This document shows positions 1-64,000 of a stretch of 64,000 nt of DNA, piece by piece. Below the pieces are notes generated by a model, which was not told the origin of the DNA, made no database searches, and saw nothing but the letters and a program-made list of their open reading frames with translations. Numbering within the stretch: the first letter of the stretch is position 1; every line of letters begins with the position of its first letter. This stretch comes from Blastocatellia bacterium (GTDB lineage: Bacteria > Acidobacteriota > Blastocatellia > UBA7656), in assembly GCA_963765495.1 (NCBI GenBank), contig CAVXWP010000008.1:416001-480000 (forward strand). Reading direction: 5' to 3'. Both the position numbers and the translations under genes were made by a program.

Positions 1-113
1 CCCACAATTATGAGCCGCTACTGTGAGGCCAAGCTCGTACTGACGGTTGATGTCCTGCTCGGCCTGTCTTAGTGGGACAAGCAGACTGGACCCGACATAA
101 AGGACGGTTATTT

Positions 114-1865
114 TCAACCGAGCGCCCCCTCTAATTGATCTTCCAAATTTGCAAAGGCATCGCGGAGTCTGTCGAGCACATTTTGATCGGCAGCCCAGAG
201 ACCGCGACCCGATGCCTCAAGCAAACGACCTACGAGCGTTCGCGTCGAATGCGGGTTCAGCGTCCGCAATCGTTCGAGCATCGCTTCATCCATCACGTAG
301 GTTTCGGCCACCCTGTCGTATATCCACCCTTCCACTGCATCTGTTGTCGCCGACCATCCAAATGTGTTTGCCAACTGATGTTCGATTTCAGCCACCCCGC
401 TAAATCCGTGCTTTAACATCCCTTCATACCACTTCGGGTTTAGAGCCTTGGTCCGCGTCTCAAGCTTGACCGTCTCTTCAAGCGACCTTATTTTCACCCC
501 CGGCGAAAGCGTGTCTGAAAGGTAGATTCGGGGACGTGCGCCCGCGTGCCGTTCGACCGCTTTTGAGACTCCACCCAGATATTCAAAATAGTGGTCCACA
601 TCTGTGATCCCCACTTCGGTCGTGTCGATGTTTTGATAGGTAACCTCTACCCTTGAGAGCGCCTTCTCAAGCAGTTGGCGGGCCTGGTTTCCTTCAAAGG
701 TACGGCCTCTGGAATCGCGCCCATACGCAAAGCATTTGCGAGTTACAAACAGATCGCCCAGTTCCGCGCTGTCTTCCCACTGGCTGTCAAGCACCATGAA
801 GTTTACGTTGGTGCCATAGTTGCCCGCAGCGTTTGAAAATACCCGAACAACCGCTTCGTCAAATGTGCAATCATTCTCGGCGCGATACTGCTCAACGTGC
901 AGCTTTACAAAATTCTGATCCGACGGCTCGTCAAGAACGGCCACCCGTCTTACAGCGCGATCAAGCAAAGCCATGGTGGTCCCGAAGAGATCACGGAATA
1001 TTCCCGATACGGTCATCACTATGTCGATGCGGGGCCGTCCCAGTCGCTCAAGAGGGATTATCTCTACATCGGTTGCACGGTTCAGGTTGTCTCGTCGAGG
1101 CTCGACGCCAAGAAGCCAGAGCGCCTGCGCCACCGCTTCGCCCTCGGTCTTGATATTGTCTATTCCCCAGAGCACCATCGCTATAGTTTCAGGAAGCCGC
1201 CCCATCTCGTTTTGCAGGCGTTCCAGAAACGCCCGAGCGATTGGCTCTGCCCTGTGAATCGCGCCTGTCGATGGAACCAGGTAGGGGTTGACAGCATGCG
1301 TGTTGCGGCCCGTAGGCAATATCGAAGGGTTCTGAATTATATCGGCTCCTGGTCCCGGCTCGATGTATTCAGATCTAAGCGCGCGCATAAGCTGGTCTAC
1401 TTCTGAATTCCGTTCGAGATTGGCGCGGATGTCACACAGAACTCTGAAGACTTTCGAGGATTCTTCGGTCAAAACTCCTGCTCTATCCTCAAGATACTCG
1501 ACCGCCTTCTTAGAAGCTCCGTCTCCGGGCTGGGATAGAAAAATCTCAATCGAGTCTTCGAGTAAGGAATCTACTCGTTCTCGCTCCGCCATCCGTGTTT
1601 CCGAGGTGCTGCTCTCTTTTAACAGAGTTGCGTATGGTGGCAGGCTCAGTCCTTCGGCAATCAGGTCTGCCAGGGAACGGAGGCCGAGTTCGGGGCGGTC
1701 AAATGAACTGACCACCTTGAATAAACCGGCGACCTCACGATTGTCGGGAGGAAGGCCAAAGACGTGTAGCCCGGTTGGTATCAACCTCTGCTCGATCTCG
1801 AGCACACGCTCGTAAAGGTCGAGCACGCGGCTGTCTCTTTCATCGCTGCTCAGGTTATCCGCCAT
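114..1865 (-). CDS. bchH: Magnesium chelatase H subunit-like (BchH/CobN family), C-terminal half only, 583 aa
   Basis: Motifs EIEQRLIPTGLHVFG, LPTGRNTHA, RPRIDIVMTVSGIFRD, FSNAAGNYG, TYQNIDTTEVGITDVDHYFEYLGG and ETRTKALNPKWYEGMLKHG match BchH C-terminal domains. Directly downstream of bchD/bchI. Confidence 0.75.
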   Translation of the reverse strand: MADNLSSDERDSRVLDLYERVLEIEQRLIPTGLHVFGLPPDNREVAGLFKVVSSFDRPELGLRSLADLIAEGLSLPPYATLLKESSTSETRMAERERVDSLLEDSIEIFLSQPGDGASKKAVEYLEDRAGVLTEESSKVFRVLCDIRANLERNSEVDQLMRALRSEYIEPGPGADIIQNPSILPTGRNTHAVNPYLVPSTGAIHRAEPIARAFLERLQNEMGRLPETIAMVLWGIDNIKTEGEAVAQALWLLGVEPRRDNLNRATDVEIIPLERLGRPRIDIVMTVSGIFRDLFGTTMALLDRAVRRVAVLDEPSDQNFVKLHVEQYRAENDCTFDEAVVRVFSNAAGNYGTNVNFMVLDSQWEDSAELGDLFVTRKCFAYGRDSRGRTFEGNQARQLLEKALSRVEVTYQNIDTTEVGITDVDHYFEYLGGVSKAVERHAGARPRIYLSDTLSPGVKIRSLEETVKLETRTKALNPKWYEGMLKHGFSGVAEIEHQLANTFGWSATTDAVEGWIYDRVAETYVMDEAMLERLRTLNPHSTRTLVGRLLEASGRGLWAADQNVLDRLRDAFANLEDQLEGALG

Positions 1866-1873
1866 TTCTAATT

Positions 1874-3778
1874 TCAGCCCCCTGATTCTCCTCTCACTTG
1901 TTTCACTCGGAGGGCTTTGGCCTCACTTGAGACAGCCTCATATATCGAGGCCGCGTCGGGTCGAGTGAGATAGATGTAGCGTGCTCCGATCAAATTGGCA
2001 AGCGCGCGAGCTTCGCCAACTGATGTGTATTTCGAGCGCGTGTCTACTACTACGCGATCAATCCCTTCCCTGGCCAAAAGAGCGCCGGTCTGTTTCAGTT
2101 CTTCGTTGATTGTTTCTTTCCGCTCGGCCATCGCCTCTACCGCGCTTTCTCGAAATAGAGTATTAGCCCGGCCATCGGTAAACAATACCAGCATAGCCTG
2201 TGCCTTATCCTGTGCTCGCGCAACCCTCGCTATATCAATTGCTCGCGCGAGCGCCGCCGCAATCGGTGTAGCGCCCCCGGATGGTATAGCATCGACCAGC
2301 CGTTTGGCCAGTTCCACGCTCCGGGTGGGAGGAAGCAGGACATCTGCCCTCTTGCCCCTGAAGCTTATCAGAGCGACGCGGTCGCGATGCAGATAGGCCG
2401 ACTGCAATAATCTCGTCAACGCCCCTTTAGCCTGCGCCATTCGGTTTGCAGCCATGCTGCCGCTTGCGTCTACCGCGAAGATAAAGAGCAAACCCGATTT
2501 TCGTTTGAACTGTTTGTATCGCAAATCATCGGTTGTCACCTTCAGGCGGGGGTTGTCTGTATTTTGGCCCGAAGCCGAGCGCCCGGCCCGCGCGGCCCGC
2601 TCCAATTGAAACGGAGCCGAGGCTCTTATAGTAGCGTCAACGGCTATACAACTAGCGCGATCAGATTTTTCAGTGCTCCTAACGTAGCGGCCTCTGTTCG
2701 AACTCCGTGACAGAGAGCGTTTCCCGGCAGCGGCTCGGTTATTACGCTTTTGATCGAACGGCAGAAAGTCATCCGGCAAGCGGGAATCCAGAGCCTGAAT
2801 TATCAATTCTCCGGCGGGTGATGGGCAGTTATTGGTCGAGGTGTCATCAGTGGCTTGTCCATCATCAACCGTTTTTTCCGGATCATCAGCAGGCGTGTCT
2901 GAACCTTGCTCTTCGGGTGCAGGAATAAGAGTGGCGCGAGGCAATAGCGTCGTCTCGATTGCAAATATGAGATCTTTTTCGGTTAGATGTAGTCGCCTTT
3001 CGTAAGCGGCGTTTGCTCTGGCCGCACATAGAGCAAAGAGGTCGGCTTGATTCCCTTCTACCCCGAGCATCACAGCGGCCTCACTGAGTTGCCTGATCTC
3101 ATCAATGGTAATTTCAACTCTCGGCAGCCATTCTCTTGCCTCTTCTATAGTCCAATTCATTTCCGCTGTATCAAGCTCGTAATCTTCAATAAATGAGCCG
3201 GGATCGTCCCGAAACTGAGTAGCTCGATTCATTATTTCCAAACGCGCTTCAATTGATCCGGCAGACTCGGCATCAATCAAAAGCCCGACGCGCTCTCGCA
3301 GCAATCGCGCCGGCTCACCCTCATCGCGGTCATAGGTTCCAATAAATAAGAAATTGGCCGGAAATGTCTTGCTCAACCCTTCACGCTCGGTGCGGAGACG
3401 GCCCGATTCGAGCGCCGATGCAAGATGACACACAATGATCGCATCAATCAGATTTACGTGATTGGCGAAGAGGAGTCCGCCGTCTGCCTGTGTCAGGAGA
3501 CCGGACAGAAATTTACGCTCTCCCGCGACAAGAGTCCGGCTAAAGTCTATCCCCCCGATCAAACGGTCTTCTGTGGAATTAATCGGAAGCTCTAGGAAGG
3601 GGGCAACGAATCTACGGAGCCCTCGGATCAACGTGCTCTTGCCCGTCCCGGGGCCGGATTGAATAAGCGCCCCCTTTAAACGGGGCTCGATCAGTGGCAA
3701 CAGGATTGCCCGCTTTAACAGGTCGAGACCTACAATTGCCGCGAAAGGGTAATCCGACGGCACACGATGTCTTTCCAT
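1874..3778 (-). CDS. bchD: Magnesium chelatase D subunit-like (AAA + acidic/Pro linker + vWA)
   Basis: YPFAAIVG, Walker A GPGTGKST, degenerate Walker B (FANHVNL), acidic linker, vWA MIDAS DASGSM and TDGRAN. ATG at 3778 chosen over the TTG at 3820. Confidence 0.85.
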   Translation of the reverse strand: MERHRVPSDYPFAAIVGLDLLKRAILLPLIEPRLKGALIQSGPGTGKSTLIRGLRRFVAPFLELPINSTEDRLIGGIDFSRTLVAGERKFLSGLLTQADGGLLFANHVNLIDAIIVCHLASALESGRLRTEREGLSKTFPANFLFIGTYDRDEGEPARLLRERVGLLIDAESAGSIEARLEIMNRATQFRDDPGSFIEDYELDTAEMNWTIEEAREWLPRVEITIDEIRQLSEAAVMLGVEGNQADLFALCAARANAAYERRLHLTEKDLIFAIETTLLPRATLIPAPEEQGSDTPADDPEKTVDDGQATDDTSTNNCPSPAGELIIQALDSRLPDDFLPFDQKRNNRAAAGKRSLSRSSNRGRYVRSTEKSDRASCIAVDATIRASAPFQLERAARAGRSASGQNTDNPRLKVTTDDLRYKQFKRKSGLLFIFAVDASGSMAANRMAQAKGALTRLLQSAYLHRDRVALISFRGKRADVLLPPTRSVELAKRLVDAIPSGGATPIAAALARAIDIARVARAQDKAQAMLVLFTDGRANTLFRESAVEAMAERKETINEELKQTGALLAREGIDRVVVDTRSKYTSVGEARALANLIGARYIYLTRPDAASIYEAVSSEAKALRVKQVRGESGG

Positions 3779-3868
3779 TCTCGAACCTGAATCACCAGAT
3801 GGGTCAGAGTTTACCAACAACCTGTTACTCCTGTTCGCTGTTCAAAAAAAAGAGATGGATAAAGCCCC

Positions 3869-4993
3869 TCACCGAAAAGAGACGACGCGAGCACCTGAAA
3901 CCGAAGCCGGGAAAATCTCATCCAAAACCTGTTGAATCCTGACGCCTGAATCAATCCGCTCAAGTGGGTCTTTTCGCAACCTGTGCTGCAATGACATTAC
4001 AGCCACTCTCTTTACATCCGAAGCAACCGCATCCTCTCTGCCCTCGAAGGCAGCAAGCGCCCGCGCGGTTCGCGCTATAGTCAATTCTCCGCGATGCCCG
4101 TCAATCTCGAGTGCCAGACACAGCCGGGCGATTGATTTAAGCAATGCCTGCTCAAGCCTGACTTTGTAATGCGTTTTTTTGGCGCGGACCAGTCGCCTTC
4201 GCAGACGGTTTTGCTCTGCCCTTTGCTCTGCTATAAACGCTTCCGGGTTGCGCTCGAAAGACTCTCTTCGTCTCACGATTTCAACGCGCTCGTCAAGATC
4301 AGTGATCGTTTTGATCTCTGTAAACAATCCGAAGCGGTCAAGCAACTGAGGTCTCAATTCCCCCTCTTCGGGATTACCTGAGCCTACAAGCACAAACCTC
4401 GCAGGATGGGTGATCGATATGCCCTCGCGCTCGACAACATTCCGGCCACTCGCCGCCGAATCGAGCAGGATGTCTACGAGGTGGTCGTCAAGCAGGTTTA
4501 CTTCATCAATGTAAAGAAAGCCCCGGTTAGCGCGGGCCAGCAACCCCGGCTCGAAAGCCTTCACCCCTTCAACCAGGGCGCGTTCTATGTCGAGCGATCC
4601 GCAAACGCGATCCTCGGTAGCTCCAAGCGGCAGATCGACTACCGGCACCTCGCCTCGTTCAACAGGGAGCCTGGATTTCTTTTTTAATCTGTCGGCACAA
4701 GCCAGGCAGAGTTCGCCGATTCGTTCGGGATCGCACCCAAATACGCACCCTCTCACTTTGCTGATCCCGGGGAGGAGGTCTGCAAGACCGCGCACCGCCG
4801 TAGACTTGCCCGTCCCGCGATGACCCATAATGATCACACCACCGATGTGAGGATCGATTATGGTCAATAGAAGCGCAAGCTTCATCTCTTCCTGGCCCAC
4901 AAGAGCGGTGAAAGGGTATACCGGGCGGTCGCCCGTACTGCTACGCTTCGATGTGCTGGAAACCGGAGGTTGACTCCCCGAAACTTTTCGCAT
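3869..4993 (-). CDS. bchI: Magnesium chelatase ATPase subunit I
   Basis: YPFTALVGQEEMK, GHRGTGKST, LPLGATEDRVCG, LYIDEVNLLDDH, GSGNPEEGELRPQLLDRFG. Confidence 0.92.
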   Translation of the reverse strand: MRKVSGSQPPVSSTSKRSSTGDRPVYPFTALVGQEEMKLALLLTIIDPHIGGVIIMGHRGTGKSTAVRGLADLLPGISKVRGCVFGCDPERIGELCLACADRLKKKSRLPVERGEVPVVDLPLGATEDRVCGSLDIERALVEGVKAFEPGLLARANRGFLYIDEVNLLDDHLVDILLDSAASGRNVVEREGISITHPARFVLVGSGNPEEGELRPQLLDRFGLFTEIKTITDLDERVEIVRRRESFERNPEAFIAEQRAEQNRLRRRLVRAKKTHYKVRLEQALLKSIARLCLALEIDGHRGELTIARTARALAAFEGREDAVASDVKRVAVMSLQHRLRKDPLERIDSGVRIQQVLDEIFPASVSGARVVSFR

Positions 4994-5155
4994 CCCTAAT
5001 CCTTACAGTCACAATAAATAGACCCGGCACGGGCCTGGAAGCAATATAAGGATTGTGGTTTCACAGAGTCAACCTGAACCGGATGTGAAGACGTGGGATC
5101 ATCTGGGAATTCAGAAATAGTTACAATCAATTTCAAAATTGGAAGAGAGGAAATA

Positions 5156-5240
5156 GGCCGCGGATGACGCGGATGGGGCGGATTTTCGCGGATTTGATAA
5201 TATCGGTTCAGATCCGCCTAGATCCGCCGCACCAACGGCC
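5156..5240. repeat. Intergenic palindromic element with 9-10 bp-period GCGGAT units and inverted ATCCGC units
   Basis: GCGGATGACGCGGATGGGGCGGATTTTCGCGGAT followed by GATCCGCCTAGATCCGCC. A homologous copy lies at 12408-12487. Confidence 0.75.
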
Positions 5241-5269
5241 GGGACGGCCAATTCTTGGGTGCGGTTCAT

Positions 5270-5824
5270 TCAATTCGCTACGGTTAAAGGGTCTCCGGTC
5301 TGGTGGTCCTGAATCTGGAATTTCAGGAAATCGTGGATTGCGCTTAAGGCCTCCGAATTCGATGTCGAGATCCGCACGCGCCCGCCTCTTTCTGTCTCTT
5401 CGAATGTATATGCGATTTCTGATGCGAGCCGCTTCATCGTAGGAACACCGGGCGGAACCTGTGAATGGATAAGCATGGGCATTTCGAAATCGCCTTTGGC
5501 AAAGGCTCGCGCGATTATAGCCAGATGCTCTCTGATCTGATCGCGGGTCGTTGTGTCATTTGAATCGTTGGTTTCGACCTGTATATAGCCTCCGTCTCCG
5601 GTCATGCGGAAGTGATGCGTTGCGGCTTCCTGAGAAAACCCCATCACGTGATCTCCTCTCTTATTCACCTCCGACAGATGATTATGATCACCCCCTGTAG
5701 CCTCTTTCTCCTTCTCCATGTGCTGCTTATGCATCGGACAGGTAGCGGCTTTCTCCTGAGCGACACCCACAGTCCCACAGGCAACCAGCAGAACGATAAC
5801 CTGTATTGCCAATCGGTTTCTCAT
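5270..5824 (-). CDS. Exported His-rich putative metal-binding protein
   Basis: Signal peptide, CPMHKQHM, DHNH, MGFSQEAATHHF, QIQDHQTG. ATGA overlap with the upstream MerR regulator. Confidence 0.65.
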   Translation of the reverse strand: MRNRLAIQVIVLLVACGTVGVAQEKAATCPMHKQHMEKEKEATGGDHNHLSEVNKRGDHVMGFSQEAATHHFRMTGDGGYIQVETNDSNDTTTRDQIREHLAIIARAFAKGDFEMPMLIHSQVPPGVPTMKRLASEIAYTFEETERGGRVRISTSNSEALSAIHDFLKFQIQDHQTGDPLTVAN

Positions 5825-6321
5825 TTCCTTTTACCTCTTTTCTGATTTAATCCATGCGATGCAAGCGAAGGACGCGCGCTTTTTGTACCCGGTTCGTTTG
5901 ATGCAAGGGCTTCCAACAGCCCGGCTCTTGTATCAGGCGGCGTATCCGAAAGTCTCTGCTGCCAGTCCGCAAGAAGACCGTGCAACTCATTCCTGAAATC
6001 GGAAAGCTCTTTTAGCCTCTCTTCAATCTCTTGAAGTTTGGTCTGAGCCAGTGAAAAGACATTCCGGCAGGGTGCGTCTCCACGGTCCCGAACTTTGAGG
6101 ATTTGCGAAAGCTCCTCTAGCGTAAAGCCGATTGCAATCGCTCGCCTGACGAGCCGGACGCGTTCGAGAGTTTCGGGCGGATACTCCCTGTACCCGTTCC
6201 TTGATCGGTGGGGCGCGGGAAGAACTCCTTTACGTTCATAGTGGCGCAAGGTATCCGTGCTCACGCCAGCCAGCCGTGCCAGTTCACCTGATCTCAGTTT
6301 TCCGTTAAGCGATCTGTCCAT
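5821..6321 (-). CDS. MerR-family (ZntR/CueR-like) transcriptional regulator
   Basis: SGELARLAGVSTDTLRHYERKG, NGYREY, GFTLEEL. ATG at 6321 lies just downstream of the promoter. Confidence 0.9.
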   Translation of the reverse strand: MDRSLNGKLRSGELARLAGVSTDTLRHYERKGVLPAPHRSRNGYREYPPETLERVRLVRRAIAIGFTLEELSQILKVRDRGDAPCRNVFSLAQTKLQEIEERLKELSDFRNELHGLLADWQQRLSDTPPDTRAGLLEALASNEPGTKSARPSLASHGLNQKRGKRK

Positions 6322-6333
6322 ACTTGCAGACGG

Positions 6334-6365
6334 ATTATAAACCCCGGAACGAATTCCAGGGTCAA
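6334..6365 (-). promoter_or_regulatory. MerR-type promoter: TTGACC-N20-TATAAT with dyad ACCCTGGAA-TTCG-TTCCGGGGT
   Basis: The minus strand reads TTGACCCTGGAATTCGTTCCGGGGTTTATAAT. The long spacer and dyad resemble the E. coli zntA ZntR operator. Confidence 0.85.
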
Positions 6366-6444
6366 GCACTTTTTTTTGAGCAAAGCTCCGAGACTCTTAC
6401 GAACGGGTGGTATGAGTGGTCAGCCTGCTCGCGTTCCCACTCGA

Positions 6445-8214
6445 TCAGTGCTTGATGTCAAATTCGGGCATTGAAAGAACTCCGCGACTCGAACCGCCTT
6501 CAAGCATTCTGACCTTGCGAGCCGCCGGTTGAACGATTTCGATGGCGCGAATCAGGGCTTCATCCATCCCTTTTCGCTGACTGTTGTCGGGCTCTCCGCC
6601 AAAAAGAACATCGAATGTGCTCTTCTTGGATGGAAAAACCTGTATACGCACATCCTCGCCTTCATCTATCTGAGCCGCCGATTTTGCCAGCCTCAATGCG
6701 GTGGGGAACCCGCCGAGTTCGTCTACGAGGCCGAGTTTCTTCGCGTCTTCCCCGGACCAGATTCGACCCCTGGCTATCTCAAGGACTCTTTCCTTTGGCA
6801 GCTTTCGACCCTCGGCTACCTTGTCAGTGAAATCGGTGTAAACCCTGTCGAGCCCTGCCTCGAAGCGCGCCCACTCTTCCGGTGAATAATCCTGTGTTCC
6901 GCTCCACATCGTAGCGTTTGCTCCCGTATGAACCTCATCCCAGGAAATCCCGACCTTGTCCCATAAACCCGTTGTGATCAGCTTTCCGCCAAGCACTCCG
7001 ATAGATGCCGTGATAGTACCCGGTTGAGCGACGATCTTGTCGGCGGCCATCGCTACGAAATAGCCTCCCGACCCTGCGAGATCACCCATCGTTACGATCA
7101 CAGGTTTGCCCGCCTCCTTCGCCCTGATGGTCTCGCGCCAGATCGCATCCGATGCCACGTAAGAGCCTCCGGGGCTGTCTACGCGAAAGATTATCGCCTT
7201 TACATCTTTGTCATCGATGGCGGCGCGGAAAGCCGCCGCGACCGTATCCGACCCCATCGAGACATCTCCGAAAACCGGGTCATAACCGCTTTCGCCGCGC
7301 TGGACTGCGCCTACGCCGTAGATCAGGGCAATGGTCTTTCCGCTCGAATGCGGGCGACCGGCGCGTTCGAGATACTTATCAAGAAAGAGAAACTCCGCCG
7401 AATCACCTGCCTGCTGTTTTGCATCTTTGTAGACCTCGTCACGGTAAGCGAGGCCGTCAACCAGCCCCGCGTCCACGGCTTCCTTCCCGAGAAACGGCCC
7501 CTTGTCTACGAGAGCGCGAACCTGTTCCTCCGACATATTGCGCGCCCCGGCAATATCGCGCGTCATCTGAGAAAACCATGAGTTCATAATCGCTTCCATC
7601 TCTTCTTTGTGGGGCGGAAGATATTTCTTCTCCGTATACTGGTACATCGCGGCCTTATATTCCTTCCGATTATCCATGTGCGGGGTGACGCCAAGTTTAT
7701 CGAGAGCCCCGCGAAGGAAAAAGCTCTCCATTATTACTCCGGTCAACCCTATGTCGCCCGACGGTTGCAGGTAGACCTTATCAAAGGCGGTTGCAAGATA
7801 ATAAGAGCTTCCACCCGGCCCGGCCTCGCCAAAGGTTTCGGCGAATGCGATGGCAAATTTGTTCTTGGCTCGAAAGCTCGCAACAGCATCCCGGAGTTCC
7901 TGCACCTGCGCCATCCCCATTGTCGAAGAGCCCAAACGCGCTACGAGGCCCGCCACTCTTGCGTCGTTCCCTGCCCTTTCGAGAGCGTCAACAATGTCTC
8001 TGACTGTAGGCCGCCCGCCCATAACCGCCTTCGCAACCGAGTTGTCAGGGACATCTTCGGCCAGCTCGGTTTCAAGATTTACCTCAAGGACTGTCTTGCC
8101 GGGAACGCCCGGTTTTGAAAGCCACACAACAAAGAGGAAACCAAGAGCTATCACCGACACCAATACGGCAAGCGCCCCGATCACAGCCAGCAACCGCACA
8201 ATGAACCTTCGCAT
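6445..8214 (-). CDS. sppA: Signal peptide peptidase SppA (67K type, S49)
   Basis: N-terminal TM, tandem S49 domains, RVDSPGGS, AGSGGYFVA, GRIWSG. Confidence 0.93.
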   Translation of the reverse strand: MRRFIVRLLAVIGALAVLVSVIALGFLFVVWLSKPGVPGKTVLEVNLETELAEDVPDNSVAKAVMGGRPTVRDIVDALERAGNDARVAGLVARLGSSTMGMAQVQELRDAVASFRAKNKFAIAFAETFGEAGPGGSSYYLATAFDKVYLQPSGDIGLTGVIMESFFLRGALDKLGVTPHMDNRKEYKAAMYQYTEKKYLPPHKEEMEAIMNSWFSQMTRDIAGARNMSEEQVRALVDKGPFLGKEAVDAGLVDGLAYRDEVYKDAKQQAGDSAEFLFLDKYLERAGRPHSSGKTIALIYGVGAVQRGESGYDPVFGDVSMGSDTVAAAFRAAIDDKDVKAIIFRVDSPGGSYVASDAIWRETIRAKEAGKPVIVTMGDLAGSGGYFVAMAADKIVAQPGTITASIGVLGGKLITTGLWDKVGISWDEVHTGANATMWSGTQDYSPEEWARFEAGLDRVYTDFTDKVAEGRKLPKERVLEIARGRIWSGEDAKKLGLVDELGGFPTALRLAKSAAQIDEGEDVRIQVFPSKKSTFDVLFGGEPDNSQRKGMDEALIRAIEIVQPAARKVRMLEGGSSRGVLSMPEFDIKH

Positions 8215-8494
8215 GATAAATCCCTCCATAAAGAATGGTTTGAGTTACAAGAACTTCTTCGAATGATACCAATACCTCGCTCGCGATTGAAATGCTATTG
8301 CCCCGCAGCCCTCTAAATGGCCCTGCTATTTGGTCTCATGTCTTTCAAGGGCTTTCGACAACAGCGCTCGACGGGGTATATTATTTTTCTTTAAGACTTA
8401 TCAAAAGAGATGGATTTGCCTGATAAACGGGAAGGCAAGAAATACTTGTAAGTCCTGCGGCATCGTGTAAGTCCTCTCATAAGAGGAGGCGTGA

Positions 8495-10408
8495 ATGAGA
8501 GCATTTGTAATGCGGGCAGTGTCGCCGGGTATTCCGTACCTGAGCATAATATTGATAGTTTCGATGCCGTTTTTCTTAACTGCATGTGCGGTTGATAAGC
8601 AGGCTCCAACCGCTGAAAAGGTGAAGATGGAAGAAGACATTCATTCGTTTGCAAAGCCGTCTTATGCGGTGGTCACTCATCTTGATCTCGACGCAAATGT
8701 AGACTTTGACAAGAAACAGATCACAGGCAAGGCCGGTCTGGATTTTACAAATAAGACCGGAGCACAACAGATATTTCTCGACACCCGAGACCTGACTATA
8801 AATCGCGTAACGCTCGACGACGGCGCGCAGGAGGCTAAATATACCCTCGGCGATGAAGTGAAATACCTTGGACGGCCACTTGTGATAGACATCCTCCCCG
8901 AGACAAAGCGGGTCAATGTCGAGTACACGACAAGCCCCGATGCGGCGGCCCTGCAATGGCTTGACCCCGCTCAGACAGCGGGTGGAAAGAAGCCGTTTCT
9001 CTTTACGCAATCCGAAGCCATTCTTGCGCGCACATGGGTTCCCTGCCAGGACTCTCCCGGCGTGAGGATGACCTATAAGGCAAAGATCAAAACACGCCCC
9101 GATTTGATGGCCATCATGAGCGCGACAAACGCAACAAAGAAGAATGACACGGGCGTTTATGATTTCGAGATGCCGCAGCCGATTCCCTCTTACCTGCTTG
9201 CGCTCGCCGTGGGCGATATAGATTTTCGACCCCTCGGCGCTCGCTCGGGCGTATACGCCGAACCTTCCGTGGTCGATAAAGCGGCCAATGAATTCGTAGA
9301 CCTCGAAAAGATGATCTCCGCAGCCGAATCGCTTTACGGGCCATACAGATGGGAGCGATATGACGTGATAGTGCTGCCTCCGAGCTTTCCATTCGGCGGG
9401 ATGGAAAATCCCCGGCTCACGTTTGCGACGCCGACGGTTATAGCCGGTGACCGCTCGCTCGTCTCCCTGATCGCTCACGAACTGGCGCACTCGTGGTCGG
9501 GCAATCTGGTGACAAACGGAACGTGGAATGATTTCTGGCTAAACGAAGGGTTTACGGTCTATTTCGAGCGCCGGATAATGGAAGCGATTGAGGGGAGAAA
9601 TTACTCGGAGATGCTTGCCGAACTTGGGCATCAGGACCTTGTCAGCACTATAGACGAGATAGGAAAGACCAGCCCCGACACGGCGCTCCATCTCGATCTT
9701 GCGGGGCGTGACCCCGATGACGGCATGTCGGACATTGCATATGAAAAAGGCTATTTCTTTCTTCGCCTGATCGAGGAAACCGTAGGCCGCGAAAAGTGGG
9801 ACGCCTTTCTAAAAGAGTACTTCAATACCCACGCTTTTCAGAGCATGACGACAAGCCGGTTTCTTGATTACCTGCGGGAACATCTACTGAAAAACGATAA
9901 GGCTACAGAGGACAAACTCCAGATAGACAACTGGGTTTACAAACCGGGTCTGCCCGATAACTGCCCGGTGGTCAATTCCACAGAGTTTGCAAGAGTCGAA
10001 ACACAGGCAAAGGCATTTCTTGCAAGTACTCCTCCGGCTGAGCTTGATACGAAGGGATGGACAAGCCATCACTGGCTACATTTCCTGCGCCAGCTTCCCG
10101 CAAAAATGAGCATAGAACAACTTTCAGCACTCGACGCCGCGTATCATTTCACAGACACGGGCAATTCTGAAATCCTGAACGAGTGGCTTCTGCACGCGAT
10201 CCCGAGCAATTACGAACCGGCCTATCCCGCCCTTGAAAGATTTCTTACAAGCATGGGACGCAGAAAATTTCTCAAGCCGCTTTATACAAAGCTTGCGGAG
10301 ACGCCCGAGGGATTGGAACGCGCTCGTCGGATTTATAAGAAGGCCAGACCCGGTTATCATTCGGTCTCTTTCAAGACGATTGATGAGATACTGAAATGGA
10401 ATCAATGA
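8495..10408 (+). CDS. M1 family aminopeptidase (leukotriene A4 hydrolase-like), probable lipoprotein
   Basis: GGMEN, HELAH-x18-E (WLNEG), AYEKG, lipobox LTAC. Confidence 0.93.
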   Translation: MRAFVMRAVSPGIPYLSIILIVSMPFFLTACAVDKQAPTAEKVKMEEDIHSFAKPSYAVVTHLDLDANVDFDKKQITGKAGLDFTNKTGAQQIFLDTRDLTINRVTLDDGAQEAKYTLGDEVKYLGRPLVIDILPETKRVNVEYTTSPDAAALQWLDPAQTAGGKKPFLFTQSEAILARTWVPCQDSPGVRMTYKAKIKTRPDLMAIMSATNATKKNDTGVYDFEMPQPIPSYLLALAVGDIDFRPLGARSGVYAEPSVVDKAANEFVDLEKMISAAESLYGPYRWERYDVIVLPPSFPFGGMENPRLTFATPTVIAGDRSLVSLIAHELAHSWSGNLVTNGTWNDFWLNEGFTVYFERRIMEAIEGRNYSEMLAELGHQDLVSTIDEIGKTSPDTALHLDLAGRDPDDGMSDIAYEKGYFFLRLIEETVGREKWDAFLKEYFNTHAFQSMTTSRFLDYLREHLLKNDKATEDKLQIDNWVYKPGLPDNCPVVNSTEFARVETQAKAFLASTPPAELDTKGWTSHHWLHFLRQLPAKMSIEQLSALDAAYHFTDTGNSEILNEWLLHAIPSNYEPAYPALERFLTSMGRRKFLKPLYTKLAETPEGLERARRIYKKARPGYHSVSFKTIDEILKWNQ

Positions 10409-10478
10409 TTGACCCAAAGAGATAAGCCGACTTTATCAGTGGACTTTGGGAACCAACCATTCACGTTTAGGAGGAAGG

Positions 10479-12371
10479 ATGATTAACAGCCCCGGATCGC
10501 GTATTTCAGCGGTCAAGTTCTTTTTGTTTATAAACACATTTCTTGTTTTTGCGGTCATTGCCCCCTCTGACATCCGGGCGCAGCCGCCGGACCCGATCAG
10601 TTATTCGTTGCGATTCCCGGCCCCACATACACACTATGTCACGGTAGAGGCCATGGTGCCTACAGACAAGCGGCCACGAATCGAAATGATGATGGCTGTC
10701 TGGACGCCGGGCTCTTATCTTGTGAGAGAGTTTGAACGCAATGTTGAGGACTTGAAGGCCAGGACATTCGAGGGCAAGCCTCTTGATGTTCATAAAACGT
10801 TAAAGAACAGGTGGGTTTTTGAGACCGGCGGCTCACCGTCGATCATCATCTCTTACAGGGTCTATTGCCACGAAATGTCGGTTCGAACCAACTGGGTAGA
10901 TGCGGGATTCGCGCTTCTCAACGGCGCTCCGACCTTCATGACGCTGGTCGAGGATGGAAAGCGGCCACACGATGTACAGGTATACCTGCCGCCGGGATGG
11001 ACCCAGTCGCTTACGGGACTGCCCGAGATGCCGGGCGGGGGAGTCAATCATTACATCGCAAAGGATTTCGACACGCTCGTCGATTCCCCAATAGTTGCGG
11101 GCAATCCGGCTGTCTACGAATTTGAAGTGGCGGGTAAGAAACACTTTCTTGTAAACGTAGGCGAGGGGGGAGTGTGGGACGGCCCCAGATCGGCAAAGGA
11201 TGTTGAGAAAATAGTCCGCGAAAACCTCAAGTTATGGGGATTTCTCCCTTACGACAAATATCTTTTCCTGAACATGATTGTCGAATCGGGCGGAGGTCTT
11301 GAGCACAAGAATTCTACGGTGATGATGACCAGCCGGTGGGCGACGAGGACCGAGCGGCGCTATAAGGGATGGCTCGGACTGGTGAGTCACGAATATTTCC
11401 ACGCCTGGAATGTGAAGCGACTGAGGCCGGTCGAGCTTGGCCCGTTCAATTATGAAACCGAGGTCTACACAAAGAGCCTTTGGATAGCCGAGGGAATCAC
11501 AAGCTATTACGGTGAGCTTCTATTGCGGCGCGCCGGGCTGATCACACAGGATGATTATCTTGAGGGCCTTTCAAATGACGTTGCCCAGTTGCAAAACACA
11601 CCGGGCCGGCTGGTTCAGCCCGTTGAGATGGCATCATACGACGCGTGGATAAAGGCCTACCGCCCGGATGAAAATTCGACAAACACCGAGATCAGTTATT
11701 ACACAAAAGGATCGGTGCTTGGGTTTCTGCTCGACGCCAGGATAAGACACGCAACCAATGGTGCTAAGAGCCTCGACGACGTGATGAGACTGGCCTATCA
11801 GCGATATTCCGGCGAGCACGGATATACGCCGCAGGATTTTCAAAAGACAGCTTCCGAAGTTGCCGGGACTGATTTGAGTAGCTGGTTTAAGAAGTCCCTT
11901 GAGACCACCGAGGAACTGGACTATACAGAGGCTCTCGACTGGTTTGGATTGGAGTTCAAGAATCCTTCGGAGACCAAAAAACAGGAGGCTGCCGGTAAGG
12001 AGGAGCCCGCCGAAAACAACGCGCCTGAGAAAAAGGGGAAGGCGTGGCTCGGGGTGAACACAAGAGTTAATGACGGCCGCATAGTGGTGACTCAGATTCG
12101 ACGAGAGACACCGGCATACGACGCCGGGTTTAACGTGGACGATGAAATCCTCGCAGTAGATGATTATCGAGTCACGGCATCTCAGTGGCCATCGAGGCTC
12201 GAGCAGTACAAACCGGGCGACAAGATTTCGGTACTGGTCGCGAGGCGAGACCTTTTGATGAGAATAGAGACCACGCTCGGGACCGAACCTCTCAATCAGT
12301 GGAAACTTCAGGTAAAACCAAAAGCCACGGATGCGGACAAAATGCATTCAAAGGGATGGCTCGGGGCCTGA
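10479..12371 (+). CDS. M61 family metallopeptidase with C-terminal PDZ domain
   Basis: WTPGSY, GGGLEH, HEYFHAWNVKR, LWIAEG, SYYTKG, PDZ tail, signal peptide. Confidence 0.92.
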   Translation: MINSPGSRISAVKFFLFINTFLVFAVIAPSDIRAQPPDPISYSLRFPAPHTHYVTVEAMVPTDKRPRIEMMMAVWTPGSYLVREFERNVEDLKARTFEGKPLDVHKTLKNRWVFETGGSPSIIISYRVYCHEMSVRTNWVDAGFALLNGAPTFMTLVEDGKRPHDVQVYLPPGWTQSLTGLPEMPGGGVNHYIAKDFDTLVDSPIVAGNPAVYEFEVAGKKHFLVNVGEGGVWDGPRSAKDVEKIVRENLKLWGFLPYDKYLFLNMIVESGGGLEHKNSTVMMTSRWATRTERRYKGWLGLVSHEYFHAWNVKRLRPVELGPFNYETEVYTKSLWIAEGITSYYGELLLRRAGLITQDDYLEGLSNDVAQLQNTPGRLVQPVEMASYDAWIKAYRPDENSTNTEISYYTKGSVLGFLLDARIRHATNGAKSLDDVMRLAYQRYSGEHGYTPQDFQKTASEVAGTDLSSWFKKSLETTEELDYTEALDWFGLEFKNPSETKKQEAAGKEEPAENNAPEKKGKAWLGVNTRVNDGRIVVTQIRRETPAYDAGFNVDDEILAVDDYRVTASQWPSRLEQYKPGDKISVLVARRDLLMRIETTLGTEPLNQWKLQVKPKATDADKMHSKGWLGA

Positions 12372-12407
12372 TTTCTAAAATGTCATTCAGGAAATTTGGA
12401 ATAGGGT

Positions 12408-12487
12408 ACGGATGACACGGATCGGGCGGATAAACACGGGGTAGACCTTATTTGATTTAGTCCGCGTAATTCCACCCAATCCGTGGT
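12408..12487. repeat. Second copy of the CGGAT-periodic intergenic palindromic element
   Basis: ACGGATGACACGGATCGGGCGGATAAACACGG aligns with 5160-5193. Lies between convergent genes. Confidence 0.7.
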
Positions 12488-12493
12488 CTGTTT

Positions 12494-13477
12494 CTATTCG
12501 CCATTTTTTGGATTTCCCGCCTGTCTTGACTTTCGCTGTAACTCCCGGAGCCTTCGGTATCCAATCCGTTTTATCCCCTGAGATTCAAGCAAGCGACGTA
12601 TCCCTTCATCGGTTGTAAAGAGCCTGTGTTCGGTGGCACGCATCTGCCAGGAACCAGTAATGTGCTGCATCTCTTCGCCAGCAAGCGCAGCGTGGATATA
12701 GAGTTCGGTGACTCCGGGTTTCAACTCGCTCAGTATGCGGGGCCAGTAGGCTTCGACCGACTCTCCGGGTTTTCGCATGTCGTGAATCAGGTAGTCAGGA
12801 TAGATAATCCCATCTTCATCGAGCTGGCCACGCTGATGTCCCCCGCCCCCGGCAACCAGTTGGTCCTGAGACGCCATCCTGATCGGCAGATCAAACTCCT
12901 TCGCAAGCCGCCTGTACATCTGGAAATACTGCTCGTTGTACTGCATGGTGCCCATGTGCGAATCCAGATGCGTGACATCTATCCCTGCGGCCAGCGCTTT
13001 TTGAATCTGCGCGCGAGCTTCGATATAAGCCTGCTCGGGTGTGGAATTCTTATAAACTCTTTCGACATCAGGCCACAAATATCCCTGCGGATCAACGAGG
13101 CCGGGCACCTCCGATTTAGAAGCAACAGGTCCCCACTTGTAATGCTTCCACTCGCTTGTCTGAACGAGGTGTAATCCAAAATCAGCCTCCGGGTGAGTCA
13201 CGGCGTAATCCGCAATCTCAAGAAACCACGGGCACGGAACCATAATGCTCCCGCTTGTGATCAGCCCGTGCTCCATCCCGTCAATAGTCGCGGCATTCGA
13301 CGCGTGGCTCATGCCTACATCATCGCCGTTGACGATCAGAATTTTATCGTTCTTGTTAAAGCCCAGACGCTCGGCCAGGGTCAATTTGCCGGATTGGGGA
13401 TCTTTCTTATTCTGGAAGGCAAAAGCCGATAACAGGGGCGTGAGGACAAGGAAAATCAGTAAAGCCAGGATTCTCAT
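12494..13477 (-). CDS. YdjC/ChbG family carbohydrate deacetylase, exported
   Basis: LIVNGDDVGM, GLHL, THLDSHMG, signal peptide. Confidence 0.85.
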   Translation of the reverse strand: MRILALLIFLVLTPLLSAFAFQNKKDPQSGKLTLAERLGFNKNDKILIVNGDDVGMSHASNAATIDGMEHGLITSGSIMVPCPWFLEIADYAVTHPEADFGLHLVQTSEWKHYKWGPVASKSEVPGLVDPQGYLWPDVERVYKNSTPEQAYIEARAQIQKALAAGIDVTHLDSHMGTMQYNEQYFQMYRRLAKEFDLPIRMASQDQLVAGGGGHQRGQLDEDGIIYPDYLIHDMRKPGESVEAYWPRILSELKPGVTELYIHAALAGEEMQHITGSWQMRATEHRLFTTDEGIRRLLESQGIKRIGYRRLRELQRKSRQAGNPKNGE

Positions 13478-13527
13478 CTTTCAATATCCTTTCTTCTAAT
13501 ATTTCCGTTCATTCACCGCAGTGATGC

Positions 13528-14007
13528 TTACTCCTGAGGTCGCGCGGGAACAAGCAACCTGAGCATCCAGAGCATCAGACAACCCGTTGCCGCTCCAAAC
13601 AGAGTGCCGGCACCGATGCCAAGCGTCAGATGCCCCAGTATGTGACGCACGTGGTATATATCATCTCCGGGCGCGGAAAATTCGGGCGCGGTGTAGATAT
13701 TATTTATCCCGGTAATGACTGCAAAGAGTATCGCAAGAATAACAAGCACCTGCCCCCAGGCGACCAGGAGAAAGGATGAGAGAACAACGCTCGGATAGCT
13801 GCCATACACCTTCATGTGGATAATGAATACGGCGAGCAGGACCGAAAGCGAAGCCGCTCCGGTCACGCTGAACAGGTGCACGAGCCCCGGCGATACGCCT
13901 GCCGAGTCAAGCACGAGCCTCAAAATCCAGACCGCCGCGATAAACCCAAAAAGAGGCGTCAGCATATGTAAATGGTCGGCCAGCCCGTGCTCTCCGATTC
14001 TCATCAT
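13528..14007 (-). CDS. Hypothetical membrane protein with about 4 TM segments
   Basis: Four hydrophobic stretches, 10 bp downstream of the PP2C gene. Confidence 0.7.
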   Translation of the reverse strand: MMRIGEHGLADHLHMLTPLFGFIAAVWILRLVLDSAGVSPGLVHLFSVTGAASLSVLLAVFIIHMKVYGSYPSVVLSSFLLVAWGQVLVILAILFAVITGINNIYTAPEFSAPGDDIYHVRHILGHLTLGIGAGTLFGAATGCLMLWMLRLLVPARPQE

Positions 14008-14017
14008 ATCCCCCTAT

Positions 14018-14959
14018 TCAGCTTTCAATCGCCCTCACAATCAAGAGCGTCATATCATCTTCAAGTTCTTTGCCCGACCAGCTACTGACTGCGTCAAGCA
14101 CAAGCCTCTGGATTGCAGCAAGCGGCTTTTTCGCATGGGCTTCGATCAAGGCCGCAAGCCTCTGTTCCCCGAATTCATCTCCGATTGCCGATGTCGCCTC
14201 CGTTATGCCGTCAGAGTATAACACCACGATGTCTCCCGGCAGCATTTCAACCGTCCCGGTCTCGAATTGCGCTTCCGGGAACATACCAAGCGGCATGCCC
14301 CCTTTATCCAGTTGCTGGCCGCGACACGAACCCGCAAGGATGGGCAAGAGGTGCCCGGCATTTATGTAGGAGAGCCGTCGCCGGGAAGGGTCGAACTCGG
14401 CATAGAAGAACGTCGCGAACTTTGAATCATCAGTCACCTGATGAAGGTGACGATTCAGCCGCGAGCAGACTTCACAAGGCGTCTGAGATGATTGAGCCAG
14501 CGTGCGCAGAACCGCCTGTAGGTTGGCCATGATTATCGCCGCCGATATTCCTTTTCCGCTTATGTCGGCGATGGCAAAGATAAGCCTGCCGTCGGGCAAT
14601 TGCATCACATCATAATAATCCCCGCTTATCCCTCGGGCAGGGATGCAGATGGCTGAAAACTCAAGCCCTTCGCTTGGCAAATGTCTGGGAAAGAGCGCCC
14701 TCTGCACCTCCCTCGCAAAATTCAACTCTGCTTCCTTCCGCGCAAGCTGGTGACGGCTCGCCTGGAGTTCCAGCCTCACTCGATAGAGCGATGCAAGAAG
14801 AACAGCCGCCGCCGTCGTGCCGCCAAATGTCAGCCCCCACGTAATCAGCACCGATTGTTGAAGAAGATTCCGCCCCAGAAAAAGGAGCAGGCCCGCGCCC
14901 AGCAGAAAGCCGATCAAATAAACTCTGTCTCTATTCTCTTTTACCAGGGAGTTTTCCAT
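14018..14959 (-). CDS. Membrane-anchored PP2C/SpoIIE (RsbU-like) Ser/Thr phosphatase
   Basis: Two N-terminal TMs, SGDYYD, IADISGKG, INAGH, LYSDG, EDDMT. Confidence 0.92.
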   Translation of the reverse strand: MENSLVKENRDRVYLIGFLLGAGLLLFLGRNLLQQSVLITWGLTFGGTTAAAVLLASLYRVRLELQASRHQLARKEAELNFAREVQRALFPRHLPSEGLEFSAICIPARGISGDYYDVMQLPDGRLIFAIADISGKGISAAIIMANLQAVLRTLAQSSQTPCEVCSRLNRHLHQVTDDSKFATFFYAEFDPSRRRLSYINAGHLLPILAGSCRGQQLDKGGMPLGMFPEAQFETGTVEMLPGDIVVLYSDGITEATSAIGDEFGEQRLAALIEAHAKKPLAAIQRLVLDAVSSWSGKELEDDMTLLIVRAIES

Positions 14960-14974
14960 AACCGTAGATTCGGG

Positions 14975-17368
14975 CTAAAACCTTCGCTTCTCTTCATCCA
15001 ACACCTGCGCTACGAGTTCAAACTCTTCTCTTAGCCGCTTGATGAGGGATACTGCTTCGGGTCCTACAGTGATCGAGTGTTCATCTTCAAGGGCTTCGCA
15101 AATCTCCTTCATTCGCCCGGCCCCAAGTGTCAGGCAACTGCCCTTTAGCGCGTGGGCCGCCTGTTTTATAGTCTTCCCATCCCGGTCAGCAAGCGCGCTC
15201 TCAAGAGTCGCTATCCGTTTTGGCGCGTCCGCAAGAAAAATGTTTAGCAACTCGATCACAAGTCCACGGTTGCCTGCGCCTGCAAACTTTGAAAATTCAT
15301 CCAGGACGGCAAGATCAACCGCCTGCTCTTTTGCCGTCCCTTTGATTGCTTGATCGGGTCTCTCTTGAGGTTTGTCCGCCACAGACGCACCCCATCGGCC
15401 AAGCACCCGCATCAAGTCTGCGGGCCGTATAGGTTTGCTGATGTAGTCATCCATGCCCGCTTCAAGACACCTCTCCCGATCACCCTGCATAGCGTTTGCC
15501 GTCATCGCTATTATCGGGATATGGCCTAAATCGCCTTCACGGCTTCGAATTTCAGCCGTAGCTTCATAACCATCCATCACAGGCATCTGACAATCCATCA
15601 AGATTAGATCAAAGGTTTCATTCTCAAACGCACCAAGCGCATCCGAGCCGTTTGACGCGGCGCGGACGCTGTGGCCAAGTTTCTGAAGTTGCACAAGCGC
15701 GATCTGCTGGTTGACCGGATTATCTTCGACAAGAAGGATGCGCGCGGGTCGTGAATTCGCGCTCTCAATGTAGGCGGAGACGGCAGCGGCTGCGCGCTCT
15801 TCCTCAAGTGCCGGGTCAGTGATTGATCGTTCCTCAAACAATACCGTGAACCAGAATGTGGCCCCCTCACCCGGCTTGCTGATGACGCCGATCTCGCCTC
15901 CCATCATCTCGACAAGCTGCTTTGAGATTGCGAGTCCAAGCCCGGTTCCTCCAAACTTGCGAGTCGTGGAAGTGTCCGCCTGAATAAAGGGTTGGAACAA
16001 TCGTTTACAAGCCTCTTCGGAAATCCCTATGCCGGTATCTTTGACCTCAAACCTTATTCGGATTTGAGAATCGAGCGTTTCAGTGGGCTCGACGCGGAGG
16101 ATGATCTCTCCCTTCTGGGTGAATTTTATGGCGTTTCCCAGCAGATTCATGAGCACCTGCCGCAATCGAGTAGGGTCACCGCCTACGATCATCGGCACGT
16201 CCTCGTGGATCTGCGGCCACATCTCGACCCCTTTTATGTGGGCCTGCTCTCTCAAAAGAGTTATGACGCTTTCAATGGTTTCGCGCAGGTTGAATGTCAC
16301 AGTTTCGAGCGATAGCTTTCCTGCCTCTATCTTTGAAAAATCGAGAATGTCGTTGATTATGGTCAAAAGCGTCTCGGCGCTTGTTTGTGCTGTCTCAGCA
16401 TACTTGCGCTGTTGTTCGTCAAGACCGGTTTCAAGCAATAGGTCGGTCATCCCAATGACGCCGTTCATCGGGGTGCGTATCTCGTGGCTCATCATGGCTA
16501 GAAACCCTGACTTTGCGCGACTCGCTTCGAGCGCGACCTCTCTTGCGGAGATCAAATCTCGTTCAAGGTTCTTTCTCCGTGTAATGTCGCGGACAATCGC
16601 AAGAACCTCTTCGCGCCCGCATCCTGCTATCCTGATTTCATAATCGCGCAACTCATCGCGTCTTGGGAATCGGAATTCGAATAACTCAAGCAGATTACCT
16701 TCAAGCACTCGAACCACACATTCCATTATCTGATCTGAGAGCTCTTCCGGCAGGACAGACGATATATTTTTCCCCACTACCCCCGACAATAAAGAGAGAT
16801 GATCGCCCCCCTTTCTCATTCTGCAATCAAGGATGTTTCCGTCCCTGCTCAATTGCAACATTATGTCCGGGATCGCATCCAACAGGGCGCGGTTACGCGC
16901 TTCGGCCCGGCGAAGCGCTTCTTCGGCGCGGGCGAGTCGCTCATAATCGAGGCTTTTCTCCCTCGCCTTCTGAGCCAGTGGCTGCACCTCTTCGTAATCG
17001 AATCTGAGCGGCTCGATGACAAGTATGTCTTTCCCATCCAGGTAAAGAGCCGACAATTCGATCTGTCTCTCATTGCCTTCTGTATCATTCTCTGCCCACG
17101 CGCCGGATTTTATACGGCCTTCAACCTTTTTCTTCCAGAAAGAATCAGCCTCTTCGAGAAAATATTCCACGAAGTAAAACTTCTCCTGTGGCCTTAATCC
17201 GTGACGGCTGGCACGACTCTCCGGGTAGAGGCGGACAAACCAGTCCGGGATCGCACTGATCGCATTGAAAGAGCCGTCATCATTGCGTTCAAATACAACC
17301 ATGTCGAAGGCGGCCAAAACGTTTTCAAGCTTGGTTTCGTCTGTCATGCTATTTTGAGCTCTAATCAT
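14975..17368 (-). CDS. Cytoplasmic hybrid histidine kinase (N-terminal PAS-like, PAS, HisKA, HATPase, REC, Hpt)
   Basis: [47 protein letters not shown]. Confidence 0.94.
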
Positions 17369-17427
17369 GCCGCAAGAGATCAGTAGTGATGAAAAGTTGT
17401 ATAGGGAAACCTGCTATGACAGCTTGA

Positions 17428-17922
17428 TCATTCGATCATCTTCCCGGCGAGTGCCGTAAAAAGGTCTTCAACACCCTCTCCCGACTTCGCGCTTGTCCGA
17501 ATAACTGACCATCCATTCTGCACCAGATTCTCGATAGAGTCTGAAGGCAGATCCCATTCCTCGTCCAGATCAATCTTGTTGATGGCAAGGATAAACGGGG
17601 CAGTCGCTATTGCCTCGCTTGCCTTCTCTTGAAGCTCCATAGCTTTGTCGAGCGTCCCCCTCCGGGTCGCATCTGCGACGAGCAGATACCCGGATGTCCC
17701 ACGCAGATATGATACTTTCAACTGCGAATACTCATCATCCCCGGCAAGGTCCCATAAGATCAAAGTCACTTCCTTCTGAGAGAGCTGGACCACTTTCTTC
17801 TCAATTTTCACCCCGACTGTCGTATGGTATTTTTCCGAGAAAATGCTCTTTACGTATCGAGCCACAAGGCTCGTCTTTCCAACCCCGGATGCACCTAGCA
17901 TACAGATTTTTTTCTGGAACAA
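17428..17922 (-). CDS. Rab/Ras-superfamily small GTPase (Rup-like)
   Basis: G1 GASGVGKT, G2 TTVG, G3 WDLAG, G4 NKID, G5 TSAK. TTG start with AAGGAG RBS. Confidence 0.92.
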   Translation of the reverse strand: MFQKKICMLGASGVGKTSLVARYVKSIFSEKYHTTVGVKIEKKVVQLSQKEVTLILWDLAGDDEYSQLKVSYLRGTSGYLLVADATRRGTLDKAMELQEKASEAIATAPFILAINKIDLDEEWDLPSDSIENLVQNGWSVIRTSAKSGEGVEDLFTALAGKMIE

Positions 17923-17934
17923 GGGTTAGCTCCT

Positions 17935-19701
17935 TTAGCGTGAGCCATCGGGTCTGTCCGCAAGGACTACTTTAACCCTGGCTTCCCGACCGTACCGTCT
18001 GTTTTGCGGCTCGGACGACGTTGCTCCATCATTGCCGTCGTCAACGTTGTTTGTATCAATACCCTTTGAGGAGAGCGCCGAGGTCAGGGCCTGAGCGCGG
18101 TCCTGACTAAGTCTCTGGTTTATGGCGTCGGGACCGCTCTTGTCGGTGTTGCCTGTCGTATTGATGCGAAGGCTCTTTCCTATTGAAGGGACTATCGCCT
18201 CAAGCCTTTTTATGTCCGTTATGAGCGCATCAAGTTCGATTTCCTGATCCGAAGGGAGTTCGGCGCTGCCGACAGCGAATTGGATGGCTCGACCCTCGAT
18301 CTGCTCTTTGAGTCTGTTGATCTCTCTCGTTATCCGCTCTCGATCAATCAGGTTGTCGTCTTTGTAGCCGTAAACCGAAGAGAGCACCTGAGAGAGCCTG
18401 CGCGATTCGGCAATCCAAGCTTCGGGGGCATTACCTTCGGCTACGAGGAATCCATCCTCGACCTTTAAGGTTACGGTGGGGGGAGGCTGGAGCAGTTTTG
18501 AAGCCCTCGCAAGAACAAATTCCGGGTTGGATGCCTGAAACGGTTCCCACCTGCTCACAACCTTGTCGGGCTCGACATTCGTCCCGTTTAAGAGAGCTAG
18601 GGGGTCGGCGGCAAGCGGATCTCTAAGCCCCGAGACAAGATGTTTCCCTCCCCGCTTCTCATCAGAAATCAGTATAATGCCGGGCTCGGATTTCAATTTT
18701 GCCAGATAGGCATCCCAGCGCCAGGCATCGCGAAAGTAAAAAAATGCCCAGAGACCGATTGCGAGGATCACCATCGCGGCCAGCACCCAGAAAAACGGGC
18801 TGCTCTTTTTCTCCTCTTCGACTATCGGAGTTTCGAGGCAGGCTTCAAGTCTGGGGCGGCAGGCTTCAAAGGGCTCGGTCTCTCCATCAAACATCTCAAA
18901 TGCATCGCGTTGTTCGACCTGGATGGCATCAAGCGTATCCTGTAACAGGTCCTGAAATCTTCGGGGCGCATTTCCTCGTACAGCCGCTGCGAGCATCGCC
19001 TGTGGTCCCTGCTCCAGCCAGCCCGTAAACTCACCAACCTTGAATTCATCGAGCGATTCGGACTCTCTCGCCCATTTTGAATCGTGGGCGAAATCCTGAA
19101 GCGCCGTAAGAAGCCCCGATAACATCTCAGGGTCCTGATCGCCTTCGGATTCTATCGGTACCTTTTGCAGCAGCAGTCCCGTCTCTCTGTGAATCAACAG
19201 GACGTGCTCTACCTTGTAGCGCATCGTGTGACTCAGGACCACTTCGGCAAATGACTTCCCCGATCTCAGGGCCTCGAGCCGCCATTTCAGTCCTTTGATT
19301 GAAATGCTGTATTCCAGGGTCTTATTCAGTGACTGAACCATCTCGCTGAAGGCGTTAGAGATGGCTTTGCGAATCGCCGGCCCCATGACTGGAAAGATCG
19401 CGTCTACGAGTCTCTGGGGATTCTTTTTTACAGATACAGAGATGGCTTCTTCGACCGAAGGCATAATCGCTCTGGTCAATTTATCATCTCTATCCGTACG
19501 CAATTTGACCGCGTCCGGCAACACGCGGCTCACATCCCGGGCATATTGCACGGGGTCGTCAAGCCTCTGCTGTAGTCTTCTGACCTGATTCAACTCCGGC
19601 CCGATCAGCAGACTGCGAAGCTCATCGAATTCCTCGGAGGCCGAGTCGGGTCTGTCTGCGCCGGTCTCTTCCGGGGAGGCCGGTGCAACTCTCTCAGCCA
19701 T
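17935..19701 (-). CDS. Bitopic membrane protein: cytoplasmic helical and longin/roadblock-like region, one TM, periplasmic OmpA-like peptidoglycan-binding domain
   Basis: TM FFWVLAAMVILAIGLWAFFYF. OmpA-like motifs IQFAVGSA, GNTDKSG, NQRLSQDRA. The ATG at 19701 overlaps the upstream stop. Confidence 0.8.
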   Translation of the reverse strand: MAERVAPASPEETGADRPDSASEEFDELRSLLIGPELNQVRRLQQRLDDPVQYARDVSRVLPDAVKLRTDRDDKLTRAIMPSVEEAISVSVKKNPQRLVDAIFPVMGPAIRKAISNAFSEMVQSLNKTLEYSISIKGLKWRLEALRSGKSFAEVVLSHTMRYKVEHVLLIHRETGLLLQKVPIESEGDQDPEMLSGLLTALQDFAHDSKWARESESLDEFKVGEFTGWLEQGPQAMLAAAVRGNAPRRFQDLLQDTLDAIQVEQRDAFEMFDGETEPFEACRPRLEACLETPIVEEEKKSSPFFWVLAAMVILAIGLWAFFYFRDAWRWDAYLAKLKSEPGIILISDEKRGGKHLVSGLRDPLAADPLALLNGTNVEPDKVVSRWEPFQASNPEFVLARASKLLQPPPTVTLKVEDGFLVAEGNAPEAWIAESRRLSQVLSSVYGYKDDNLIDRERITREINRLKEQIEGRAIQFAVGSAELPSDQEIELDALITDIKRLEAIVPSIGKSLRINTTGNTDKSGPDAINQRLSQDRAQALTSALSSKGIDTNNVDDGNDGATSSEPQNRRYGREARVKVVLADRPDGSR

Positions 19702-20323
19702 TGCCGAGTTCCTCCGAACCGGGGATCGTAAACTCATTATTCAGCCGCATCGCAAGCTCGTTAAACATCGCCGCAAGCGCCGACCGATCAGTCTTATCCG
19801 ATCTAAGCTCGGTCGCTTCGCGGTCGAGCGAGGCCCGTATCTCGTCGTGTTTTCGGCGGAGGTCGTCCGACAGGGTCTTTGACTGGTCGAGAATCTGGTC
19901 TCTCAGTTCGCGATGGCTCTGGTTTATCTGATCATCGATCTGCGCCGTCCTTTTCTCGAAATTCCTGGTCAACTCGCCAAGTTCGCGCGATAGTTGCTGG
20001 TCTGATCCGTCGCGTTCATCCCGTTCGGCCCTCAGCCGGTCGCCTAAAGAGGCCATCTCTCCCTTTATGTAAGCCTCCAGCGAATCGAGGCGCTGCCTTA
20101 CTTCGTCCCTGAGATCGGCAGAATCTTTTGCGAGTCGCTCTTCGAGACGGGCAAAACGCCTGTCGATCTCTTTTGCCTGCGATCCAAACAGAATATCTCT
20201 AATCTTGTCGAGGCTCCCAACATTTTGCTGTTCGCCACGATTCTCCACGTTTGGAGAAGAGGGGGCAGGCACAGCACTCTGCCCGTCCTGTGATGAAGGT
20301 TCCAGCATGCTTTCTTCTGTCAT
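19694..20323 (-). CDS. Coiled-coil protein, first gene of the GTPase operon
   Basis: Heptad-rich acidic/Arg helix, LDKIRDILFG and DRSALAAMFNELAMRL, AAGGAG RBS. Confidence 0.8.
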   Translation of the reverse strand: MTEESMLEPSSQDGQSAVPAPSSPNVENRGEQQNVGSLDKIRDILFGSQAKEIDRRFARLEERLAKDSADLRDEVRQRLDSLEAYIKGEMASLGDRLRAERDERDGSDQQLSRELGELTRNFEKRTAQIDDQINQSHRELRDQILDQSKTLSDDLRRKHDEIRASLDREATELRSDKTDRSALAAMFNELAMRLNNEFTIPGSEELGNG

Positions 20324-21110
20324 TGGAAATTGCTCCTTGGTTTTACTTGTATCGAGGGGTTTGGCGCTCGATTCTTACTCGTCGAGCGATGCACCCGAAA
20401 TCGAGCTATTTCAAAACTGCTCTTCCCTGTTCGTCTGTTCCCTGATTAGAGCGAACCCAATATATCACAAAACAATTCTCTTAGGAATTTTGGTTATTTG
20501 ATTCCGCTCCCCAGAAACAGACGATGAAGAAGACGGGTATCGAGCGTAAGGGGAAGAATAGAAAGGATTCTGATGCAAAATCAGATTGGCAGGCCGGGTG
20601 AGTTTCGTTTTTCACAGGTGTGTTTTGCAACGGGAATGCCCCTTTAACAGGTCCAGTTAGAAAGAATAAGTATGAGAGCGCGTTCCACGCGCGGGCGTGT
20701 AGAGCTTTTGCCTGTACATGCAAGGGCATTTCAACACGAGGCCCTTATCAATACCGCGCCCTCATAACGTGGAACATTAGACCATAACTCCAGTTTGTAC
20801 ACATCGGACCAGAATGCCTTTTTTCAGGCATCTTTGTACTATTTCTATTCCGCCCGTATTGGCCCTATTGTGCCAGTGTGAAGGGTCACCCCTGCCAGAT
20901 CACTGCTATCAACGCCGCTTTTACAACTTGATCTTGTGACGAGGGAATATGCTTGCGTCAGGGCCATTCAGTTTTCAAGATATATTTAGGGAAAAAGGAT
21001 ACCGTTTGATTGCTAAGAATAATTCTCTTATAATCTGCGCGGATTTTCATTTCGCATTTTTTGCATAAGACATTTTCATTGACTAACCAAGAGGTTTCAA
21101 AATACACGCC

Positions 21111-21545
21111 ATGTCGACAAACGAGGCCCATCCGATCCGCATCATCATCGTAGACGATCACCCTGTAGTACGAGCCGGTTTAAAGTTGATCGTAAACAGT
21201 CAATCGGGGTTGCAAATAGTCGGGGAAGCCGAAGATCGGGCGGGAGCACTCGAACTGGCAGGACGCGAAAAACCGGACATCATTTTGCTGGACCTCGATC
21301 TGGGTGAAGACAACGGCCTTGAACTTATGCCGGAGTTGCAACGCCTTGCCGAATCGGCAAGGGTCGTGATTTTGACCGGGCTCAACGATCCTGAAATGCA
21401 TCGCCGCGCGGTTCGGCTCGGAGCGATGGGCGTAGTGCTTAAGGAGAGCGCCAATCAGTCGATCCTTGCGGCCATCAGGTCCGTGAGCGAGGGCGAAATC
21501 TATCTGGATCGAACTCTGATGTCTAGTTTGATGGATGAGGGGTGA
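21111..21545 (+). CDS. NarL-type receiver domain protein lacking the LuxR HTH
   Basis: IVDDHPVVRAG, PDIILLDL, ILTG, VLKES. Stops at 144 aa. Confidence 0.8.
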   Translation: MSTNEAHPIRIIIVDDHPVVRAGLKLIVNSQSGLQIVGEAEDRAGALELAGREKPDIILLDLDLGEDNGLELMPELQRLAESARVVILTGLNDPEMHRRAVRLGAMGVVLKESANQSILAAIRSVSEGEIYLDRTLMSSLMDEG

Positions 21546-21716
21546 TTCCACTAAGGGAGATGCGTGACGGGTGAAGAGAGAGAAAGAATCAGATCACGCT
21601 CTCATCTCTAACAATTGAACTCGCGGGATTGATTCGTTTCTCACCGCGCCGTATTATTGTATTCCCTCTTGGCGAACGTACTATTCCCACTATCGAAGGT
21701 AGAAGGAGTGCATCAC

Positions 21717-23354
21717 ATGCAAGCTCAACGACCTAAAAAGGTAGTCATACTCGGCGGAGGATTTGCAGGGGTCTATACAGCACAGTATCTGGAAAAGGCG
21801 CTCGGAAAGAATGAGGATTTTGAAATAACCCTCATAAATAAGGAGAACTACTTTGTTTTCCAGCCGATGTTGCCCGAAATAATCTCCGGCAGCATAGGTA
21901 TTCTCGACACCGTAAGTCCGATTCGACGCCTGCTGCCTCGTACATCGCTTCACGTACGCGACATCGAATCAATAGATTTGAAGAATCGCGTAATCACTAC
22001 CAGTCCCGGATTTCGGCCACACGCCCACCTGATCCCTTTTGATTATCTGGTCATCGCGCTCGGCAATGTGACCGATTTTCGTGGATTGCGCGGGCTGCCC
22101 GAACACGCCATACCTTTCAAGAATCTCGCCGACGCGCTCTATATCAGAAACCACCTCATCCGAGCCCTTGAAGAGGCTGCAATTGAGCACGATGACCTGG
22201 ATTTGCGTAAGCAATTGCTTACTTTTGTGGTGGCCGGTGGGGGCTTTTCAGGCGTGGAGGCCGTCGCGGAATTAAACGATTTTGTTCGAGAGATTGCGCG
22301 CAGCTATCGCGGGATCGACCCGGCGGAAATACGCGTTGTACTTGTCCACTCACAGGATCGCATCCTTCCCGAGGTCTCAGAAAAGCTGGCCCTGTTTGCG
22401 CAGAATCTTCTGAAAAAGCGAGGCGTAGAGGTTCTGCTAAACACGAGGCTTGAGGCTGCCACCGGGGAAGAGGCTATCCTGAAGGGTGGTATCCAAATCC
22501 CTACGCGTACGCTGATTTCGACCGTGCCGTCTTCTCCTCACCCGATTGTCGATAGCCTCGATTTGCCAAAGGGTAAGAACGGCAGGTTGATAACAAACCG
22601 GCACCTTGAAGTGGAGGGGACAGACCACATCTGGGCGCTGGGCGATTGCGCGCTTGTTCCAGAACCGGGAAGCGAAGGATTCTGCCCGCCTACGGCTCAG
22701 CACGCAATCCGACAGGGGCGAACGGCCGCACACAACATCATCGCGAAGATTAGAGGAGGAGAGAAACGGACCTTCGATTTCAAGGGGCTGGGGAAGATGG
22801 GGGCGCTCGGCCATCGCTCGGCAGTAGCTGAAATCTTTGGAATCAACATATCCGGTTTTGTAGCCTGGTGGATGTGGCGTTCAATCTATCTGATGAAACT
22901 GCCGGGATGGGGGCGAAGATTGAGAGTCGCTACAGATTGGACGCTCGATCTGTTGCTGCCTGCCGAACTGGTCCAATTAAAACTCGCGGGGTCGATGGGA
23001 ATCACACAGGAACATTTTGAACCCGGTGAAGAAATCTTTCGACAGGGCGATCTTGGGGACAGGATTTACATTATCGTCAGCGGGAAGGCTGATGTGATAC
23101 GAGAAGAAGAGGGCGGCGAGATAAAACTTGCCCAGCTTGAAATGGGCCAGTATTTCGGTGAGATGGCATTGCTAAAGAAGGCCACGCGCAGCGCGACCAT
23201 AAGGTGTACAGCCCCGATGGACACCCTGAGCTTGCCTAAACGCGAATTCAGCCTGCTTACCGCTTACCTCCCCGAGTTGCGGGCAAATTTTGAACAGGTA
23301 ATGGAAGAACGCAATCGCGCAAACACCGAGAAGGTTATGCACGCCGATGAATAG
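21717..23354 (+). CDS. ndh: Type II NADH dehydrogenase-like flavoprotein fused to a C-terminal cyclic-nucleotide-binding domain
   Basis: GGGFAG, VAGGGFSGVE, WALGDCA, PTAQHA. The C-terminus has FRQGDLGD, FGEMAL and RSATIR. Confidence 0.85.
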   Translation: MQAQRPKKVVILGGGFAGVYTAQYLEKALGKNEDFEITLINKENYFVFQPMLPEIISGSIGILDTVSPIRRLLPRTSLHVRDIESIDLKNRVITTSPGFRPHAHLIPFDYLVIALGNVTDFRGLRGLPEHAIPFKNLADALYIRNHLIRALEEAAIEHDDLDLRKQLLTFVVAGGGFSGVEAVAELNDFVREIARSYRGIDPAEIRVVLVHSQDRILPEVSEKLALFAQNLLKKRGVEVLLNTRLEAATGEEAILKGGIQIPTRTLISTVPSSPHPIVDSLDLPKGKNGRLITNRHLEVEGTDHIWALGDCALVPEPGSEGFCPPTAQHAIRQGRTAAHNIIAKIRGGEKRTFDFKGLGKMGALGHRSAVAEIFGINISGFVAWWMWRSIYLMKLPGWGRRLRVATDWTLDLLLPAELVQLKLAGSMGITQEHFEPGEEIFRQGDLGDRIYIIVSGKADVIREEEGGEIKLAQLEMGQYFGEMALLKKATRSATIRCTAPMDTLSLPKREFSLLTAYLPELRANFEQVMEERNRANTEKVMHADE

Positions 23355-23355
23355 G

Positions 23356-23504
23356 CTCTGATAGTAGGCAGTAGGCAGTAGGCAGTTAAGCTGGAGGCGG
23401 GTACCAACTATTCACATCTATATATTGCATTGCTGAGTTTAGCCCTTTGGCTTTGATCTTGATTATCAGCTTAACTGCCTACTGCCTACTGCCTACTATC
23501 AGAG
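23356..23504. repeat. Perfect 38-bp inverted repeat containing (GTAGGCA)3 heptamers around a 73-bp spacer
   Basis: 23356-23393 CTCTGATAGTAGGCAGTAGGCAGTAGGCAGTTAAGCTG is the exact reverse complement of 23467-23504. Confidence 0.92.
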
Positions 23505-24464
23505 TTGTCGGGCAATCTCGCGGGCATAATAGGTCAGAATCAAATCGGCTCCCGCACGTTTTATTGAGGTCAGCGACTCGAGGGCTACTCGTTGTTCGTC
23601 AATCCAACCCATTTTCGCAGCCGCCTTTATCATCGCGTATTCGCCCGAGACCTGATAAGCCGCTACCGGAAGATCGAATCGTTCGCGAACGGCGCGAATG
23701 ACATCCAGATAAGGGAGTGCGGGTTTAACCATGAGGATATCGGCACCCTGCTCCCAATCGAGTTCGGCTTCGCGCATGGCTTCGCGCGAATTGGCAGGGT
23801 CCATCTGATACCCTCGACGGTCGCCAAACTGAGGGGCCGATTGCGCCGCCTCTCGGAACGGGCCATAGAAGGCCGACGCGTATTTGACGGCATACGACAT
23901 TATCGGTATCTGATCAAATCCAGATTCATCAAGTGCCTGACGGATCGCCTCAACAAAACCATCCATCATATTGGAGGGGGCTATAATATCTGCCCCCGCC
24001 TCTGCCTGAGATACAGCCGTTTGCGCAAGCAAATCGAGCGTAGGGTCATTTAGAACTTCGCCGTCTTCGATAACGCCGCAATGGCCGTGATCCGTATACT
24101 CGCACAGACAATTATCCGCGATGAGAAGTACATCTCCTGTCTCGCGCTTTAGGGCTCGTATTGCCCTCTGCGTGATGCCGTCTTCGGCATAACCCTGAGA
24201 GCCGGTAGGGTCTTTTTCATCAGGTACACCAAATAAGATTACCGCGCGCACGCCCTCTGTACGCGCGGCCTCGACCTCTCGAACCAGCTCATCAATCGAC
24301 ATGTTATAACAACCCGGCATTGCCGAAATCTCGCGGCGCACGCCCTCGCCTTCGCAAACAAAGAGCGGGTAGATGAAATCGTCCGGCGACAGCCGTGTCT
24401 CACGCACCATCGCACGTATCGTCTCAGTGCGCCGCAACCTTCGGGGCCTCTGAATCAAATTCAT
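23499..24464 (-). CDS. hemB: Porphobilinogen synthase (ALA dehydratase)
   Basis: [37 protein letters not shown]. Confidence 0.97.
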
Positions 24465-24740
24465 AGGTTGGACTCCTGGTAAAATAATGATTTTCCAGCC
24501 TGCCCGGTGCTAATTGTCACTTCCCTGTTCCGTACCAAAGAAGAAAATTTGAGCGCACTCTTCACTGCAAAAAGGCCGGGCATATCGCCGTATTGCGCAG
24601 TCCTCACAAAGCGACTTATAGCACGTTGCGCATTTCAGCAATCGAAATACCTGAGGCTCCTGATTGCATTTCGAGCAAACTGTCATTACAAGTGCAAAGT
24701 ATATCAGATTGCGCCAGAGGGTTAATAGTTTTCACGAGGG

Positions 24741-24965
24741 TTAGAGCGCGTCTGAAAAGTGAAGAAAAGCCCCGAAGGGGCGAGATTCAATAGCCCGGCG
24801 CGTTGCGCCGGGTAGAGGCAGCCAAAGTCGCGCAAGCCCTGAAAGGGCGCAATATCGGGGCCTATCTCCCACTTTCAGGGCTCGGGGGATTTTGGCCTCG
24901 GTTCCTGGGGCGATGCCCCAGGCTATTGGATTGCGTCCTTTCAGGGCTTTTCAGACGCGCTCTAA
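24741..24965. mobile_element. MITE-like element with terminal inverted repeats and internal GCCCTGAAAGGGC-type palindromes
   Basis: TTAGAGCGCGTCTGAAAAG (24741-24759) and CTTTTCAGACGCGCTCTAA (24947-24965). Nested internal hairpins, no transposase. Confidence 0.75.
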
Positions 24966-25039
24966 GGTACGCACTGATCGTTTGGTGCAGGGCTATCTTA
25001 TTCTCAGGAAATACTTTGAGAATTTAATCCTTCTGTGCC

Positions 25040-26110
25040 TCACCTTGAGTTGCTCTTCGGGAACATTACGCGGTCCGGCTCGGCGTTCAGTCTTTCCAGC
25101 ATCTTTTTTATCAGCCTCGTTTTGACCTGCCCGGCTCGTTTCGGCTCTACCAGATACCGAACGATTGCCTCGATCCAGGTGTTTTCATTCACCCTGAAAA
25201 TGACCGTAGGGTGCTCCCTCACCTCAAGCTCATCAACCGGCGTTTTCTCAAGCAAATTGCGAAAAACCCTCACCCGCTCAAGCATGTCTTCGCCCAGTTC
25301 CACCTCAGCCGTCTCCTGCATGGCCTTCGCCACAAATTCGAGATCGCTTTCGTAAGCGATGTTGAAAGAGATTTCGTTCCAGATATAAGGGAAAAGAGGC
25401 CAGGAATAGTTGTAGACCGCAGACCCTAAGACATCAGAGTTTGGAAATTTGATTATCCTTCCGCTCGGGTGATCCGTAGAGAGGTACTGCCCGCCAAATT
25501 CCCATAGCGTCGTGTCGAGGTAGCTCACATCAATAACATCGCCTGTCGCATCCCCGATCTTTATTCTGTCGCCAACCCGGTACGGCTCCCTGACAAGAAT
25601 GTATACCCATCCGATAAAACTCGTTATCGGTGTCTGAAGAGCGAAGCCCAGTACCAGCGAGATCAACCCGAGCGACACTACAGCCGTATACCAGTTCACA
25701 AAGATTACGGAAATGATGATAAATCCCAGTATCAGACCGACCATCAGTCTCAGGACCCGTTTCAGGTTGTACCGAGACGCGCCATCCAAAACTCGACCGA
25801 TCAAATATATCTTCACAATCTGTGAGGCCGTCAGGACCAAAGTGATGAGGATGCCCCCCCGGGTGGTCCTCAAGAGAAAATTCTTTATACGTTCCGGTAA
25901 TCCGAAATAAGAGAGACCGAAAAGATAGTAAAGGATGGCCAGCCCGAGCAGGACAAGAACATAGGTGCCGAGCAATACCCGGTCGCCGGTTTCAGCTATT
26001 GGCTTTGCAGGCTCCCGGATGTTTGATGTCTGCCTTAAAGCCTTCTTTACATCCTCTCGCTGCTCTAACTGGTGCGCGGCGGCTTCCTCTTGTTTCCCCA
26101 TAACGCTCAT
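25040..26110 (-). CDS. MscS family mechanosensitive channel
   Basis: TM segments, LGFALQ, PYRVGDRIKIG, FPNS, NYS. Confidence 0.9.
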   Translation of the reverse strand: MSVMGKQEEAAAHQLEQREDVKKALRQTSNIREPAKPIAETGDRVLLGTYVLVLLGLAILYYLFGLSYFGLPERIKNFLLRTTRGGILITLVLTASQIVKIYLIGRVLDGASRYNLKRVLRLMVGLILGFIIISVIFVNWYTAVVSLGLISLVLGFALQTPITSFIGWVYILVREPYRVGDRIKIGDATGDVIDVSYLDTTLWEFGGQYLSTDHPSGRIIKFPNSDVLGSAVYNYSWPLFPYIWNEISFNIAYESDLEFVAKAMQETAEVELGEDMLERVRVFRNLLEKTPVDELEVREHPTVIFRVNENTWIEAIVRYLVEPKRAGQVKTRLIKKMLERLNAEPDRVMFPKSNSR

Positions 26111-26185
26111 TTAAAGGTAGGAAAAAAATATGAGCGCCACGAAGTAAACACTAATCCATGATCCGTGAATATTCAACGGCGAGTA

Positions 26186-26584
26186 TCACGGCAATTGATA
26201 ACTGAGGACGCGAACCGTAGCATTGGCTGGGTTCTGGCTGAAAATGAGAACTCCCTCAACTGTCGAATGGGCTGGAATGAAATCGAAGGTTGTATCCGAT
26301 CTCTCTTCCTGACCGCTGGAAGCAAGTAGGCCTTCAACCTTTACCTCTGTGGCTGTGACCTCACCATCATTCGTAATATGAACAGGGAGGTAGAACTGCC
26401 CCCGCTCATTGCGTACCGCACCTTGCTCGACCCTGAAAGAAGCGGGCATGCCCGAAGAGTTCAGCCAGAGCCAGGCTACTATTGCAATCAACCCGGCAAG
26501 CAGAATGAGTGAAACTGCCAGAGACACCCATTCGGCAGATGACCGGGGCGAGTCACTATTCTCATTTTGCTTATTCCCGTTCAT
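26186..26584 (-). CDS. TIGR02588-like protein (one TM plus Ig-like domain)
   Basis: AEWVSLAVS TM, FYLPVHITNDG, FDFIP. ATGA overlap with the upstream gene. Confidence 0.7.
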   Translation of the reverse strand: MNGNKQNENSDSPRSSAEWVSLAVSLILLAGLIAIVAWLWLNSSGMPASFRVEQGAVRNERGQFYLPVHITNDGEVTATEVKVEGLLASSGQEERSDTTFDFIPAHSTVEGVLIFSQNPANATVRVLSYQLP

Positions 26585-27438
26585 AACGCCAGCCTGCCCG
26601 CTGCCCCGCCAAGGCTTGAAGGCAAACCCAGTACAATTGCGTAGCTGACCCATTGTTCAAGTGGGTCTGTCGTTCTGACGAGTTGAAACAACCAGAGCAT
26701 CCCTGCGGCCATCAAGAGAGAGAGTAAATAAGAGATGACCGTTTCTGTGATCGGGCTCTGGAAAATGCCGGGCTGGTTCATTCGCGCCTCCTGAGAACCG
26801 AAATTCGCTTCGAACACTATTATGTAGGAAAGACCCAGAGATGCCGCTATTATTACAAGCAGCCATAGGGGCGACATTCCACTGGCAATTTTTGGAATCT
26901 CATCGGTCGGGGCTATGTTGAAGGCTATGATCGTCGCCCCAAATACCGTCGCAGCCGCATCGAGCAGAGTCCCTTTCCACGCGTGGTCAGCAAATCTGAC
27001 TCCGCCCTTTTCCTGGTTTTCGTCACTGTAGAGAAAAGTATTCGTAATTCCTACACCAATGCCAAAGGGAACGGTTTCCATAACTATTCGTCCGAGTGTG
27101 ACCTGGAGTCCTGCCTCGAATGTTAAGACCCTGATCAGAAATAGCCCTACGGTTGCCGACACAAGAGCTATAGCAAGCCCTTCGAAACTGTCGAGTATAG
27201 TCCTGCTCCAGGGACTTGCGCCTTCTTTGCGGAATCCTTCAAAACGATTCAGCGCCAACAGTGACAGATAAGTTAGCAGAAGGGCGATAATCATCCGAGG
27301 CACTGATGTAAAGTTCCCCTTCCACCAAACCTCCATAGTAAAAAGGAACGGAACTCCGAAAAGAAAGGCTCCCGATGAGCCCCGAAGAAAATCGTTTATC
27401 TCAGTTCGCAGCCCGGTTTGTTCGCGATTGCTCTTCAT
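26581..27438 (-). CDS. TIGR02587-like (DUF2391) integral membrane protein
   Basis: GAFLFGVPFLFTMEVWW, NIAPTDEI, GLPSSLGGAAGRL. Confidence 0.8.
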   Translation of the reverse strand: MKSNREQTGLRTEINDFLRGSSGAFLFGVPFLFTMEVWWKGNFTSVPRMIIALLLTYLSLLALNRFEGFRKEGASPWSRTILDSFEGLAIALVSATVGLFLIRVLTFEAGLQVTLGRIVMETVPFGIGVGITNTFLYSDENQEKGGVRFADHAWKGTLLDAAATVFGATIIAFNIAPTDEIPKIASGMSPLWLLVIIAASLGLSYIIVFEANFGSQEARMNQPGIFQSPITETVISYLLSLLMAAGMLWLFQLVRTTDPLEQWVSYAIVLGLPSSLGGAAGRLAL

Positions 27439-28109
27439 GACGCTTTATTCTTGCCGAGTGGGGACGAATCATATTGCTTTAGGAGATCAGCCGGACCATC
27501 ATATATCGCAAGTGCGCCTGTGAGATGAGCATCCCTCCACCCACCTGAGCGAAATGCTATGCACTCGATTCCCGCTCGGTTTGCGGCTTCTATATCATAA
27601 GGCGTATCCCCGATCATCAGGATTCGTTCGCGCGGATGGGCCGCCCTGGAAAGCGCGGCTTCAACAATGTCCGGGTCAGGCTTGGAATCTTCCGCATCAT
27701 CGGATGAGGTCTTCCTTTCGATCAAATCATCTGCCCGAGCAATTTTCAGTAGCGCCTTCAGTTCATCCTCCTTTGCTGAACTTGCAACCATCAACCTGAT
27801 GCCATCGGTGCGCATGCGAAGAAGCAATTCTCTGGTGCCGGGAAATGCCTCTAATTCGGGAAGATATCGTGACGTAAAAATTTCGCCTCTAAGTCGGGAG
27901 ATTTCCTTCCCTTCGGCAGAATCATCCCGAAGGCCTGACACTTCGGGCAGCAATTTATCTCCCCCTTTTCCAATTAGCGACCGAATTTTTTCATACTGTA
28001 TGTCAAAGCCTCGCCTGGCCAGCGCCTCCTGCCATGCCCTGGTATGCGCGTCGTTGCTGTCTACAAGAGTCCCGTCAATATCGAGTATGACCTCACGGAT
28101 GGAATGCAT
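27435..28109 (-). CDS. HAD superfamily hydrolase
   Basis: DIDGTLVDS, SKPDPD, IGDTPYD. Confidence 0.92.
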   Translation of the reverse strand: MHSIREVILDIDGTLVDSNDAHTRAWQEALARRGFDIQYEKIRSLIGKGGDKLLPEVSGLRDDSAEGKEISRLRGEIFTSRYLPELEAFPGTRELLLRMRTDGIRLMVASSAKEDELKALLKIARADDLIERKTSSDDAEDSKPDPDIVEAALSRAAHPRERILMIGDTPYDIEAANRAGIECIAFRSGGWRDAHLTGALAIYDGPADLLKQYDSSPLGKNKAS

Positions 28110-28239
28110 GTTTGATAAACCCCTGTGGTGTGTGAAAGAGTTTGAGTTTGGAAAGTGCGTCCCTGATGATTTTAGTAGATATGATCAACTACACGTCAAA
28201 TGAAAATATCAGAATTTGAGATTGCCTGCCCCATTTGCG

Positions 28240-29892
28240 TCAATCCACCTCGATCCATTTCGTGACCGGAATAAACCTCATCTCCTTTTTGTTTACGGAA
28301 ACGATATGCGCTCCAGATGAGCCGACCCTTCGATTCGGGCCAAAGGTGATCGGAGGAGTGACACCTGTTTCAAACTGGTAGAACTGGTCGAGCGTTTCAA
28401 TCAATTTCTGCCTTGTCAGGTCTCTGCCCGCGCGTTTTAACCCCTCGACCAGTATTTTCGCCGCCGCAAAGGCCGTCAACTGGCTTTCCAATTCCGTAGT
28501 CGGAAGGCTATAGGTCTCAGCCAGCCCCTTGTACTCACTTATTGATTCCCGGCTCAAATCCGAAGGCAGGGTAGAAAGCGAAATGAACAGGTGGGAAGTA
28601 ACCGATTCGGGCGCGTCAAGGGATTCTCTGGCCAGAAGAGGACCCGGGATCAGAATATCAGGGAACCAGTTTATGTTTCCTGCCTGATCGAGAAACTCTC
28701 TTTGCATATCTTTTGGCCCCAGATAAAAGACCGAACTGATCTTATTTCTCATCAGTTCTTGAACCATCTCCTTTATTCCTGCACTAGATCGGGGGATTTC
28801 AATCGACCCCAGAGTGCCCCATTTCAACCGGCGACATTCGCTCTTTATCGCCTCTGCCGCTTCGCGCGATTCCCTGTCACCCGAATTTATTATTACCGCC
28901 TGCTCGGACTGTGAAGACTTACGGCCAGCGGCAAATATCGCGAGTGACCGGGCCTGATCCTGTAGCCCGGCATGGATATAGAAGACGTAGCGGTTTATTG
29001 GGAAACCGGCGTCGGGCGTCTCTGTGATCGCCCCAACAAGGGGAAGTTCCCTGTCGCTTGCGAGCAGGGCAATCTCTCGGTCCGCCCCGGATGTGAATGC
29101 GCCTGTGAGCGCAAAGATATTCCCGTCCTCCAGGAGGGTTCGCAGGGCCTGAACCCTCTGCTCAGGCAAACCGTCGGATTCAGCTATCTGTAGATTGATT
29201 TCACGATTAAAGATTCCGCCGCTTTTATTGATTGAATCGAAGTATGCGCGAAGCAAAACATTGATGGAGCGAGTCGTTTCCGCAAAGGGGCCGCTCTTTA
29301 TTAGGAGAGTCCCGACTCTTATGCTCGATTGGTTCAGACCCGGTTCCGGGGCTTCATCTATCTTTTTGATGTAGGCGATCAGATCGGTTATGTCTGTTTG
29401 AGACAGGCGGAATCGCGGCATCGCAGGATGTAACTGATTGCCCGCCGGATCAAGCCCCATCGTAATTGCTCGCTTCAATGTCTTCTCTGTGTAAGGCGGG
29501 TGGTTGCGACCGCTTTCATGAGACACGCCATAAGGCTTGGTCAAGCCATTCCACGTAATGTCGGACGGTGTTACTCCTCCTTCCGGTTTTCCGCGTCCGT
29601 CGCGCCCGTGGCAGTTCACACAGGCCATTGCCTCACCGGGTATCTCAAGCCCGGAGTTGCCCATAACTGCGGTGATCTTTTGGCCTGTCGGACTGGTTCC
29701 GCGTAAATATATTTGACGGCCCCGATCTTCTTCCTGCTGAATAGTTGATGGCGTTGTGTTTCCGATCTGTCCTGTGCCCAATGATACAAGTCCGAGCATT
29801 GCCGTAAAAAGAAGTAGTGTATGTTTCACCCGTCTATTCAAGTGGCCCTTTGATTCCCGTTGTGATTGAGTCATTGAAACCGAGGTTCGCAT
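28240..29892 (-). CDS. c-type cytochrome fused to a type-1 periplasmic binding (branched-chain amino acid SBP-like) domain
   Basis: Signal peptide, CVNCH, distal Met (PAMPRF), then INKSGGIFNR and LKRAGRDLTR. Confidence 0.8.
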   Translation of the reverse strand: MRTSVSMTQSQRESKGHLNRRVKHTLLLFTAMLGLVSLGTGQIGNTTPSTIQQEEDRGRQIYLRGTSPTGQKITAVMGNSGLEIPGEAMACVNCHGRDGRGKPEGGVTPSDITWNGLTKPYGVSHESGRNHPPYTEKTLKRAITMGLDPAGNQLHPAMPRFRLSQTDITDLIAYIKKIDEAPEPGLNQSSIRVGTLLIKSGPFAETTRSINVLLRAYFDSINKSGGIFNREINLQIAESDGLPEQRVQALRTLLEDGNIFALTGAFTSGADREIALLASDRELPLVGAITETPDAGFPINRYVFYIHAGLQDQARSLAIFAAGRKSSQSEQAVIINSGDRESREAAEAIKSECRRLKWGTLGSIEIPRSSAGIKEMVQELMRNKISSVFYLGPKDMQREFLDQAGNINWFPDILIPGPLLARESLDAPESVTSHLFISLSTLPSDLSRESISEYKGLAETYSLPTTELESQLTAFAAAKILVEGLKRAGRDLTRQKLIETLDQFYQFETGVTPPITFGPNRRVGSSGAHIVSVNKKEMRFIPVTKWIEVD

Positions 29893-30362
29893 AGACCAGT
29901 GTTTAAACTCGATATGACATCAAAGTCAACCGATCTTTGCGCTCTGTACCTGCCCCCGTGTTCTCATATACAAGTCACAATCCACATACCTGGGTAAAAT
30001 TGGTTTATGACTCACGTAAATTGTCTTGTGTTGGTTACCACATTCAATTATTATCCGCACAGTGAGAAGGATTACCGTTCTGTTATGATGCAGTCAGCAG
30101 GCTGAGACGATATTTGAGGGGAAAGATTCAAGCCGAGATTGAGCCATAACGGGAGGTGTTCTTATTGACGCCTGAGTGAATTGAGAGGGCATTCAGACTA
30201 TTTTGACGGTATGACTTGAAGGGCTTACCAGCGCCTCTTCTTGTCAGATGCTGGTTCACAGATGAAGGGTACAACTTCGCTTTTCCTTACATTCCCGATT
30301 GGAACATGGGTCCCAGATAGCCAGCCTGTGTTAGAAGCGCACTCACAAAGGAGATGTGCATT

Positions 30363-32642
30363 ATGAAATCCAAACCGATTAATCTCTTTATAATCGACCC
30401 CCAACCCGAAGCATCTGAAATGGCTCATTTCCTGGACAGGGTAACCTCAAAAAGTCTCGCATTGACCAGAATGACCCGAATTGAAGAAGCCCTGTATCGC
30501 CTGAAACATCGACCATTCGATTTGATCCTTCTGTGCATACATCCGGCAAGTGGCGCAGATTTGGGCATACTCTCGGATTTCAGGTCAGCCTCCCCCGACC
30601 TGCCTGTCATAGTCTTGAGTGACAGAGACGATGATGCCCTTGCTTTGAAAGCGATCAATGGAGGGGCTCAGGATTTCCTGTTTATTGACGGACTTGACCA
30701 GAGAGGTTTCCTTCGCTCCATCCACATTGCAATCGAACGTAAGCGACTTGAGAAGGCCACGCGCGAAGAAGCTGAAAGCTATCTTTTCACATTCGAGCAG
30801 TCCCCTAAGGCAATGGCCCATGTTTCACCGGGAGGGAGCTATTTAAGAGTAAATCGGAGTTTTTGCGAGATGTTTGGGTGCACGGGTAAAGATATTGTTG
30901 GGTTACGGATCGCAAATCATACGCATAAAGATGACCTCGTTGCAGAGAATGAAACTATAAATCAGATGCTTTCAGGAGGAGGGCAGACAGTTGTATACGA
31001 AAGGCGGTCAATTCTAGGCGATGGCTCTCAAATCAGGACCCGGGTCTCCCTTTCGCCCGTCTGCGACACAGATGGAACCGCTAAAGTTGTTCTCGCGATC
31101 TTTGAAGATATTACAAGACGCGGGCAAACTTCGGATGAAGTTGCTCTGCTTGGCTCTATTGTCGAGAATTCGAATGATTCAATCATTGGTGTAAGCCTCG
31201 AAGGCTCGATCTTCAGTTGGAGCCGGGGGTCTGAGAGGATTTACGGATATACCGCAGAGGAAGTTATTGGTCTCGACATCTCTGTAATCATTCCTCAGGA
31301 ACGATTAGATGAGTTTCGGCAAATCTCTGAAGATATCAGGAAGGGGAAAAGCATCTCGATATTTGAAACCCTGAGAAAGAGGAAGGACGGCAAGTTGCTG
31401 GATATATGCCTGACGGCATCTCCTTTGTGTGATGAGGCGGGAAGGATCATAGGGGTCTCAGTTATCGGACGGGATATAACTGAACAGAAATATCTGGAAC
31501 AACAACTGCGACAGGCCCAGAAGATGGAGGCAATAGGCAGGCTAGCCGGCGGTATAGCCCATGACTTTAACAACCTGCTCACGGCCATTATTGGTTATAG
31601 TCAGGTTCTGCAAGCCAGGCTTGGGCCTGGAGCCCCCGGTAAAAAGGAGGTTGCAGAGATCCTGAGCGCCGGTCAACGTGCTGCTCGACTGACAAACCAG
31701 CTCCTTGTCTTTAGTCGCAATCGTCCGCGTCAGACAAAAAATATTAATCTGAACAACCACGTTTCAGAAATAAAGAAGATGCTGGTCCGTCTGATTGGGG
31801 AAGATATTACGCTCGAGACGATCCTGGCCCCGGAGATTGCCCAGGTCAGGGCTGATCCCGGTCAGATCGATCAGGTAATAATGAATCTGGTTATAAATGC
31901 CCGCGATGCGATGCCTGATGGGGGCAAGCTGACTATTGAAACCACAAATGTCGAGTTGAGCGAAGCGTATGTGGCAAAACACATAGGGATTTCAAAAGGT
32001 AGTTATGTATTGTTGACCGTGAGCGACACCGGGACGGGCATGGATCGCGAGACTCAATCAAGGATATTTGAGCCGTTCTTTACTACAAAGGAGACAGGTC
32101 AGGGTACCGGGCTGGGACTGTCCACGGTTTATGGGATCGTGGATCAATGCGGGGGAAAGATTCAGGCCTACAGCGAACCTGGACTTGGCACGACTTTCAA
32201 GATATACCTGCCCCCTGTGGTTGATGTTGAGGGGGCCGAGATAAAGAAAGCGGCATATGCGCTCCCGCGTGGTACTGAAACTATTCTTCTTGCGGAAGAT
32301 GAAGCGAGGGTCCGGCATCTGGCGCGCGAAATTCTTGAGATGTACGGATACAAAGTCCTTGAAGCCGGCCACGGTGGTGAAGCCCTATTGATCTGCGAGC
32401 AGCACAAAGAAGCGATTGACCTCTTGATAGCGGACGTAGTAATGCCGAATATGAACGGCAGGCAACTGGCCGACCGCATCACTTTGAGGCGCGGCAAAAT
32501 GAAGGTGCTTTATATATCAGGCTACACCGATCATACGATATATAATCGCGGCATACTCGATAAGGAGATGGCCTTTCTGCAAAAGCCTTTCACGCCTACG
32601 AACCTCGTGCTGAAGGTTCGCGAAGTCCTGGATACGGTCTGA
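30363..32642 (+). CDS. Hybrid sensor kinase (REC-like, PAS, PAS, HisKA, HATPase, REC), CckA-like
   Basis: GGIAHDFNNLL, NARDAM, FEPFFTTK, GTGLGL, C-terminal REC ADVVMP. Confidence 0.93.
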   Translation: MKSKPINLFIIDPQPEASEMAHFLDRVTSKSLALTRMTRIEEALYRLKHRPFDLILLCIHPASGADLGILSDFRSASPDLPVIVLSDRDDDALALKAINGGAQDFLFIDGLDQRGFLRSIHIAIERKRLEKATREEAESYLFTFEQSPKAMAHVSPGGSYLRVNRSFCEMFGCTGKDIVGLRIANHTHKDDLVAENETINQMLSGGGQTVVYERRSILGDGSQIRTRVSLSPVCDTDGTAKVVLAIFEDITRRGQTSDEVALLGSIVENSNDSIIGVSLEGSIFSWSRGSERIYGYTAEEVIGLDISVIIPQERLDEFRQISEDIRKGKSISIFETLRKRKDGKLLDICLTASPLCDEAGRIIGVSVIGRDITEQKYLEQQLRQAQKMEAIGRLAGGIAHDFNNLLTAIIGYSQVLQARLGPGAPGKKEVAEILSAGQRAARLTNQLLVFSRNRPRQTKNINLNNHVSEIKKMLVRLIGEDITLETILAPEIAQVRADPGQIDQVIMNLVINARDAMPDGGKLTIETTNVELSEAYVAKHIGISKGSYVLLTVSDTGTGMDRETQSRIFEPFFTTKETGQGTGLGLSTVYGIVDQCGGKIQAYSEPGLGTTFKIYLPPVVDVEGAEIKKAAYALPRGTETILLAEDEARVRHLAREILEMYGYKVLEAGHGGEALLICEQHKEAIDLLIADVVMPNMNGRQLADRITLRRGKMKVLYISGYTDHTIYNRGILDKEMAFLQKPFTPTNLVLKVREVLDTV

Positions 32643-32652
32643 CTGTAATATC

Positions 32653-34632
32653 TCAGACGGGCCTTTTGAAGCCGCGTTCAATCTCGCGCAGGCCAAATCT
32701 CATAATCGAAGGGCGACCGTGAGGGCAGGTCATCGGGTTTTTCGTCTTCATCAATTCGTCTATAAGCCACTGCATTTTTTCATCCGTCAGCCGCATATTC
32801 ACCTTTATTGCGGCCTTGCACGCAAGGGAGGCGGCTATCGAATCGCGGATATCTTCGAGGCTGAAATTGCGGCGCTCCCGCTCGACAACGCACACAACTT
32901 CGCGAACAAGCGCGATCACGTCAGATGTAGGGATACCCGAGGGTGCCGTCTTTACTGCAATCGCCCGACCCGATAATCGCATAGTCTCTACGCCCATGGT
33001 CTCAAGCTCCGGCTGAACGATTTCAAAGGCTTCGATTTCTGCCGAGGTTAGATCAAGAGTTTCGGGGATAAGGAGGGGCTGAACGCCCCCGCTCCTGCTC
33101 AATTTGAGATCGCGAAACTGTTCGAAGAGAACCCGCTCGTGCGCCGCGTGCTGGTCGATCAACAACAAACCTTCCTCGTCGGTGGCGGCTATATAGCTGT
33201 CTCTGATCTGTCCCATCGGTTTTATCCCGTGACCGAGGCCGGGGAGTGGCAACTCTTCAATCTCAACTTCACCGACCGCCGCCCCCCATCCGGCCTCCGG
33301 TTCCGCCACTCCGCTTTCGATTTTCTGAGCCTCCTCAAAAGGCTGGCCGCCCTGCTGAATTTCATTCTCTTGCAATTGGTCGGGATAAGAGGAGAGGGCT
33401 GCTGCGAGTCTACCAGTTTGAGTTTCGTCTCTTTCTGAACCCGGATCAACCGTTTCACCGGCATTCAGAATCTCCCTGTAAGATTTCGCGGGCGATTGCG
33501 CTTCGGAGCCGGGCAGAGGAAATCGAGCAGAAGATGGTGGAGAGAAATTAGGGCGCGAATTCTGCGGCGACCTATCAACAAAACCACCTGCCACAAAACC
33601 CTTTGCCTCTCGGGCGGGTGTGCCGGGCAATCGAGTAGTCGGTTGGGTCGTCGTCAGGGCATCTGCAACTGCCTGCCTCGTAAATGAAAGGATAGCCGCC
33701 TCGTGAAGAAAGCGGACTTCCGTCTTTGCAGGGTGTACGTTTACATCAACCTCGGACGGGGGCACATCAATAAAGAGGATTGCTGCCGGATATGTCCCCG
33801 AAGGCATCATCGAGCGATACGCCTCCTTGAGCGCGCGGCCTATCACTTGATCCTTCACATAGCGTCCGTTGATAAACAGGTACTGAGCGTCTTTTGAAGA
33901 CCGCTGCTCCTGCGGGTTGGAAACATACCCTATTACGCGCAGACCATCTCTTTCACATTCGACCTTTAGTAGCTTCTCAAGCAACGAACCGCCAAGCAAC
34001 TGGTAGGCGCGTTCTTTCAGAGTGCGAGCGGGAGCCACACGGATGGCGTCACGTCCGTTATTGATCAACAGGAACGTGACCGCCGGGTTTGCCAGCGCAT
34101 AGTGCTGGACAAGGCTTGTAATGTGGAAGCTTTCCGTAGCATCGCTCTTTAGAAATTTTCGCCTGGCCGGGATGTTGAAGAAGAGGTCTTTGATCTCGAA
34201 TTCCGCACCGCCGGGCCATCCAATGTCTCTCACGGCGATAAGTTTTCCACCATTGAATTCGACCTCGGTTCCTTCTATATCCTTTGCCGATTTGGTGCGT
34301 AAAAACAGGCGTGAAACAGAGGCAATGGAGGGAAGCGCCTCGCCGCGAAAGCCAAGCGTGCTGATGGCTTCCAGGTCTTCTGCTGTTCGCAGCTTTGATG
34401 TCGCGTGGCGTTCGAAGGCCGTGATCGCATCATCGCGCGTCATCCCCTCACCATCATCCTGGATTCGAATCAGCCGCTTGCCGCCGGATTCAATCTCGAT
34501 ATGGATTTTTCGCGCCCCGGCGTCCAACGAGTTTTCAAGCAACTCCTTGACGACCGAGGCGGGACGCTCGACGACCTCCCCCGCAGCTATCTTGTTGGCG
34601 AGTGAATCTGGCAGCACTTTGATCTTTCCCAT
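32653..34632 (-). CDS. mutL: DNA mismatch repair endonuclease MutL
   Basis: IAAGEVVERP, GFRGEAL, DVNVHPAK, DQHAAHER, CPHGRP. Confidence 0.97.
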   Translation of the reverse strand: MGKIKVLPDSLANKIAAGEVVERPASVVKELLENSLDAGARKIHIEIESGGKRLIRIQDDGEGMTRDDAITAFERHATSKLRTAEDLEAISTLGFRGEALPSIASVSRLFLRTKSAKDIEGTEVEFNGGKLIAVRDIGWPGGAEFEIKDLFFNIPARRKFLKSDATESFHITSLVQHYALANPAVTFLLINNGRDAIRVAPARTLKERAYQLLGGSLLEKLLKVECERDGLRVIGYVSNPQEQRSSKDAQYLFINGRYVKDQVIGRALKEAYRSMMPSGTYPAAILFIDVPPSEVDVNVHPAKTEVRFLHEAAILSFTRQAVADALTTTQPTTRLPGTPAREAKGFVAGGFVDRSPQNSRPNFSPPSSARFPLPGSEAQSPAKSYREILNAGETVDPGSERDETQTGRLAAALSSYPDQLQENEIQQGGQPFEEAQKIESGVAEPEAGWGAAVGEVEIEELPLPGLGHGIKPMGQIRDSYIAATDEEGLLLIDQHAAHERVLFEQFRDLKLSRSGGVQPLLIPETLDLTSAEIEAFEIVQPELETMGVETMRLSGRAIAVKTAPSGIPTSDVIALVREVVCVVERERRNFSLEDIRDSIAASLACKAAIKVNMRLTDEKMQWLIDELMKTKNPMTCPHGRPSIMRFGLREIERGFKRPV

Positions 34633-34869
34633 ATTTGGTTATCCTCTCCTGAGTTTTGCAATTGATGTATTATATCATCTGTCGATTAGTAAGGCCCGTG
34701 GCAACAAAAGAGCCAGTCGAGTCAATTAATGCTATCCAGGGCCATTCCATTGTCAGGAAAAGCTTTGCGTACTTCACATGCCAGGCGACTTTGCGAAAAA
34801 GATTCACGTTAAGGCGCAAAGGAGGCAAAGATTTTTCATATTACGAAATACCGTAAGTGAGGTGGAGCG

Positions 34870-35163
34870 ATGATAAGACACATCGTTTTTTTAAAGTTCA
34901 AGCCCGATGTCAGAAGCGACAAACGAAATGCGGTGCTCGATGAATTGCGGTCGCTACCAGACAAAATAGATTCAATCAGAGAGTTTGAGGTTGGAGAAGA
35001 TATACTGAATTCGCCCCGGTCGTGGGACGCCGCTCTCATCGGAACATATGACGATCTCCAAGGATTGGAGCAATATCAAAAACACGACGATCACATGGCG
35101 GTCGTGATGAAGCTAAGAGAGATTACAGACGCTATAGCCTCTGTTGACTATGAAGTCGATTGA
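34870..35163 (+). CDS. Dabb family stress-responsive alpha/beta barrel protein
   Basis: MIRHIVFLKFK, YQKHDDH, VDY C-terminus. Confidence 0.88.
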   Translation: MIRHIVFLKFKPDVRSDKRNAVLDELRSLPDKIDSIREFEVGEDILNSPRSWDAALIGTYDDLQGLEQYQKHDDHMAVVMKLREITDAIASVDYEVD

Positions 35164-35174
35164 CCTCGCACGGC

Positions 35175-35651
35175 CTAAGAAGAACCTGTGTGGTCATGGA
35201 TTATCTTCCAGCCATCGGGGTACTTGCGAAATATCAGTGTAAATAATCCCTGCGGCTCGCTATCGGCCATCTTGAGGTGCCAGTGACCTCGCACAAAGGC
35301 GCTTTGCGGCCCAAGCAACTCGATCTTCAGCTCGGAAAAATCGAGTTGCCCCATCTCGGCCCCTGCGCTCTGGTAGCGGTTTCTGTATCGGTCAAGAGTG
35401 GTCTTCCACCCCGAGGTTTTCGTCCCACCCGAAAAGAAAGTCAATTCGGGTGAATGCCAGTACCCTTTCATAAAACCTTCAAGGTCTCCTCGGTTCCAGG
35501 CCGCAACCTGAAGATCGAGCACCCGTCGAATCTCTCGGGAGGAGGCAGACTCTCCCCGCCTTCTCTGATTCGCTTTGACCGGCACGACCGCTATTGCAAA
35601 GAGTAGAAAACAGATCGTCAGGCCGCTGTATTTTCCATTTCTTTTGAGCAC
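35175..35651 (-). CDS. Exported NTF2-like (DUF4440/YybH) protein
   Basis: AWNRGDLEGFM, GWKIIHDH, signal peptide. Confidence 0.85.
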   Translation of the reverse strand: MLKRNGKYSGLTICFLLFAIAVVPVKANQRRRGESASSREIRRVLDLQVAAWNRGDLEGFMKGYWHSPELTFFSGGTKTSGWKTTLDRYRNRYQSAGAEMGQLDFSELKIELLGPQSAFVRGHWHLKMADSEPQGLFTLIFRKYPDGWKIIHDHTGSS

Positions 35652-35716
35652 AGAGCACCTCCGCCTGCTTATTTTGTTTGTCGCCCGCAGGCCGGGCAGG
35701 TAAAATTTTTCTTTCT

Positions 35717-36634
35717 ATGAATGCAATACCGCTATCACAAAAACAACAGCACGGATGTAACCTGTGCGGAGCCGTTGTCGTCCGCGAACTTTACACCGCA
35801 AGCGACCATCTAGGCAAATCAGACGAGCCATTTTCCATAGTCGAGTGCAGCGGCTGCGGGGTCCTGCGAACCCTTCCTGAAATGTCAGACGAGGAGCTTG
35901 ATCGCTTCTACCCGGAGGATTACTGGGGCGAGTGCGGAGGGCCTTCCCAGGGCTGGATCGAAAAATCTCAGGCCGAGAAGGTGCGGTTTCTTGAGACGAG
36001 CGTAAAGGGGGGCGGGCGCATACTCGATATTGGCAGCGGAGCCGGGTACTTTTTGAGAGCCCTCGATGCAAATCGCTGGGACCGTTTCGGTGTCGAATTA
36101 GGAAAGGTCGCCGCCGCCGCCGCCAACCGCGTTCTTGGCCAGGATCGGGTCTTCACAGGCACCCTGATCGATGCGGCCTGCGCCGAGAACTTTTTTGATG
36201 TAGTCACATTCTGGTCTTCACTTGAGCACACGAACAGGCCAAAGGCCAACATCATCGAAGCAAGACATATCATAAAACCCGGAGGCACTTTGATACTTGA
36301 GGTTCCGAACTCGGAAAGCTATCAGGCTCGATTCTTTGGCAGCGATTGGTCTGCGCTCGATGTGCCCCGGCATCGCTATCATTTTACAACCGCTATCTTA
36401 AAGAATCTGCTTGCTGATGCGGGATTCGAAGTTTACCGTCTCACCTATTATTCCAGGACGCATAATTCGCACGCGCTTCGTCAGAGCCTCAAGGCCAGAT
36501 TGCTGGGCAAGAGGCCAACTCTGATCAACAAGGCTATATTCTGTCTCGCAATCCCGTTTATCAAACCTTTTGACTGGCTGATGACCACTATTGATGAGGG
36601 CGCTACGATCACGCTCGCGGCACGAGCAATTTGA
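35717..36634 (+). CDS. Class I SAM methyltransferase with N-terminal Zn ribbon
   Basis: CNLC and CSGC, LDIGSGAG, LEH, KPGG, VPN, PRHRYHF. Confidence 0.88.
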   Translation: MNAIPLSQKQQHGCNLCGAVVVRELYTASDHLGKSDEPFSIVECSGCGVLRTLPEMSDEELDRFYPEDYWGECGGPSQGWIEKSQAEKVRFLETSVKGGGRILDIGSGAGYFLRALDANRWDRFGVELGKVAAAAANRVLGQDRVFTGTLIDAACAENFFDVVTFWSSLEHTNRPKANIIEARHIIKPGGTLILEVPNSESYQARFFGSDWSALDVPRHRYHFTTAILKNLLADAGFEVYRLTYYSRTHNSHALRQSLKARLLGKRPTLINKAIFCLAIPFIKPFDWLMTTIDEGATITLAARAI

Positions 36635-36661
36635 ACTCACATGAGGCTCTCTGGAAGAGGA

Positions 36662-37780
36662 TCAATTTGCCCGCTCTTCTTGATTGTTGTTCTTGAAATG
36701 GCGCTCAAGTTCCCGAGTATCGTCGTAGACTAATAAATCCGGGCGCACTCGAAGCGCGTTAAATATTTCGAGCACTTCCCTGTCGGTGCGTCGGGCTGCC
36801 TGCCGTTCGATTTCTCTTCGTTTGAGAATCGCTGGAAGTCGCTTGAGCGCAGCCATAACTGAGATCATAAAACCCGGTTTGAGTGTGAGGGGCGATGAGA
36901 TAAACAGGAGTATCACCCGAGCAATATGCGCGGCTAAGAACCTCTTATCGTGCAGATTTATCCAGTGAAACAGCAACCGATTACGCTGCTGCACTCTTCT
37001 GATCTTTGACTGCCTGAGTCTTCGCATGGTAGAAGAGATACGATGTCTGACGACCGAGCGAGGTTCGAAGATAACCCGATAGCCTCGTTTCCAGGCGCGA
37101 TAACTTAGCTCGACATCCTCCCAGTAGGCAGGGGCGAAAAGGCTTTCGAATCCGCCCAGTTCAAGAAATTTGTCGCGATCAAACATGGCAGATCCCCCGC
37201 TTGCAAAAATCGAAAATAGCCTTCCACACGAAGCAGCACCTGAGCTTTCAGCCGCATCGAGTTTGACGTAGCTTTGATGAACTCTTATGAATCCGCGTGA
37301 AAACCCTCCGACTTTACCCGTTCCGCATACTTCATTTGTCTCGTAATCAAAGACTCGACAATGCACCGCAAAGACGTTTGAGTCGCTAAAGCCGTCAACA
37401 AGCGGAGCGATAGCCTTCGGATGTACTTCGACATCATTGTTTAAGAGAAAGACCAGTCGGGCGCGCGCGCAGGCAAATCCGCTGTTACAGGTAGAGCCAA
37501 ACCCCAAATTTTTCTCATTTCTCAAATACCTCAGGGCCAATCCAGCGGGCTGGATCTCCTCAACATCCTGATCTTTGCGATAGGGCGTGAATCCACTGGC
37601 GGTCAGCCACGGGATTGTATCGTCCATGCTCCCGTCATCGACTATAAGGATTTCGACCGGGCGTTCTGTTACCCTGTAATGATGAGTGGCCGCCGTGATG
37701 ACCGAAGGAAGAAATTGCTCAAGCAGTCCTTTACCGTTCCAGGTTGGTATGATGATGCTTACGCCGGGTTCAAAAGCCAT
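36662..37780 (-). CDS. GT2 family glycosyltransferase
   Basis: SIIIPTWN, VDDGS, LLNND, WEDVELSYRAW. Confidence 0.92.
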   Translation of the reverse strand: MAFEPGVSIIIPTWNGKGLLEQFLPSVITAATHHYRVTERPVEILIVDDGSMDDTIPWLTASGFTPYRKDQDVEEIQPAGLALRYLRNEKNLGFGSTCNSGFACARARLVFLLNNDVEVHPKAIAPLVDGFSDSNVFAVHCRVFDYETNEVCGTGKVGGFSRGFIRVHQSYVKLDAAESSGAASCGRLFSIFASGGSAMFDRDKFLELGGFESLFAPAYWEDVELSYRAWKRGYRVIFEPRSVVRHRISSTMRRLRQSKIRRVQQRNRLLFHWINLHDKRFLAAHIARVILLFISSPLTLKPGFMISVMAALKRLPAILKRREIERQAARRTDREVLEIFNALRVRPDLLVYDDTRELERHFKNNNQEERAN

Positions 37781-37789
37781 TTAAGTTTA

Positions 37790-38818
37790 TCAGTGACGAT
37801 GCGGCCTGAGATTTGACTTCTTGGGGTTTGCCATCTTCTCGAGTTCAACCAGACTATTATGGCTCCCGATAACAACCAGCGCGTCGTTCTCTTTTATGAT
37901 CGCAGCGGCAGAGGGATTGAAGAGCATATCCCCCCCCGCGCGCTTGATGGCTATAACCATCACGTTGAGGTCGGAGCGTATGGTGGTGTCCTTGAGCGCG
38001 ACTCCCGTAAACGGAGACCCGGCTTTGATCTCTATCTGCTCCATCTCCAGTTCGAGTTGTTCTGTCATGCTGGCAAGTTCCATGAAAGCGGCAACGGCAG
38101 GTCTTAGCAGCATTTGGGCCATCTGATTCGACCCTGTAATAGTAGGTGAGACTACCTTGTTGGCTCCGGCCTTTAGCAATCTCGTAACAGCCGATTCCTC
38201 ATTGGCGCGCGCAACAAGCATCATCTCCTTGTTCAGGTCACGCGCCATCAACGTGAGATAAAGATTATCAGGATCGGTTGAGAGGGCACATACAAGACCG
38301 CGCGCGCGCTCAATTCCCGCCGCGAGCAGAACATCCTCATTTGTCGCATCACCTATCAGGACGAGGTACCCTTTTGACAACAACTTGTCTGCTATCCCTT
38401 CGTCGCTTTCAATTACGACAAACTCTTCGCCCCGCCTCGCAACCTCGCGGATTACACGTGAACCGATACGCCCGGCCCCGCACATTATGTAGTGACCACT
38501 AAGCTGGTTAATGTCCTTAAACATCTTTCGCTTCCCGAAGGTTGAGATAAGCTCTGACTCTACCACAGCCTGAGCCGCATAGGAAAAGGCATAGCCAATC
38601 GTGCTTACACCCATAATAATGAGAAGGACGGTAAAATAGCGGGCCTCTTCCGTCATATTGGAAGGTTCGCCGAAGCCTATTGTTGTGATGGTGATCAAGG
38701 TAAAGTACAGACAGTCGAACCAGGGCAGACCAAGCAGAATCTTAAACCCTACCGACCCGAATGCAATCAGTCCAAATACTGCTGTAATTGCGAGCTGAAA
38801 TTTTTTTCTTGGCGACAT
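37790..38818 (-). CDS. Potassium channel with TrkA-N/TrkA-C (RCK) domains
   Basis: Selectivity filter TTIGFG, CGAGRIG, GDAT, RCK-C. Confidence 0.92.
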   Translation of the reverse strand: MSPRKKFQLAITAVFGLIAFGSVGFKILLGLPWFDCLYFTLITITTIGFGEPSNMTEEARYFTVLLIIMGVSTIGYAFSYAAQAVVESELISTFGKRKMFKDINQLSGHYIMCGAGRIGSRVIREVARRGEEFVVIESDEGIADKLLSKGYLVLIGDATNEDVLLAAGIERARGLVCALSTDPDNLYLTLMARDLNKEMMLVARANEESAVTRLLKAGANKVVSPTITGSNQMAQMLLRPAVAAFMELASMTEQLELEMEQIEIKAGSPFTGVALKDTTIRSDLNVMVIAIKRAGGDMLFNPSAAAIIKENDALVVIGSHNSLVELEKMANPKKSNLRPHRH

Positions 38819-38892
38819 ATTCAATAGTCCAGGCCGCATGTTATATCCGGCCGAACCATTGAGCAAGAACCAGTTGAACCAAAGAGAGACAG

Positions 38893-38919
38893 AAAAGGAG
38901 GCGACCGAGCGCCTCCTTT
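38893..38919 (-). terminator. Rho-independent terminator after the PDZ gene
   Basis: AAAGGAGGCG-loop-CGCCTCCTTT hairpin followed by a T-rich run on the minus strand. Confidence 0.7.
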
Positions 38920-38975
38920 ATCAAAGCTTAAGATTGCTGCGTGAAGAGATAATTTTTCAGACAGGAGTTACAGGA

Positions 38976-40028
38976 TTAGATCGACCCCGAAACCTGTCGA
39001 GCGCGCGGCGCGATTGCCGGCTTTGGCATCTCAACCTGTCGCTTTTCAAGAGTGACCGTAACACTCTGCTCGCTGCGGTTGCGAAAGACCGTAAGTGTTA
39101 CGGGGCCTTCCTCCTTCTTTGCAAGCTCGCCCATGAGTTCTTCAACACCGCCGACTTTCTGACCGTCAACGGCAACAATCACATCACCGGCTTTTAACCC
39201 GGCCTTTGATGCCGGAGTATCTTCACGCACTTCGGTAACGAGAACACCTTTGCCGTCCTTGACTCCGAAATACTCGCCAAGCTGGTCTGAGAGCGACTCT
39301 GCTGCTATCCCCAACCTCGCCCTGTTTACATACCAGACAGTGCCTGGGCCTACGAAATTATAGTTTCCAAACTCGCGGGGCGGGGCTCCCCTTTGACCGC
39401 CCAGACCTTCCTGTTCGCGGTTGAGTTCTTCAATCGCGCGGCGATGAGCCTCCTCGGCGCGTCTCATTGCTTCCTCATTACGCCTTAGAACTTCCTCATC
39501 CAGATTCCCTTCTCGCCTGAGCAGCGTGAAATTATCCGCTCGCTTGTTTAACGTCGCAGAGATTGTTTGATGGCCGCCTCCTCTGATGACTTCGATAGAG
39601 ACATCTCGGCCAGCGGGAGTCTCGCCAAGCATCCGCTGCATTTCGCGAACGCTGTCTACCCTACGACCGTTGAAGGAGACGATTACGTCATTCATCTTCA
39701 GACCCGAGGTGTCGGCTGGACTGCCTTCGACCACCTTCATGACGATAGCTCCGCGCTCCTCGGCTAGATTTAGCTCCTTTGCCCGTTCGGGCGAAACTTC
39801 TTCGAGATAAACACCCAGATAACTGCCTTCACCCACAAAAAACTGCGTGGGCATCTCTCCTGATTGAAAGAGATATTCTGTCTTCTCCTTTTGCTTTTCT
39901 TTCAGTTCAGACTTGTCTGTCCGTTTCTCTTTCTGTTTGTTCTTCTCCCCGGAATCGCTTTGCGCGAATACGGTACCGACGGCGACGGTAAGAGCCAGTA
40001 AAAATATCAAATAGCGTTGCTTATGCAT
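38976..40028 (-). CDS. Exported double-PDZ protein without a protease domain
   Basis: Signal peptide, YLGV...GSPADTSGL and RLGI...TPASKAGLKAGDVI separated by a coiled linker. Confidence 0.85.
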   Translation of the reverse strand: MHKQRYLIFLLALTVAVGTVFAQSDSGEKNKQKEKRTDKSELKEKQKEKTEYLFQSGEMPTQFFVGEGSYLGVYLEEVSPERAKELNLAEERGAIVMKVVEGSPADTSGLKMNDVIVSFNGRRVDSVREMQRMLGETPAGRDVSIEVIRGGGHQTISATLNKRADNFTLLRREGNLDEEVLRRNEEAMRRAEEAHRRAIEELNREQEGLGGQRGAPPREFGNYNFVGPGTVWYVNRARLGIAAESLSDQLGEYFGVKDGKGVLVTEVREDTPASKAGLKAGDVIVAVDGQKVGGVEELMGELAKKEEGPVTLTVFRNRSEQSVTVTLEKRQVEMPKPAIAPRARQVSGSI

Positions 40029-40114
40029 GATCTTCCCTCCAAACATGACTGAGTTGCCTCCCTAACCCTTTGAGCACGCCCGGATCGGGAAAAAGTTCCA
40101 AAAGTGGAAGGGTT

Positions 40115-40151
40115 GTGGGAATAGGCCGGGCCGGTAGCGGCCTATTCCCAC
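40115..40151. terminator. 14-bp hairpin, probable terminator
   Basis: GTGGGAATAGGCCG-N9-CGGCCTATTCCCAC downstream of the oxidoreductase gene. Confidence 0.6.
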
Positions 40152-40229
40152 CTTTCTATGCTACATTTTGGAAAATTGAATGACACTACTTATTCACTGA
40201 CAGATGTCATAGTCTGAAGAGATTCGGTA

Positions 40230-41450
40230 TTAGTTGTTGCGGGGGCCGGTCCTTGTGGCCCTTAAGACAAGGCGCGCCAGCGAGGGAACACGGACAAAAA
40301 CGCGGGCCAGCAGATTGGCTGCAAACGGCGAGAATGCCACTATTCTCAGGATGCCAGCTATCCTCATCCGATGGCCAAACTCGTTTTCATAGCGGGCCGT
40401 ATAGGACTCGATTACGCTGTTAACAAGCAATTGCGCGTTCGTGGATATTTGTTTTCCGTTGCCATTGGCCGATTCCTGCAATTTCTCGATTTCCTCGATA
40501 ATAGATTCGGCGGCGATTTCACCAGTCCTCAACGCTATCTGTATCCCGGTTCCTGTAAACGGATCAATCATCCCCGAAGCATCGCCGATTGCAATTACTC
40601 CGCGCTGAGATAGTCGCCGATGCCCAAATGTAAGCGGCCCGACTGTGTGCCACTTCCCCACCACATTAGCCTTTGCCAGCCTTCGCCTCGCCAATCGGTT
40701 CTTCATTATCGTTCTGTGTTTGATCTCTAACGCATCGCCACCGGCCTCGCGCACGGTTCGTTCATTGACTATGAAACACAAGTTTGCCAGCCCATTCTCG
40801 ACCCTGGACAACCCGCCATAACCGTCTGGAAAGAAATAGAGTTCTACTTGATCTTCGATGTCAGACACACCTTCGAGGTGAGCCTTAAACGCATAAAGCC
40901 TGTTGCCCGGCTTTCCACCTTTTCGCTCTTCGGGCTCAAGCATCAACCTGGAATTTCGACCCGATGCGTCGACTATCAGTTTCCCGAAGAACTTGACAGC
41001 CTCGCCGCTTGAAAGGTCTAGCCCTTCGACACCTTCCGGCTGGTCTCCGTTATAGAGGCATCGCCTGACGGCCACGCCTTCCAGACAGGTGGCTCCGGCC
41101 TGTCGCGCCCTGTCGAATAAAATCTGATCGAATCTAGCACGGCTGATACTCATCGCCCATGATTTCCCTCCCGACAGATCAGAGATCGAGGTACTTATCA
41201 ATCGCCCGCTTGTCGGGCTGAGACGAAGGCTCTTTATCTGTCGTGCTCCTGCTAAAATCATTTGATCCATGACGTCAAGCCGGTTTAGCGAGGGGAATGA
41301 TTCGGGTGTGACAAATTCCCCACACAGCTTTTGACGCGGCATCTGCTTCTCTTCAAGAAGCAAGACCTTAAGACCCTGCATCGCGAGAAGAATCGCGGCG
41401 CAGGCTCCAGATGGACCGCCTCCTATTATGATGATGTCGTGAATGTTCAT
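40230..41450 (-). CDS. FAD-dependent oxidoreductase (geranylgeranyl reductase/FixC-like)
   Basis: IIGGGPSG, KLCGEF, DASGR, GDASGMIDPFTGTG. Confidence 0.88.
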   Translation of the reverse strand: MNIHDIIIIGGGPSGACAAILLAMQGLKVLLLEEKQMPRQKLCGEFVTPESFPSLNRLDVMDQMILAGARQIKSLRLSPTSGRLISTSISDLSGGKSWAMSISRARFDQILFDRARQAGATCLEGVAVRRCLYNGDQPEGVEGLDLSSGEAVKFFGKLIVDASGRNSRLMLEPEERKGGKPGNRLYAFKAHLEGVSDIEDQVELYFFPDGYGGLSRVENGLANLCFIVNERTVREAGGDALEIKHRTIMKNRLARRRLAKANVVGKWHTVGPLTFGHRRLSQRGVIAIGDASGMIDPFTGTGIQIALRTGEIAAESIIEEIEKLQESANGNGKQISTNAQLLVNSVIESYTARYENEFGHRMRIAGILRIVAFSPFAANLLARVFVRVPSLARLVLRATRTGPRNN

Positions 41451-42148
41451 AGCTCGGCAATGACAGATAAGCGGTAAGGGAACGACCGTTTAACCTCGAA
41501 ACGGCTCAAGCCGGCCCGCTTTGCGAGATTTCTGAACTCTCCGGCCGTAAACCCTCTTAAGACGGAGACCGGACCATCGTTGCGCGTAAGAAAGCTTCTT
41601 GCCAGCAATGGACCCGTCAAACGAATGAAATAGTAAGGGACAAGATTTCGGATAAGATCATTAATAATAATTCTCCGCCTGGCGACTCTTGCGAAATCTT
41701 CGATCAGCTTTACTACATCGTCATCAGTAAAATGATGCAAGAAAAGCGAGGCAGTGACGTAATCAAAACTGTTGTCAGCGAATGGAAGCTTCAGGGCATC
41801 CGCTCTGACAAGTGAGACAGCAGGATTTATACCCAGATGCGTGTGTGCGACCCTTAAATTGCGTTCACTCATATCGAGCGCGGCTATCATGGGCTGAATG
41901 CCACGCGAATGGCACCACTCTGCCACCTCCGTAGGGATGTCTGCCGATCCGGTTCCTACATCGAGAAGCGATAAATGGCCGTCGTTATTACCATCTACGC
42001 TTGTGTTGAGCGCCCTGATTACCACACGCGTCCCGCCCAGAAACCGGTTTATCCGGCGAAGGTCTCGCAAATTCTCTGCTACATCTTCGTCCGTTCCAAT
42101 GCCTGCATCGAGCAGTTCCTCTTCGTATATCCTCTCAGGAGTAAGCAC
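41447..42148 (-). CDS. SAM-dependent methyltransferase
   Basis: RINRFLGG, LDVGTGSAD, LFLHHF, NDGPVSV. GTG start after a G-rich RBS. Overlaps the oxidoreductase start. Confidence 0.88.
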   Translation of the reverse strand: MLTPERIYEEELLDAGIGTDEDVAENLRDLRRINRFLGGTRVVIRALNTSVDGNNDGHLSLLDVGTGSADIPTEVAEWCHSRGIQPMIAALDMSERNLRVAHTHLGINPAVSLVRADALKLPFADNSFDYVTASLFLHHFTDDDVVKLIEDFARVARRRIIINDLIRNLVPYYFIRLTGPLLARSFLTRNDGPVSVLRGFTAGEFRNLAKRAGLSRFEVKRSFPYRLSVIAEL

Positions 42149-42288
42149 TTGCCCTCCCCCTCTCATTGTTAAAGTGTGAACACAGCTTGATGTTCTCTAC
42201 CCTTCCAATCATTCAAGTTCTACCCTTTCAAACAATTCCCGCTCATGGATATAGAGTCTCAAGAGCGGCTGAAGATACTACTGAGTAT

Positions 42289-43032
42289 TCAGATTCTTGT
42301 TCCATACTTTTTTTTCGAAAATCGCTTTCGATTCCTCGGATAATAGAGCCGTACAAGTTTATAGGGGCTTACGCCCACAAGGTAAAGCCATTGAATAAGA
42401 ATCCAAAGTGCGATGGTCTGTATCGCCTTTCCACGCGACCATCTGCGGGGTGATGTTATAACGGTGCCGGAGAGGCAGACCGTACGCCCCGCTTTTTCAA
42501 GCCTTCGGCAAAAATCGTAATCCTCCATTATCGGTGTTGGGGCAAAGCCTCTCAGATGTTCGAACACATCCCGCCGCACCCAGATTACCGAATCACCATA
42601 ATAAATGCCAAACCATCTGCGGATAGTGTTGAGAGAGCCAAAAACACTATTTGACAGGCCGGGTCCGCCACAAGCCATCTTGAAGTTTCCACCCAAAACT
42701 CTTTTATCCTGTAAGGCTTCTTCAATCAAGATCGGCGCGGATTCTGGCAAGGTCGTATCCGCGTGCAAAAACAGGATTACGTTTCCAGTTGCGCGACTTG
42801 CTCCGTGATTCAATTGAATGCCCCGACCCGGTCTTGAAGTGATTACTGATGCTGATGGGAACGGCAAGAGCGCTTCACGCGAAACCATTACTGTGTCGTC
42901 AAGGCTTCCTCCGTCAACGACGATCACCTCTATCCTTCCTTTAATCCCTTCAAGCGATTTGATGGTACTTGCGATGATTTTCGCTTCATTAAGGGCAGGA
43001 ATTATTATTGAGATTCTTATAGCCTCTTGCAT
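42289..43032 (-). CDS. GT2 glycosyltransferase, TIGR04283-like
   Basis: SIIIPALNE, VDGGS, FLHADT, YGD, MED, TSPRRW. Confidence 0.85.
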   Translation of the reverse strand: MQEAIRISIIIPALNEAKIIASTIKSLEGIKGRIEVIVVDGGSLDDTVMVSREALLPFPSASVITSRPGRGIQLNHGASRATGNVILFLHADTTLPESAPILIEEALQDKRVLGGNFKMACGGPGLSNSVFGSLNTIRRWFGIYYGDSVIWVRRDVFEHLRGFAPTPIMEDYDFCRRLEKAGRTVCLSGTVITSPRRWSRGKAIQTIALWILIQWLYLVGVSPYKLVRLYYPRNRKRFSKKKYGTRI

Positions 43033-43211
43033 TTAGGGCCCTCAACCTCGCAAAGGCCAATTCTAGCGTTCGAACGAGGGGCGATTATACAAGAATATTG
43101 AGGTCGATCATATCCGAGGTTGATCGTAATGAGTGGGTTTGGGGATTTTTAACTGGGAATAGGATAATTTCCGGTATCGTCAGATTTCGCGATCCAGAAT
43201 AGTCTCCCCTC

Positions 43212-43475
43212 TCAGACTCGATGTTCCCGCAACCTGTTTAGCAATCGTGTTCGTGCCACGCGCGCTCTGCCCATCGCCTCGATATATTCGCTCAAGGCCT
43301 TTGCGCGGCGTGTTTCCATCTCTGTTTGATTCTGCCCACTGATTTTTTGTTCGATCTTTTGGAGCTTCATCCTCGTCTTCGCGAGTTGCGATCTGGTTTC
43401 TACAACCGAATGCATGAGCGTTGTTAGTTTGGCCTCTCCAGACCCGATGTTCTCCATCTCCTTCTGGTTTTTCAT
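43212..43475 (-). CDS. Small basic helical hypothetical protein
   Basis: 87 aa, AAGGAG RBS, coiled-coil character. Confidence 0.6.
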   Translation of the reverse strand: MKNQKEMENIGSGEAKLTTLMHSVVETRSQLAKTRMKLQKIEQKISGQNQTEMETRRAKALSEYIEAMGRARVARTRLLNRLREHRV

Positions 43476-43589
43476 TTATCAGTGCTCCTTAACATATTCA
43501 TACTTCATTCCACTCAGGAAGCGTCGCGCTCCTGTAAAGCTTGAGCCTTTTCACCGGCAAAATCGGATAATTTTTTACAATTGATTCAA

Positions 43590-43841
43590 TCACTTCTTCC
43601 CTGGAATGAACTCTCCAGTGAAGGATTCGATGACGTTTTTCGTCAATCCAACTACGGGTATCAAATCCAGGGCCACGTCGGCGGCGCCTTTCAAAACACC
43701 CTTACGGCGTAATTTATCGAATGCAAGGGCTGCGATGGCACAACCGCCGATTAGAAACAGCGGATTTGTGGCGCGCTTTATTAGCCTGCGCTTGATAGCC
43801 CGCTTTACTATAGATCGTTTGATTTCTGTTCTAATTCCCAT
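43590..43841 (-). CDS. Small basic hypothetical protein with a hydrophobic segment
   Basis: AGGAGG RBS, DLIPVVGLTKNVIE motif. Confidence 0.65.
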   Translation of the reverse strand: MGIRTEIKRSIVKRAIKRRLIKRATNPLFLIGGCAIAALAFDKLRRKGVLKGAADVALDLIPVVGLTKNVIESFTGEFIPGKK

Positions 43842-43860
43842 CAGTCCTCCTAAATAATTT

Positions 43861-44190
43861 TCAGGCTACGAGTTTTTCGCCGTTCCGATTCCCTTTGTTT
43901 CTGATTCTCGTTATCACAGATGTGATCAATCTTTCGGCCCCGCTTTTGGCGCTCAAATAAAACAACGCGCGTGAACCTGATTTAAGCACGCTTGGTTCAC
44001 AGGCCAGCAGATTAGTAGTGGCGCAGAGCGATCCGATGAGAATGGCATCGCGTTTCTGCTCGCCAAGAGTCCCGCCTGAAAGGATTCCTCTCCGCTCGTT
44101 CGGGTCAAGGATGAAAAATCTATACTCACTATTTTGAGTCTGGATGATAAGCTCATCCGACTCCTTAATCGCTTCAAATGTGATCTCCAT
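43861..44190 (-). CDS. Hypothetical beta-rich protein, 109 aa
   Basis: TQNSEYRF, GILSGG, LITSVI. Coupled to the upstream small ORF. Confidence 0.7.
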   Translation of the reverse strand: MEITFEAIKESDELIIQTQNSEYRFFILDPNERRGILSGGTLGEQKRDAILIGSLCATTNLLACEPSVLKSGSRALFYLSAKSGAERLITSVITRIRNKGNRNGEKLVA

Positions 44191-44191
44191 T

Positions 44192-44350
44192 TTATCCCCT
44201 TCCTACTTCTTGAAGTTTGGGAGAGGCGTCGATACGCTCTTCCGACATCCTTCCAAACGCCGCTCCGAAAAGTCTGGCTAAAAGCGCCCCACCTAACGAT
44301 GCATAAAGCAAAATAAAGAATGACAAAAAGATAAACTGCGTAATGCCCAT
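44192..44350 (-). CDS. 52-aa single-TM small protein, first gene after the sigma54 promoter
   Basis: MGITQFIFLSFFILLYASLGGALLARLFG..., GAGGAAGG RBS. Confidence 0.55.
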   Translation of the reverse strand: MGITQFIFLSFFILLYASLGGALLARLFGAAFGRMSEERIDASPKLQEVGRG

Positions 44351-44382
44351 GATTGTTACCCTTCCTCTCGTAAATTGGAGGG

Positions 44383-44398
44383 TGCAATAGCTATGCCA
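44383..44398 (-). promoter_or_regulatory. sigma54 (-24/-12) promoter TGGCATAGCTATTGCA
   Basis: Matches TGGCAC-N5-TTGCA with correct GG/GC spacing. Adjacent to a divergent sigma54 activator gene. Confidence 0.8.
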
Positions 44399-44672
44399 GT
44401 CGATCCAGACCGGCGAAAATTGCAAAAATTGCTGGTTTTGAAAGGAATTGTCTGGAGTTTCGGCCAACTGCTCGTATGAAAGCATTACGTAAGCCGGTTA
44501 TATGACAGAGATTGATACGCTTGACTTTGAAAACCTACCCTAATAAAATCGCTACGCTTTATATGGGTCTGTGGGATAATTAGTTTATACCTTGTAATCC
44601 ATTGCACGAAAACCTTCCCAGGAATGTATAATTTACAATACGAGGCGAAAGCTACGCCGTGAAGGGCAAGAG

Positions 44673-47600
44673 ATGGCAAGCATAGATACCCTCAACATCA
44701 ATAGTATCGAAGATGCAATTGCTGCCGGGGAGGACGCGCTTGAGAACAGTCGCTTTGAGGAGGCGACAAACCACTTCAAGTACGCTCTCAGACTCATCCC
44801 CCGGTCGGCAAATGAGGAAGCCCTTATTCGATGTCGGCTCAGCGAAGCGCTCGAAAAGCGCGGGCTCTGGCCCGAGCAGTTGGAGCCGGTTTCAAAATAC
44901 TCGAGCCCAGGTGATTTCGAACGTCTGGCTGAGAAGACTCAGATGGAGGTGTTGATTCGTCTAGGCTGGGGCCATTCCATGAATCGCGATATCCCCCGCG
45001 CTATCGCTCATTTCAACAGGGCATTCGAAATCGCGCATCGACATAACGATCATGACGGGATGGGAAAGTGCCATTTTGGGCTGGGTCGGGCGTATGGAAA
45101 CTTCTCCGAACACCGAATCGCACACGACCATTATCTTTCGGCGCTCGACCATTTTCGTCAAACCGGCAACTGGCGCAATATCGCCGAGTCCTATCTGAAG
45201 GTCGGGTATGCTTATGCATATGATGGCGATTATCGTAATGGTCGCCATTATCTGAGGCAGGCTCTTACTTTCGTAGGAGATCACGAAGATCACGATATTT
45301 TGGGCCGGACACATATGTATCTGGCGCTCACCTATGACAATCTGGGATTGACCGAGAGCGCGCTCGACTCGTGGGAAAGGGCGCAGAAGCATTTTGAAGC
45401 CGCCGGGAATGTCACTTTCCTGGCTATCAACCAGAACAATCTTGCCGATAAACTCATCTGGCTTGGTGAATGGGATAGGGCCGAGCAACTACTACATGAA
45501 TCAATCGAGATTCTAAAATCAGCCTCACCCATCAACCACGGTGGCGTCATAGACACACTCGCCCAACTCCAACTGCTGAGGGGAAATATAGAATATGCCG
45601 ATAAATTGTCGGATGAAGCCATAGAATTGCTCACTTCAGTAAAGGCCGGGGAATGGGTGGAATTGACGGCCCGAATCACTGCGGGCCGAAGTTATCTGCT
45701 AAAAGGGCAACCGGACGAGGCGATGAAGTCCATCGAGAGGACGATTGAAATCTCTGAGCGTACAGGTGATCAAAGATATGTACACGAAGCACCGCTATGG
45801 ATGGCCGAAGCGCTCTTGCAAAAGGGACGGATTGCGGAAGCACGCCAGCTTGTAGACGGGGTATGGTCAAAATTGCGAAGACTTCCAGTCATGCAAGTCT
45901 GGGGGCTGATGATGCGTATGGCTGCCAAGGTCGAAGCTGCCGAGGGACATATCGCTGCTGCTACACAATCCCTCAGCCAGAGCACTTCCATTTATGAATT
46001 GAGGGGGTATCGGTACGAATGCGCGGTCAATAGCATGGTCCTTGCAAAGATGTTAAGGAACCAGGGCTCGATTCCCGAAGCCATTGGAGAGACAGAATTG
46101 GCAGTCGCAGTTTTCAAGCGGCTTGGGGCAATGCTGGATTATACCAAGGCGACCGAATTTCTGGAGGAATTGAAGACATCTGCCTCAGATGACGGCAAGC
46201 AATCTCGGGAGGGTGATCAGTTTTTTTCAGCAGGTCAGGGGTCTCGCGCCACTTTCCTCGACCTCGCCTCCGCAATGGATGGATATATAGCGCAACGTCT
46301 GGTCCAGGCTTCTGTTACGCGCGAGTTGCTCCTTTACGAAATCACCTCGATTTCACGAACACTGGCCGCAGGCCAGGGAGCCATCGTATTTGAGAGGCCA
46401 CAAGCTGATGATTTGGGGAAAAACGAGAATAGTTTTATAGTGGCTGCCTCGGTAGGACTTGGCGAAAATGAGCAGAAAGAAGACCTGGAATTTATCTCTA
46501 AACTCCCTTTGAGCGAGTATGATCGCAACCTGGTTTATACATTTTCAGACAATCAGCAATCCGATTTTCTCCTTCACATTATCTCACCAAGGTCGGAGCG
46601 CTTTCTAACAGGTACTGTGAACCTGGAACCATTACTGGGCCTGGTTGAACAGGGTCTTGAAAGCCATTATCTGAAGAGTAGAGTCCGCAGGACGCAGGCA
46701 TTTAATCCAGCACGCTTATTATCACAGGTTGAGTTGCCAGGATTTATCTGCGCCAGCCGGGCTATGAGCCGGGTCCTTGAACAGATTCACAAGATTCGTT
46801 CATCGGATGTCACAGTGCTGATAACCGGGGAATCGGGGACGGGCAAAGAATTGATAGCGCGAGCGGTACACGCAGGCAGTTCGCGAAGAGTAAATATATT
46901 CCTCCCCTTTAACTGTTCTGCTGCCCCGCGCGAAATGGTCGAGAGCCAGTTATTTGGTTACCGAAAAGGAGCCTTTACAGGGGCAATCGCCAGTAATCCC
47001 GGAATCATCAGGGCCGCCGAACGTGGGACTCTCTTTCTCGATGAAATCGGAGACCTGCCTCTGGACCTTCAGCCAAAACTGCTAAGATTTCTACAGGAGG
47101 GCGAGATTCACCCTATAGGAGAGAATAAACCAGAGCATGTCGATGTGCGCGTGGTAGCTGCTACAAATTCGGCACTTGAGAAGGCAGTGGAAGATGGAAA
47201 ATTCCGCGAAGATCTGTTCCATCGCCTCAACGTAATCCGCATAGAGGTTCCGCCGCTCCGAGAACGCCGGGAAGAAATCCCTGCGCTCGTCAATCATTAT
47301 ATGACTCAATATCAGGAAGAGGCTTCGAAACGCGAGATTCAGCTGACGGAAGAGGCCGTCGATCTATTGGTCGTTTATGATTGGCCCGGCAATGTCAGAC
47401 AGTTGTGCAACGAAGTCCGTCGCATTATTGCCTACAGCGATTCCGGCACCCTTGTAAGCCCGGAAGCTCTCTCACCTCAAATTGTGCGCGCCGTACCAAC
47501 ATCTACACCAAGTACGCAAAAGGCTGCTCCTACATCTATCCAGACGCCTAGCGGAGTTACACTTGCCGAAGCGGTAGAAGAGTTGGAAAAGCAGATGATA

Positions 47601-47711
47601 CAAGATGCGATGCGTCGAAATGCCGGCAATATTGCGCGCGCGGCGAAAGAACTGGGGCTCTCGCGAAAGGGGCTTTACTTGAAGATGGACCGATTCAAAT
47701 TCAAGCTCTAA
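44673..47711 (+). CDS. sigma54-dependent enhancer-binding protein with long N-terminal TPR region and Fis HTH
   Basis: TPR-like repeats, [42 protein letters not shown]. Confidence 0.92.
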
Positions 47712-47760
47712 CACGTCACCCACAAGCCTACTGGCGCAAGCCTCAAGTAAGCAAGTAGCC

Positions 47761-48456
47761 TTAACTCACCGAAGAACCTGAATCCAGTTCCCTGACAACC
47801 ACATCGTCATCGAAACCGATCACTACCTTATGGCACAACCCGATGAACAGACCTACCTCGACTATCCCGGGCAATTGCTTTATCTCTCTTTCAAGAGCCG
47901 GGGCATCCTCGATCAATCCAAATGCACAGTCAAGGATATAGTTTCCGTTATCAGTCTCAAAGACTTTGCCTTCTCTTTCACGAAGCAGCGGTTTGCTACC
48001 CAGGTCTGTCAGCAGACGGGCCGACATCTTCCACGCAAAAGGCAAGACCTCTACGGGGACCGCCCAGGATTTGCCAAGCCTCTCTACCAGTTTCTCTTTG
48101 TCGACTACGATGATTACCTGCTTCGAAGCGTAGGCCACAAGCTTTTCGCGAGTCAGCGCCCCCCCGCCTCCTTTGATCATATTGAAGGCAGAGTCAATTT
48201 CATCAGCCCCGTCAATATCAATGTCTATCCCTGACACTTCGTTGAGATCGGCGAGCGGAATCCCAAGATCATTCGCCATTCTTTCGCTTGTTATCGAGGT
48301 TGGCACACCTGTTAATTTCATCCCCGATTTAACCAGACGACCTATGCCCTCTATTGCGAATTTAGTTGTAGACCCGGTTCCAAGACCGATTATCATCCCA
48401 TCCCTGACAAACTCCACAGCACGTTCGGCAGCACGCATCTTTAGCTCATCTTTCAT
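47761..48456 (-). CDS. rpiA: Ribose-5-phosphate isomerase A
   Basis: GLGTGST, DGADE, IKGGGGALTREK, TDNGNYILD. Confidence 0.96.
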   Translation of the reverse strand: MKDELKMRAAERAVEFVRDGMIIGLGTGSTTKFAIEGIGRLVKSGMKLTGVPTSITSERMANDLGIPLADLNEVSGIDIDIDGADEIDSAFNMIKGGGGALTREKLVAYASKQVIIVVDKEKLVERLGKSWAVPVEVLPFAWKMSARLLTDLGSKPLLREREGKVFETDNGNYILDCAFGLIEDAPALEREIKQLPGIVEVGLFIGLCHKVVIGFDDDVVVRELDSGSSVS

Positions 48457-48661
48457 TTTTCCCTCGCATTCCAAACTGGGTTAAACAACAGCAGCAGCGC
48501 CTTTGCCCATAGGCGGCAGGCCAGTTTCATATCTTGACGCCGCCGCCAAGATAACATTCGGCAGATCATTCTTCAACCGCTCGGCACAATTCAAGACCTG
48601 GAAGCTTCTACGCAATTCTGATAGACTTGGGAAGATAATCAAGGAATCGGGGGAAATCAAA

Positions 48662-48889
48662 GTGAGCTTAGTAATCTTTACAAAGCCCGGCTGCCCTTAT
48701 TGCGCCAAGGCTCGTGAGCACTACACCAGGGAGGGTATCATCTTCGAAGAACGCAACGCCCAGGACAATCTCGAATTTAGAAAAGAGATGCTCGCCTTTA
48801 GCAAAGGTGACCCAACCGTACCCGTTATCGTGGAAGATGGAAGGCTTAAACAGATAGGATGGGAAGGACGTGGCTGAACGGTTCACTAA
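48662..48889 (+). CDS. Glutaredoxin-like protein with probable C-terminal selenocysteine (Uxx-star type)
   Basis: GTG start, CPYC, VPVI. GWEGRG-TGA-T-V-H-TAA is followed by a SECIS-like hairpin. Confidence 0.75.
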
Positions 48890-48891
48890 GG

Positions 48892-48909
48892 GTCGGGCGG
48901 TCGTCCGGC
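48892..48909 (+). promoter_or_regulatory. Candidate bacterial SECIS hairpin
   Basis: GTCGGGC-GGTC-GTCCGGC stem-loop. The G-initiated loop starts 21 nt after the UGA. Confidence 0.6.
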
Positions 48910-48956
48910 AAAATAATCTTTGTGGATAATTTGAATCAGTTGATGAGTGAACATTT

Positions 48957-49325
48957 ATGGCGACAACAACGAATACGACTAGAAAAGAGTTTTCAGGCCG
49001 CTACCAGAAGGAACTCCAGCGGCTTGCAGAGTTGATAGACTGGTTGTGGGAAGAACACGGGAAATCATTCGTTCAGGCTGGTGACGACCAGGTATTCGCC
49101 TTCGGCGGGCTCGGATATATAATCGTCTTTGATGAATCACGATGGGGCGGGCTCGTAGAATTGATCACCCCAAAATCAACTCTGACATTCAAACCCGGGG
49201 ATGATGGAAAGGTTCAAGTGGTAGCAGAAAACCTTGACGAGAAGATTATAAAGCAAGTGATTGATGATGGGGTCTCAGGGTTGAGAAATTATTACGAAAA
49301 TCGCTATTGGAGCACCCCTCAGTAA
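48957..49325 (+). CDS. Hypothetical protein
   Basis: 122-aa ORF with normal composition, downstream of the glutaredoxin gene. Confidence 0.7.
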   Translation: MATTTNTTRKEFSGRYQKELQRLAELIDWLWEEHGKSFVQAGDDQVFAFGGLGYIIVFDESRWGGLVELITPKSTLTFKPGDDGKVQVVAENLDEKIIKQVIDDGVSGLRNYYENRYWSTPQ

Positions 49326-49377
49326 ATTCTTGAACAGAGTTAAGGTGAATCATCAAGAATAAGGCTAACTATTTGAT

Positions 49378-49941
49378 TTAATAGCCGAAACTCAGACCAT
49401 CAAGACAACGGTCAATCAATCGTTCAGGTTCTACTTCAAAGAAAACCATTGAATTTGCTGATGTCTTTGAGAACCTGATAATGTCGGCAATATGATCGGC
49501 TACGCCACCTGAACCTTCGAGAACACCAATAATTTTTCCTTCATCGTAGGCGATAGTAAACTCATTGAGAGTTCCAATACTTCCGCCAAATATTATTACA
49601 ATATCTGAGGCCCTGATGTTGATGACGTTTCGTCCTTTCAAACCAAAGCCAGTATAAATTATGACATCTGCCGCATCTAAAGGCAGGTTGTATTTCTCCA
49701 CATGCTCCCGATCCGATATGGCCGGGGAAATGCCTATGGCAAGGCATCCTTGTGCTCTTGCAGCTCTTGAGACACGATCAGGCAGGCCGGTTGTAGCGCC
49801 TGTTATCAAGACACAATTTTTTTCCGCAATGTATGCCCCCAGCCGGTCTGCCAAGTCATATATTCTTTGATCCGCAGGATCTGAATTAATGCTTTGAGCC
49901 GATCCCATGACCCCAATTTTTGGTCTCCTGTCACCTGTCAT
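49378..49941 (-). CDS. LOG/SLOG family (TIGR00725-like) protein
   Basis: IGVMGS, ITGATTG, GISP, GRNVIN, GGSIGTLNE. Confidence 0.85.
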   Translation of the reverse strand: MTGDRRPKIGVMGSAQSINSDPADQRIYDLADRLGAYIAEKNCVLITGATTGLPDRVSRAARAQGCLAIGISPAISDREHVEKYNLPLDAADVIIYTGFGLKGRNVINIRASDIVIIFGGSIGTLNEFTIAYDEGKIIGVLEGSGGVADHIADIIRFSKTSANSMVFFEVEPERLIDRCLDGLSFGY

Positions 49942-50022
49942 CCTGCCCACCTCACTTCTGGTTGATAATACTTGAGAAAGAATATAAAAAGGTAGAGTAC
50001 TTTCTGAATTAGGAGCAAGTCG

Positions 50023-50838
50023 TTGGCCGCAGGAATCTATATTGGAACCCAGGGTTGGAATTATGAAGGTTGGAAGGGAGCATTTTACCCGCGCGGCACG
50101 ACAAATAAGGAGATGCTCTCTCTTTATTCAAAAGTGTTCGATACAGTTGAAATAGACTCAACATTTTACGCTACACCTTCGGAGCATTCCGTTCGGCTTT
50201 GGATCGACCGCACCCCACCGGGATTTATCTTCTCTGTTAAGCTGCTATCTGAAATAACTCATAAAAACCGATTGAGAGAAAGCACAAAGTTACTGACAGA
50301 GTTTCTCAATCGTATAAGCATTTTTGAGGAAAAGCTTGGTTGTATACTGATCCAGATGCCGCCGGATTTTTCACCTTCTGAACGTCAATCACTAAATTCG
50401 TTTCTTGAAATATTACCGGGTGATTTTCGCTTTGCCGTGGAATTTCGCGACCCGGCGTGGATGACAGCGCAGACATTCGCCGATTTGGATCGAAGAAATG
50501 TCGCAATCACACTGGTGGACAGCAAGTGGATTAATCGCTCCTTAAGCTTTAGAGCTCTAAACCATCTGCCGTCTGACTTCGCCTATATCAGGTGGCTCGG
50601 ACCCCGGGAATTGACCGATTTTAGCCGAATTCAAATCAATAGGGATGAAGAGTTAAAGACCTGGGGTGAATATTTTAGCGTTTTAAGAGGAAAGGTACCC
50701 ACGCTTTACGGTTATTTTAACAACCACTTTCAGGGCCATTCTCCAGCAAGTTGTAATCAGTTCAAGCGAATACTTGGAATGCCGGTCGTAAACCCCGAAA
50801 CCCTACAGGTACAGCCTTCTCTATTTTCAAATTTTTAA
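50023..50838 (+). CDS. DUF72 family protein
   Basis: IGTQGWNY, VEIDSTFY, QMPP, AVEFR, YFNNH. Confidence 0.9.
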   Translation: MAAGIYIGTQGWNYEGWKGAFYPRGTTNKEMLSLYSKVFDTVEIDSTFYATPSEHSVRLWIDRTPPGFIFSVKLLSEITHKNRLRESTKLLTEFLNRISIFEEKLGCILIQMPPDFSPSERQSLNSFLEILPGDFRFAVEFRDPAWMTAQTFADLDRRNVAITLVDSKWINRSLSFRALNHLPSDFAYIRWLGPRELTDFSRIQINRDEELKTWGEYFSVLRGKVPTLYGYFNNHFQGHSPASCNQFKRILGMPVVNPETLQVQPSLFSNF

Positions 50839-50894
50839 GAAAACAGTGCATATCAGAAATCACTTGAGGTATATACATCTCTCAGACCGAAAGA

Positions 50895-52013
50895 TCACCG
50901 GGGAGCATTCTCGCAAAAAGGCAGCTTTATTATAGTTGCAGATAAAGAACCTTCTTCAGTTTTGACTTCAACTGTTGTCCCTATATCGAAGAAGCCATAT
51001 TTAATATATCCCAGGGCAATTACCGATCCCAAAGAGGGAGAATTTATGGCGCTTGTTAAATAACCTATTTCCTTCTCATTCTTAATAATCCTACTCCCGG
51101 ACGGAGGGACAGTCATTTCAGAAATCGCAAGCCCCGAAAGTTTTTTACTAACATGTCCGCGGTACGTAGCCATTGCGACCGCCTCTTGGCCTGTATAACA
51201 TCCTTTGGTATAGCTAATTGCATCGGTAAGCCCCGTCTCAAGCATCATATTGGTTTCATCCACATCTACACCGTATACAGGTATCCCGGCTTCTATCCTC
51301 AAGGCATCCAGGGCTTGCAAACCAACAGGTGAAATCTGATGAAAGCCTCCTTTAAGCATCACAAAATCCCATACATCTTCAAGGCCAGATTGCTCCACCA
51401 GAATATCAAACCCAGTTTCACACGAACGCGAAGCACGTACAACCAGTACCTTCCTTCCCGCAATTATGGTTTCGATCCAATCGAATTCATTCATTTGTGG
51501 GAGAGGCTCAAAACATATTTCCTTCATAACCAGGAGTGCTTTTTGCCCCAGGACCGAGACGATTCGGTATCGATCAGAGACATCTTGAACATTGAAATCT
51601 CCTGCATATGAAAAAGGCGTGATATATCGAAGTATCTTTTCGTGCGTTTGAGGATCATTAATGAGGAGGAACTCTTTATTGCCCAACCCAAGGATTCGGC
51701 TAATCGCCCTTACCTTACCGTGGCCTGTGAGAAACCCTGCCCGCACTCCCTTTCCCTTTTCGAGCGTTTTCACATCATTTGTAACGAGTCCATTGAGAAA
51801 TTGAATACTTTCTTTTCCGCCTATTCGAACCGCGCCATAATAGGAAAGGTCGGCCAGACCAACATTAGATCGCGTGTTATTGTATTCCTGGATCCACTGA
51901 GAGTATCTATCAGCCATAAGCCATCCGGCGTATTCCTTAAATGTTGCGCCAAGGGCTCTCTCGGCATCGTGCAAGGGAGTTTCTAAAGGGTTTACAGGTT
52001 GCTGCTCACTCAT
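50895..52013 (-). CDS. YgfZ/GcvT-like folate-binding aminomethyltransferase family protein
   Basis: LRIEAG, KGCYTGQE motif, GcvT-type N-terminus. Confidence 0.88.
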   Translation of the reverse strand: MSEQQPVNPLETPLHDAERALGATFKEYAGWLMADRYSQWIQEYNNTRSNVGLADLSYYGAVRIGGKESIQFLNGLVTNDVKTLEKGKGVRAGFLTGHGKVRAISRILGLGNKEFLLINDPQTHEKILRYITPFSYAGDFNVQDVSDRYRIVSVLGQKALLVMKEICFEPLPQMNEFDWIETIIAGRKVLVVRASRSCETGFDILVEQSGLEDVWDFVMLKGGFHQISPVGLQALDALRIEAGIPVYGVDVDETNMMLETGLTDAISYTKGCYTGQEAVAMATYRGHVSKKLSGLAISEMTVPPSGSRIIKNEKEIGYLTSAINSPSLGSVIALGYIKYGFFDIGTTVEVKTEEGSLSATIIKLPFCENAPR

Positions 52014-52304
52014 CTATCAACGCTCCAAACTATTCCAGACAATTGGGAAAAGGGTTCGAATTTACAGTAGGTTAAACTGTCAGATCGGTTCTCCTTTAGA
52101 CCGAGGATTAAGTGTCGGGCCGCCGACACTTAAAGTAAATACTGACCGAAGTATACCAGTTTGCGCAGAAGAAAGAGTTCATCAGATCTCGAAGGTTGGC
52201 GAAAAAAGCATTTTGCCGGTAGATGTTAAACCCCGAAATGAGCCTGTTTATTCAAGATCGCAAGATTTATAAAACCGGCATCGCATGCTCTATTTTGCAA
52301 ATAG

Positions 52305-52338
52305 CAATCCGGCGCCATAAATTTATGGCGCCGGATTG
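52305..52338. terminator. Perfect 34-bp palindrome downstream of bcp
   Basis: CAATCCGGCGCCATAAA/TTTATGGCGCCGGATTG. Confidence 0.6.
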
Positions 52339-52374
52339 TCATAGAAAATGGGCACCAATATTATCGCCGGACAA

Positions 52375-52920
52375 TCATTTTTTCTGCAGTTCGTCCAGGG
52401 CGGCAAGTACTTCCTCACTATGGTTCACAGGTTTAACATTAAGAAATATTTTTGCCACCTTCCCTTTCGGGTCAATGATAAAAGTATTGCGAGCCGACAA
52501 TTTCTTGCCGCTATATTCCATCACAGAGCCATATTGTTCGGAGACTGTTGCCTGAGTATCAGCCAGCAGTTTGAAGTTCAGTCCTTCCTTCTCGCAGAAT
52601 CCCTTGTGGGAATCAACATCATCCACACTAACACCGAGAATGACGGCGTTCGCCTTTGCATAGCTCTCTATGTCTCTCTGGAAATTGTGGGCTTCAATCG
52701 TGCAACCCTGGGTGAAATCTTTAGGGTAGAAATAGAGTACCACCCATTTACCATGATAATCCTTAAGGCTTACACTCTTCCCTTCATTATTCATCAGGGA
52801 AAAATCGGGAGCCGGTTTTCCAATCTCAGGCGGGCCGCCACTTGCGCGAATTACAGATGGCAAGGAAATCAAAGCACAAAAGATCATCATCACCGCTAAA
52901 CTCAGATTTCTCACGGTCAT
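52375..52920 (-). CDS. bcp: BCP-type peroxiredoxin with signal peptide
   Basis: YFYPKDFTQGCTIEA, GVSVD, RNTFIID. Confidence 0.9.
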   Translation of the reverse strand: MTVRNLSLAVMMIFCALISLPSVIRASGGPPEIGKPAPDFSLMNNEGKSVSLKDYHGKWVVLYFYPKDFTQGCTIEAHNFQRDIESYAKANAVILGVSVDDVDSHKGFCEKEGLNFKLLADTQATVSEQYGSVMEYSGKKLSARNTFIIDPKGKVAKIFLNVKPVNHSEEVLAALDELQKK

Positions 52921-53065
52921 TACCTCCAGACTTTCAATTTCGGTTAGCTAAAACAGCCCTCAAATATCACCGAATCCGTCACTACGCCAGTTTGCAGCCT
53001 TGAGCCAAATTAATCCCCGGATGATAAAATCATTTAAGACCAGGAAATAGCCTCCGAGGGAGGCC

Positions 53066-53101
53066 GCTCGTGGGCGCTCTGTCTTTAGCTCGCCCACGAG
53101 C
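53066..53101. terminator. Hairpin after the IscA-type gene
   Basis: GCTCGTGGGCG-N14-CGCCCACGAGC. Confidence 0.5.
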
Positions 53102-53148
53102 AAGCAAGTCTCGATTACTCTGCCGCAAGAAACCATGTATGATGCAAA

Positions 53149-53496
53149 CTAGACGGTAAACGAACTGCCGCAACCACAACTTCCTGTCGCATTGGGATTG
53201 CTAAAGGTAAACCCGGATCCCATTACGGAATTGACATAATCCACCTGAACCCCATCCAGGTATTGGCGGGAGAACATATCGACAAAAACTCGAAGTCCTG
53301 CCTGATCGATGATCTCATCACCTTGACGAGGGCCATCCTCGATCTGCATCGAGTAAGAAAACCCACTACATCCGCCTGGAACCACTCTAATCCTCAGGCC
53401 AGCTTCCGGACCGGCATCTTCTGCCTCAATAAATTTTCTGACTTCGGTCACGGCCGTATCCGTCAACGAAAGATTTACTGTTGTTGTCGTGCTCAT
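53149..53496 (-). CDS. A-type Fe-S carrier (IscA/ErpA/HesB)
   Basis: GGCSGFSY, NPNATGSCGCGSSF. Confidence 0.95.
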   Translation of the reverse strand: MSTTTTVNLSLTDTAVTEVRKFIEAEDAGPEAGLRIRVVPGGCSGFSYSMQIEDGPRQGDEIIDQAGLRVFVDMFSRQYLDGVQVDYVNSVMGSGFTFSNPNATGSCGCGSSFTV

Positions 53497-53534
53497 CTGT
53501 GCTTCCTCTCCTTAAAAGAATTTCAGAAATCAAT

Positions 53535-53801
53535 TCAAGGCATTTCGCCCTTTCCCATTTCTTCAGCGATCAATTTTCCGAACCCTGGTATACTCTCGCG
53601 CAATACGCGCTCGATGCCAAGAATCAAGGTTAACCGAGATGTTGGCCATCGCTCAAATCCACCACGTAAAACAATTCTTGCATCATCCCCATCAATTGAA
53701 TTCAACTCAACGCCGCCGCCGTTGGCTTCAAGTGAGGGGCGAATGCTTTGCAGTACTCCTTCAACCTGTTCAAGGGTAAGATTCGAATTTTCAAACATCA
53801 T
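53535..53801 (-). CDS. NifU/Nfu C-terminal-like domain protein lacking CxxC
   Basis: IRPSLEANGGGVEL...LRGGFERWPTSRLTLILGIER follows the NifU pattern without cysteines. Confidence 0.75.
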   Translation of the reverse strand: MMFENSNLTLEQVEGVLQSIRPSLEANGGGVELNSIDGDDARIVLRGGFERWPTSRLTLILGIERVLRESIPGFGKLIAEEMGKGEMP

Positions 53802-53877
53802 TTTATTCCATACGATGCCGGAATACGGATTATAATCGCTGTATAGTCGAGTTTCAACTACAGGGACTTCCTGTAGC

Positions 53878-54960
53878 TTAAATGCCCATATTTATCACAG
53901 GCAGGCTTCCCCCTTTCATTGCAGCAATGCTGACTTGTGCGGCAACATTATCTGCGATCTCCATCATGGCAATTGCCTGCGGGCTCTCCGGTTCTCCGAT
54001 GACAATCGGGACCCCCCGGTCACCAGCTTCACGAACATTTGTCGATAGCGGTATCTGTCCGAGTAAATTTGTCTTAAATCTGTCTGCCAGCTCCTTGCCG
54101 CCTCCTGATCCGAAAATATCGTGATGAGCAGAGCAATTACCACAGACAAAATAGCTCATGTTTTCGACTATACCGAGGACAGGTATATGAACCTGCTCAA
54201 ACATATTAAAGGCCTTGCGCACATCGGCCATGGCTACTTCCTGTGGAGTTGTGACCAAAACCGCACCCTGTACGGGTGCAAGTTGCGCAAGACTCAATTG
54301 AGCATCACCTGTGCCGGGTGGCATATCAATTATAAGGTAATCAAGCTCTCCCCACTCAACGTCATAGAGAAACTGTCGGACAGCGCTATGCAACATGGGG
54401 CCGCGCCAGACAACCGGACGATCTCCAGGATTTAAAAAACCAAGCGACATTACTTTGACTGAATACGCTTCGAGGGGAATCAGCCGCTGCCCCTTCACTC
54501 CGGGCTCCTTGTTAACACCTATCATGATCGGCACATTGGGGCCATAGACATCCGTATCCAATAATCCGACACTGGCTCCGCGCTTTGCGAGCCCCACTGC
54601 CAGATTGACTGCAACAGTAGACTTCCCTACCCCTCCTTTTCCCGAACTTACAGCTACAATGTTTCTCACACCCGGGACAGATTGCTTATCCCCCATGCCT
54701 CGACCTTTGGGGACTTCCGCTTCCATCTTTATTTCAACCGTTTCGATCCCTTGAAGGCTCAAAAGGGCTTCTCTTGCGGCTTCTTCCAATTTTTCCTTAA
54801 CCGGACAGGCTGGCGTTGTCAGAACAAGTCTGAATTTAACCTTTGAACCCTCTATCTCAAGATCACGGACGAAATTCAGAGTGACTATGTCCCGATGCAG
54901 ATCCGGGTCTTTTACTGTACTCAACGCTTTCAGTACATTCTCTTTATTGATTTCAGCCAT
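53878..54960 (-). CDS. mrp: Mrp/ApbC Fe-S carrier ATPase with N-terminal DUF59
   Basis: DPDL, LTTPACP, SGKGGVGKST, VWRGPM, DMPPGTGD, ENMS, CGNC. Confidence 0.94.
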   Translation of the reverse strand: MAEINKENVLKALSTVKDPDLHRDIVTLNFVRDLEIEGSKVKFRLVLTTPACPVKEKLEEAAREALLSLQGIETVEIKMEAEVPKGRGMGDKQSVPGVRNIVAVSSGKGGVGKSTVAVNLAVGLAKRGASVGLLDTDVYGPNVPIMIGVNKEPGVKGQRLIPLEAYSVKVMSLGFLNPGDRPVVWRGPMLHSAVRQFLYDVEWGELDYLIIDMPPGTGDAQLSLAQLAPVQGAVLVTTPQEVAMADVRKAFNMFEQVHIPVLGIVENMSYFVCGNCSAHHDIFGSGGGKELADRFKTNLLGQIPLSTNVREAGDRGVPIVIGEPESPQAIAMMEIADNVAAQVSIAAMKGGSLPVINMGI

Positions 54961-55648
54961 CAATTGGCCTCCTCGCCTTTCCCTTTTTAGTCTCAAGTAG
55001 ATTCTTAACCTCTGGCTTAGAGGATGGGCGGCAAATCATATAATCGCAACTTTGCGCCCCACCTGCGATACGACATTTACGCGATACTTCGGTCCTTAAG
55101 ACCTCACGATAGACTCTTAATTCCTCTGCGCAAACCTGATCATAATTTGTGGCAACCGCTTCCATTGGGCAATTACATTGTCTTAATAAATATGAATCAT
55201 TCTGAAGTCTTACAAGGGTTACATCATAACCACGATCATTCATTATCAGACTGATTTTCTTCACCTGACTATCGAAGTCTTGCTCTTCAATTTCTGTTAA
55301 TAAAAAGCTTGCCAGCTCGTCCGCATGTTTACAAAATACTTTAGATACTCCAGATTCGCCAAACAGGGTTTTAACCTGTTTGAGTATGCCAAGAGCGAGA
55401 CGATTGTAGCTTTTGGGGAATATAATATCGGCCTTTTCGGTCAAATGATAAACGTGGCCAGGGCGTCCTCTTTCCTTTTGCTGTTTCTCAAAATCAACCA
55501 GACCATCTTTCTGCAGCAAGTCCAGATGGCGACGGATGCTAACTTTACTTACCCCCACAAATGACGCCAATTCTCCTACAGTCAACCGTCTCCCTTTCTT
55601 CAGGTGCTTAAGTATTTCGCTCCGAGTCTCTTTAAGTATGTTTGTCAT
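54953..55648 (-). CDS. SufR-like transcriptional regulator (HTH plus Cys-containing C-terminus)
   Basis: IRRHLDLLQKDGLV, RGRP, FPKSY, CNCP...C...C...C. Heads the Fe-S operon. Confidence 0.8.
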   Translation of the reverse strand: MTNILKETRSEILKHLKKGRRLTVGELASFVGVSKVSIRRHLDLLQKDGLVDFEKQQKERGRPGHVYHLTEKADIIFPKSYNRLALGILKQVKTLFGESGVSKVFCKHADELASFLLTEIEEQDFDSQVKKISLIMNDRGYDVTLVRLQNDSYLLRQCNCPMEAVATNYDQVCAEELRVYREVLRTEVSRKCRIAGGAQSCDYMICRPSSKPEVKNLLETKKGKARRPIDG

Positions 55649-55688
55649 CGAGGCTAACACCCTTCCATGCTAGACAGCCCTTCAAACA

Positions 55689-55712
55689 TTTGTCAACATT
55701 TTGGTTATCAAA
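55689..55712. promoter_or_regulatory. Candidate SufR operator
   Basis: Imperfect palindrome TTTGTCAAC-ATTTTG-GTTATCAAA resembles CAAC-N6-GTTG. Lies between the divergent genes. Confidence 0.45.
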
Positions 55713-55776
55713 TTAGTAAAAGATGTTTGTACGTTGATTGGGAACCGATCTTAGAATTAGATATAATCGGTGACCG

Positions 55777-56604
55777 ATGAGAGTCTTCACCCATAAAGGA
55801 AATCCCCTAACGGCCGAGGAATGGGAACACCTTCTCAAAACGGTAAGGGCGGTTGGTAATTCGACTGTTTCTCGAAAGTTTATTGATGCGACTGATCCAT
55901 TTGGGGCTGGGTTCCAGACTGTCCCGCCCTTTGAACAATTGGGTATCACCGAAGGGTACAAAAGACCGCAATATGTCAAAGCTGGCCCGATAACGCGAGA
56001 ACGAGCGAAAAGCGATATTATTCCCCTAATTACAAAAGATTTTGTCGTTCATTGGCGTGATCTGGAAGAATCCAGACTCACTGGACAAGTCATGCCGATG
56101 GCAAAAGCAGGGGCGGCCGCATCAAGTTGCGCTGGGAGCGAAGACAAACTTGTGTTCTTTGGACACTCACCTCTGGGCTACAAGGGGATTATGACGATCG
56201 AGGGTAGAAATATCTGCACGGGGTTAAAATGGGGGAAGCCTGGTTATGCCTTTGAAAATTTTAAGGCGATTACAGGGTTGCTAACGGCAAAAGGTTTCAC
56301 CGGACCTTTTGCGGCTGTTGTTCCCCCCCTGATCTATTCCGAAATGCACAGAGTTCTAAAGGGCTCTTCTTTATTAGAAATATCTCATGTAAGGGCCCTG
56401 CTAACAGGAGGGGTGTTTCGATCTTCTTTGCTTGCGCCCCGGTCGGGGTTCGTAGTATCCAGGGGGAGACACAATTTGGAACTACTTGTATCGATGGATA
56501 CCGCTGCCGCATTTCTTGGGGCCAGGAAAATGAATCTTCCATTCAGAGTCTTCAAGGCCATTTACCTGAGTATATATAACAGTAAGGCAATCTGCACATT
56601 TTGA
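55777..56604 (+). CDS. Family 1 encapsulin shell protein (Linocin_M18-like), divergent
   Basis: PLTAEEW, RKFID..DPFGAG, IPLITKDFVVHWRDLE, AAA...EDKLVFFG, GFTGPF, LEISHV. 275 aa. Confidence 0.82.
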   Translation: MRVFTHKGNPLTAEEWEHLLKTVRAVGNSTVSRKFIDATDPFGAGFQTVPPFEQLGITEGYKRPQYVKAGPITRERAKSDIIPLITKDFVVHWRDLEESRLTGQVMPMAKAGAAASSCAGSEDKLVFFGHSPLGYKGIMTIEGRNICTGLKWGKPGYAFENFKAITGLLTAKGFTGPFAAVVPPLIYSEMHRVLKGSSLLEISHVRALLTGGVFRSSLLAPRSGFVVSRGRHNLELLVSMDTAAAFLGARKMNLPFRVFKAIYLSIYNSKAICTF

Positions 56605-56680
56605 CCTGTATTTGCAGTGCAACGCATATTCTGAGAGACAAGGCATCTTTAGAATGATTTGTAATTGTTGGGAGTAAAAG

Positions 56681-56971
56681 ATGGAGTCCGAATCAGCTAA
56701 GAATGAGTCATATCTTGAGAAGGTTACAAATGAATTAGCCAGATACGAGCATCCTCTGTTCCAATGGCACGCCATATTGAATAATAGAGGGGTAGAAGTG
56801 ATTGTCGAATTGAAGTATTCGGGTATCCACGATGATCCCTACAGGTTCACACTGACACCCAGGGAGATTAATGACCGGGCCTTTGAATGGGATTTTCAAC
56901 GCCAGATTTACAACTATTTGCACGATTATCTAGTTGAGATGTTCACCCGAAGCCCACACATTAGGGATTAG
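56681..56971 (+). CDS. Hypothetical protein, 96 aa
   Basis: GGAG RBS. Aromatic- and His-rich ORF after the encapsulin. Confidence 0.7.
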   Translation: MESESAKNESYLEKVTNELARYEHPLFQWHAILNNRGVEVIVELKYSGIHDDPYRFTLTPREINDRAFEWDFQRQIYNYLHDYLVEMFTRSPHIRD

Positions 56972-56976
56972 GGCCA

Positions 56977-57906
56977 TCAGGCTCTTGGATGAAATTTCTT
57001 ATAAATTTCCCGAAGTCTTTCATTTGTAATGTGAGTATAAATCTGGGTAGTGCTTAAATCACTATGTCCCAGCATCATCTGGACGGACCGTAGATCAGCA
57101 CCATTTTCCAAAAGATGAGTTGCAAAACTATGGCGGAGCAGATGAGGGGTAATGTGTCCAATCCGTGCAATATTGCCATAATCAACAATCAACTTCCAGA
57201 AAGCCCCTCGAGTGACCCCCTTGCCGCGTTCATTTATAAAAAGCAGAGAGTTCGATCTCCCCTTCAGAATCCTCGGCCTTATTGATAAATACTTTCTAGT
57301 CCAATTTATCGCGCTTGATCCCATTGGAACTCGCCGTTCCTTGCTGCCCTTCCCTAGGGTTACAAGAAACCCCATATCCAGGTTCAAGTCTGTCAATTTG
57401 AGTGATACGAGTTCTGACACTCTGACTCCGGTGGCATACAAGATTTCCAACATGGCCTTATCTCTTAGACCGAGGTCCGAACCCGTGTCAGGAGTATCAA
57501 GTAATTTGTCCACCTCTTCGGGCAACAGAAATTTTGGCAAAGACTGCCAGGACCGAGGCGTCTCAAGATTAGCCGTAGGGTCTCGTTTAATGATGCCGTC
57601 AAGGATGAGGAATTTGTAGAGGTTGCGAACCGTCACAAGCGTCCTGGCTATACTCCGGGGCTCCAACCCGGATTCATTCAATCGCTTTATGAATAGCAGT
57701 AAATCCTCCCGCTCAAGAGATTGCAGATCTTTCCTGGAGCCTTCAGCAAACCGTACAAGTTTCTCCAAATCATTACGGTATGCCAGGATTGTATTTTGTG
57801 AGAGACCTTTTTCAACCTGTAAATAACTGATAAAACTTGAAACAATATCTCGTGGCAAAATAATATTACCTCCTTCGGGTTGACTCTTTAACTTACTATT
57901 TGACAT
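56977..57906 (-). CDS. xerD: Site-specific tyrosine recombinase XerD
   Basis: LYATGVRVSEL, GKGSKER, HLLRHSFATHLLENGADLRSVQMMLGH, TTQIYTH. Confidence 0.93.
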   Translation of the reverse strand: MSNSKLKSQPEGGNIILPRDIVSSFISYLQVEKGLSQNTILAYRNDLEKLVRFAEGSRKDLQSLEREDLLLFIKRLNESGLEPRSIARTLVTVRNLYKFLILDGIIKRDPTANLETPRSWQSLPKFLLPEEVDKLLDTPDTGSDLGLRDKAMLEILYATGVRVSELVSLKLTDLNLDMGFLVTLGKGSKERRVPMGSSAINWTRKYLSIRPRILKGRSNSLLFINERGKGVTRGAFWKLIVDYGNIARIGHITPHLLRHSFATHLLENGADLRSVQMMLGHSDLSTTQIYTHITNERLREIYKKFHPRA

Positions 57907-58075
57907 ATTTTATACGACTTACGGAGGAATTTGAATTTATTCGATCAGAGGAGTTTAGACAACGATAAGTTTTTAAATATTTTCCGTCAGTAAGCCCTCT
58001 TTTTTTAAGGAACATAATAAAATACTTAAGGGAACTTATATGAAATATTTTACTTTAAGATAATGAGGCTAATCA

Positions 58076-59128
58076 ATGGAATTAATGGAGATTGCTGAAC
58101 GACTTTCCTGTACACTTGAAGGAGATGGAAAAGTCATTATAAGCGGATTGGCGACACTAGAAGATGCGCTGCCCGGTGATTTGAGTTTTCTAACAAATCC
58201 TAAATATCTACCCCGTGTAAAATTTACGAAGGCTTCTGCTATTATAGCAGGCCCGGATTGCCCCCCTATAGACATGCCGATACTTAGGAATGCAAACTCT
58301 TATCTAACATTCGCGAAGGCGATCGAACTATTTTATTCTCGCCCGCCAAGAAAGCCATATATTCACCCAACAGCATGGATTTCCGAATCCGCAGTCTTGG
58401 GCGACGATGTTTCTATTAAAGCATTCGCTTATATAGGAGATGGCGTCATACTTGGAAACAGGTCTTCAATTGGGGAAAACACTACCATCCTTGAAGGTGC
58501 TGAAATTGGAGAGGATACGCTGATCCATTCAGGGGTCGTTGTCCGTGAAAATGTTTTTATTGGAAAGCGATGCATAATTCAAGACAATGCAGTGATAGGC
58601 TCGGACGGGTTCGGATTTGCGAAACAGGATGATGGTACCTGGTATAAAATTCCCCAGGTGGGAAAAGTTGTCATCGGGGATGATGTTGAGATAGGAGCCT
58701 GCTCAACAATAGACCGTGCTGCACTTGGAAAGACAAGTATCTTGAACGGAACAAAGATAGATAATCTTGTCCACATTGGACACGGCTCGCAAATAGGCAA
58801 CCACTCACTTCTCTGCGCCCAGGTAGGACTGGCTGGCTCCACAAAGGTGGGGAACAAAGTAATCCTTGCGGGTCAGGTGGGCGCGGCCGGACACTTGACC
58901 ATAGGAGATGGAGTGATGGCTGTGGCTCAATCTGGAATCCCAAGTTCCGTAGATGCTGGTAAAGTTATTTCCGGGTCGCCAGCTATTGATCAGAGATTAT
59001 GGTTAAAGACATCCGCACTCTTTCCCAGACTGCCGGAATTACATAAGGCTGTTCGTCGTCTTGAAAAAAAAGTAGACAGTTTAGAACGCACATTTAATGT
59101 TAGACTTGAGGGAAATACCGAATTTTAG
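58076..59128 (+). CDS. lpxD: UDP-3-O-acylglucosamine N-acyltransferase
   Basis: Hexapeptide repeats, [23 protein letters not shown]. Confidence 0.96.
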
Positions 59129-59154
59129 TAATTGAAAGAGGATTGCTCGCACAT

Positions 59155-59700
59155 ATGAATGTAAAAATCGAAGCCCAAACCTCCCTGGACACGAAGAAAC
59201 TCCAGGATATCGTGGAGAAAACACTTGAAGTCGTCCCGGTTGAGCATCTCAGAGGATTTGCCAAGATCGTTTTCGTAAATGAGGTAACAGAGCCCCGTAT
59301 TTCTGCAGCGCAAAGGTCTACCCTGCCTGCTCTTTATCATCCGAAAATGGGAGGACTGATGGCATGGGCCGAGGTTGCCTTATCCGTTATTCGCCCAAAG
59401 AAACGATTTCCGCAGAATATAATGACCCGTCTCGCACTGAAGTCAAATATCGCTCAAGTAATCCTTTCACTTGTTGCTCAGCACTATTACCTGACACTCT
59501 CAAAGGGCCGCAAGAAGAATCAATTGGAACTTGCCTGCAGACAGTATGTGGAAAAATACTTTGAACTTTGGAGAGAAAAAGAGGGCGGATTGAGAGTCAA
59601 GCTGATGAAGCCCTTTAAACCATATCTCGATAAGCTGGCGAAAAATCTCGCGAAGAAATATCAGCAAGAGATGAAGAAAAAGAGTCTTCAACAGAAATAG
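59155..59700 (+). CDS. Basic hypothetical protein
   Basis: Long ORF with GAGG RBS after lpxD. Confidence 0.7.
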   Translation: MNVKIEAQTSLDTKKLQDIVEKTLEVVPVEHLRGFAKIVFVNEVTEPRISAAQRSTLPALYHPKMGGLMAWAEVALSVIRPKKRFPQNIMTRLALKSNIAQVILSLVAQHYYLTLSKGRKKNQLELACRQYVEKYFELWREKEGGLRVKLMKPFKPYLDKLAKNLAKKYQQEMKKKSLQQK

Positions 59701-59702
59701 AG

Positions 59703-60524
59703 TTACTGCTTCTCCTCAAATCGTTCAATCGTCTCATGCATTGCATTTATTATCTCTTCGTGGGCAACATTTGATTTGCGAAACTTTATCAGAACAGTGA
59801 ACGATTTATCCGAAGCGATGTGTTTATACTCGAAATTGCGTGCCTTTCTAGTCTTCCCTTGCCTGACCCGGCGCGCCTCATCTCTTGTCAGCCCCGATTC
59901 TCTGATCGTTTCGACAAATCGGCGCATATCTTCAACTGAGGGCTGTCTAACCACTTGTAATAACAGTGATTTAGACCCTATGTCGGCGCGCCGACATAGC
60001 TCTCTCACATCCTCGGGGATAGAAGCAAGTGATAGTGATTCAGTGACGGAGGTCCTTGATTTCCCCACTTTTTTAGAAATTTCTTCGTGAGTATATCCAA
60101 AACGCTCCGCAAGCGCCTGTAGGCCATCAGCCTCTTCGAATGCGGTTAAATCCTTACGCTGGAGATTTTCTATAAGTGAGATTTCAGCGACAGCCCTATC
60201 ATCGACATCCATTTCTATGCATGGAAGTTCGATCAGCCCGACTTCCATGCTGGCTCGAAAGCGTCTTTCCCCGCTTATAATCATGAACCGCCCTACATCG
60301 CTAGGTCGGACAAGAAGCGGTTCGAGGACTCCTTTCTCTCTGATGGAAGAGACCAAATCGGTGAGGTCTCCTATCTCAACTCGTGGCTGGTTAGGGTTTG
60401 GAACCAGCTTATCGATGGGGATCATCCGTCCCACTGGAGCGCCTGCGCTCCTATTTGTTAATTGCTCGACGTAATGGGCGTCGTGGCGCAGCTTGAAATT
60501 TCCGGGCAAACCTCGCTTAGACAC
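59703..60524 (-). CDS. parB: ParB/Spo0J family partition protein
   Basis: [24 protein letters not shown]. Confidence 0.92.
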
Positions 60525-61272
60525 GATTTAATACCTCCTCACACAGGTTTGAATACTCGATTGCCCCACTTGAGTTGGGAGCAAATGTAAAAATGGTTTC
60601 CTTATAGGCAGGACTCTCCTCAAGGCGAACAGATTTACTAATTACGGTTTCAAAGACTTTCGCTCCAAAGACCTGTTTGATCTGTTCATGGATATCCTTG
60701 GCCAGGGTAGTCCTCTTATCAAGCAAAGTGATCACAACGCCGAGCACTTGTAAATTAGGATTTGGTCTTGCTTTCACTTTCTCCACCGTTTCGAGCAGAT
60801 CATCTGTCCCTTCCAGGGCAAAATATGACGGCTGGATTGGAATAATCAGATAATCCGAGGCTACAAGAGCATTTACAGTTATCAACCCGAGTGTTGGTGG
60901 TGTATCAATGATAAGGTATTCATATTCTCGCACAAGCCCTTCTATCCGGTCTTTTAATCGAAAAGGAGCATCGAATTCGCCAATCAGTTTGCTCTCAAAC
61001 TTTGCGAGGCTGATTCTAAACGGCAATACAAAAAGGCCCGGAATCATTGTGTCCTTTATGACATCATTTGCCATCACGTCGGATTCCGTCAATAATTCAT
61101 AAATTGAATGCTCTATATTTCTGTGATCCAAAAAAGAGAGAGAACTGTTCCCTTGCGGGTCCAGATCTATGATCAGGACTTTTTTCCCGGCCCTGGCGAG
61201 AGCGGCCGAAAGATTGATCGCAGTGGTCGTTTTGCCGACACCGCCTTTTTGGTTAGCAATAGCTATTACCAT
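60517..61272 (-). CDS. parA: ParA/Soj family ATPase
   Basis: [24 protein letters not shown]. Confidence 0.94.
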
Positions 61273-61684
61273 AATCCTGCACGGCCTCCTCACAAAGCTT
61301 TTGCATCCTAATGCGTGGATGAATAAGTGTCAAGAGCGAATAAATTTCATCCTTCTAAAACAAGCGATTGGCGGAGGATGTGGCTTTCTCGATTCGGAAG
61401 GAGGTATGATGCCCTGTCGATTCAGGACTATTACGAAGCAGATTCACATAGAGAAAAGATTCTGCCGCGCGCGAATACGTGAGCCTTGATGGACAGACAA
61501 TAGTTCTGGTTTTAAGGAAAGTCTCCGCTCCCTGCTACTGGACCTCAGCTAGCTTGCAACAACACTGCGACTATGGAGTGTATGGTAGACTTTCTCTCAC
61601 TATTATGATTTAATTTCCGCTCGGCAAACCTGAGGCATGGCGTCTCCAGACTGATGCAATTGACGGCTTGAAAAGGGGAACAAA

Positions 61685-62161
61685 ATGGAGATCGAGATGA
61701 AGATCCGGGGCCTGATGATGGATCCGGCGGCAAATACACCTATTATTATACTTAAAGACGTAAATGGAGATGCTATGCTGCCGATCTGGGTAGGTGCTTT
61801 CGAAGCGAATGCTATTGCCGTTGAAATAGAGAAGATGGCGACGCAACGCCCAATGACACATGATCTTGTGAAGAACATTATTTGGGAGCTTGGCGCAACA
61901 GTCAGGCGTATAGTCATAACTGACTTGATAGACAATACATTTTTCGCGGTAATTGAAATGGTTAGAGAGGGTGAGGTAATGATGGTGGACGCGAGGCCAA
62001 GCGATGCTATCGCGCTTGCTTTACGAGTAGATTGTCCGATTTATGTAAATCAAGAGGTGGTTAAAAATTCAAGCACATCGATAACCGAAGAGCCCGTACC
62101 AGCAGATGACGAAGACTGGCCTGATGACTTGCTGGATGATGCGAGCGATTACAAGATGTAA
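61685..62161 (+). CDS. Bifunctional nuclease (DUF151) family protein
   Basis: LPIWVGAFEA, RPMTHDL, DARPSDAIALA. Confidence 0.92.
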   Translation: MEIEMKIRGLMMDPAANTPIIILKDVNGDAMLPIWVGAFEANAIAVEIEKMATQRPMTHDLVKNIIWELGATVRRIVITDLIDNTFFAVIEMVREGEVMMVDARPSDAIALALRVDCPIYVNQEVVKNSSTSITEEPVPADDEDWPDDLLDDASDYKM

Positions 62162-62371
62162 CGATTCAATTCTCCAGCCCTCTCATTTTAGAATGTCTTC
62201 AGCATCGGAATTTTGGATCATGATCTTATTAATATTGCCAATCAATATGGCCAAACGGAATCGGTGTACTTTTTTCGAAATGATTATGATAAAATCCCAC
62301 GAGTCACCAGCCCAGGATGGTCGGATTAGACGAATGATTCAACCAATGAGGTGGACTCGAAAGGAGAAGGT

Positions 62372-62809
62372 ATGAGTAGTTTCAATAAGATAATTATAGT
62401 TGGCCATTTGGGACGAGATCCTGAGTTGAGATATACACCCCAGGGTACGGCCGTGTGCAATTTTTCCGTAGCGACGAGCGAACGGAGAAAGGACAAAACG
62501 GGGGAGTATCAGGATGTTACTACTTGGTTTAATGTCAGTCTGTGGGGCAACAGGGCTGAGCAGGTAAGCCCTTATCTAAGCAAAGGGAAGCTTGTCTTTA
62601 TTGAAGGCAGGCTGACAACGCGGGAATATCAGGATAAGGAAGGAAATACACGTACAAGCCTTGATGTTAACGCTACGGATTTGCAATTTGTCGGGCCAAG
62701 GTCAGACGACTCTACCTCGGTAAGAGAAGAGAGACCGGCTAGAACTGAAAGCCGCGTCACTCACGATGATAATGCCGATTCAATTAGCGATGATGATATT
62801 CCGTTCTAG
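62372..62809 (+). CDS. ssb: Single-stranded DNA-binding protein
   Basis: NKIIIVGHLGRDPELRYT, C-terminal DDDIPF. Confidence 0.96.
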   Translation: MSSFNKIIIVGHLGRDPELRYTPQGTAVCNFSVATSERRKDKTGEYQDVTTWFNVSLWGNRAEQVSPYLSKGKLVFIEGRLTTREYQDKEGNTRTSLDVNATDLQFVGPRSDDSTSVREERPARTESRVTHDDNADSISDDDIPF

Positions 62810-62836
62810 ATGTTGGAGCTTTTGCTTGCTGGAGTA

Positions 62837-64000
62837 TCACTCAGAGACAAATTTTTTTGTCAAATTGAGTTCCTTGATCTTATGTTGCAAGCTCTGCCGG
62901 TGCATTCCAAGCAACGCGGCAGCCTGAGTGATATTCCCCGCCGTTTGTTCAAGACAATTCTCTATATACTTTCTTTCAAATTCCTTCTTTGCCTCTCGGA
63001 AATCTAGAGAGGAGGGAACACTTATCCCCCCATGATCCTCTTTTACTATCTTTATTTGCTTGCTTTTAGATGTCATTTCATCAGGTAAAACGTCCAAAGT
63101 AATTTCTTTATCATCTGAAAGAACGACAGCCCTTTCAATGGCATTTCTTAACTGTCTGACATTTCCAGGCCATTCATATTCAAGCATTACTTTAAGAACA
63201 AGCTTAGTTAATGTTAAAGATTCCCGTCTATATGCGAGTGAGTAACGCTCACAAAATGATTGTGCCAGCACAGGTATATCGGATTTCCTTTCTCGGAGAG
63301 GCGGGAGTTCGATTGTGACTACACAAAGCCTATAATAGAGGTCCTCCCTAAAATTCTGCTGTTCAACCTCTTTTTGCAGATCTTTATTCGTCGCACTAAT
63401 TATTCTGACATCGCTCGTAATAGTCTGGTTACTACCCAATCTTTGGAAACTCTTCTCTTCAATTACCCGGAGTAGTTTCGCTTGGGTAGACAGACTCATG
63501 TCCCCTATTTCATCAAGGAATAAGGTGCCTCCATCTGCGGCCTCAAATTTTCCAATTCTCTTCCCCGTAGCTCCCGTAAAAGCACCTTTTTCATGACCGA
63601 ACAGTTCTGATTCAATCAGGTCCGACGGCATCGCGGCGCAATTTACGGCTATAAATGCTCCTTTTCGCGACCTGCCGCGAGTATGAATCTCTCGGGCTAC
63701 AATTTCTTTTCCTGTTCCAGATTCTCCTGTAATCAGTACGCTGACATCAGTCTGAGCCACTTTCTCTATCATTGAAAATACCTTTTTGATGGCAGGAGAG
63801 GACCCAATCATTTGCCCATAACTAGCTGTTCCGGTCAATTCATTACGCAATTGTTCATTTTCTGTTCTGAGGTGATAGGTCTCCAGTGCGTTCTTTACCT
63901 GTATTCGCAACTCGTCAACATCAAACGGTTTAGCCAGATAGTCATGCGCGCCGCGCTTAATCGCTTCTACGGCAAGGCGTTCTGAGCCATGGGCTGTGAT
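62837..64000 (-). CDS. NtrC-family sigma54 response regulator, N-terminus outside the window
   Basis: The frame is open to the window edge (ITAHGS...YLAKPF, end of REC). [14 protein letters not shown], Fis HTH. Confidence 0.92.
   Translation of the reverse strand: MTAHGSERLAVEAIKRGAHDYLAKPFDVDELRIQVKNALETYHLRTENEQLRNELTGTASYGQMIGSSPAIKKVFSMIEKVAQTDVSVLITGESGTGKEIVAREIHTRGRSRKGAFIAVNCAAMPSDLIESELFGHEKGAFTGATGKRIGKFEAADGGTLFLDEIGDMSLSTQAKLLRVIEEKSFQRLGSNQTITSDVRIISATNKDLQKEVEQQNFREDLYYRLCVVTIELPPLRERKSDIPVLAQSFCERYSLAYRRESLTLTKLVLKVMLEYEWPGNVRQLRNAIERAVVLSDDKEITLDVLPDEMTSKSKQIKIVKEDHGGISVPSSLDFREAKKEFERKYIENCLEQTAGNITQAAALLGMHRQSLQHKIKELNLTKKFVSE

What the first reader, a model, noticed from the sequence alone, without database searches (positions are those of the whole stretch)
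13528..20323. Envelope-anchored small-GTPase signalling operon: coiled-coil, OmpA/longin membrane protein, Rab-like GTPase, hybrid kinase, PP2C
Seen: six co-oriented genes with gaps of -8 to about 60 bp, and a GTPase with intact G1-G5, a G3 reading DLAGD (no catalytic Gln) and no prenylation tail. Known: prokaryotic Rup-type Ras GTPases have been noted computationally next to two-component genes, and I know of no functional study of them. Inference: the peptidoglycan-bound bitopic protein sets the GTPase nucleotide state, which is read by the kinase's unusual N-terminal domain and relayed via Hpt and an RsbU-like phosphatase. This would be a eukaryote-like GTPase relay sensing the envelope.
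Basis: partly seen in the sequence, partly recalled or inferred. Interest (0 to 1): 0.85.

Follow-up and report, generated by a model that had tools for sequence, protein, structure and literature searches.

The report
Bacterial Rab-like GTPase signalling operon
This is a soil bacterium's copy of a widespread but never experimentally studied four-gene module in which a small Rab-like GTPase sits between a cell-wall-anchored membrane protein and a histidine kinase, and fold predictions now suggest which parts talk to the GTPase.

Summary
Six co-oriented minus-strand genes at 13528-20323 encode a helical protein, a bitopic OmpA-domain protein, a 164-aa Ras/Rab-like GTPase (G3 = DLAGD, no lipid tail), a soluble hybrid histidine kinase, a membrane SpoIIE/PP2C phosphatase and a small membrane protein.

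The first four genes are the "Group 1 Rup" system that Wuichet and Søgaard-Andersen described computationally (PMC4316618). So the module is known in silico. I found no functional study.

Gene order g1-g2-GTPase is kept in 36-38 of 39 informative loci from at least five phyla.

New here:
- The unknown cytoplasmic domain of the OmpA protein models as a longin fold (Sec22 Z 13.1).
- The kinase's N-terminal 150 residues (N1) model as a divergent PAS-like domain, with a nearly invariant Gln in its C-terminal helix.
- A second input domain (N2) exists.
- In a 151-genome class sample, N1 or N2 occurs in 66 of 69 genomes with the GTPase and in 1 of 82 without.
- GTPase-N1 binding gets weak support from prediction (0.50; best control 0.00).

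The proposed Hpt-to-PP2C relay is not supported. The phosphatase has no receiver domain, and it travels with the module in only 1 of 20 sampled class relatives.

The parts
19694..20323 (-). g1: 209-aa soluble, highly charged helical ('coiled-coil') protein. It has a conserved N-terminal motif DKIRDILFGxQ (R42, F46, G47, Q49 invariant in 16 rows).
   Evidence: Adjacent to g2 in 36 of 39 informative loci. No Pfam family above cut-off. No hydrophobic segment.
17935..19737 (-). g2: bitopic membrane protein. Cytoplasmic helical region (about 30-170, with the invariant motif FPVMGPAIRKAI), a longin-fold domain (about 173-307), a TM segment (311-337), a conserved periplasmic region (about 336-480) and an OmpA-like peptidoglycan-binding domain (487-565). 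The likely start is M13 at 19701.
   Evidence: Adjacent to the GTPase in 38 of 39 informative loci.
17428..17922 (-). g3: 164-aa Group 1 Rup (Rup1) Ras/Rab-like GTPase. G1-G5 are intact, G3 is DLAGD, the Ras-G12 position is Ser, and there is no lipidation tail. The TTG start at 17922 restores conserved strand residues K4, K5 and C7.
   Evidence: By profile search the best solved relatives are Rab23 (1.8e-39) and other Rabs. Single copy in its own genome.
16919..17368 (-). N1: residues 1-150 of the kinase. A divergent PAS-like input domain with an N-cap helix and a long C-terminal helix that carries the nearly invariant Q133.
   Evidence: pLDDT 90.8; all 50 VIA rows are PAS or LOV, best Z 9.0. 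Also. No Pfam model matches it. Complex prediction with the GTPase gives weak support.
14975..17368 (-). g4: soluble hybrid histidine kinase with the order N1-PAS-HisKA-HATPase_c-REC-Hpt.
   Evidence: No hydrophobic segment.
14018..14959 (-). g5: membrane-anchored SpoIIE/PP2C phosphatase with two N-terminal TM segments and no receiver domain. A lineage-specific addition.
   Evidence: Found with the module only in L060 among 20 class relatives.
13528..14007 (-). g6: 159-aa polytopic membrane protein of no known family. It travels with g5.
   Evidence: The g5-g6 pair is conserved in L060 (g6 1.4e-64).
21111..21545 (+). Divergently transcribed REC-only response regulator (144 aa), separated from g1 by a 787-bp intergenic region. 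A candidate terminal acceptor of the Hpt domain; this is inference.
   Evidence: Similar REC genes lie within 7 kb of the module in 5 of 11 same-family loci.

Best explanation
The locus is a Group 1 Rup (Rup1) small-GTPase signalling module with two lineage-specific genes appended.

Proposed mechanism:
- g2 is an inner-membrane protein. Its OmpA-like domain ties it to peptidoglycan, and its conserved periplasmic region is the likely input.
- Its cytoplasmic helical region and longin-fold domain, probably together with the helical protein g1, control the nucleotide state or the membrane residence of the Rab-like GTPase g3. I favour a GEF-like role, by analogy with longin-based Rab GEFs.
- GTP-bound g3 then binds the PAS-like N1 domain of the soluble hybrid kinase g4. 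It changes kinase activity through N1's C-terminal helix.
- The His-Asp-His relay ends on a separate receiver protein, possibly the divergent REC-only gene.
- g3 lacks the catalytic Gln and carries Ser at the Ras-G12 position. Hydrolysis therefore probably needs a residue supplied in trans. The nearly invariant Q133 of N1 is the published candidate, which would make the effector its own timer.

Shown: the gene set, its conservation, the domain folds (as predicted models) and the phyletic coupling.
Inferred: every binding and catalytic step, the membrane topology, and the nature of the signal.
For: Identity with the published Group 1 Rup neighbourhood:
- The paper describes a coiled-coil protein, an unknown domain + TM + OmpA protein, a rup gene without the G3 Gln, and an output protein whose N-terminal region carries a conserved Gln (PMC4316618, passages).
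- This matches.

Conserved order:
- Cross-phylum set (20 loci: Bryobacterales/Acidobacteriota, Aulosira, Verrucomicrobiota, Gemmatimonadota, a betaproteobacterium). g2 is adjacent in 18 of 19 informative loci, g1 in 16 of 19, and N1 lies downstream in 13 of 18.
- 20 loci from the window's own class. g1-g2-g3 is kept in 20 of 20, N1 in 19 of 20, and the last locus has N2.
- None of the 21 loci with more distant GTPases (28-40% identity) carried g1, g2 or N1.

Longin fold:
- The AF2 model of g2 residues 30-312 has mean pLDDT 68.9. By the 10-residue block means the strands are mostly 73-89 and the C-terminal helices 89-93; the first helix and the loop after it are only 49-65.
- Model residues 144-278 match Sec22 (Z 13.1), VAMP7 (12.3), synbindin (12.0), CPLANE (11.5), a Lokiarchaeota longin (11.2) and Mon1-Ccz1 (9.8).
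- Roadblock proteins (MglB, MglC, LAMTOR) match at Z 8-8.8 over a shorter span. All 50 rows are longin or roadblock. Foldseek agrees.

N1:
- pLDDT 90.8. All 50 VIA rows are PAS or LOV.
- Of 113 family representatives, 61 are histidine kinases, 4 HD-GYP type, 3 GGDEF, 3 sigma-54 activators, 2 SpoIIE, 1 Ser/Thr kinase and 2 Hpt-only. This is the behaviour of a portable input domain.

Phyletic coupling in 151 genomes of the class:
- GTPase in 69.
- N1 in 41, of which 40 have the GTPase.
- N2 in 44, all of which have the GTPase.
- So 66 of 69 GTPase-positive genomes carry N1 or N2, against 1 of 82 GTPase-negative genomes. Related genomes are not independent.

Other:
- g4 has no membrane segment, so it needs a protein or cytoplasmic input.
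- Predicted complex of g3 + GTP + Mg + N1: ipSAE 0.58, 0.50 and 0.48 (median 0.50), best of 3 controls 0.00, contacts agreeing at least 91% between runs, partner pLDDT at least 78.
- The tool calls this weak support. In its calibration the mark was reached by 116 of 157 solved complexes and 2 of 215 mismatched pairs. A score of 0.60 or under was seen in only 18 of those solved complexes and in both passing mismatches.
Against: - No experiment exists for any Rup1 system in the papers I could search.
- The longin assignment rests on a model of middling overall confidence. No sequence-level support was found: Pfam gave nothing on the cytoplasmic part, and a profile search of PDB sequences hit only OmpA domains.
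- A shared fold does not show GEF or GAP activity.
- The complex score is in the band the tool calls more often wrong than right unless the guess was likely beforehand. No interface was given, so Q133's position relative to the nucleotide is unknown.
- Q133 is not strictly invariant. It is present in 13 of 14 locus sequences; L017 has Glu.
- Some GTPase loci have outputs with neither N1 nor N2. Examples are the Gemmatimonadota PP2C genes in L018 and L019, and three class genomes.
- One genome (G016) has an N1 kinase with no detectable GTPase.
- g2-GTPase binding was not tested, because the only complex job went to N1.
- The promoter and terminator scans were at chance level, and no RNA run was listed. 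Co-transcription is therefore inferred from the spacing alone.
Confidence: 0.6

Rival explanations
1. Spatial or polarity module rather than an envelope sensor. The OmpA domain merely fixes g2, and with it the GTPase cycle, at a cell-wall landmark such as a pole or septum. This would resemble MglA/MglB/RomRX. The GTPase would then recruit or activate the soluble kinase locally, with no periplasmic signal involved.
For: - Longin and roadblock partners of bacterial small GTPases are best known from the MglA polarity system (abstracts listed).
- g4 is soluble.
- OmpA-like domains are anchors, not ligand sensors.
- g1 is a long helical protein of a scaffold type.
Against: - A conserved periplasmic region of about 145 aa between the TM segment and the OmpA domain is kept across phyla (g2peri hits in every locus that has g2). 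This is more than an anchor would need.
- The output domains are general signalling enzymes rather than motility proteins.
- No motility genes are seen in the neighbourhoods examined.
Confidence: 0.2
2. Reversed roles. The longin domain of g2 acts as the GAP or an inhibitory platform, as roadblock MglB does. N1 (or N2) would be a pure effector, and Q133 would be structural, in the helix that couples to the kinase, rather than catalytic.
For: - MglB and MglC roadblock structures also match the g2 model at Z 8.7-8.8.
- Q133 lies in the long C-terminal helix that leads into the next domain, a usual signalling helix.
- L017 has Glu at that position.
- The complex output gave no contacts.
Against: - The best fold matches are longin domains of the kind found in Rab GEF complexes (TRAPP synbindin and sedlin, Mon1-Ccz1, CPLANE) rather than roadblock GAPs.
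- The Gln motif (LQKAR / QQKA / QQKG) is retained in both N1 and N2, which otherwise differ strongly.
Confidence: 0.15
3. Phage-defence or conflict system built on a GTPase switch.
For: g1 gives weak hits to the helical tails of ZorA and to LmuB in PADLOC (best 3.6e-06, 23.7 bits). In one locus (L010) a phage-type ORF6N/Rha gene lies in the position of g1.
Against: - g2, g3, g5 and g6 gave no PADLOC hit at E <= 0.001. The g4 hits are generic REC and ATPase similarity.
- The module is mostly single copy, is patchy by family but not by genus, and is fused to housekeeping-type signalling outputs.
- No nuclease or other effector of a toxic type was seen.
Confidence: 0.03

Closest known systems
Group 1 Rup (Rup1) GTPase system, defined computationally by Wuichet and Søgaard-Andersen (Genome Biol Evol 2015; PMC4316618)
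   Same: All four defining genes are present in the same kind of neighbourhood:
- a small Ras-superfamily GTPase without the G3 Gln and without an MglB gene;
- a coiled-coil protein;
- a protein with an unknown domain, a TM helix and an OmpA domain;
- an output protein (here a histidine kinase) whose N-terminal region carries a conserved Gln.
   Different: The window adds a membrane PP2C (g5) and a small membrane protein (g6).

The host's best hits are to Blastocatellia (Acidobacteriota). [quoted passage not shown]

I did not open the paper's supplementary table S2, which may already list some of these.
MglA-MglB (and the actinobacterial conservon CvnA-D)
   Same: A bacterial small Ras-like GTPase is paired with a partner from the roadblock/longin structural superfamily. 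In the conservon it is also linked to a histidine kinase in one operon.
   Different: MglA belongs to a different GTPase family. MglB is a small soluble roadblock dimer, not a membrane-anchored longin-type domain joined to an OmpA domain. No Roadblock Pfam match was found here.
Eukaryotic Rab with longin-domain GEFs (TRAPP, Mon1-Ccz1, the CPLANE Inturned-Fuzzy complex with Rab23, DENN)
   Same: By sequence profile the GTPase family is closest to Rab23 and other Rabs among solved structures. The g2 domain is closest in fold to longin domains, including those of these GEF complexes.
   Different: - No prenylation tail.
- The catalytic Gln is replaced by Asp.
- The longin domain is a single copy on a bitopic membrane protein, whereas these GEFs are multi-longin complexes.
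- Homology, as opposed to fold resemblance, is not shown.
Rap and RapGAP (recalled from general knowledge, not from any call)
   Same: A Ras-family GTPase lacks the catalytic Gln and needs a carboxamide residue supplied in trans by its partner.
   Different: RapGAP supplies an Asn from a dedicated GAP domain. Here the candidate is a Gln on the helix of a PAS-like effector domain. No similarity of the partner proteins was seen.

Membership tests
Group 1 Rup (Rup1) system | Small (<240 aa) single-domain Ras-superfamily GTPase with canonical G1-G5 | tested here: met
   164 aa. Ras PF00071 at 4.2e-33. Motifs read.
Group 1 Rup (Rup1) system | G3 motif lacks the catalytic Gln | tested here: met
   DLAGD in the window. 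In the rows shown from the 43-sequence alignment the residue after the invariant Gly is E, D or R, never Q.
Group 1 Rup (Rup1) system | Adjacent coiled-coil cytoplasmic protein | tested here: met
   g1 homologues are adjacent in 36 of 39 informative loci. It is soluble. The coiled coil itself was not run through a predictor.
Group 1 Rup (Rup1) system | Adjacent protein with a conserved unknown domain, a TM helix and a C-terminal OmpA domain | tested here: met
   Adjacent in 38 of 39 informative loci.
Group 1 Rup (Rup1) system | Signal-output protein whose N-terminal region carries a conserved Gln | tested here: met
   Q133 of g4 is nearly invariant (at least 90%) in alignments of 14, 63 and 15 rows. 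N1 or N2 lies downstream in 34 of 38 informative loci.
Group 1 Rup (Rup1) system | Placement inside the Rup1 clade in a phylogeny with reference Rup1, Rup2, MglA and eukaryotic sequences | not tested
   No tree was built. Indirect evidence: 55-60% identical homologues in Nostoc, a genus in which the paper places a Group 1 member.
Longin domain | beta-beta-alpha-beta-beta-beta-alpha-alpha topology and structural match to solved longin domains | tested here: met
   Model elements are E146-154, E160-165, H174-191, E201-205, E208-214, E218-225, H230-246 and H259-272. Matches: Sec22 Z 13.1 (rmsd 2.6, 123 aligned) and VAMP7 Z 12.3. This rests on a predicted model only.
Longin domain | Sequence-profile match to a curated longin or roadblock family | tested here: inconclusive
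   No Pfam or NCBIfam hit on g2 residues 1-480 at E <= 0.01. A profile search against PDB sequences hit only OmpA domains.
Roadblock/LC7 (MglB-like) | alpha-beta-beta-alpha-beta-beta-beta fold without the C-terminal longin helices | tested here: inconclusive
   MglB, MglC and LAMTOR match at Z 8.0-8.8 over model residues 145-250 only. Longin hits score higher and extend over the C-terminal helices.
PAS domain (for N1) | Five-stranded antiparallel sheet with flanking helices; match to solved PAS domains | tested here: met
   pLDDT 90.8. Best Z 9.0 (DvhD PAS) and 8.9 (short LOV). All 50 rows are PAS or LOV. Z values are middling. No PAS Pfam model matches residues 1-150.
Rab family proper | C-terminal Cys prenylation motif and catalytic Gln in switch II | tested here: not met
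   The C-terminus is ...GKMIE and G3 is DLAGD. 'Rab family GTPase' is only the name some sources give.
RsbU-type partner-switching phosphatase receiving a phosphorelay | Receiver or RsbU N-terminal regulatory domain on the PP2C, and STAS or anti-sigma partners nearby | tested here: not met
   g5 has only two TM segments plus SpoIIE. No STAS or anti-sigma gene appears among the window genes examined between 8495 and 24464. The rest of the genome was not searched for them.

The most novel reading that the evidence does not exclude
The bacterial Rup1 module may be a true homologue of the eukaryotic Rab plus longin-GEF pair, not just a look-alike.

On this reading a peptidoglycan-tethered, membrane-anchored longin protein loads GTP onto a Rab-like GTPase in response to an envelope cue. 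Portable PAS-like effector domains (N1, N2) both read the GTP state and supply the missing catalytic Gln, so that each output enzyme receives a self-timed pulse.

That would place the GTPase-longin partnership, so far traced to archaeal roadblock proteins, also in Bacteria. It would give bacteria a G-protein-style relay upstream of two-component, c-di-GMP, cyclase, PP2C and sigma-54 outputs.
Probability: 0.2. Interest if true: 0.8.

Novelty: new member of a known kind. Interest (0 to 1): 0.5.

Why it matters
Rup1 GTPases are the bacterial proteins that published trees place with eukaryotic Rab, Ras, Rho and Ran (PMC4316618; bioRxiv 2024.02.28.582541, passages). Yet I found no functional study of them.

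Three results turn a gene-neighbourhood note into specific binding and enzyme assays:
- a longin fold is assigned to the conserved membrane partner;
- a PAS-like fold is assigned to the output proteins' shared N-terminal domain;
- the two input domains almost never occur without the GTPase.

If the longin domain proves to be the exchange factor, the finding bears on where the Rab-longin partnership arose. It would also show how a soluble kinase can be driven by a cell-wall-anchored sensor through a G protein.

Tried and rejected
- Promoter and terminator consensus scans of 12300-21200: 5 promoter-like sites against 6.3 expected and 12 terminator-like sites against 8.9 expected. This is not informative.
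- Public sequencing runs: one DNA holder (share 0.59), and no RNA holder listed. No reads were laid, so nothing can be said on expression.
- PADLOC: only weak hits from g1's helical composition and generic g4 domains. The defence reading was rejected.
- Similarity between the g1 and g2 N-terminal motifs: hhalign probability 8.2%, E 0.0042 over 19 columns. Too weak to claim.
- ESM Atlas search with g2 residues 30-312: the nearest clusters are unnamed bacterial proteins of 288-304 aa with no Pfam family (best score 0.94). No structure search was possible. This is a lead only: forms without the TM and OmpA parts may exist.
- Own-genome search with alignment A3: the histidine-kinase core columns in A3 dominated the results. 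Only the window's kinase covered the N1 positions.
- The N1 HMM did not detect the N-termini of the L013 SpoIIE protein, the L065 cyclase, the L018 and L019 PP2C proteins, or window g5. The first two turned out to carry N2.
- MotB-like stator reading of g2: considered because of its TM-linker-OmpA layout and its MotB hits in the OmpA part. Rejected because there is no MotA/ExbB-type partner and no charged residue in the TM segment, as read.
- Literature: five searches found no functional study of a Rup1 GTPase and no paper joining 'longin' with this bacterial system. A sixth, the four-term search 'longin / bacterial / small GTPase / OmpA', returned 0 papers. One search was swamped by the plant gene RUP1. 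The library lacks most subscription journals.

Full report
**What is there**

Six co-oriented minus-strand ORFs occupy 13528-20323:
- g1: 19694-20323, 209 aa.
- g2: 17935-19737, 600 aa. The public protein collection holds a 588-aa form starting at M13.
- g3: 17428-17922, 164 aa, TTG start.
- g4: 14975-17368, 797 aa.
- g5: 14018-14959, 313 aa.
- g6: 13528-14007, 159 aa.

The gaps are -8 (with the M13 start), +12, +59, +15 and +10 bp.

Pfam results:
- g3: Ras, 4.2e-33.
- g2: only an OmpA domain at residues 487-565, 30 bits against a cut-off of 27.2.
- g4: HisKA, HATPase_c, Response_reg and Hpt, plus a sub-threshold PAS_4 match at 163-266.
- g5: SpoIIE, 3.4e-54.
- g1, g6, g2 residues 1-480 and g4 residues 1-150: nothing.

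The GTPase has G1 GASGVGKT, T35, G3 DLAGD, G4 NKID and G5 SAK, and ends in ...GKMIE.

Hydropathy gives one membrane segment in g2 (311-337), none in g4, two at the N-terminus of g5 and about four in g6.

**It is a known, computationally defined system**

Wuichet and Søgaard-Andersen (PMC4316618; I read passages found by term search) defined "Group 1 Rup" GTPases. These lack the G3 glutamine and are not coupled to MglB. They sit in a neighbourhood of three further conserved genes:
- a predicted coiled-coil cytoplasmic protein;
- a protein with a conserved unknown domain, often followed by a membrane helix and an OmpA domain;
- a signal-output protein, typically GGDEF/EAL or a histidine kinase, whose N-terminal region holds an invariant glutamine.

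The authors speculated that this glutamine is supplied in trans. They state that no Rup protein had been characterised experimentally. g1 to g4 match this description point by point.

A 2024 preprint (10.1101/2024.02.28.582541, passages) uses "Rup1" as a reference clade. It groups Rup1 with eukaryotic Rab/Ras/Rho/Ran and Asgard RasL, and adds no functional data.

Five literature searches found no functional study. A sixth, combining 'longin', 'bacterial', 'small GTPase' and 'OmpA', returned no paper. The held library lacks most subscription journals.

**Conservation**

The GTPase family is very large and well conserved. 7988 of 8000 scored candidates passed E <= 0.001, with 55-68% identity in proteins that sources name from Blastocatellia, Nostoc and Desulfomonilaceae.

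A scan of one genome per species returned 41 loci.

The 20 loci with 47-60% identical GTPases come from Bryobacterales and other Acidobacteriota, Aulosira, Verrucomicrobiota, Gemmatimonadota and a betaproteobacterium. By tblastn and iterated HMM searches:
- g2 lies directly upstream in 18 of 19 loci that have upstream sequence. L011 is the exception. L008 is cut at the contig end.
- g1 lies upstream in 16 of 19. L010, L011 and L022 lack it.
- The kinase's N-terminal domain (N1) lies directly downstream in 13 of 18 informative loci.
- None of the 21 loci with more distant GTPases has g1, g2 or N1.

I then fetched 20 loci from genomes of the window's own class:
- g1-g2-g3 is kept in 20 of 20.
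- N1 is present in 19 of 20.
- g5 and g6 are present together in only one (L060).
- g7 is present in none.

So the conserved unit is g1-g2-g3 plus an output protein. g5 and g6 are a lineage-specific pair.

**The g2 cytoplasmic domain models as a longin fold**

I modelled residues 30-312 with a 40-row alignment. Mean pLDDT is 68.9. By the 10-residue block means, the N-terminal helices are poor (44-77), the strands of the C-terminal part mostly 73-89 and its last helices 89-93, while its first helix and the loop after it are only 49-65.

Model residues 144-278 correspond to protein residues about 173-307. They have the order beta-beta-alpha-beta-beta-beta-alpha-alpha.

An all-against-representatives structural search gave these matches:
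- Sec22 longin: Z 13.1, rmsd 2.6, 123 aligned.
- VAMP7: Z 12.3.
- Synbindin: Z 12.0.
- A CPLANE subunit: Z 11.5.
- Sedlin: Z 11.3.
- A Lokiarchaeota longin: Z 11.2.
- Mon1-Ccz1: Z 9.8.

Roadblock proteins (MglC, MglB, LAMTOR) follow at Z 8.0-8.8 and align over a shorter span. All 50 rows belong to this superfamily. Foldseek gave the same families.

There is no sequence-level support, so homology is not shown.

The papers I checked trace longin domains to prokaryotic, mainly archaeal, roadblock proteins. In the passages found by term search, they do not mention a bacterial longin partner of a Rup GTPase (PMC3521125; PMC10933270).

The most conserved stretch of g2 is FPVMGPAIRKAI, with P87 and R94 of the fragment invariant. 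It falls in a low-confidence part of the model. It may be a binding element; this is inference.

**The kinase's N-terminal domain (N1) is a portable PAS-like input domain**

A full scan of 1.84 billion representatives with g4 residues 1-150 found 935 proteins at E <= 0.001. I scanned 113 of the best 149 non-self representatives listed against Pfam; the residue limit excluded the other 36. The outputs were:
- 61 histidine-kinase types;
- 4 HD_5 (HD-GYP type);
- 3 GGDEF;
- 3 sigma-54 activators;
- 2 SpoIIE;
- 1 Ser/Thr kinase;
- 2 Hpt only;
- 3 PAS or GAF only;
- 34 with no family, mostly short fragments.

No Pfam model covers N1 itself.

The AF2 model (63 rows, pLDDT 90.8) shows an N-cap helix, a five-stranded sheet with inserted helices, and a long C-terminal helix (125-149). 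All 50 structural matches are PAS or LOV domains. The best are Z 9.0 (DvhD PAS/HD-GYP) and 8.9 (a full-length short LOV protein). These Z values are middling.

Q133 lies in the C-terminal helix and is at least 90% conserved. L017 has Glu there.

**A second input domain (N2) and the phyletic pattern**

The one class locus without N1 (L070) has a kinase with a different N-terminal domain of about 140 aa. This domain resembles the N-terminus of the SpoIIE protein in L013 and keeps a QQK motif at the equivalent helix.

Iterated search found this N2 domain in 9 of the 40 Rup1-type loci:
- stand-alone in L005 (Aulosira);
- fused to SpoIIE in L013;
- fused to a class III cyclase domain in L065 and L066;
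- fused to a kinase in L070;
- in tandem N2-N1 kinases in L063, L064, L068 and L069.

Results for the same 151-genome sample of the class:
- The GTPase (E <= 1e-30) is in 69 genomes.
- N1 is in 41, of which 40 have the GTPase. The exception is G016, which still had no match at E <= 0.001.
- N2 is in 44, all of which have the GTPase.
- Hence 66 of 69 GTPase-positive genomes carry N1 or N2, against 1 of 82 GTPase-negative genomes.

Related genomes are not independent, so this is a pattern and not a statistic. It is nonetheless what is expected of dedicated GTPase-reading domains.

**Predicted binding**

The single complex job went to g3 + GTP + Mg + N1, each protein with its own alignment.
- ipSAE was 0.58, 0.50 and 0.48 (median 0.50). 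The best of 3 controls was 0.00.
- The runs agreed in at least 91% of contacts, and the partner's pLDDT was at least 78.
- The tool's verdict is weak support.
- In its calibration the mark was reached by 116 of 157 solved complexes and 2 of 215 mismatched pairs. Scores of 0.60 or under were seen in only 18 of those solved complexes and in both mismatches that passed.
- No interface was reported, so the position of Q133 is unknown.
- The calibration held no ligands and did not use my alignments.

g5 is a membrane SpoIIE/PP2C with no receiver domain, so an Hpt domain has nothing on it to phosphorylate. g5 and g6 also travel with the module in only 1 of 20 class relatives.

PP2C outputs do recur in Rup1 loci, but in other forms: N1-SpoIIE and N2-SpoIIE fusions, and plain PP2C genes next to the GTPase in two Gemmatimonadota loci. 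A link between g5 and the module is therefore possible, but by an unknown route.

A REC-only response regulator is transcribed divergently at 21111-21545, across a 787-bp spacer. Similar genes lie within 7 kb in 5 of 11 same-family loci, and one sits directly upstream of g1 in L062. It is a candidate acceptor only.

**Mechanism, with its status**

Shown:
- the gene set;
- its conservation;
- the fold predictions;
- the coupling of N1 and N2 to the GTPase;
- the solubility of g4.

Inferred:
- g2 has its N-terminus in the cytoplasm and its OmpA domain on peptidoglycan;
- g2, with g1, regulates the nucleotide state of g3, GEF-like by analogy with longin GEFs;
- g3-GTP binds N1 and modulates the kinase through the C-terminal helix;
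- hydrolysis needs a residue in trans, because g3 has Asp at the Ras-Q61 position and Ser at the Ras-G12 position (Phe in the family consensus);
- Q133 is that residue.

Rivals are a spatial or polarity role, reversed GAP and effector roles, and a defence system. The defence reading is poorly supported.

**Verdict**

The locus is real, conserved and interesting, but the system itself is already in print as a computational prediction. The window is a new member with two extra genes. The added value here is structural and phyletic evidence that makes the published hypothesis directly testable.

By best protein hits the host is probably an Acidobacteriota bacterium related to Blastocatellia. I did not try to identify it further.

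Noticed in passing
window 17901-17922: The public protein collection holds the GTPase as a 157-aa form starting at the internal ATG (M8). The TTG start at 17922 adds MFQKKIC. K4, K5 and C7 of this stretch are invariant across 43 homologues, so the longer form is very likely the real one.
   Followed up: partly
L070:10563-10970; L005:8499-8900; L013:8501-9100; L065:6840-7871; L063:10417-10840: A second Rup1-coupled input domain (N2, about 135 aa, no Pfam family). It occurs stand-alone, fused to SpoIIE, to a class III cyclase or to a kinase, and in tandem N2-N1. It was found in 44 of 151 class genomes, all of which have the GTPase. Its fold was not predicted.
   Followed up: partly
L016:7483-8489; also G009, G049 and G054: Some genomes carry two tandem copies of the Rup1 GTPase, about 50% identical to the window's, behind a single g1-g2 pair.
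   Followed up: no
G016:C4:104214-104648: A same-family genome rated 100% complete has an N1-bearing 913-aa ORF but no detectable Rup1 GTPase, even at E <= 0.001. It is the only exception to the coupling.
   Followed up: partly
L055:6170-9423: In one same-family genome the N1 kinase downstream of the GTPase is split over three reading frames. This is either frameshifts in a pseudogene or assembly errors.
   Followed up: no
window 19590-19650 and 20170-20210: g1 (DKIRDILFGxQ) and g2 (ELRxLLxxPE) begin their conserved parts with a similar short motif. The profile comparison is weak (E 0.0042, probability 8%), so this is only a hint that the two N-termini pair or bind the same thing.
   Followed up: partly
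window 21657-23354 (+): An NDH-2-type pyridine nucleotide-disulphide oxidoreductase is fused to a C-terminal cyclic-nucleotide-binding domain. It lies next to the REC-only gene.
   Followed up: no
L010:5550-6161: In a Bryobacterales locus the position of g1 is taken by a gene with a phage-type ORF6N/Rha domain. g2, the GTPase and the N1 kinase are intact there.
   Followed up: no
window 13528-14959 and L060:5974-7410: The membrane PP2C (g5) and the four-TM protein (g6) stay adjacent in the one relative that has them (1.2e-155 and 1.4e-64). This suggests that the two act as a pair.
   Followed up: partly
window 8495-12371 (+) and 12494-13477 (-): The flanking genes are envelope or peptide-turnover enzymes: an M1 aminopeptidase, an M61 glycyl aminopeptidase with a PDZ domain, and a YdjC-family deacetylase with a signal-peptide-like N-terminus. 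In the 20 class loci searched, neither the M61 peptidase nor the YdjC gene was found beside the module; the M1 peptidase was not searched for.
   Followed up: partly
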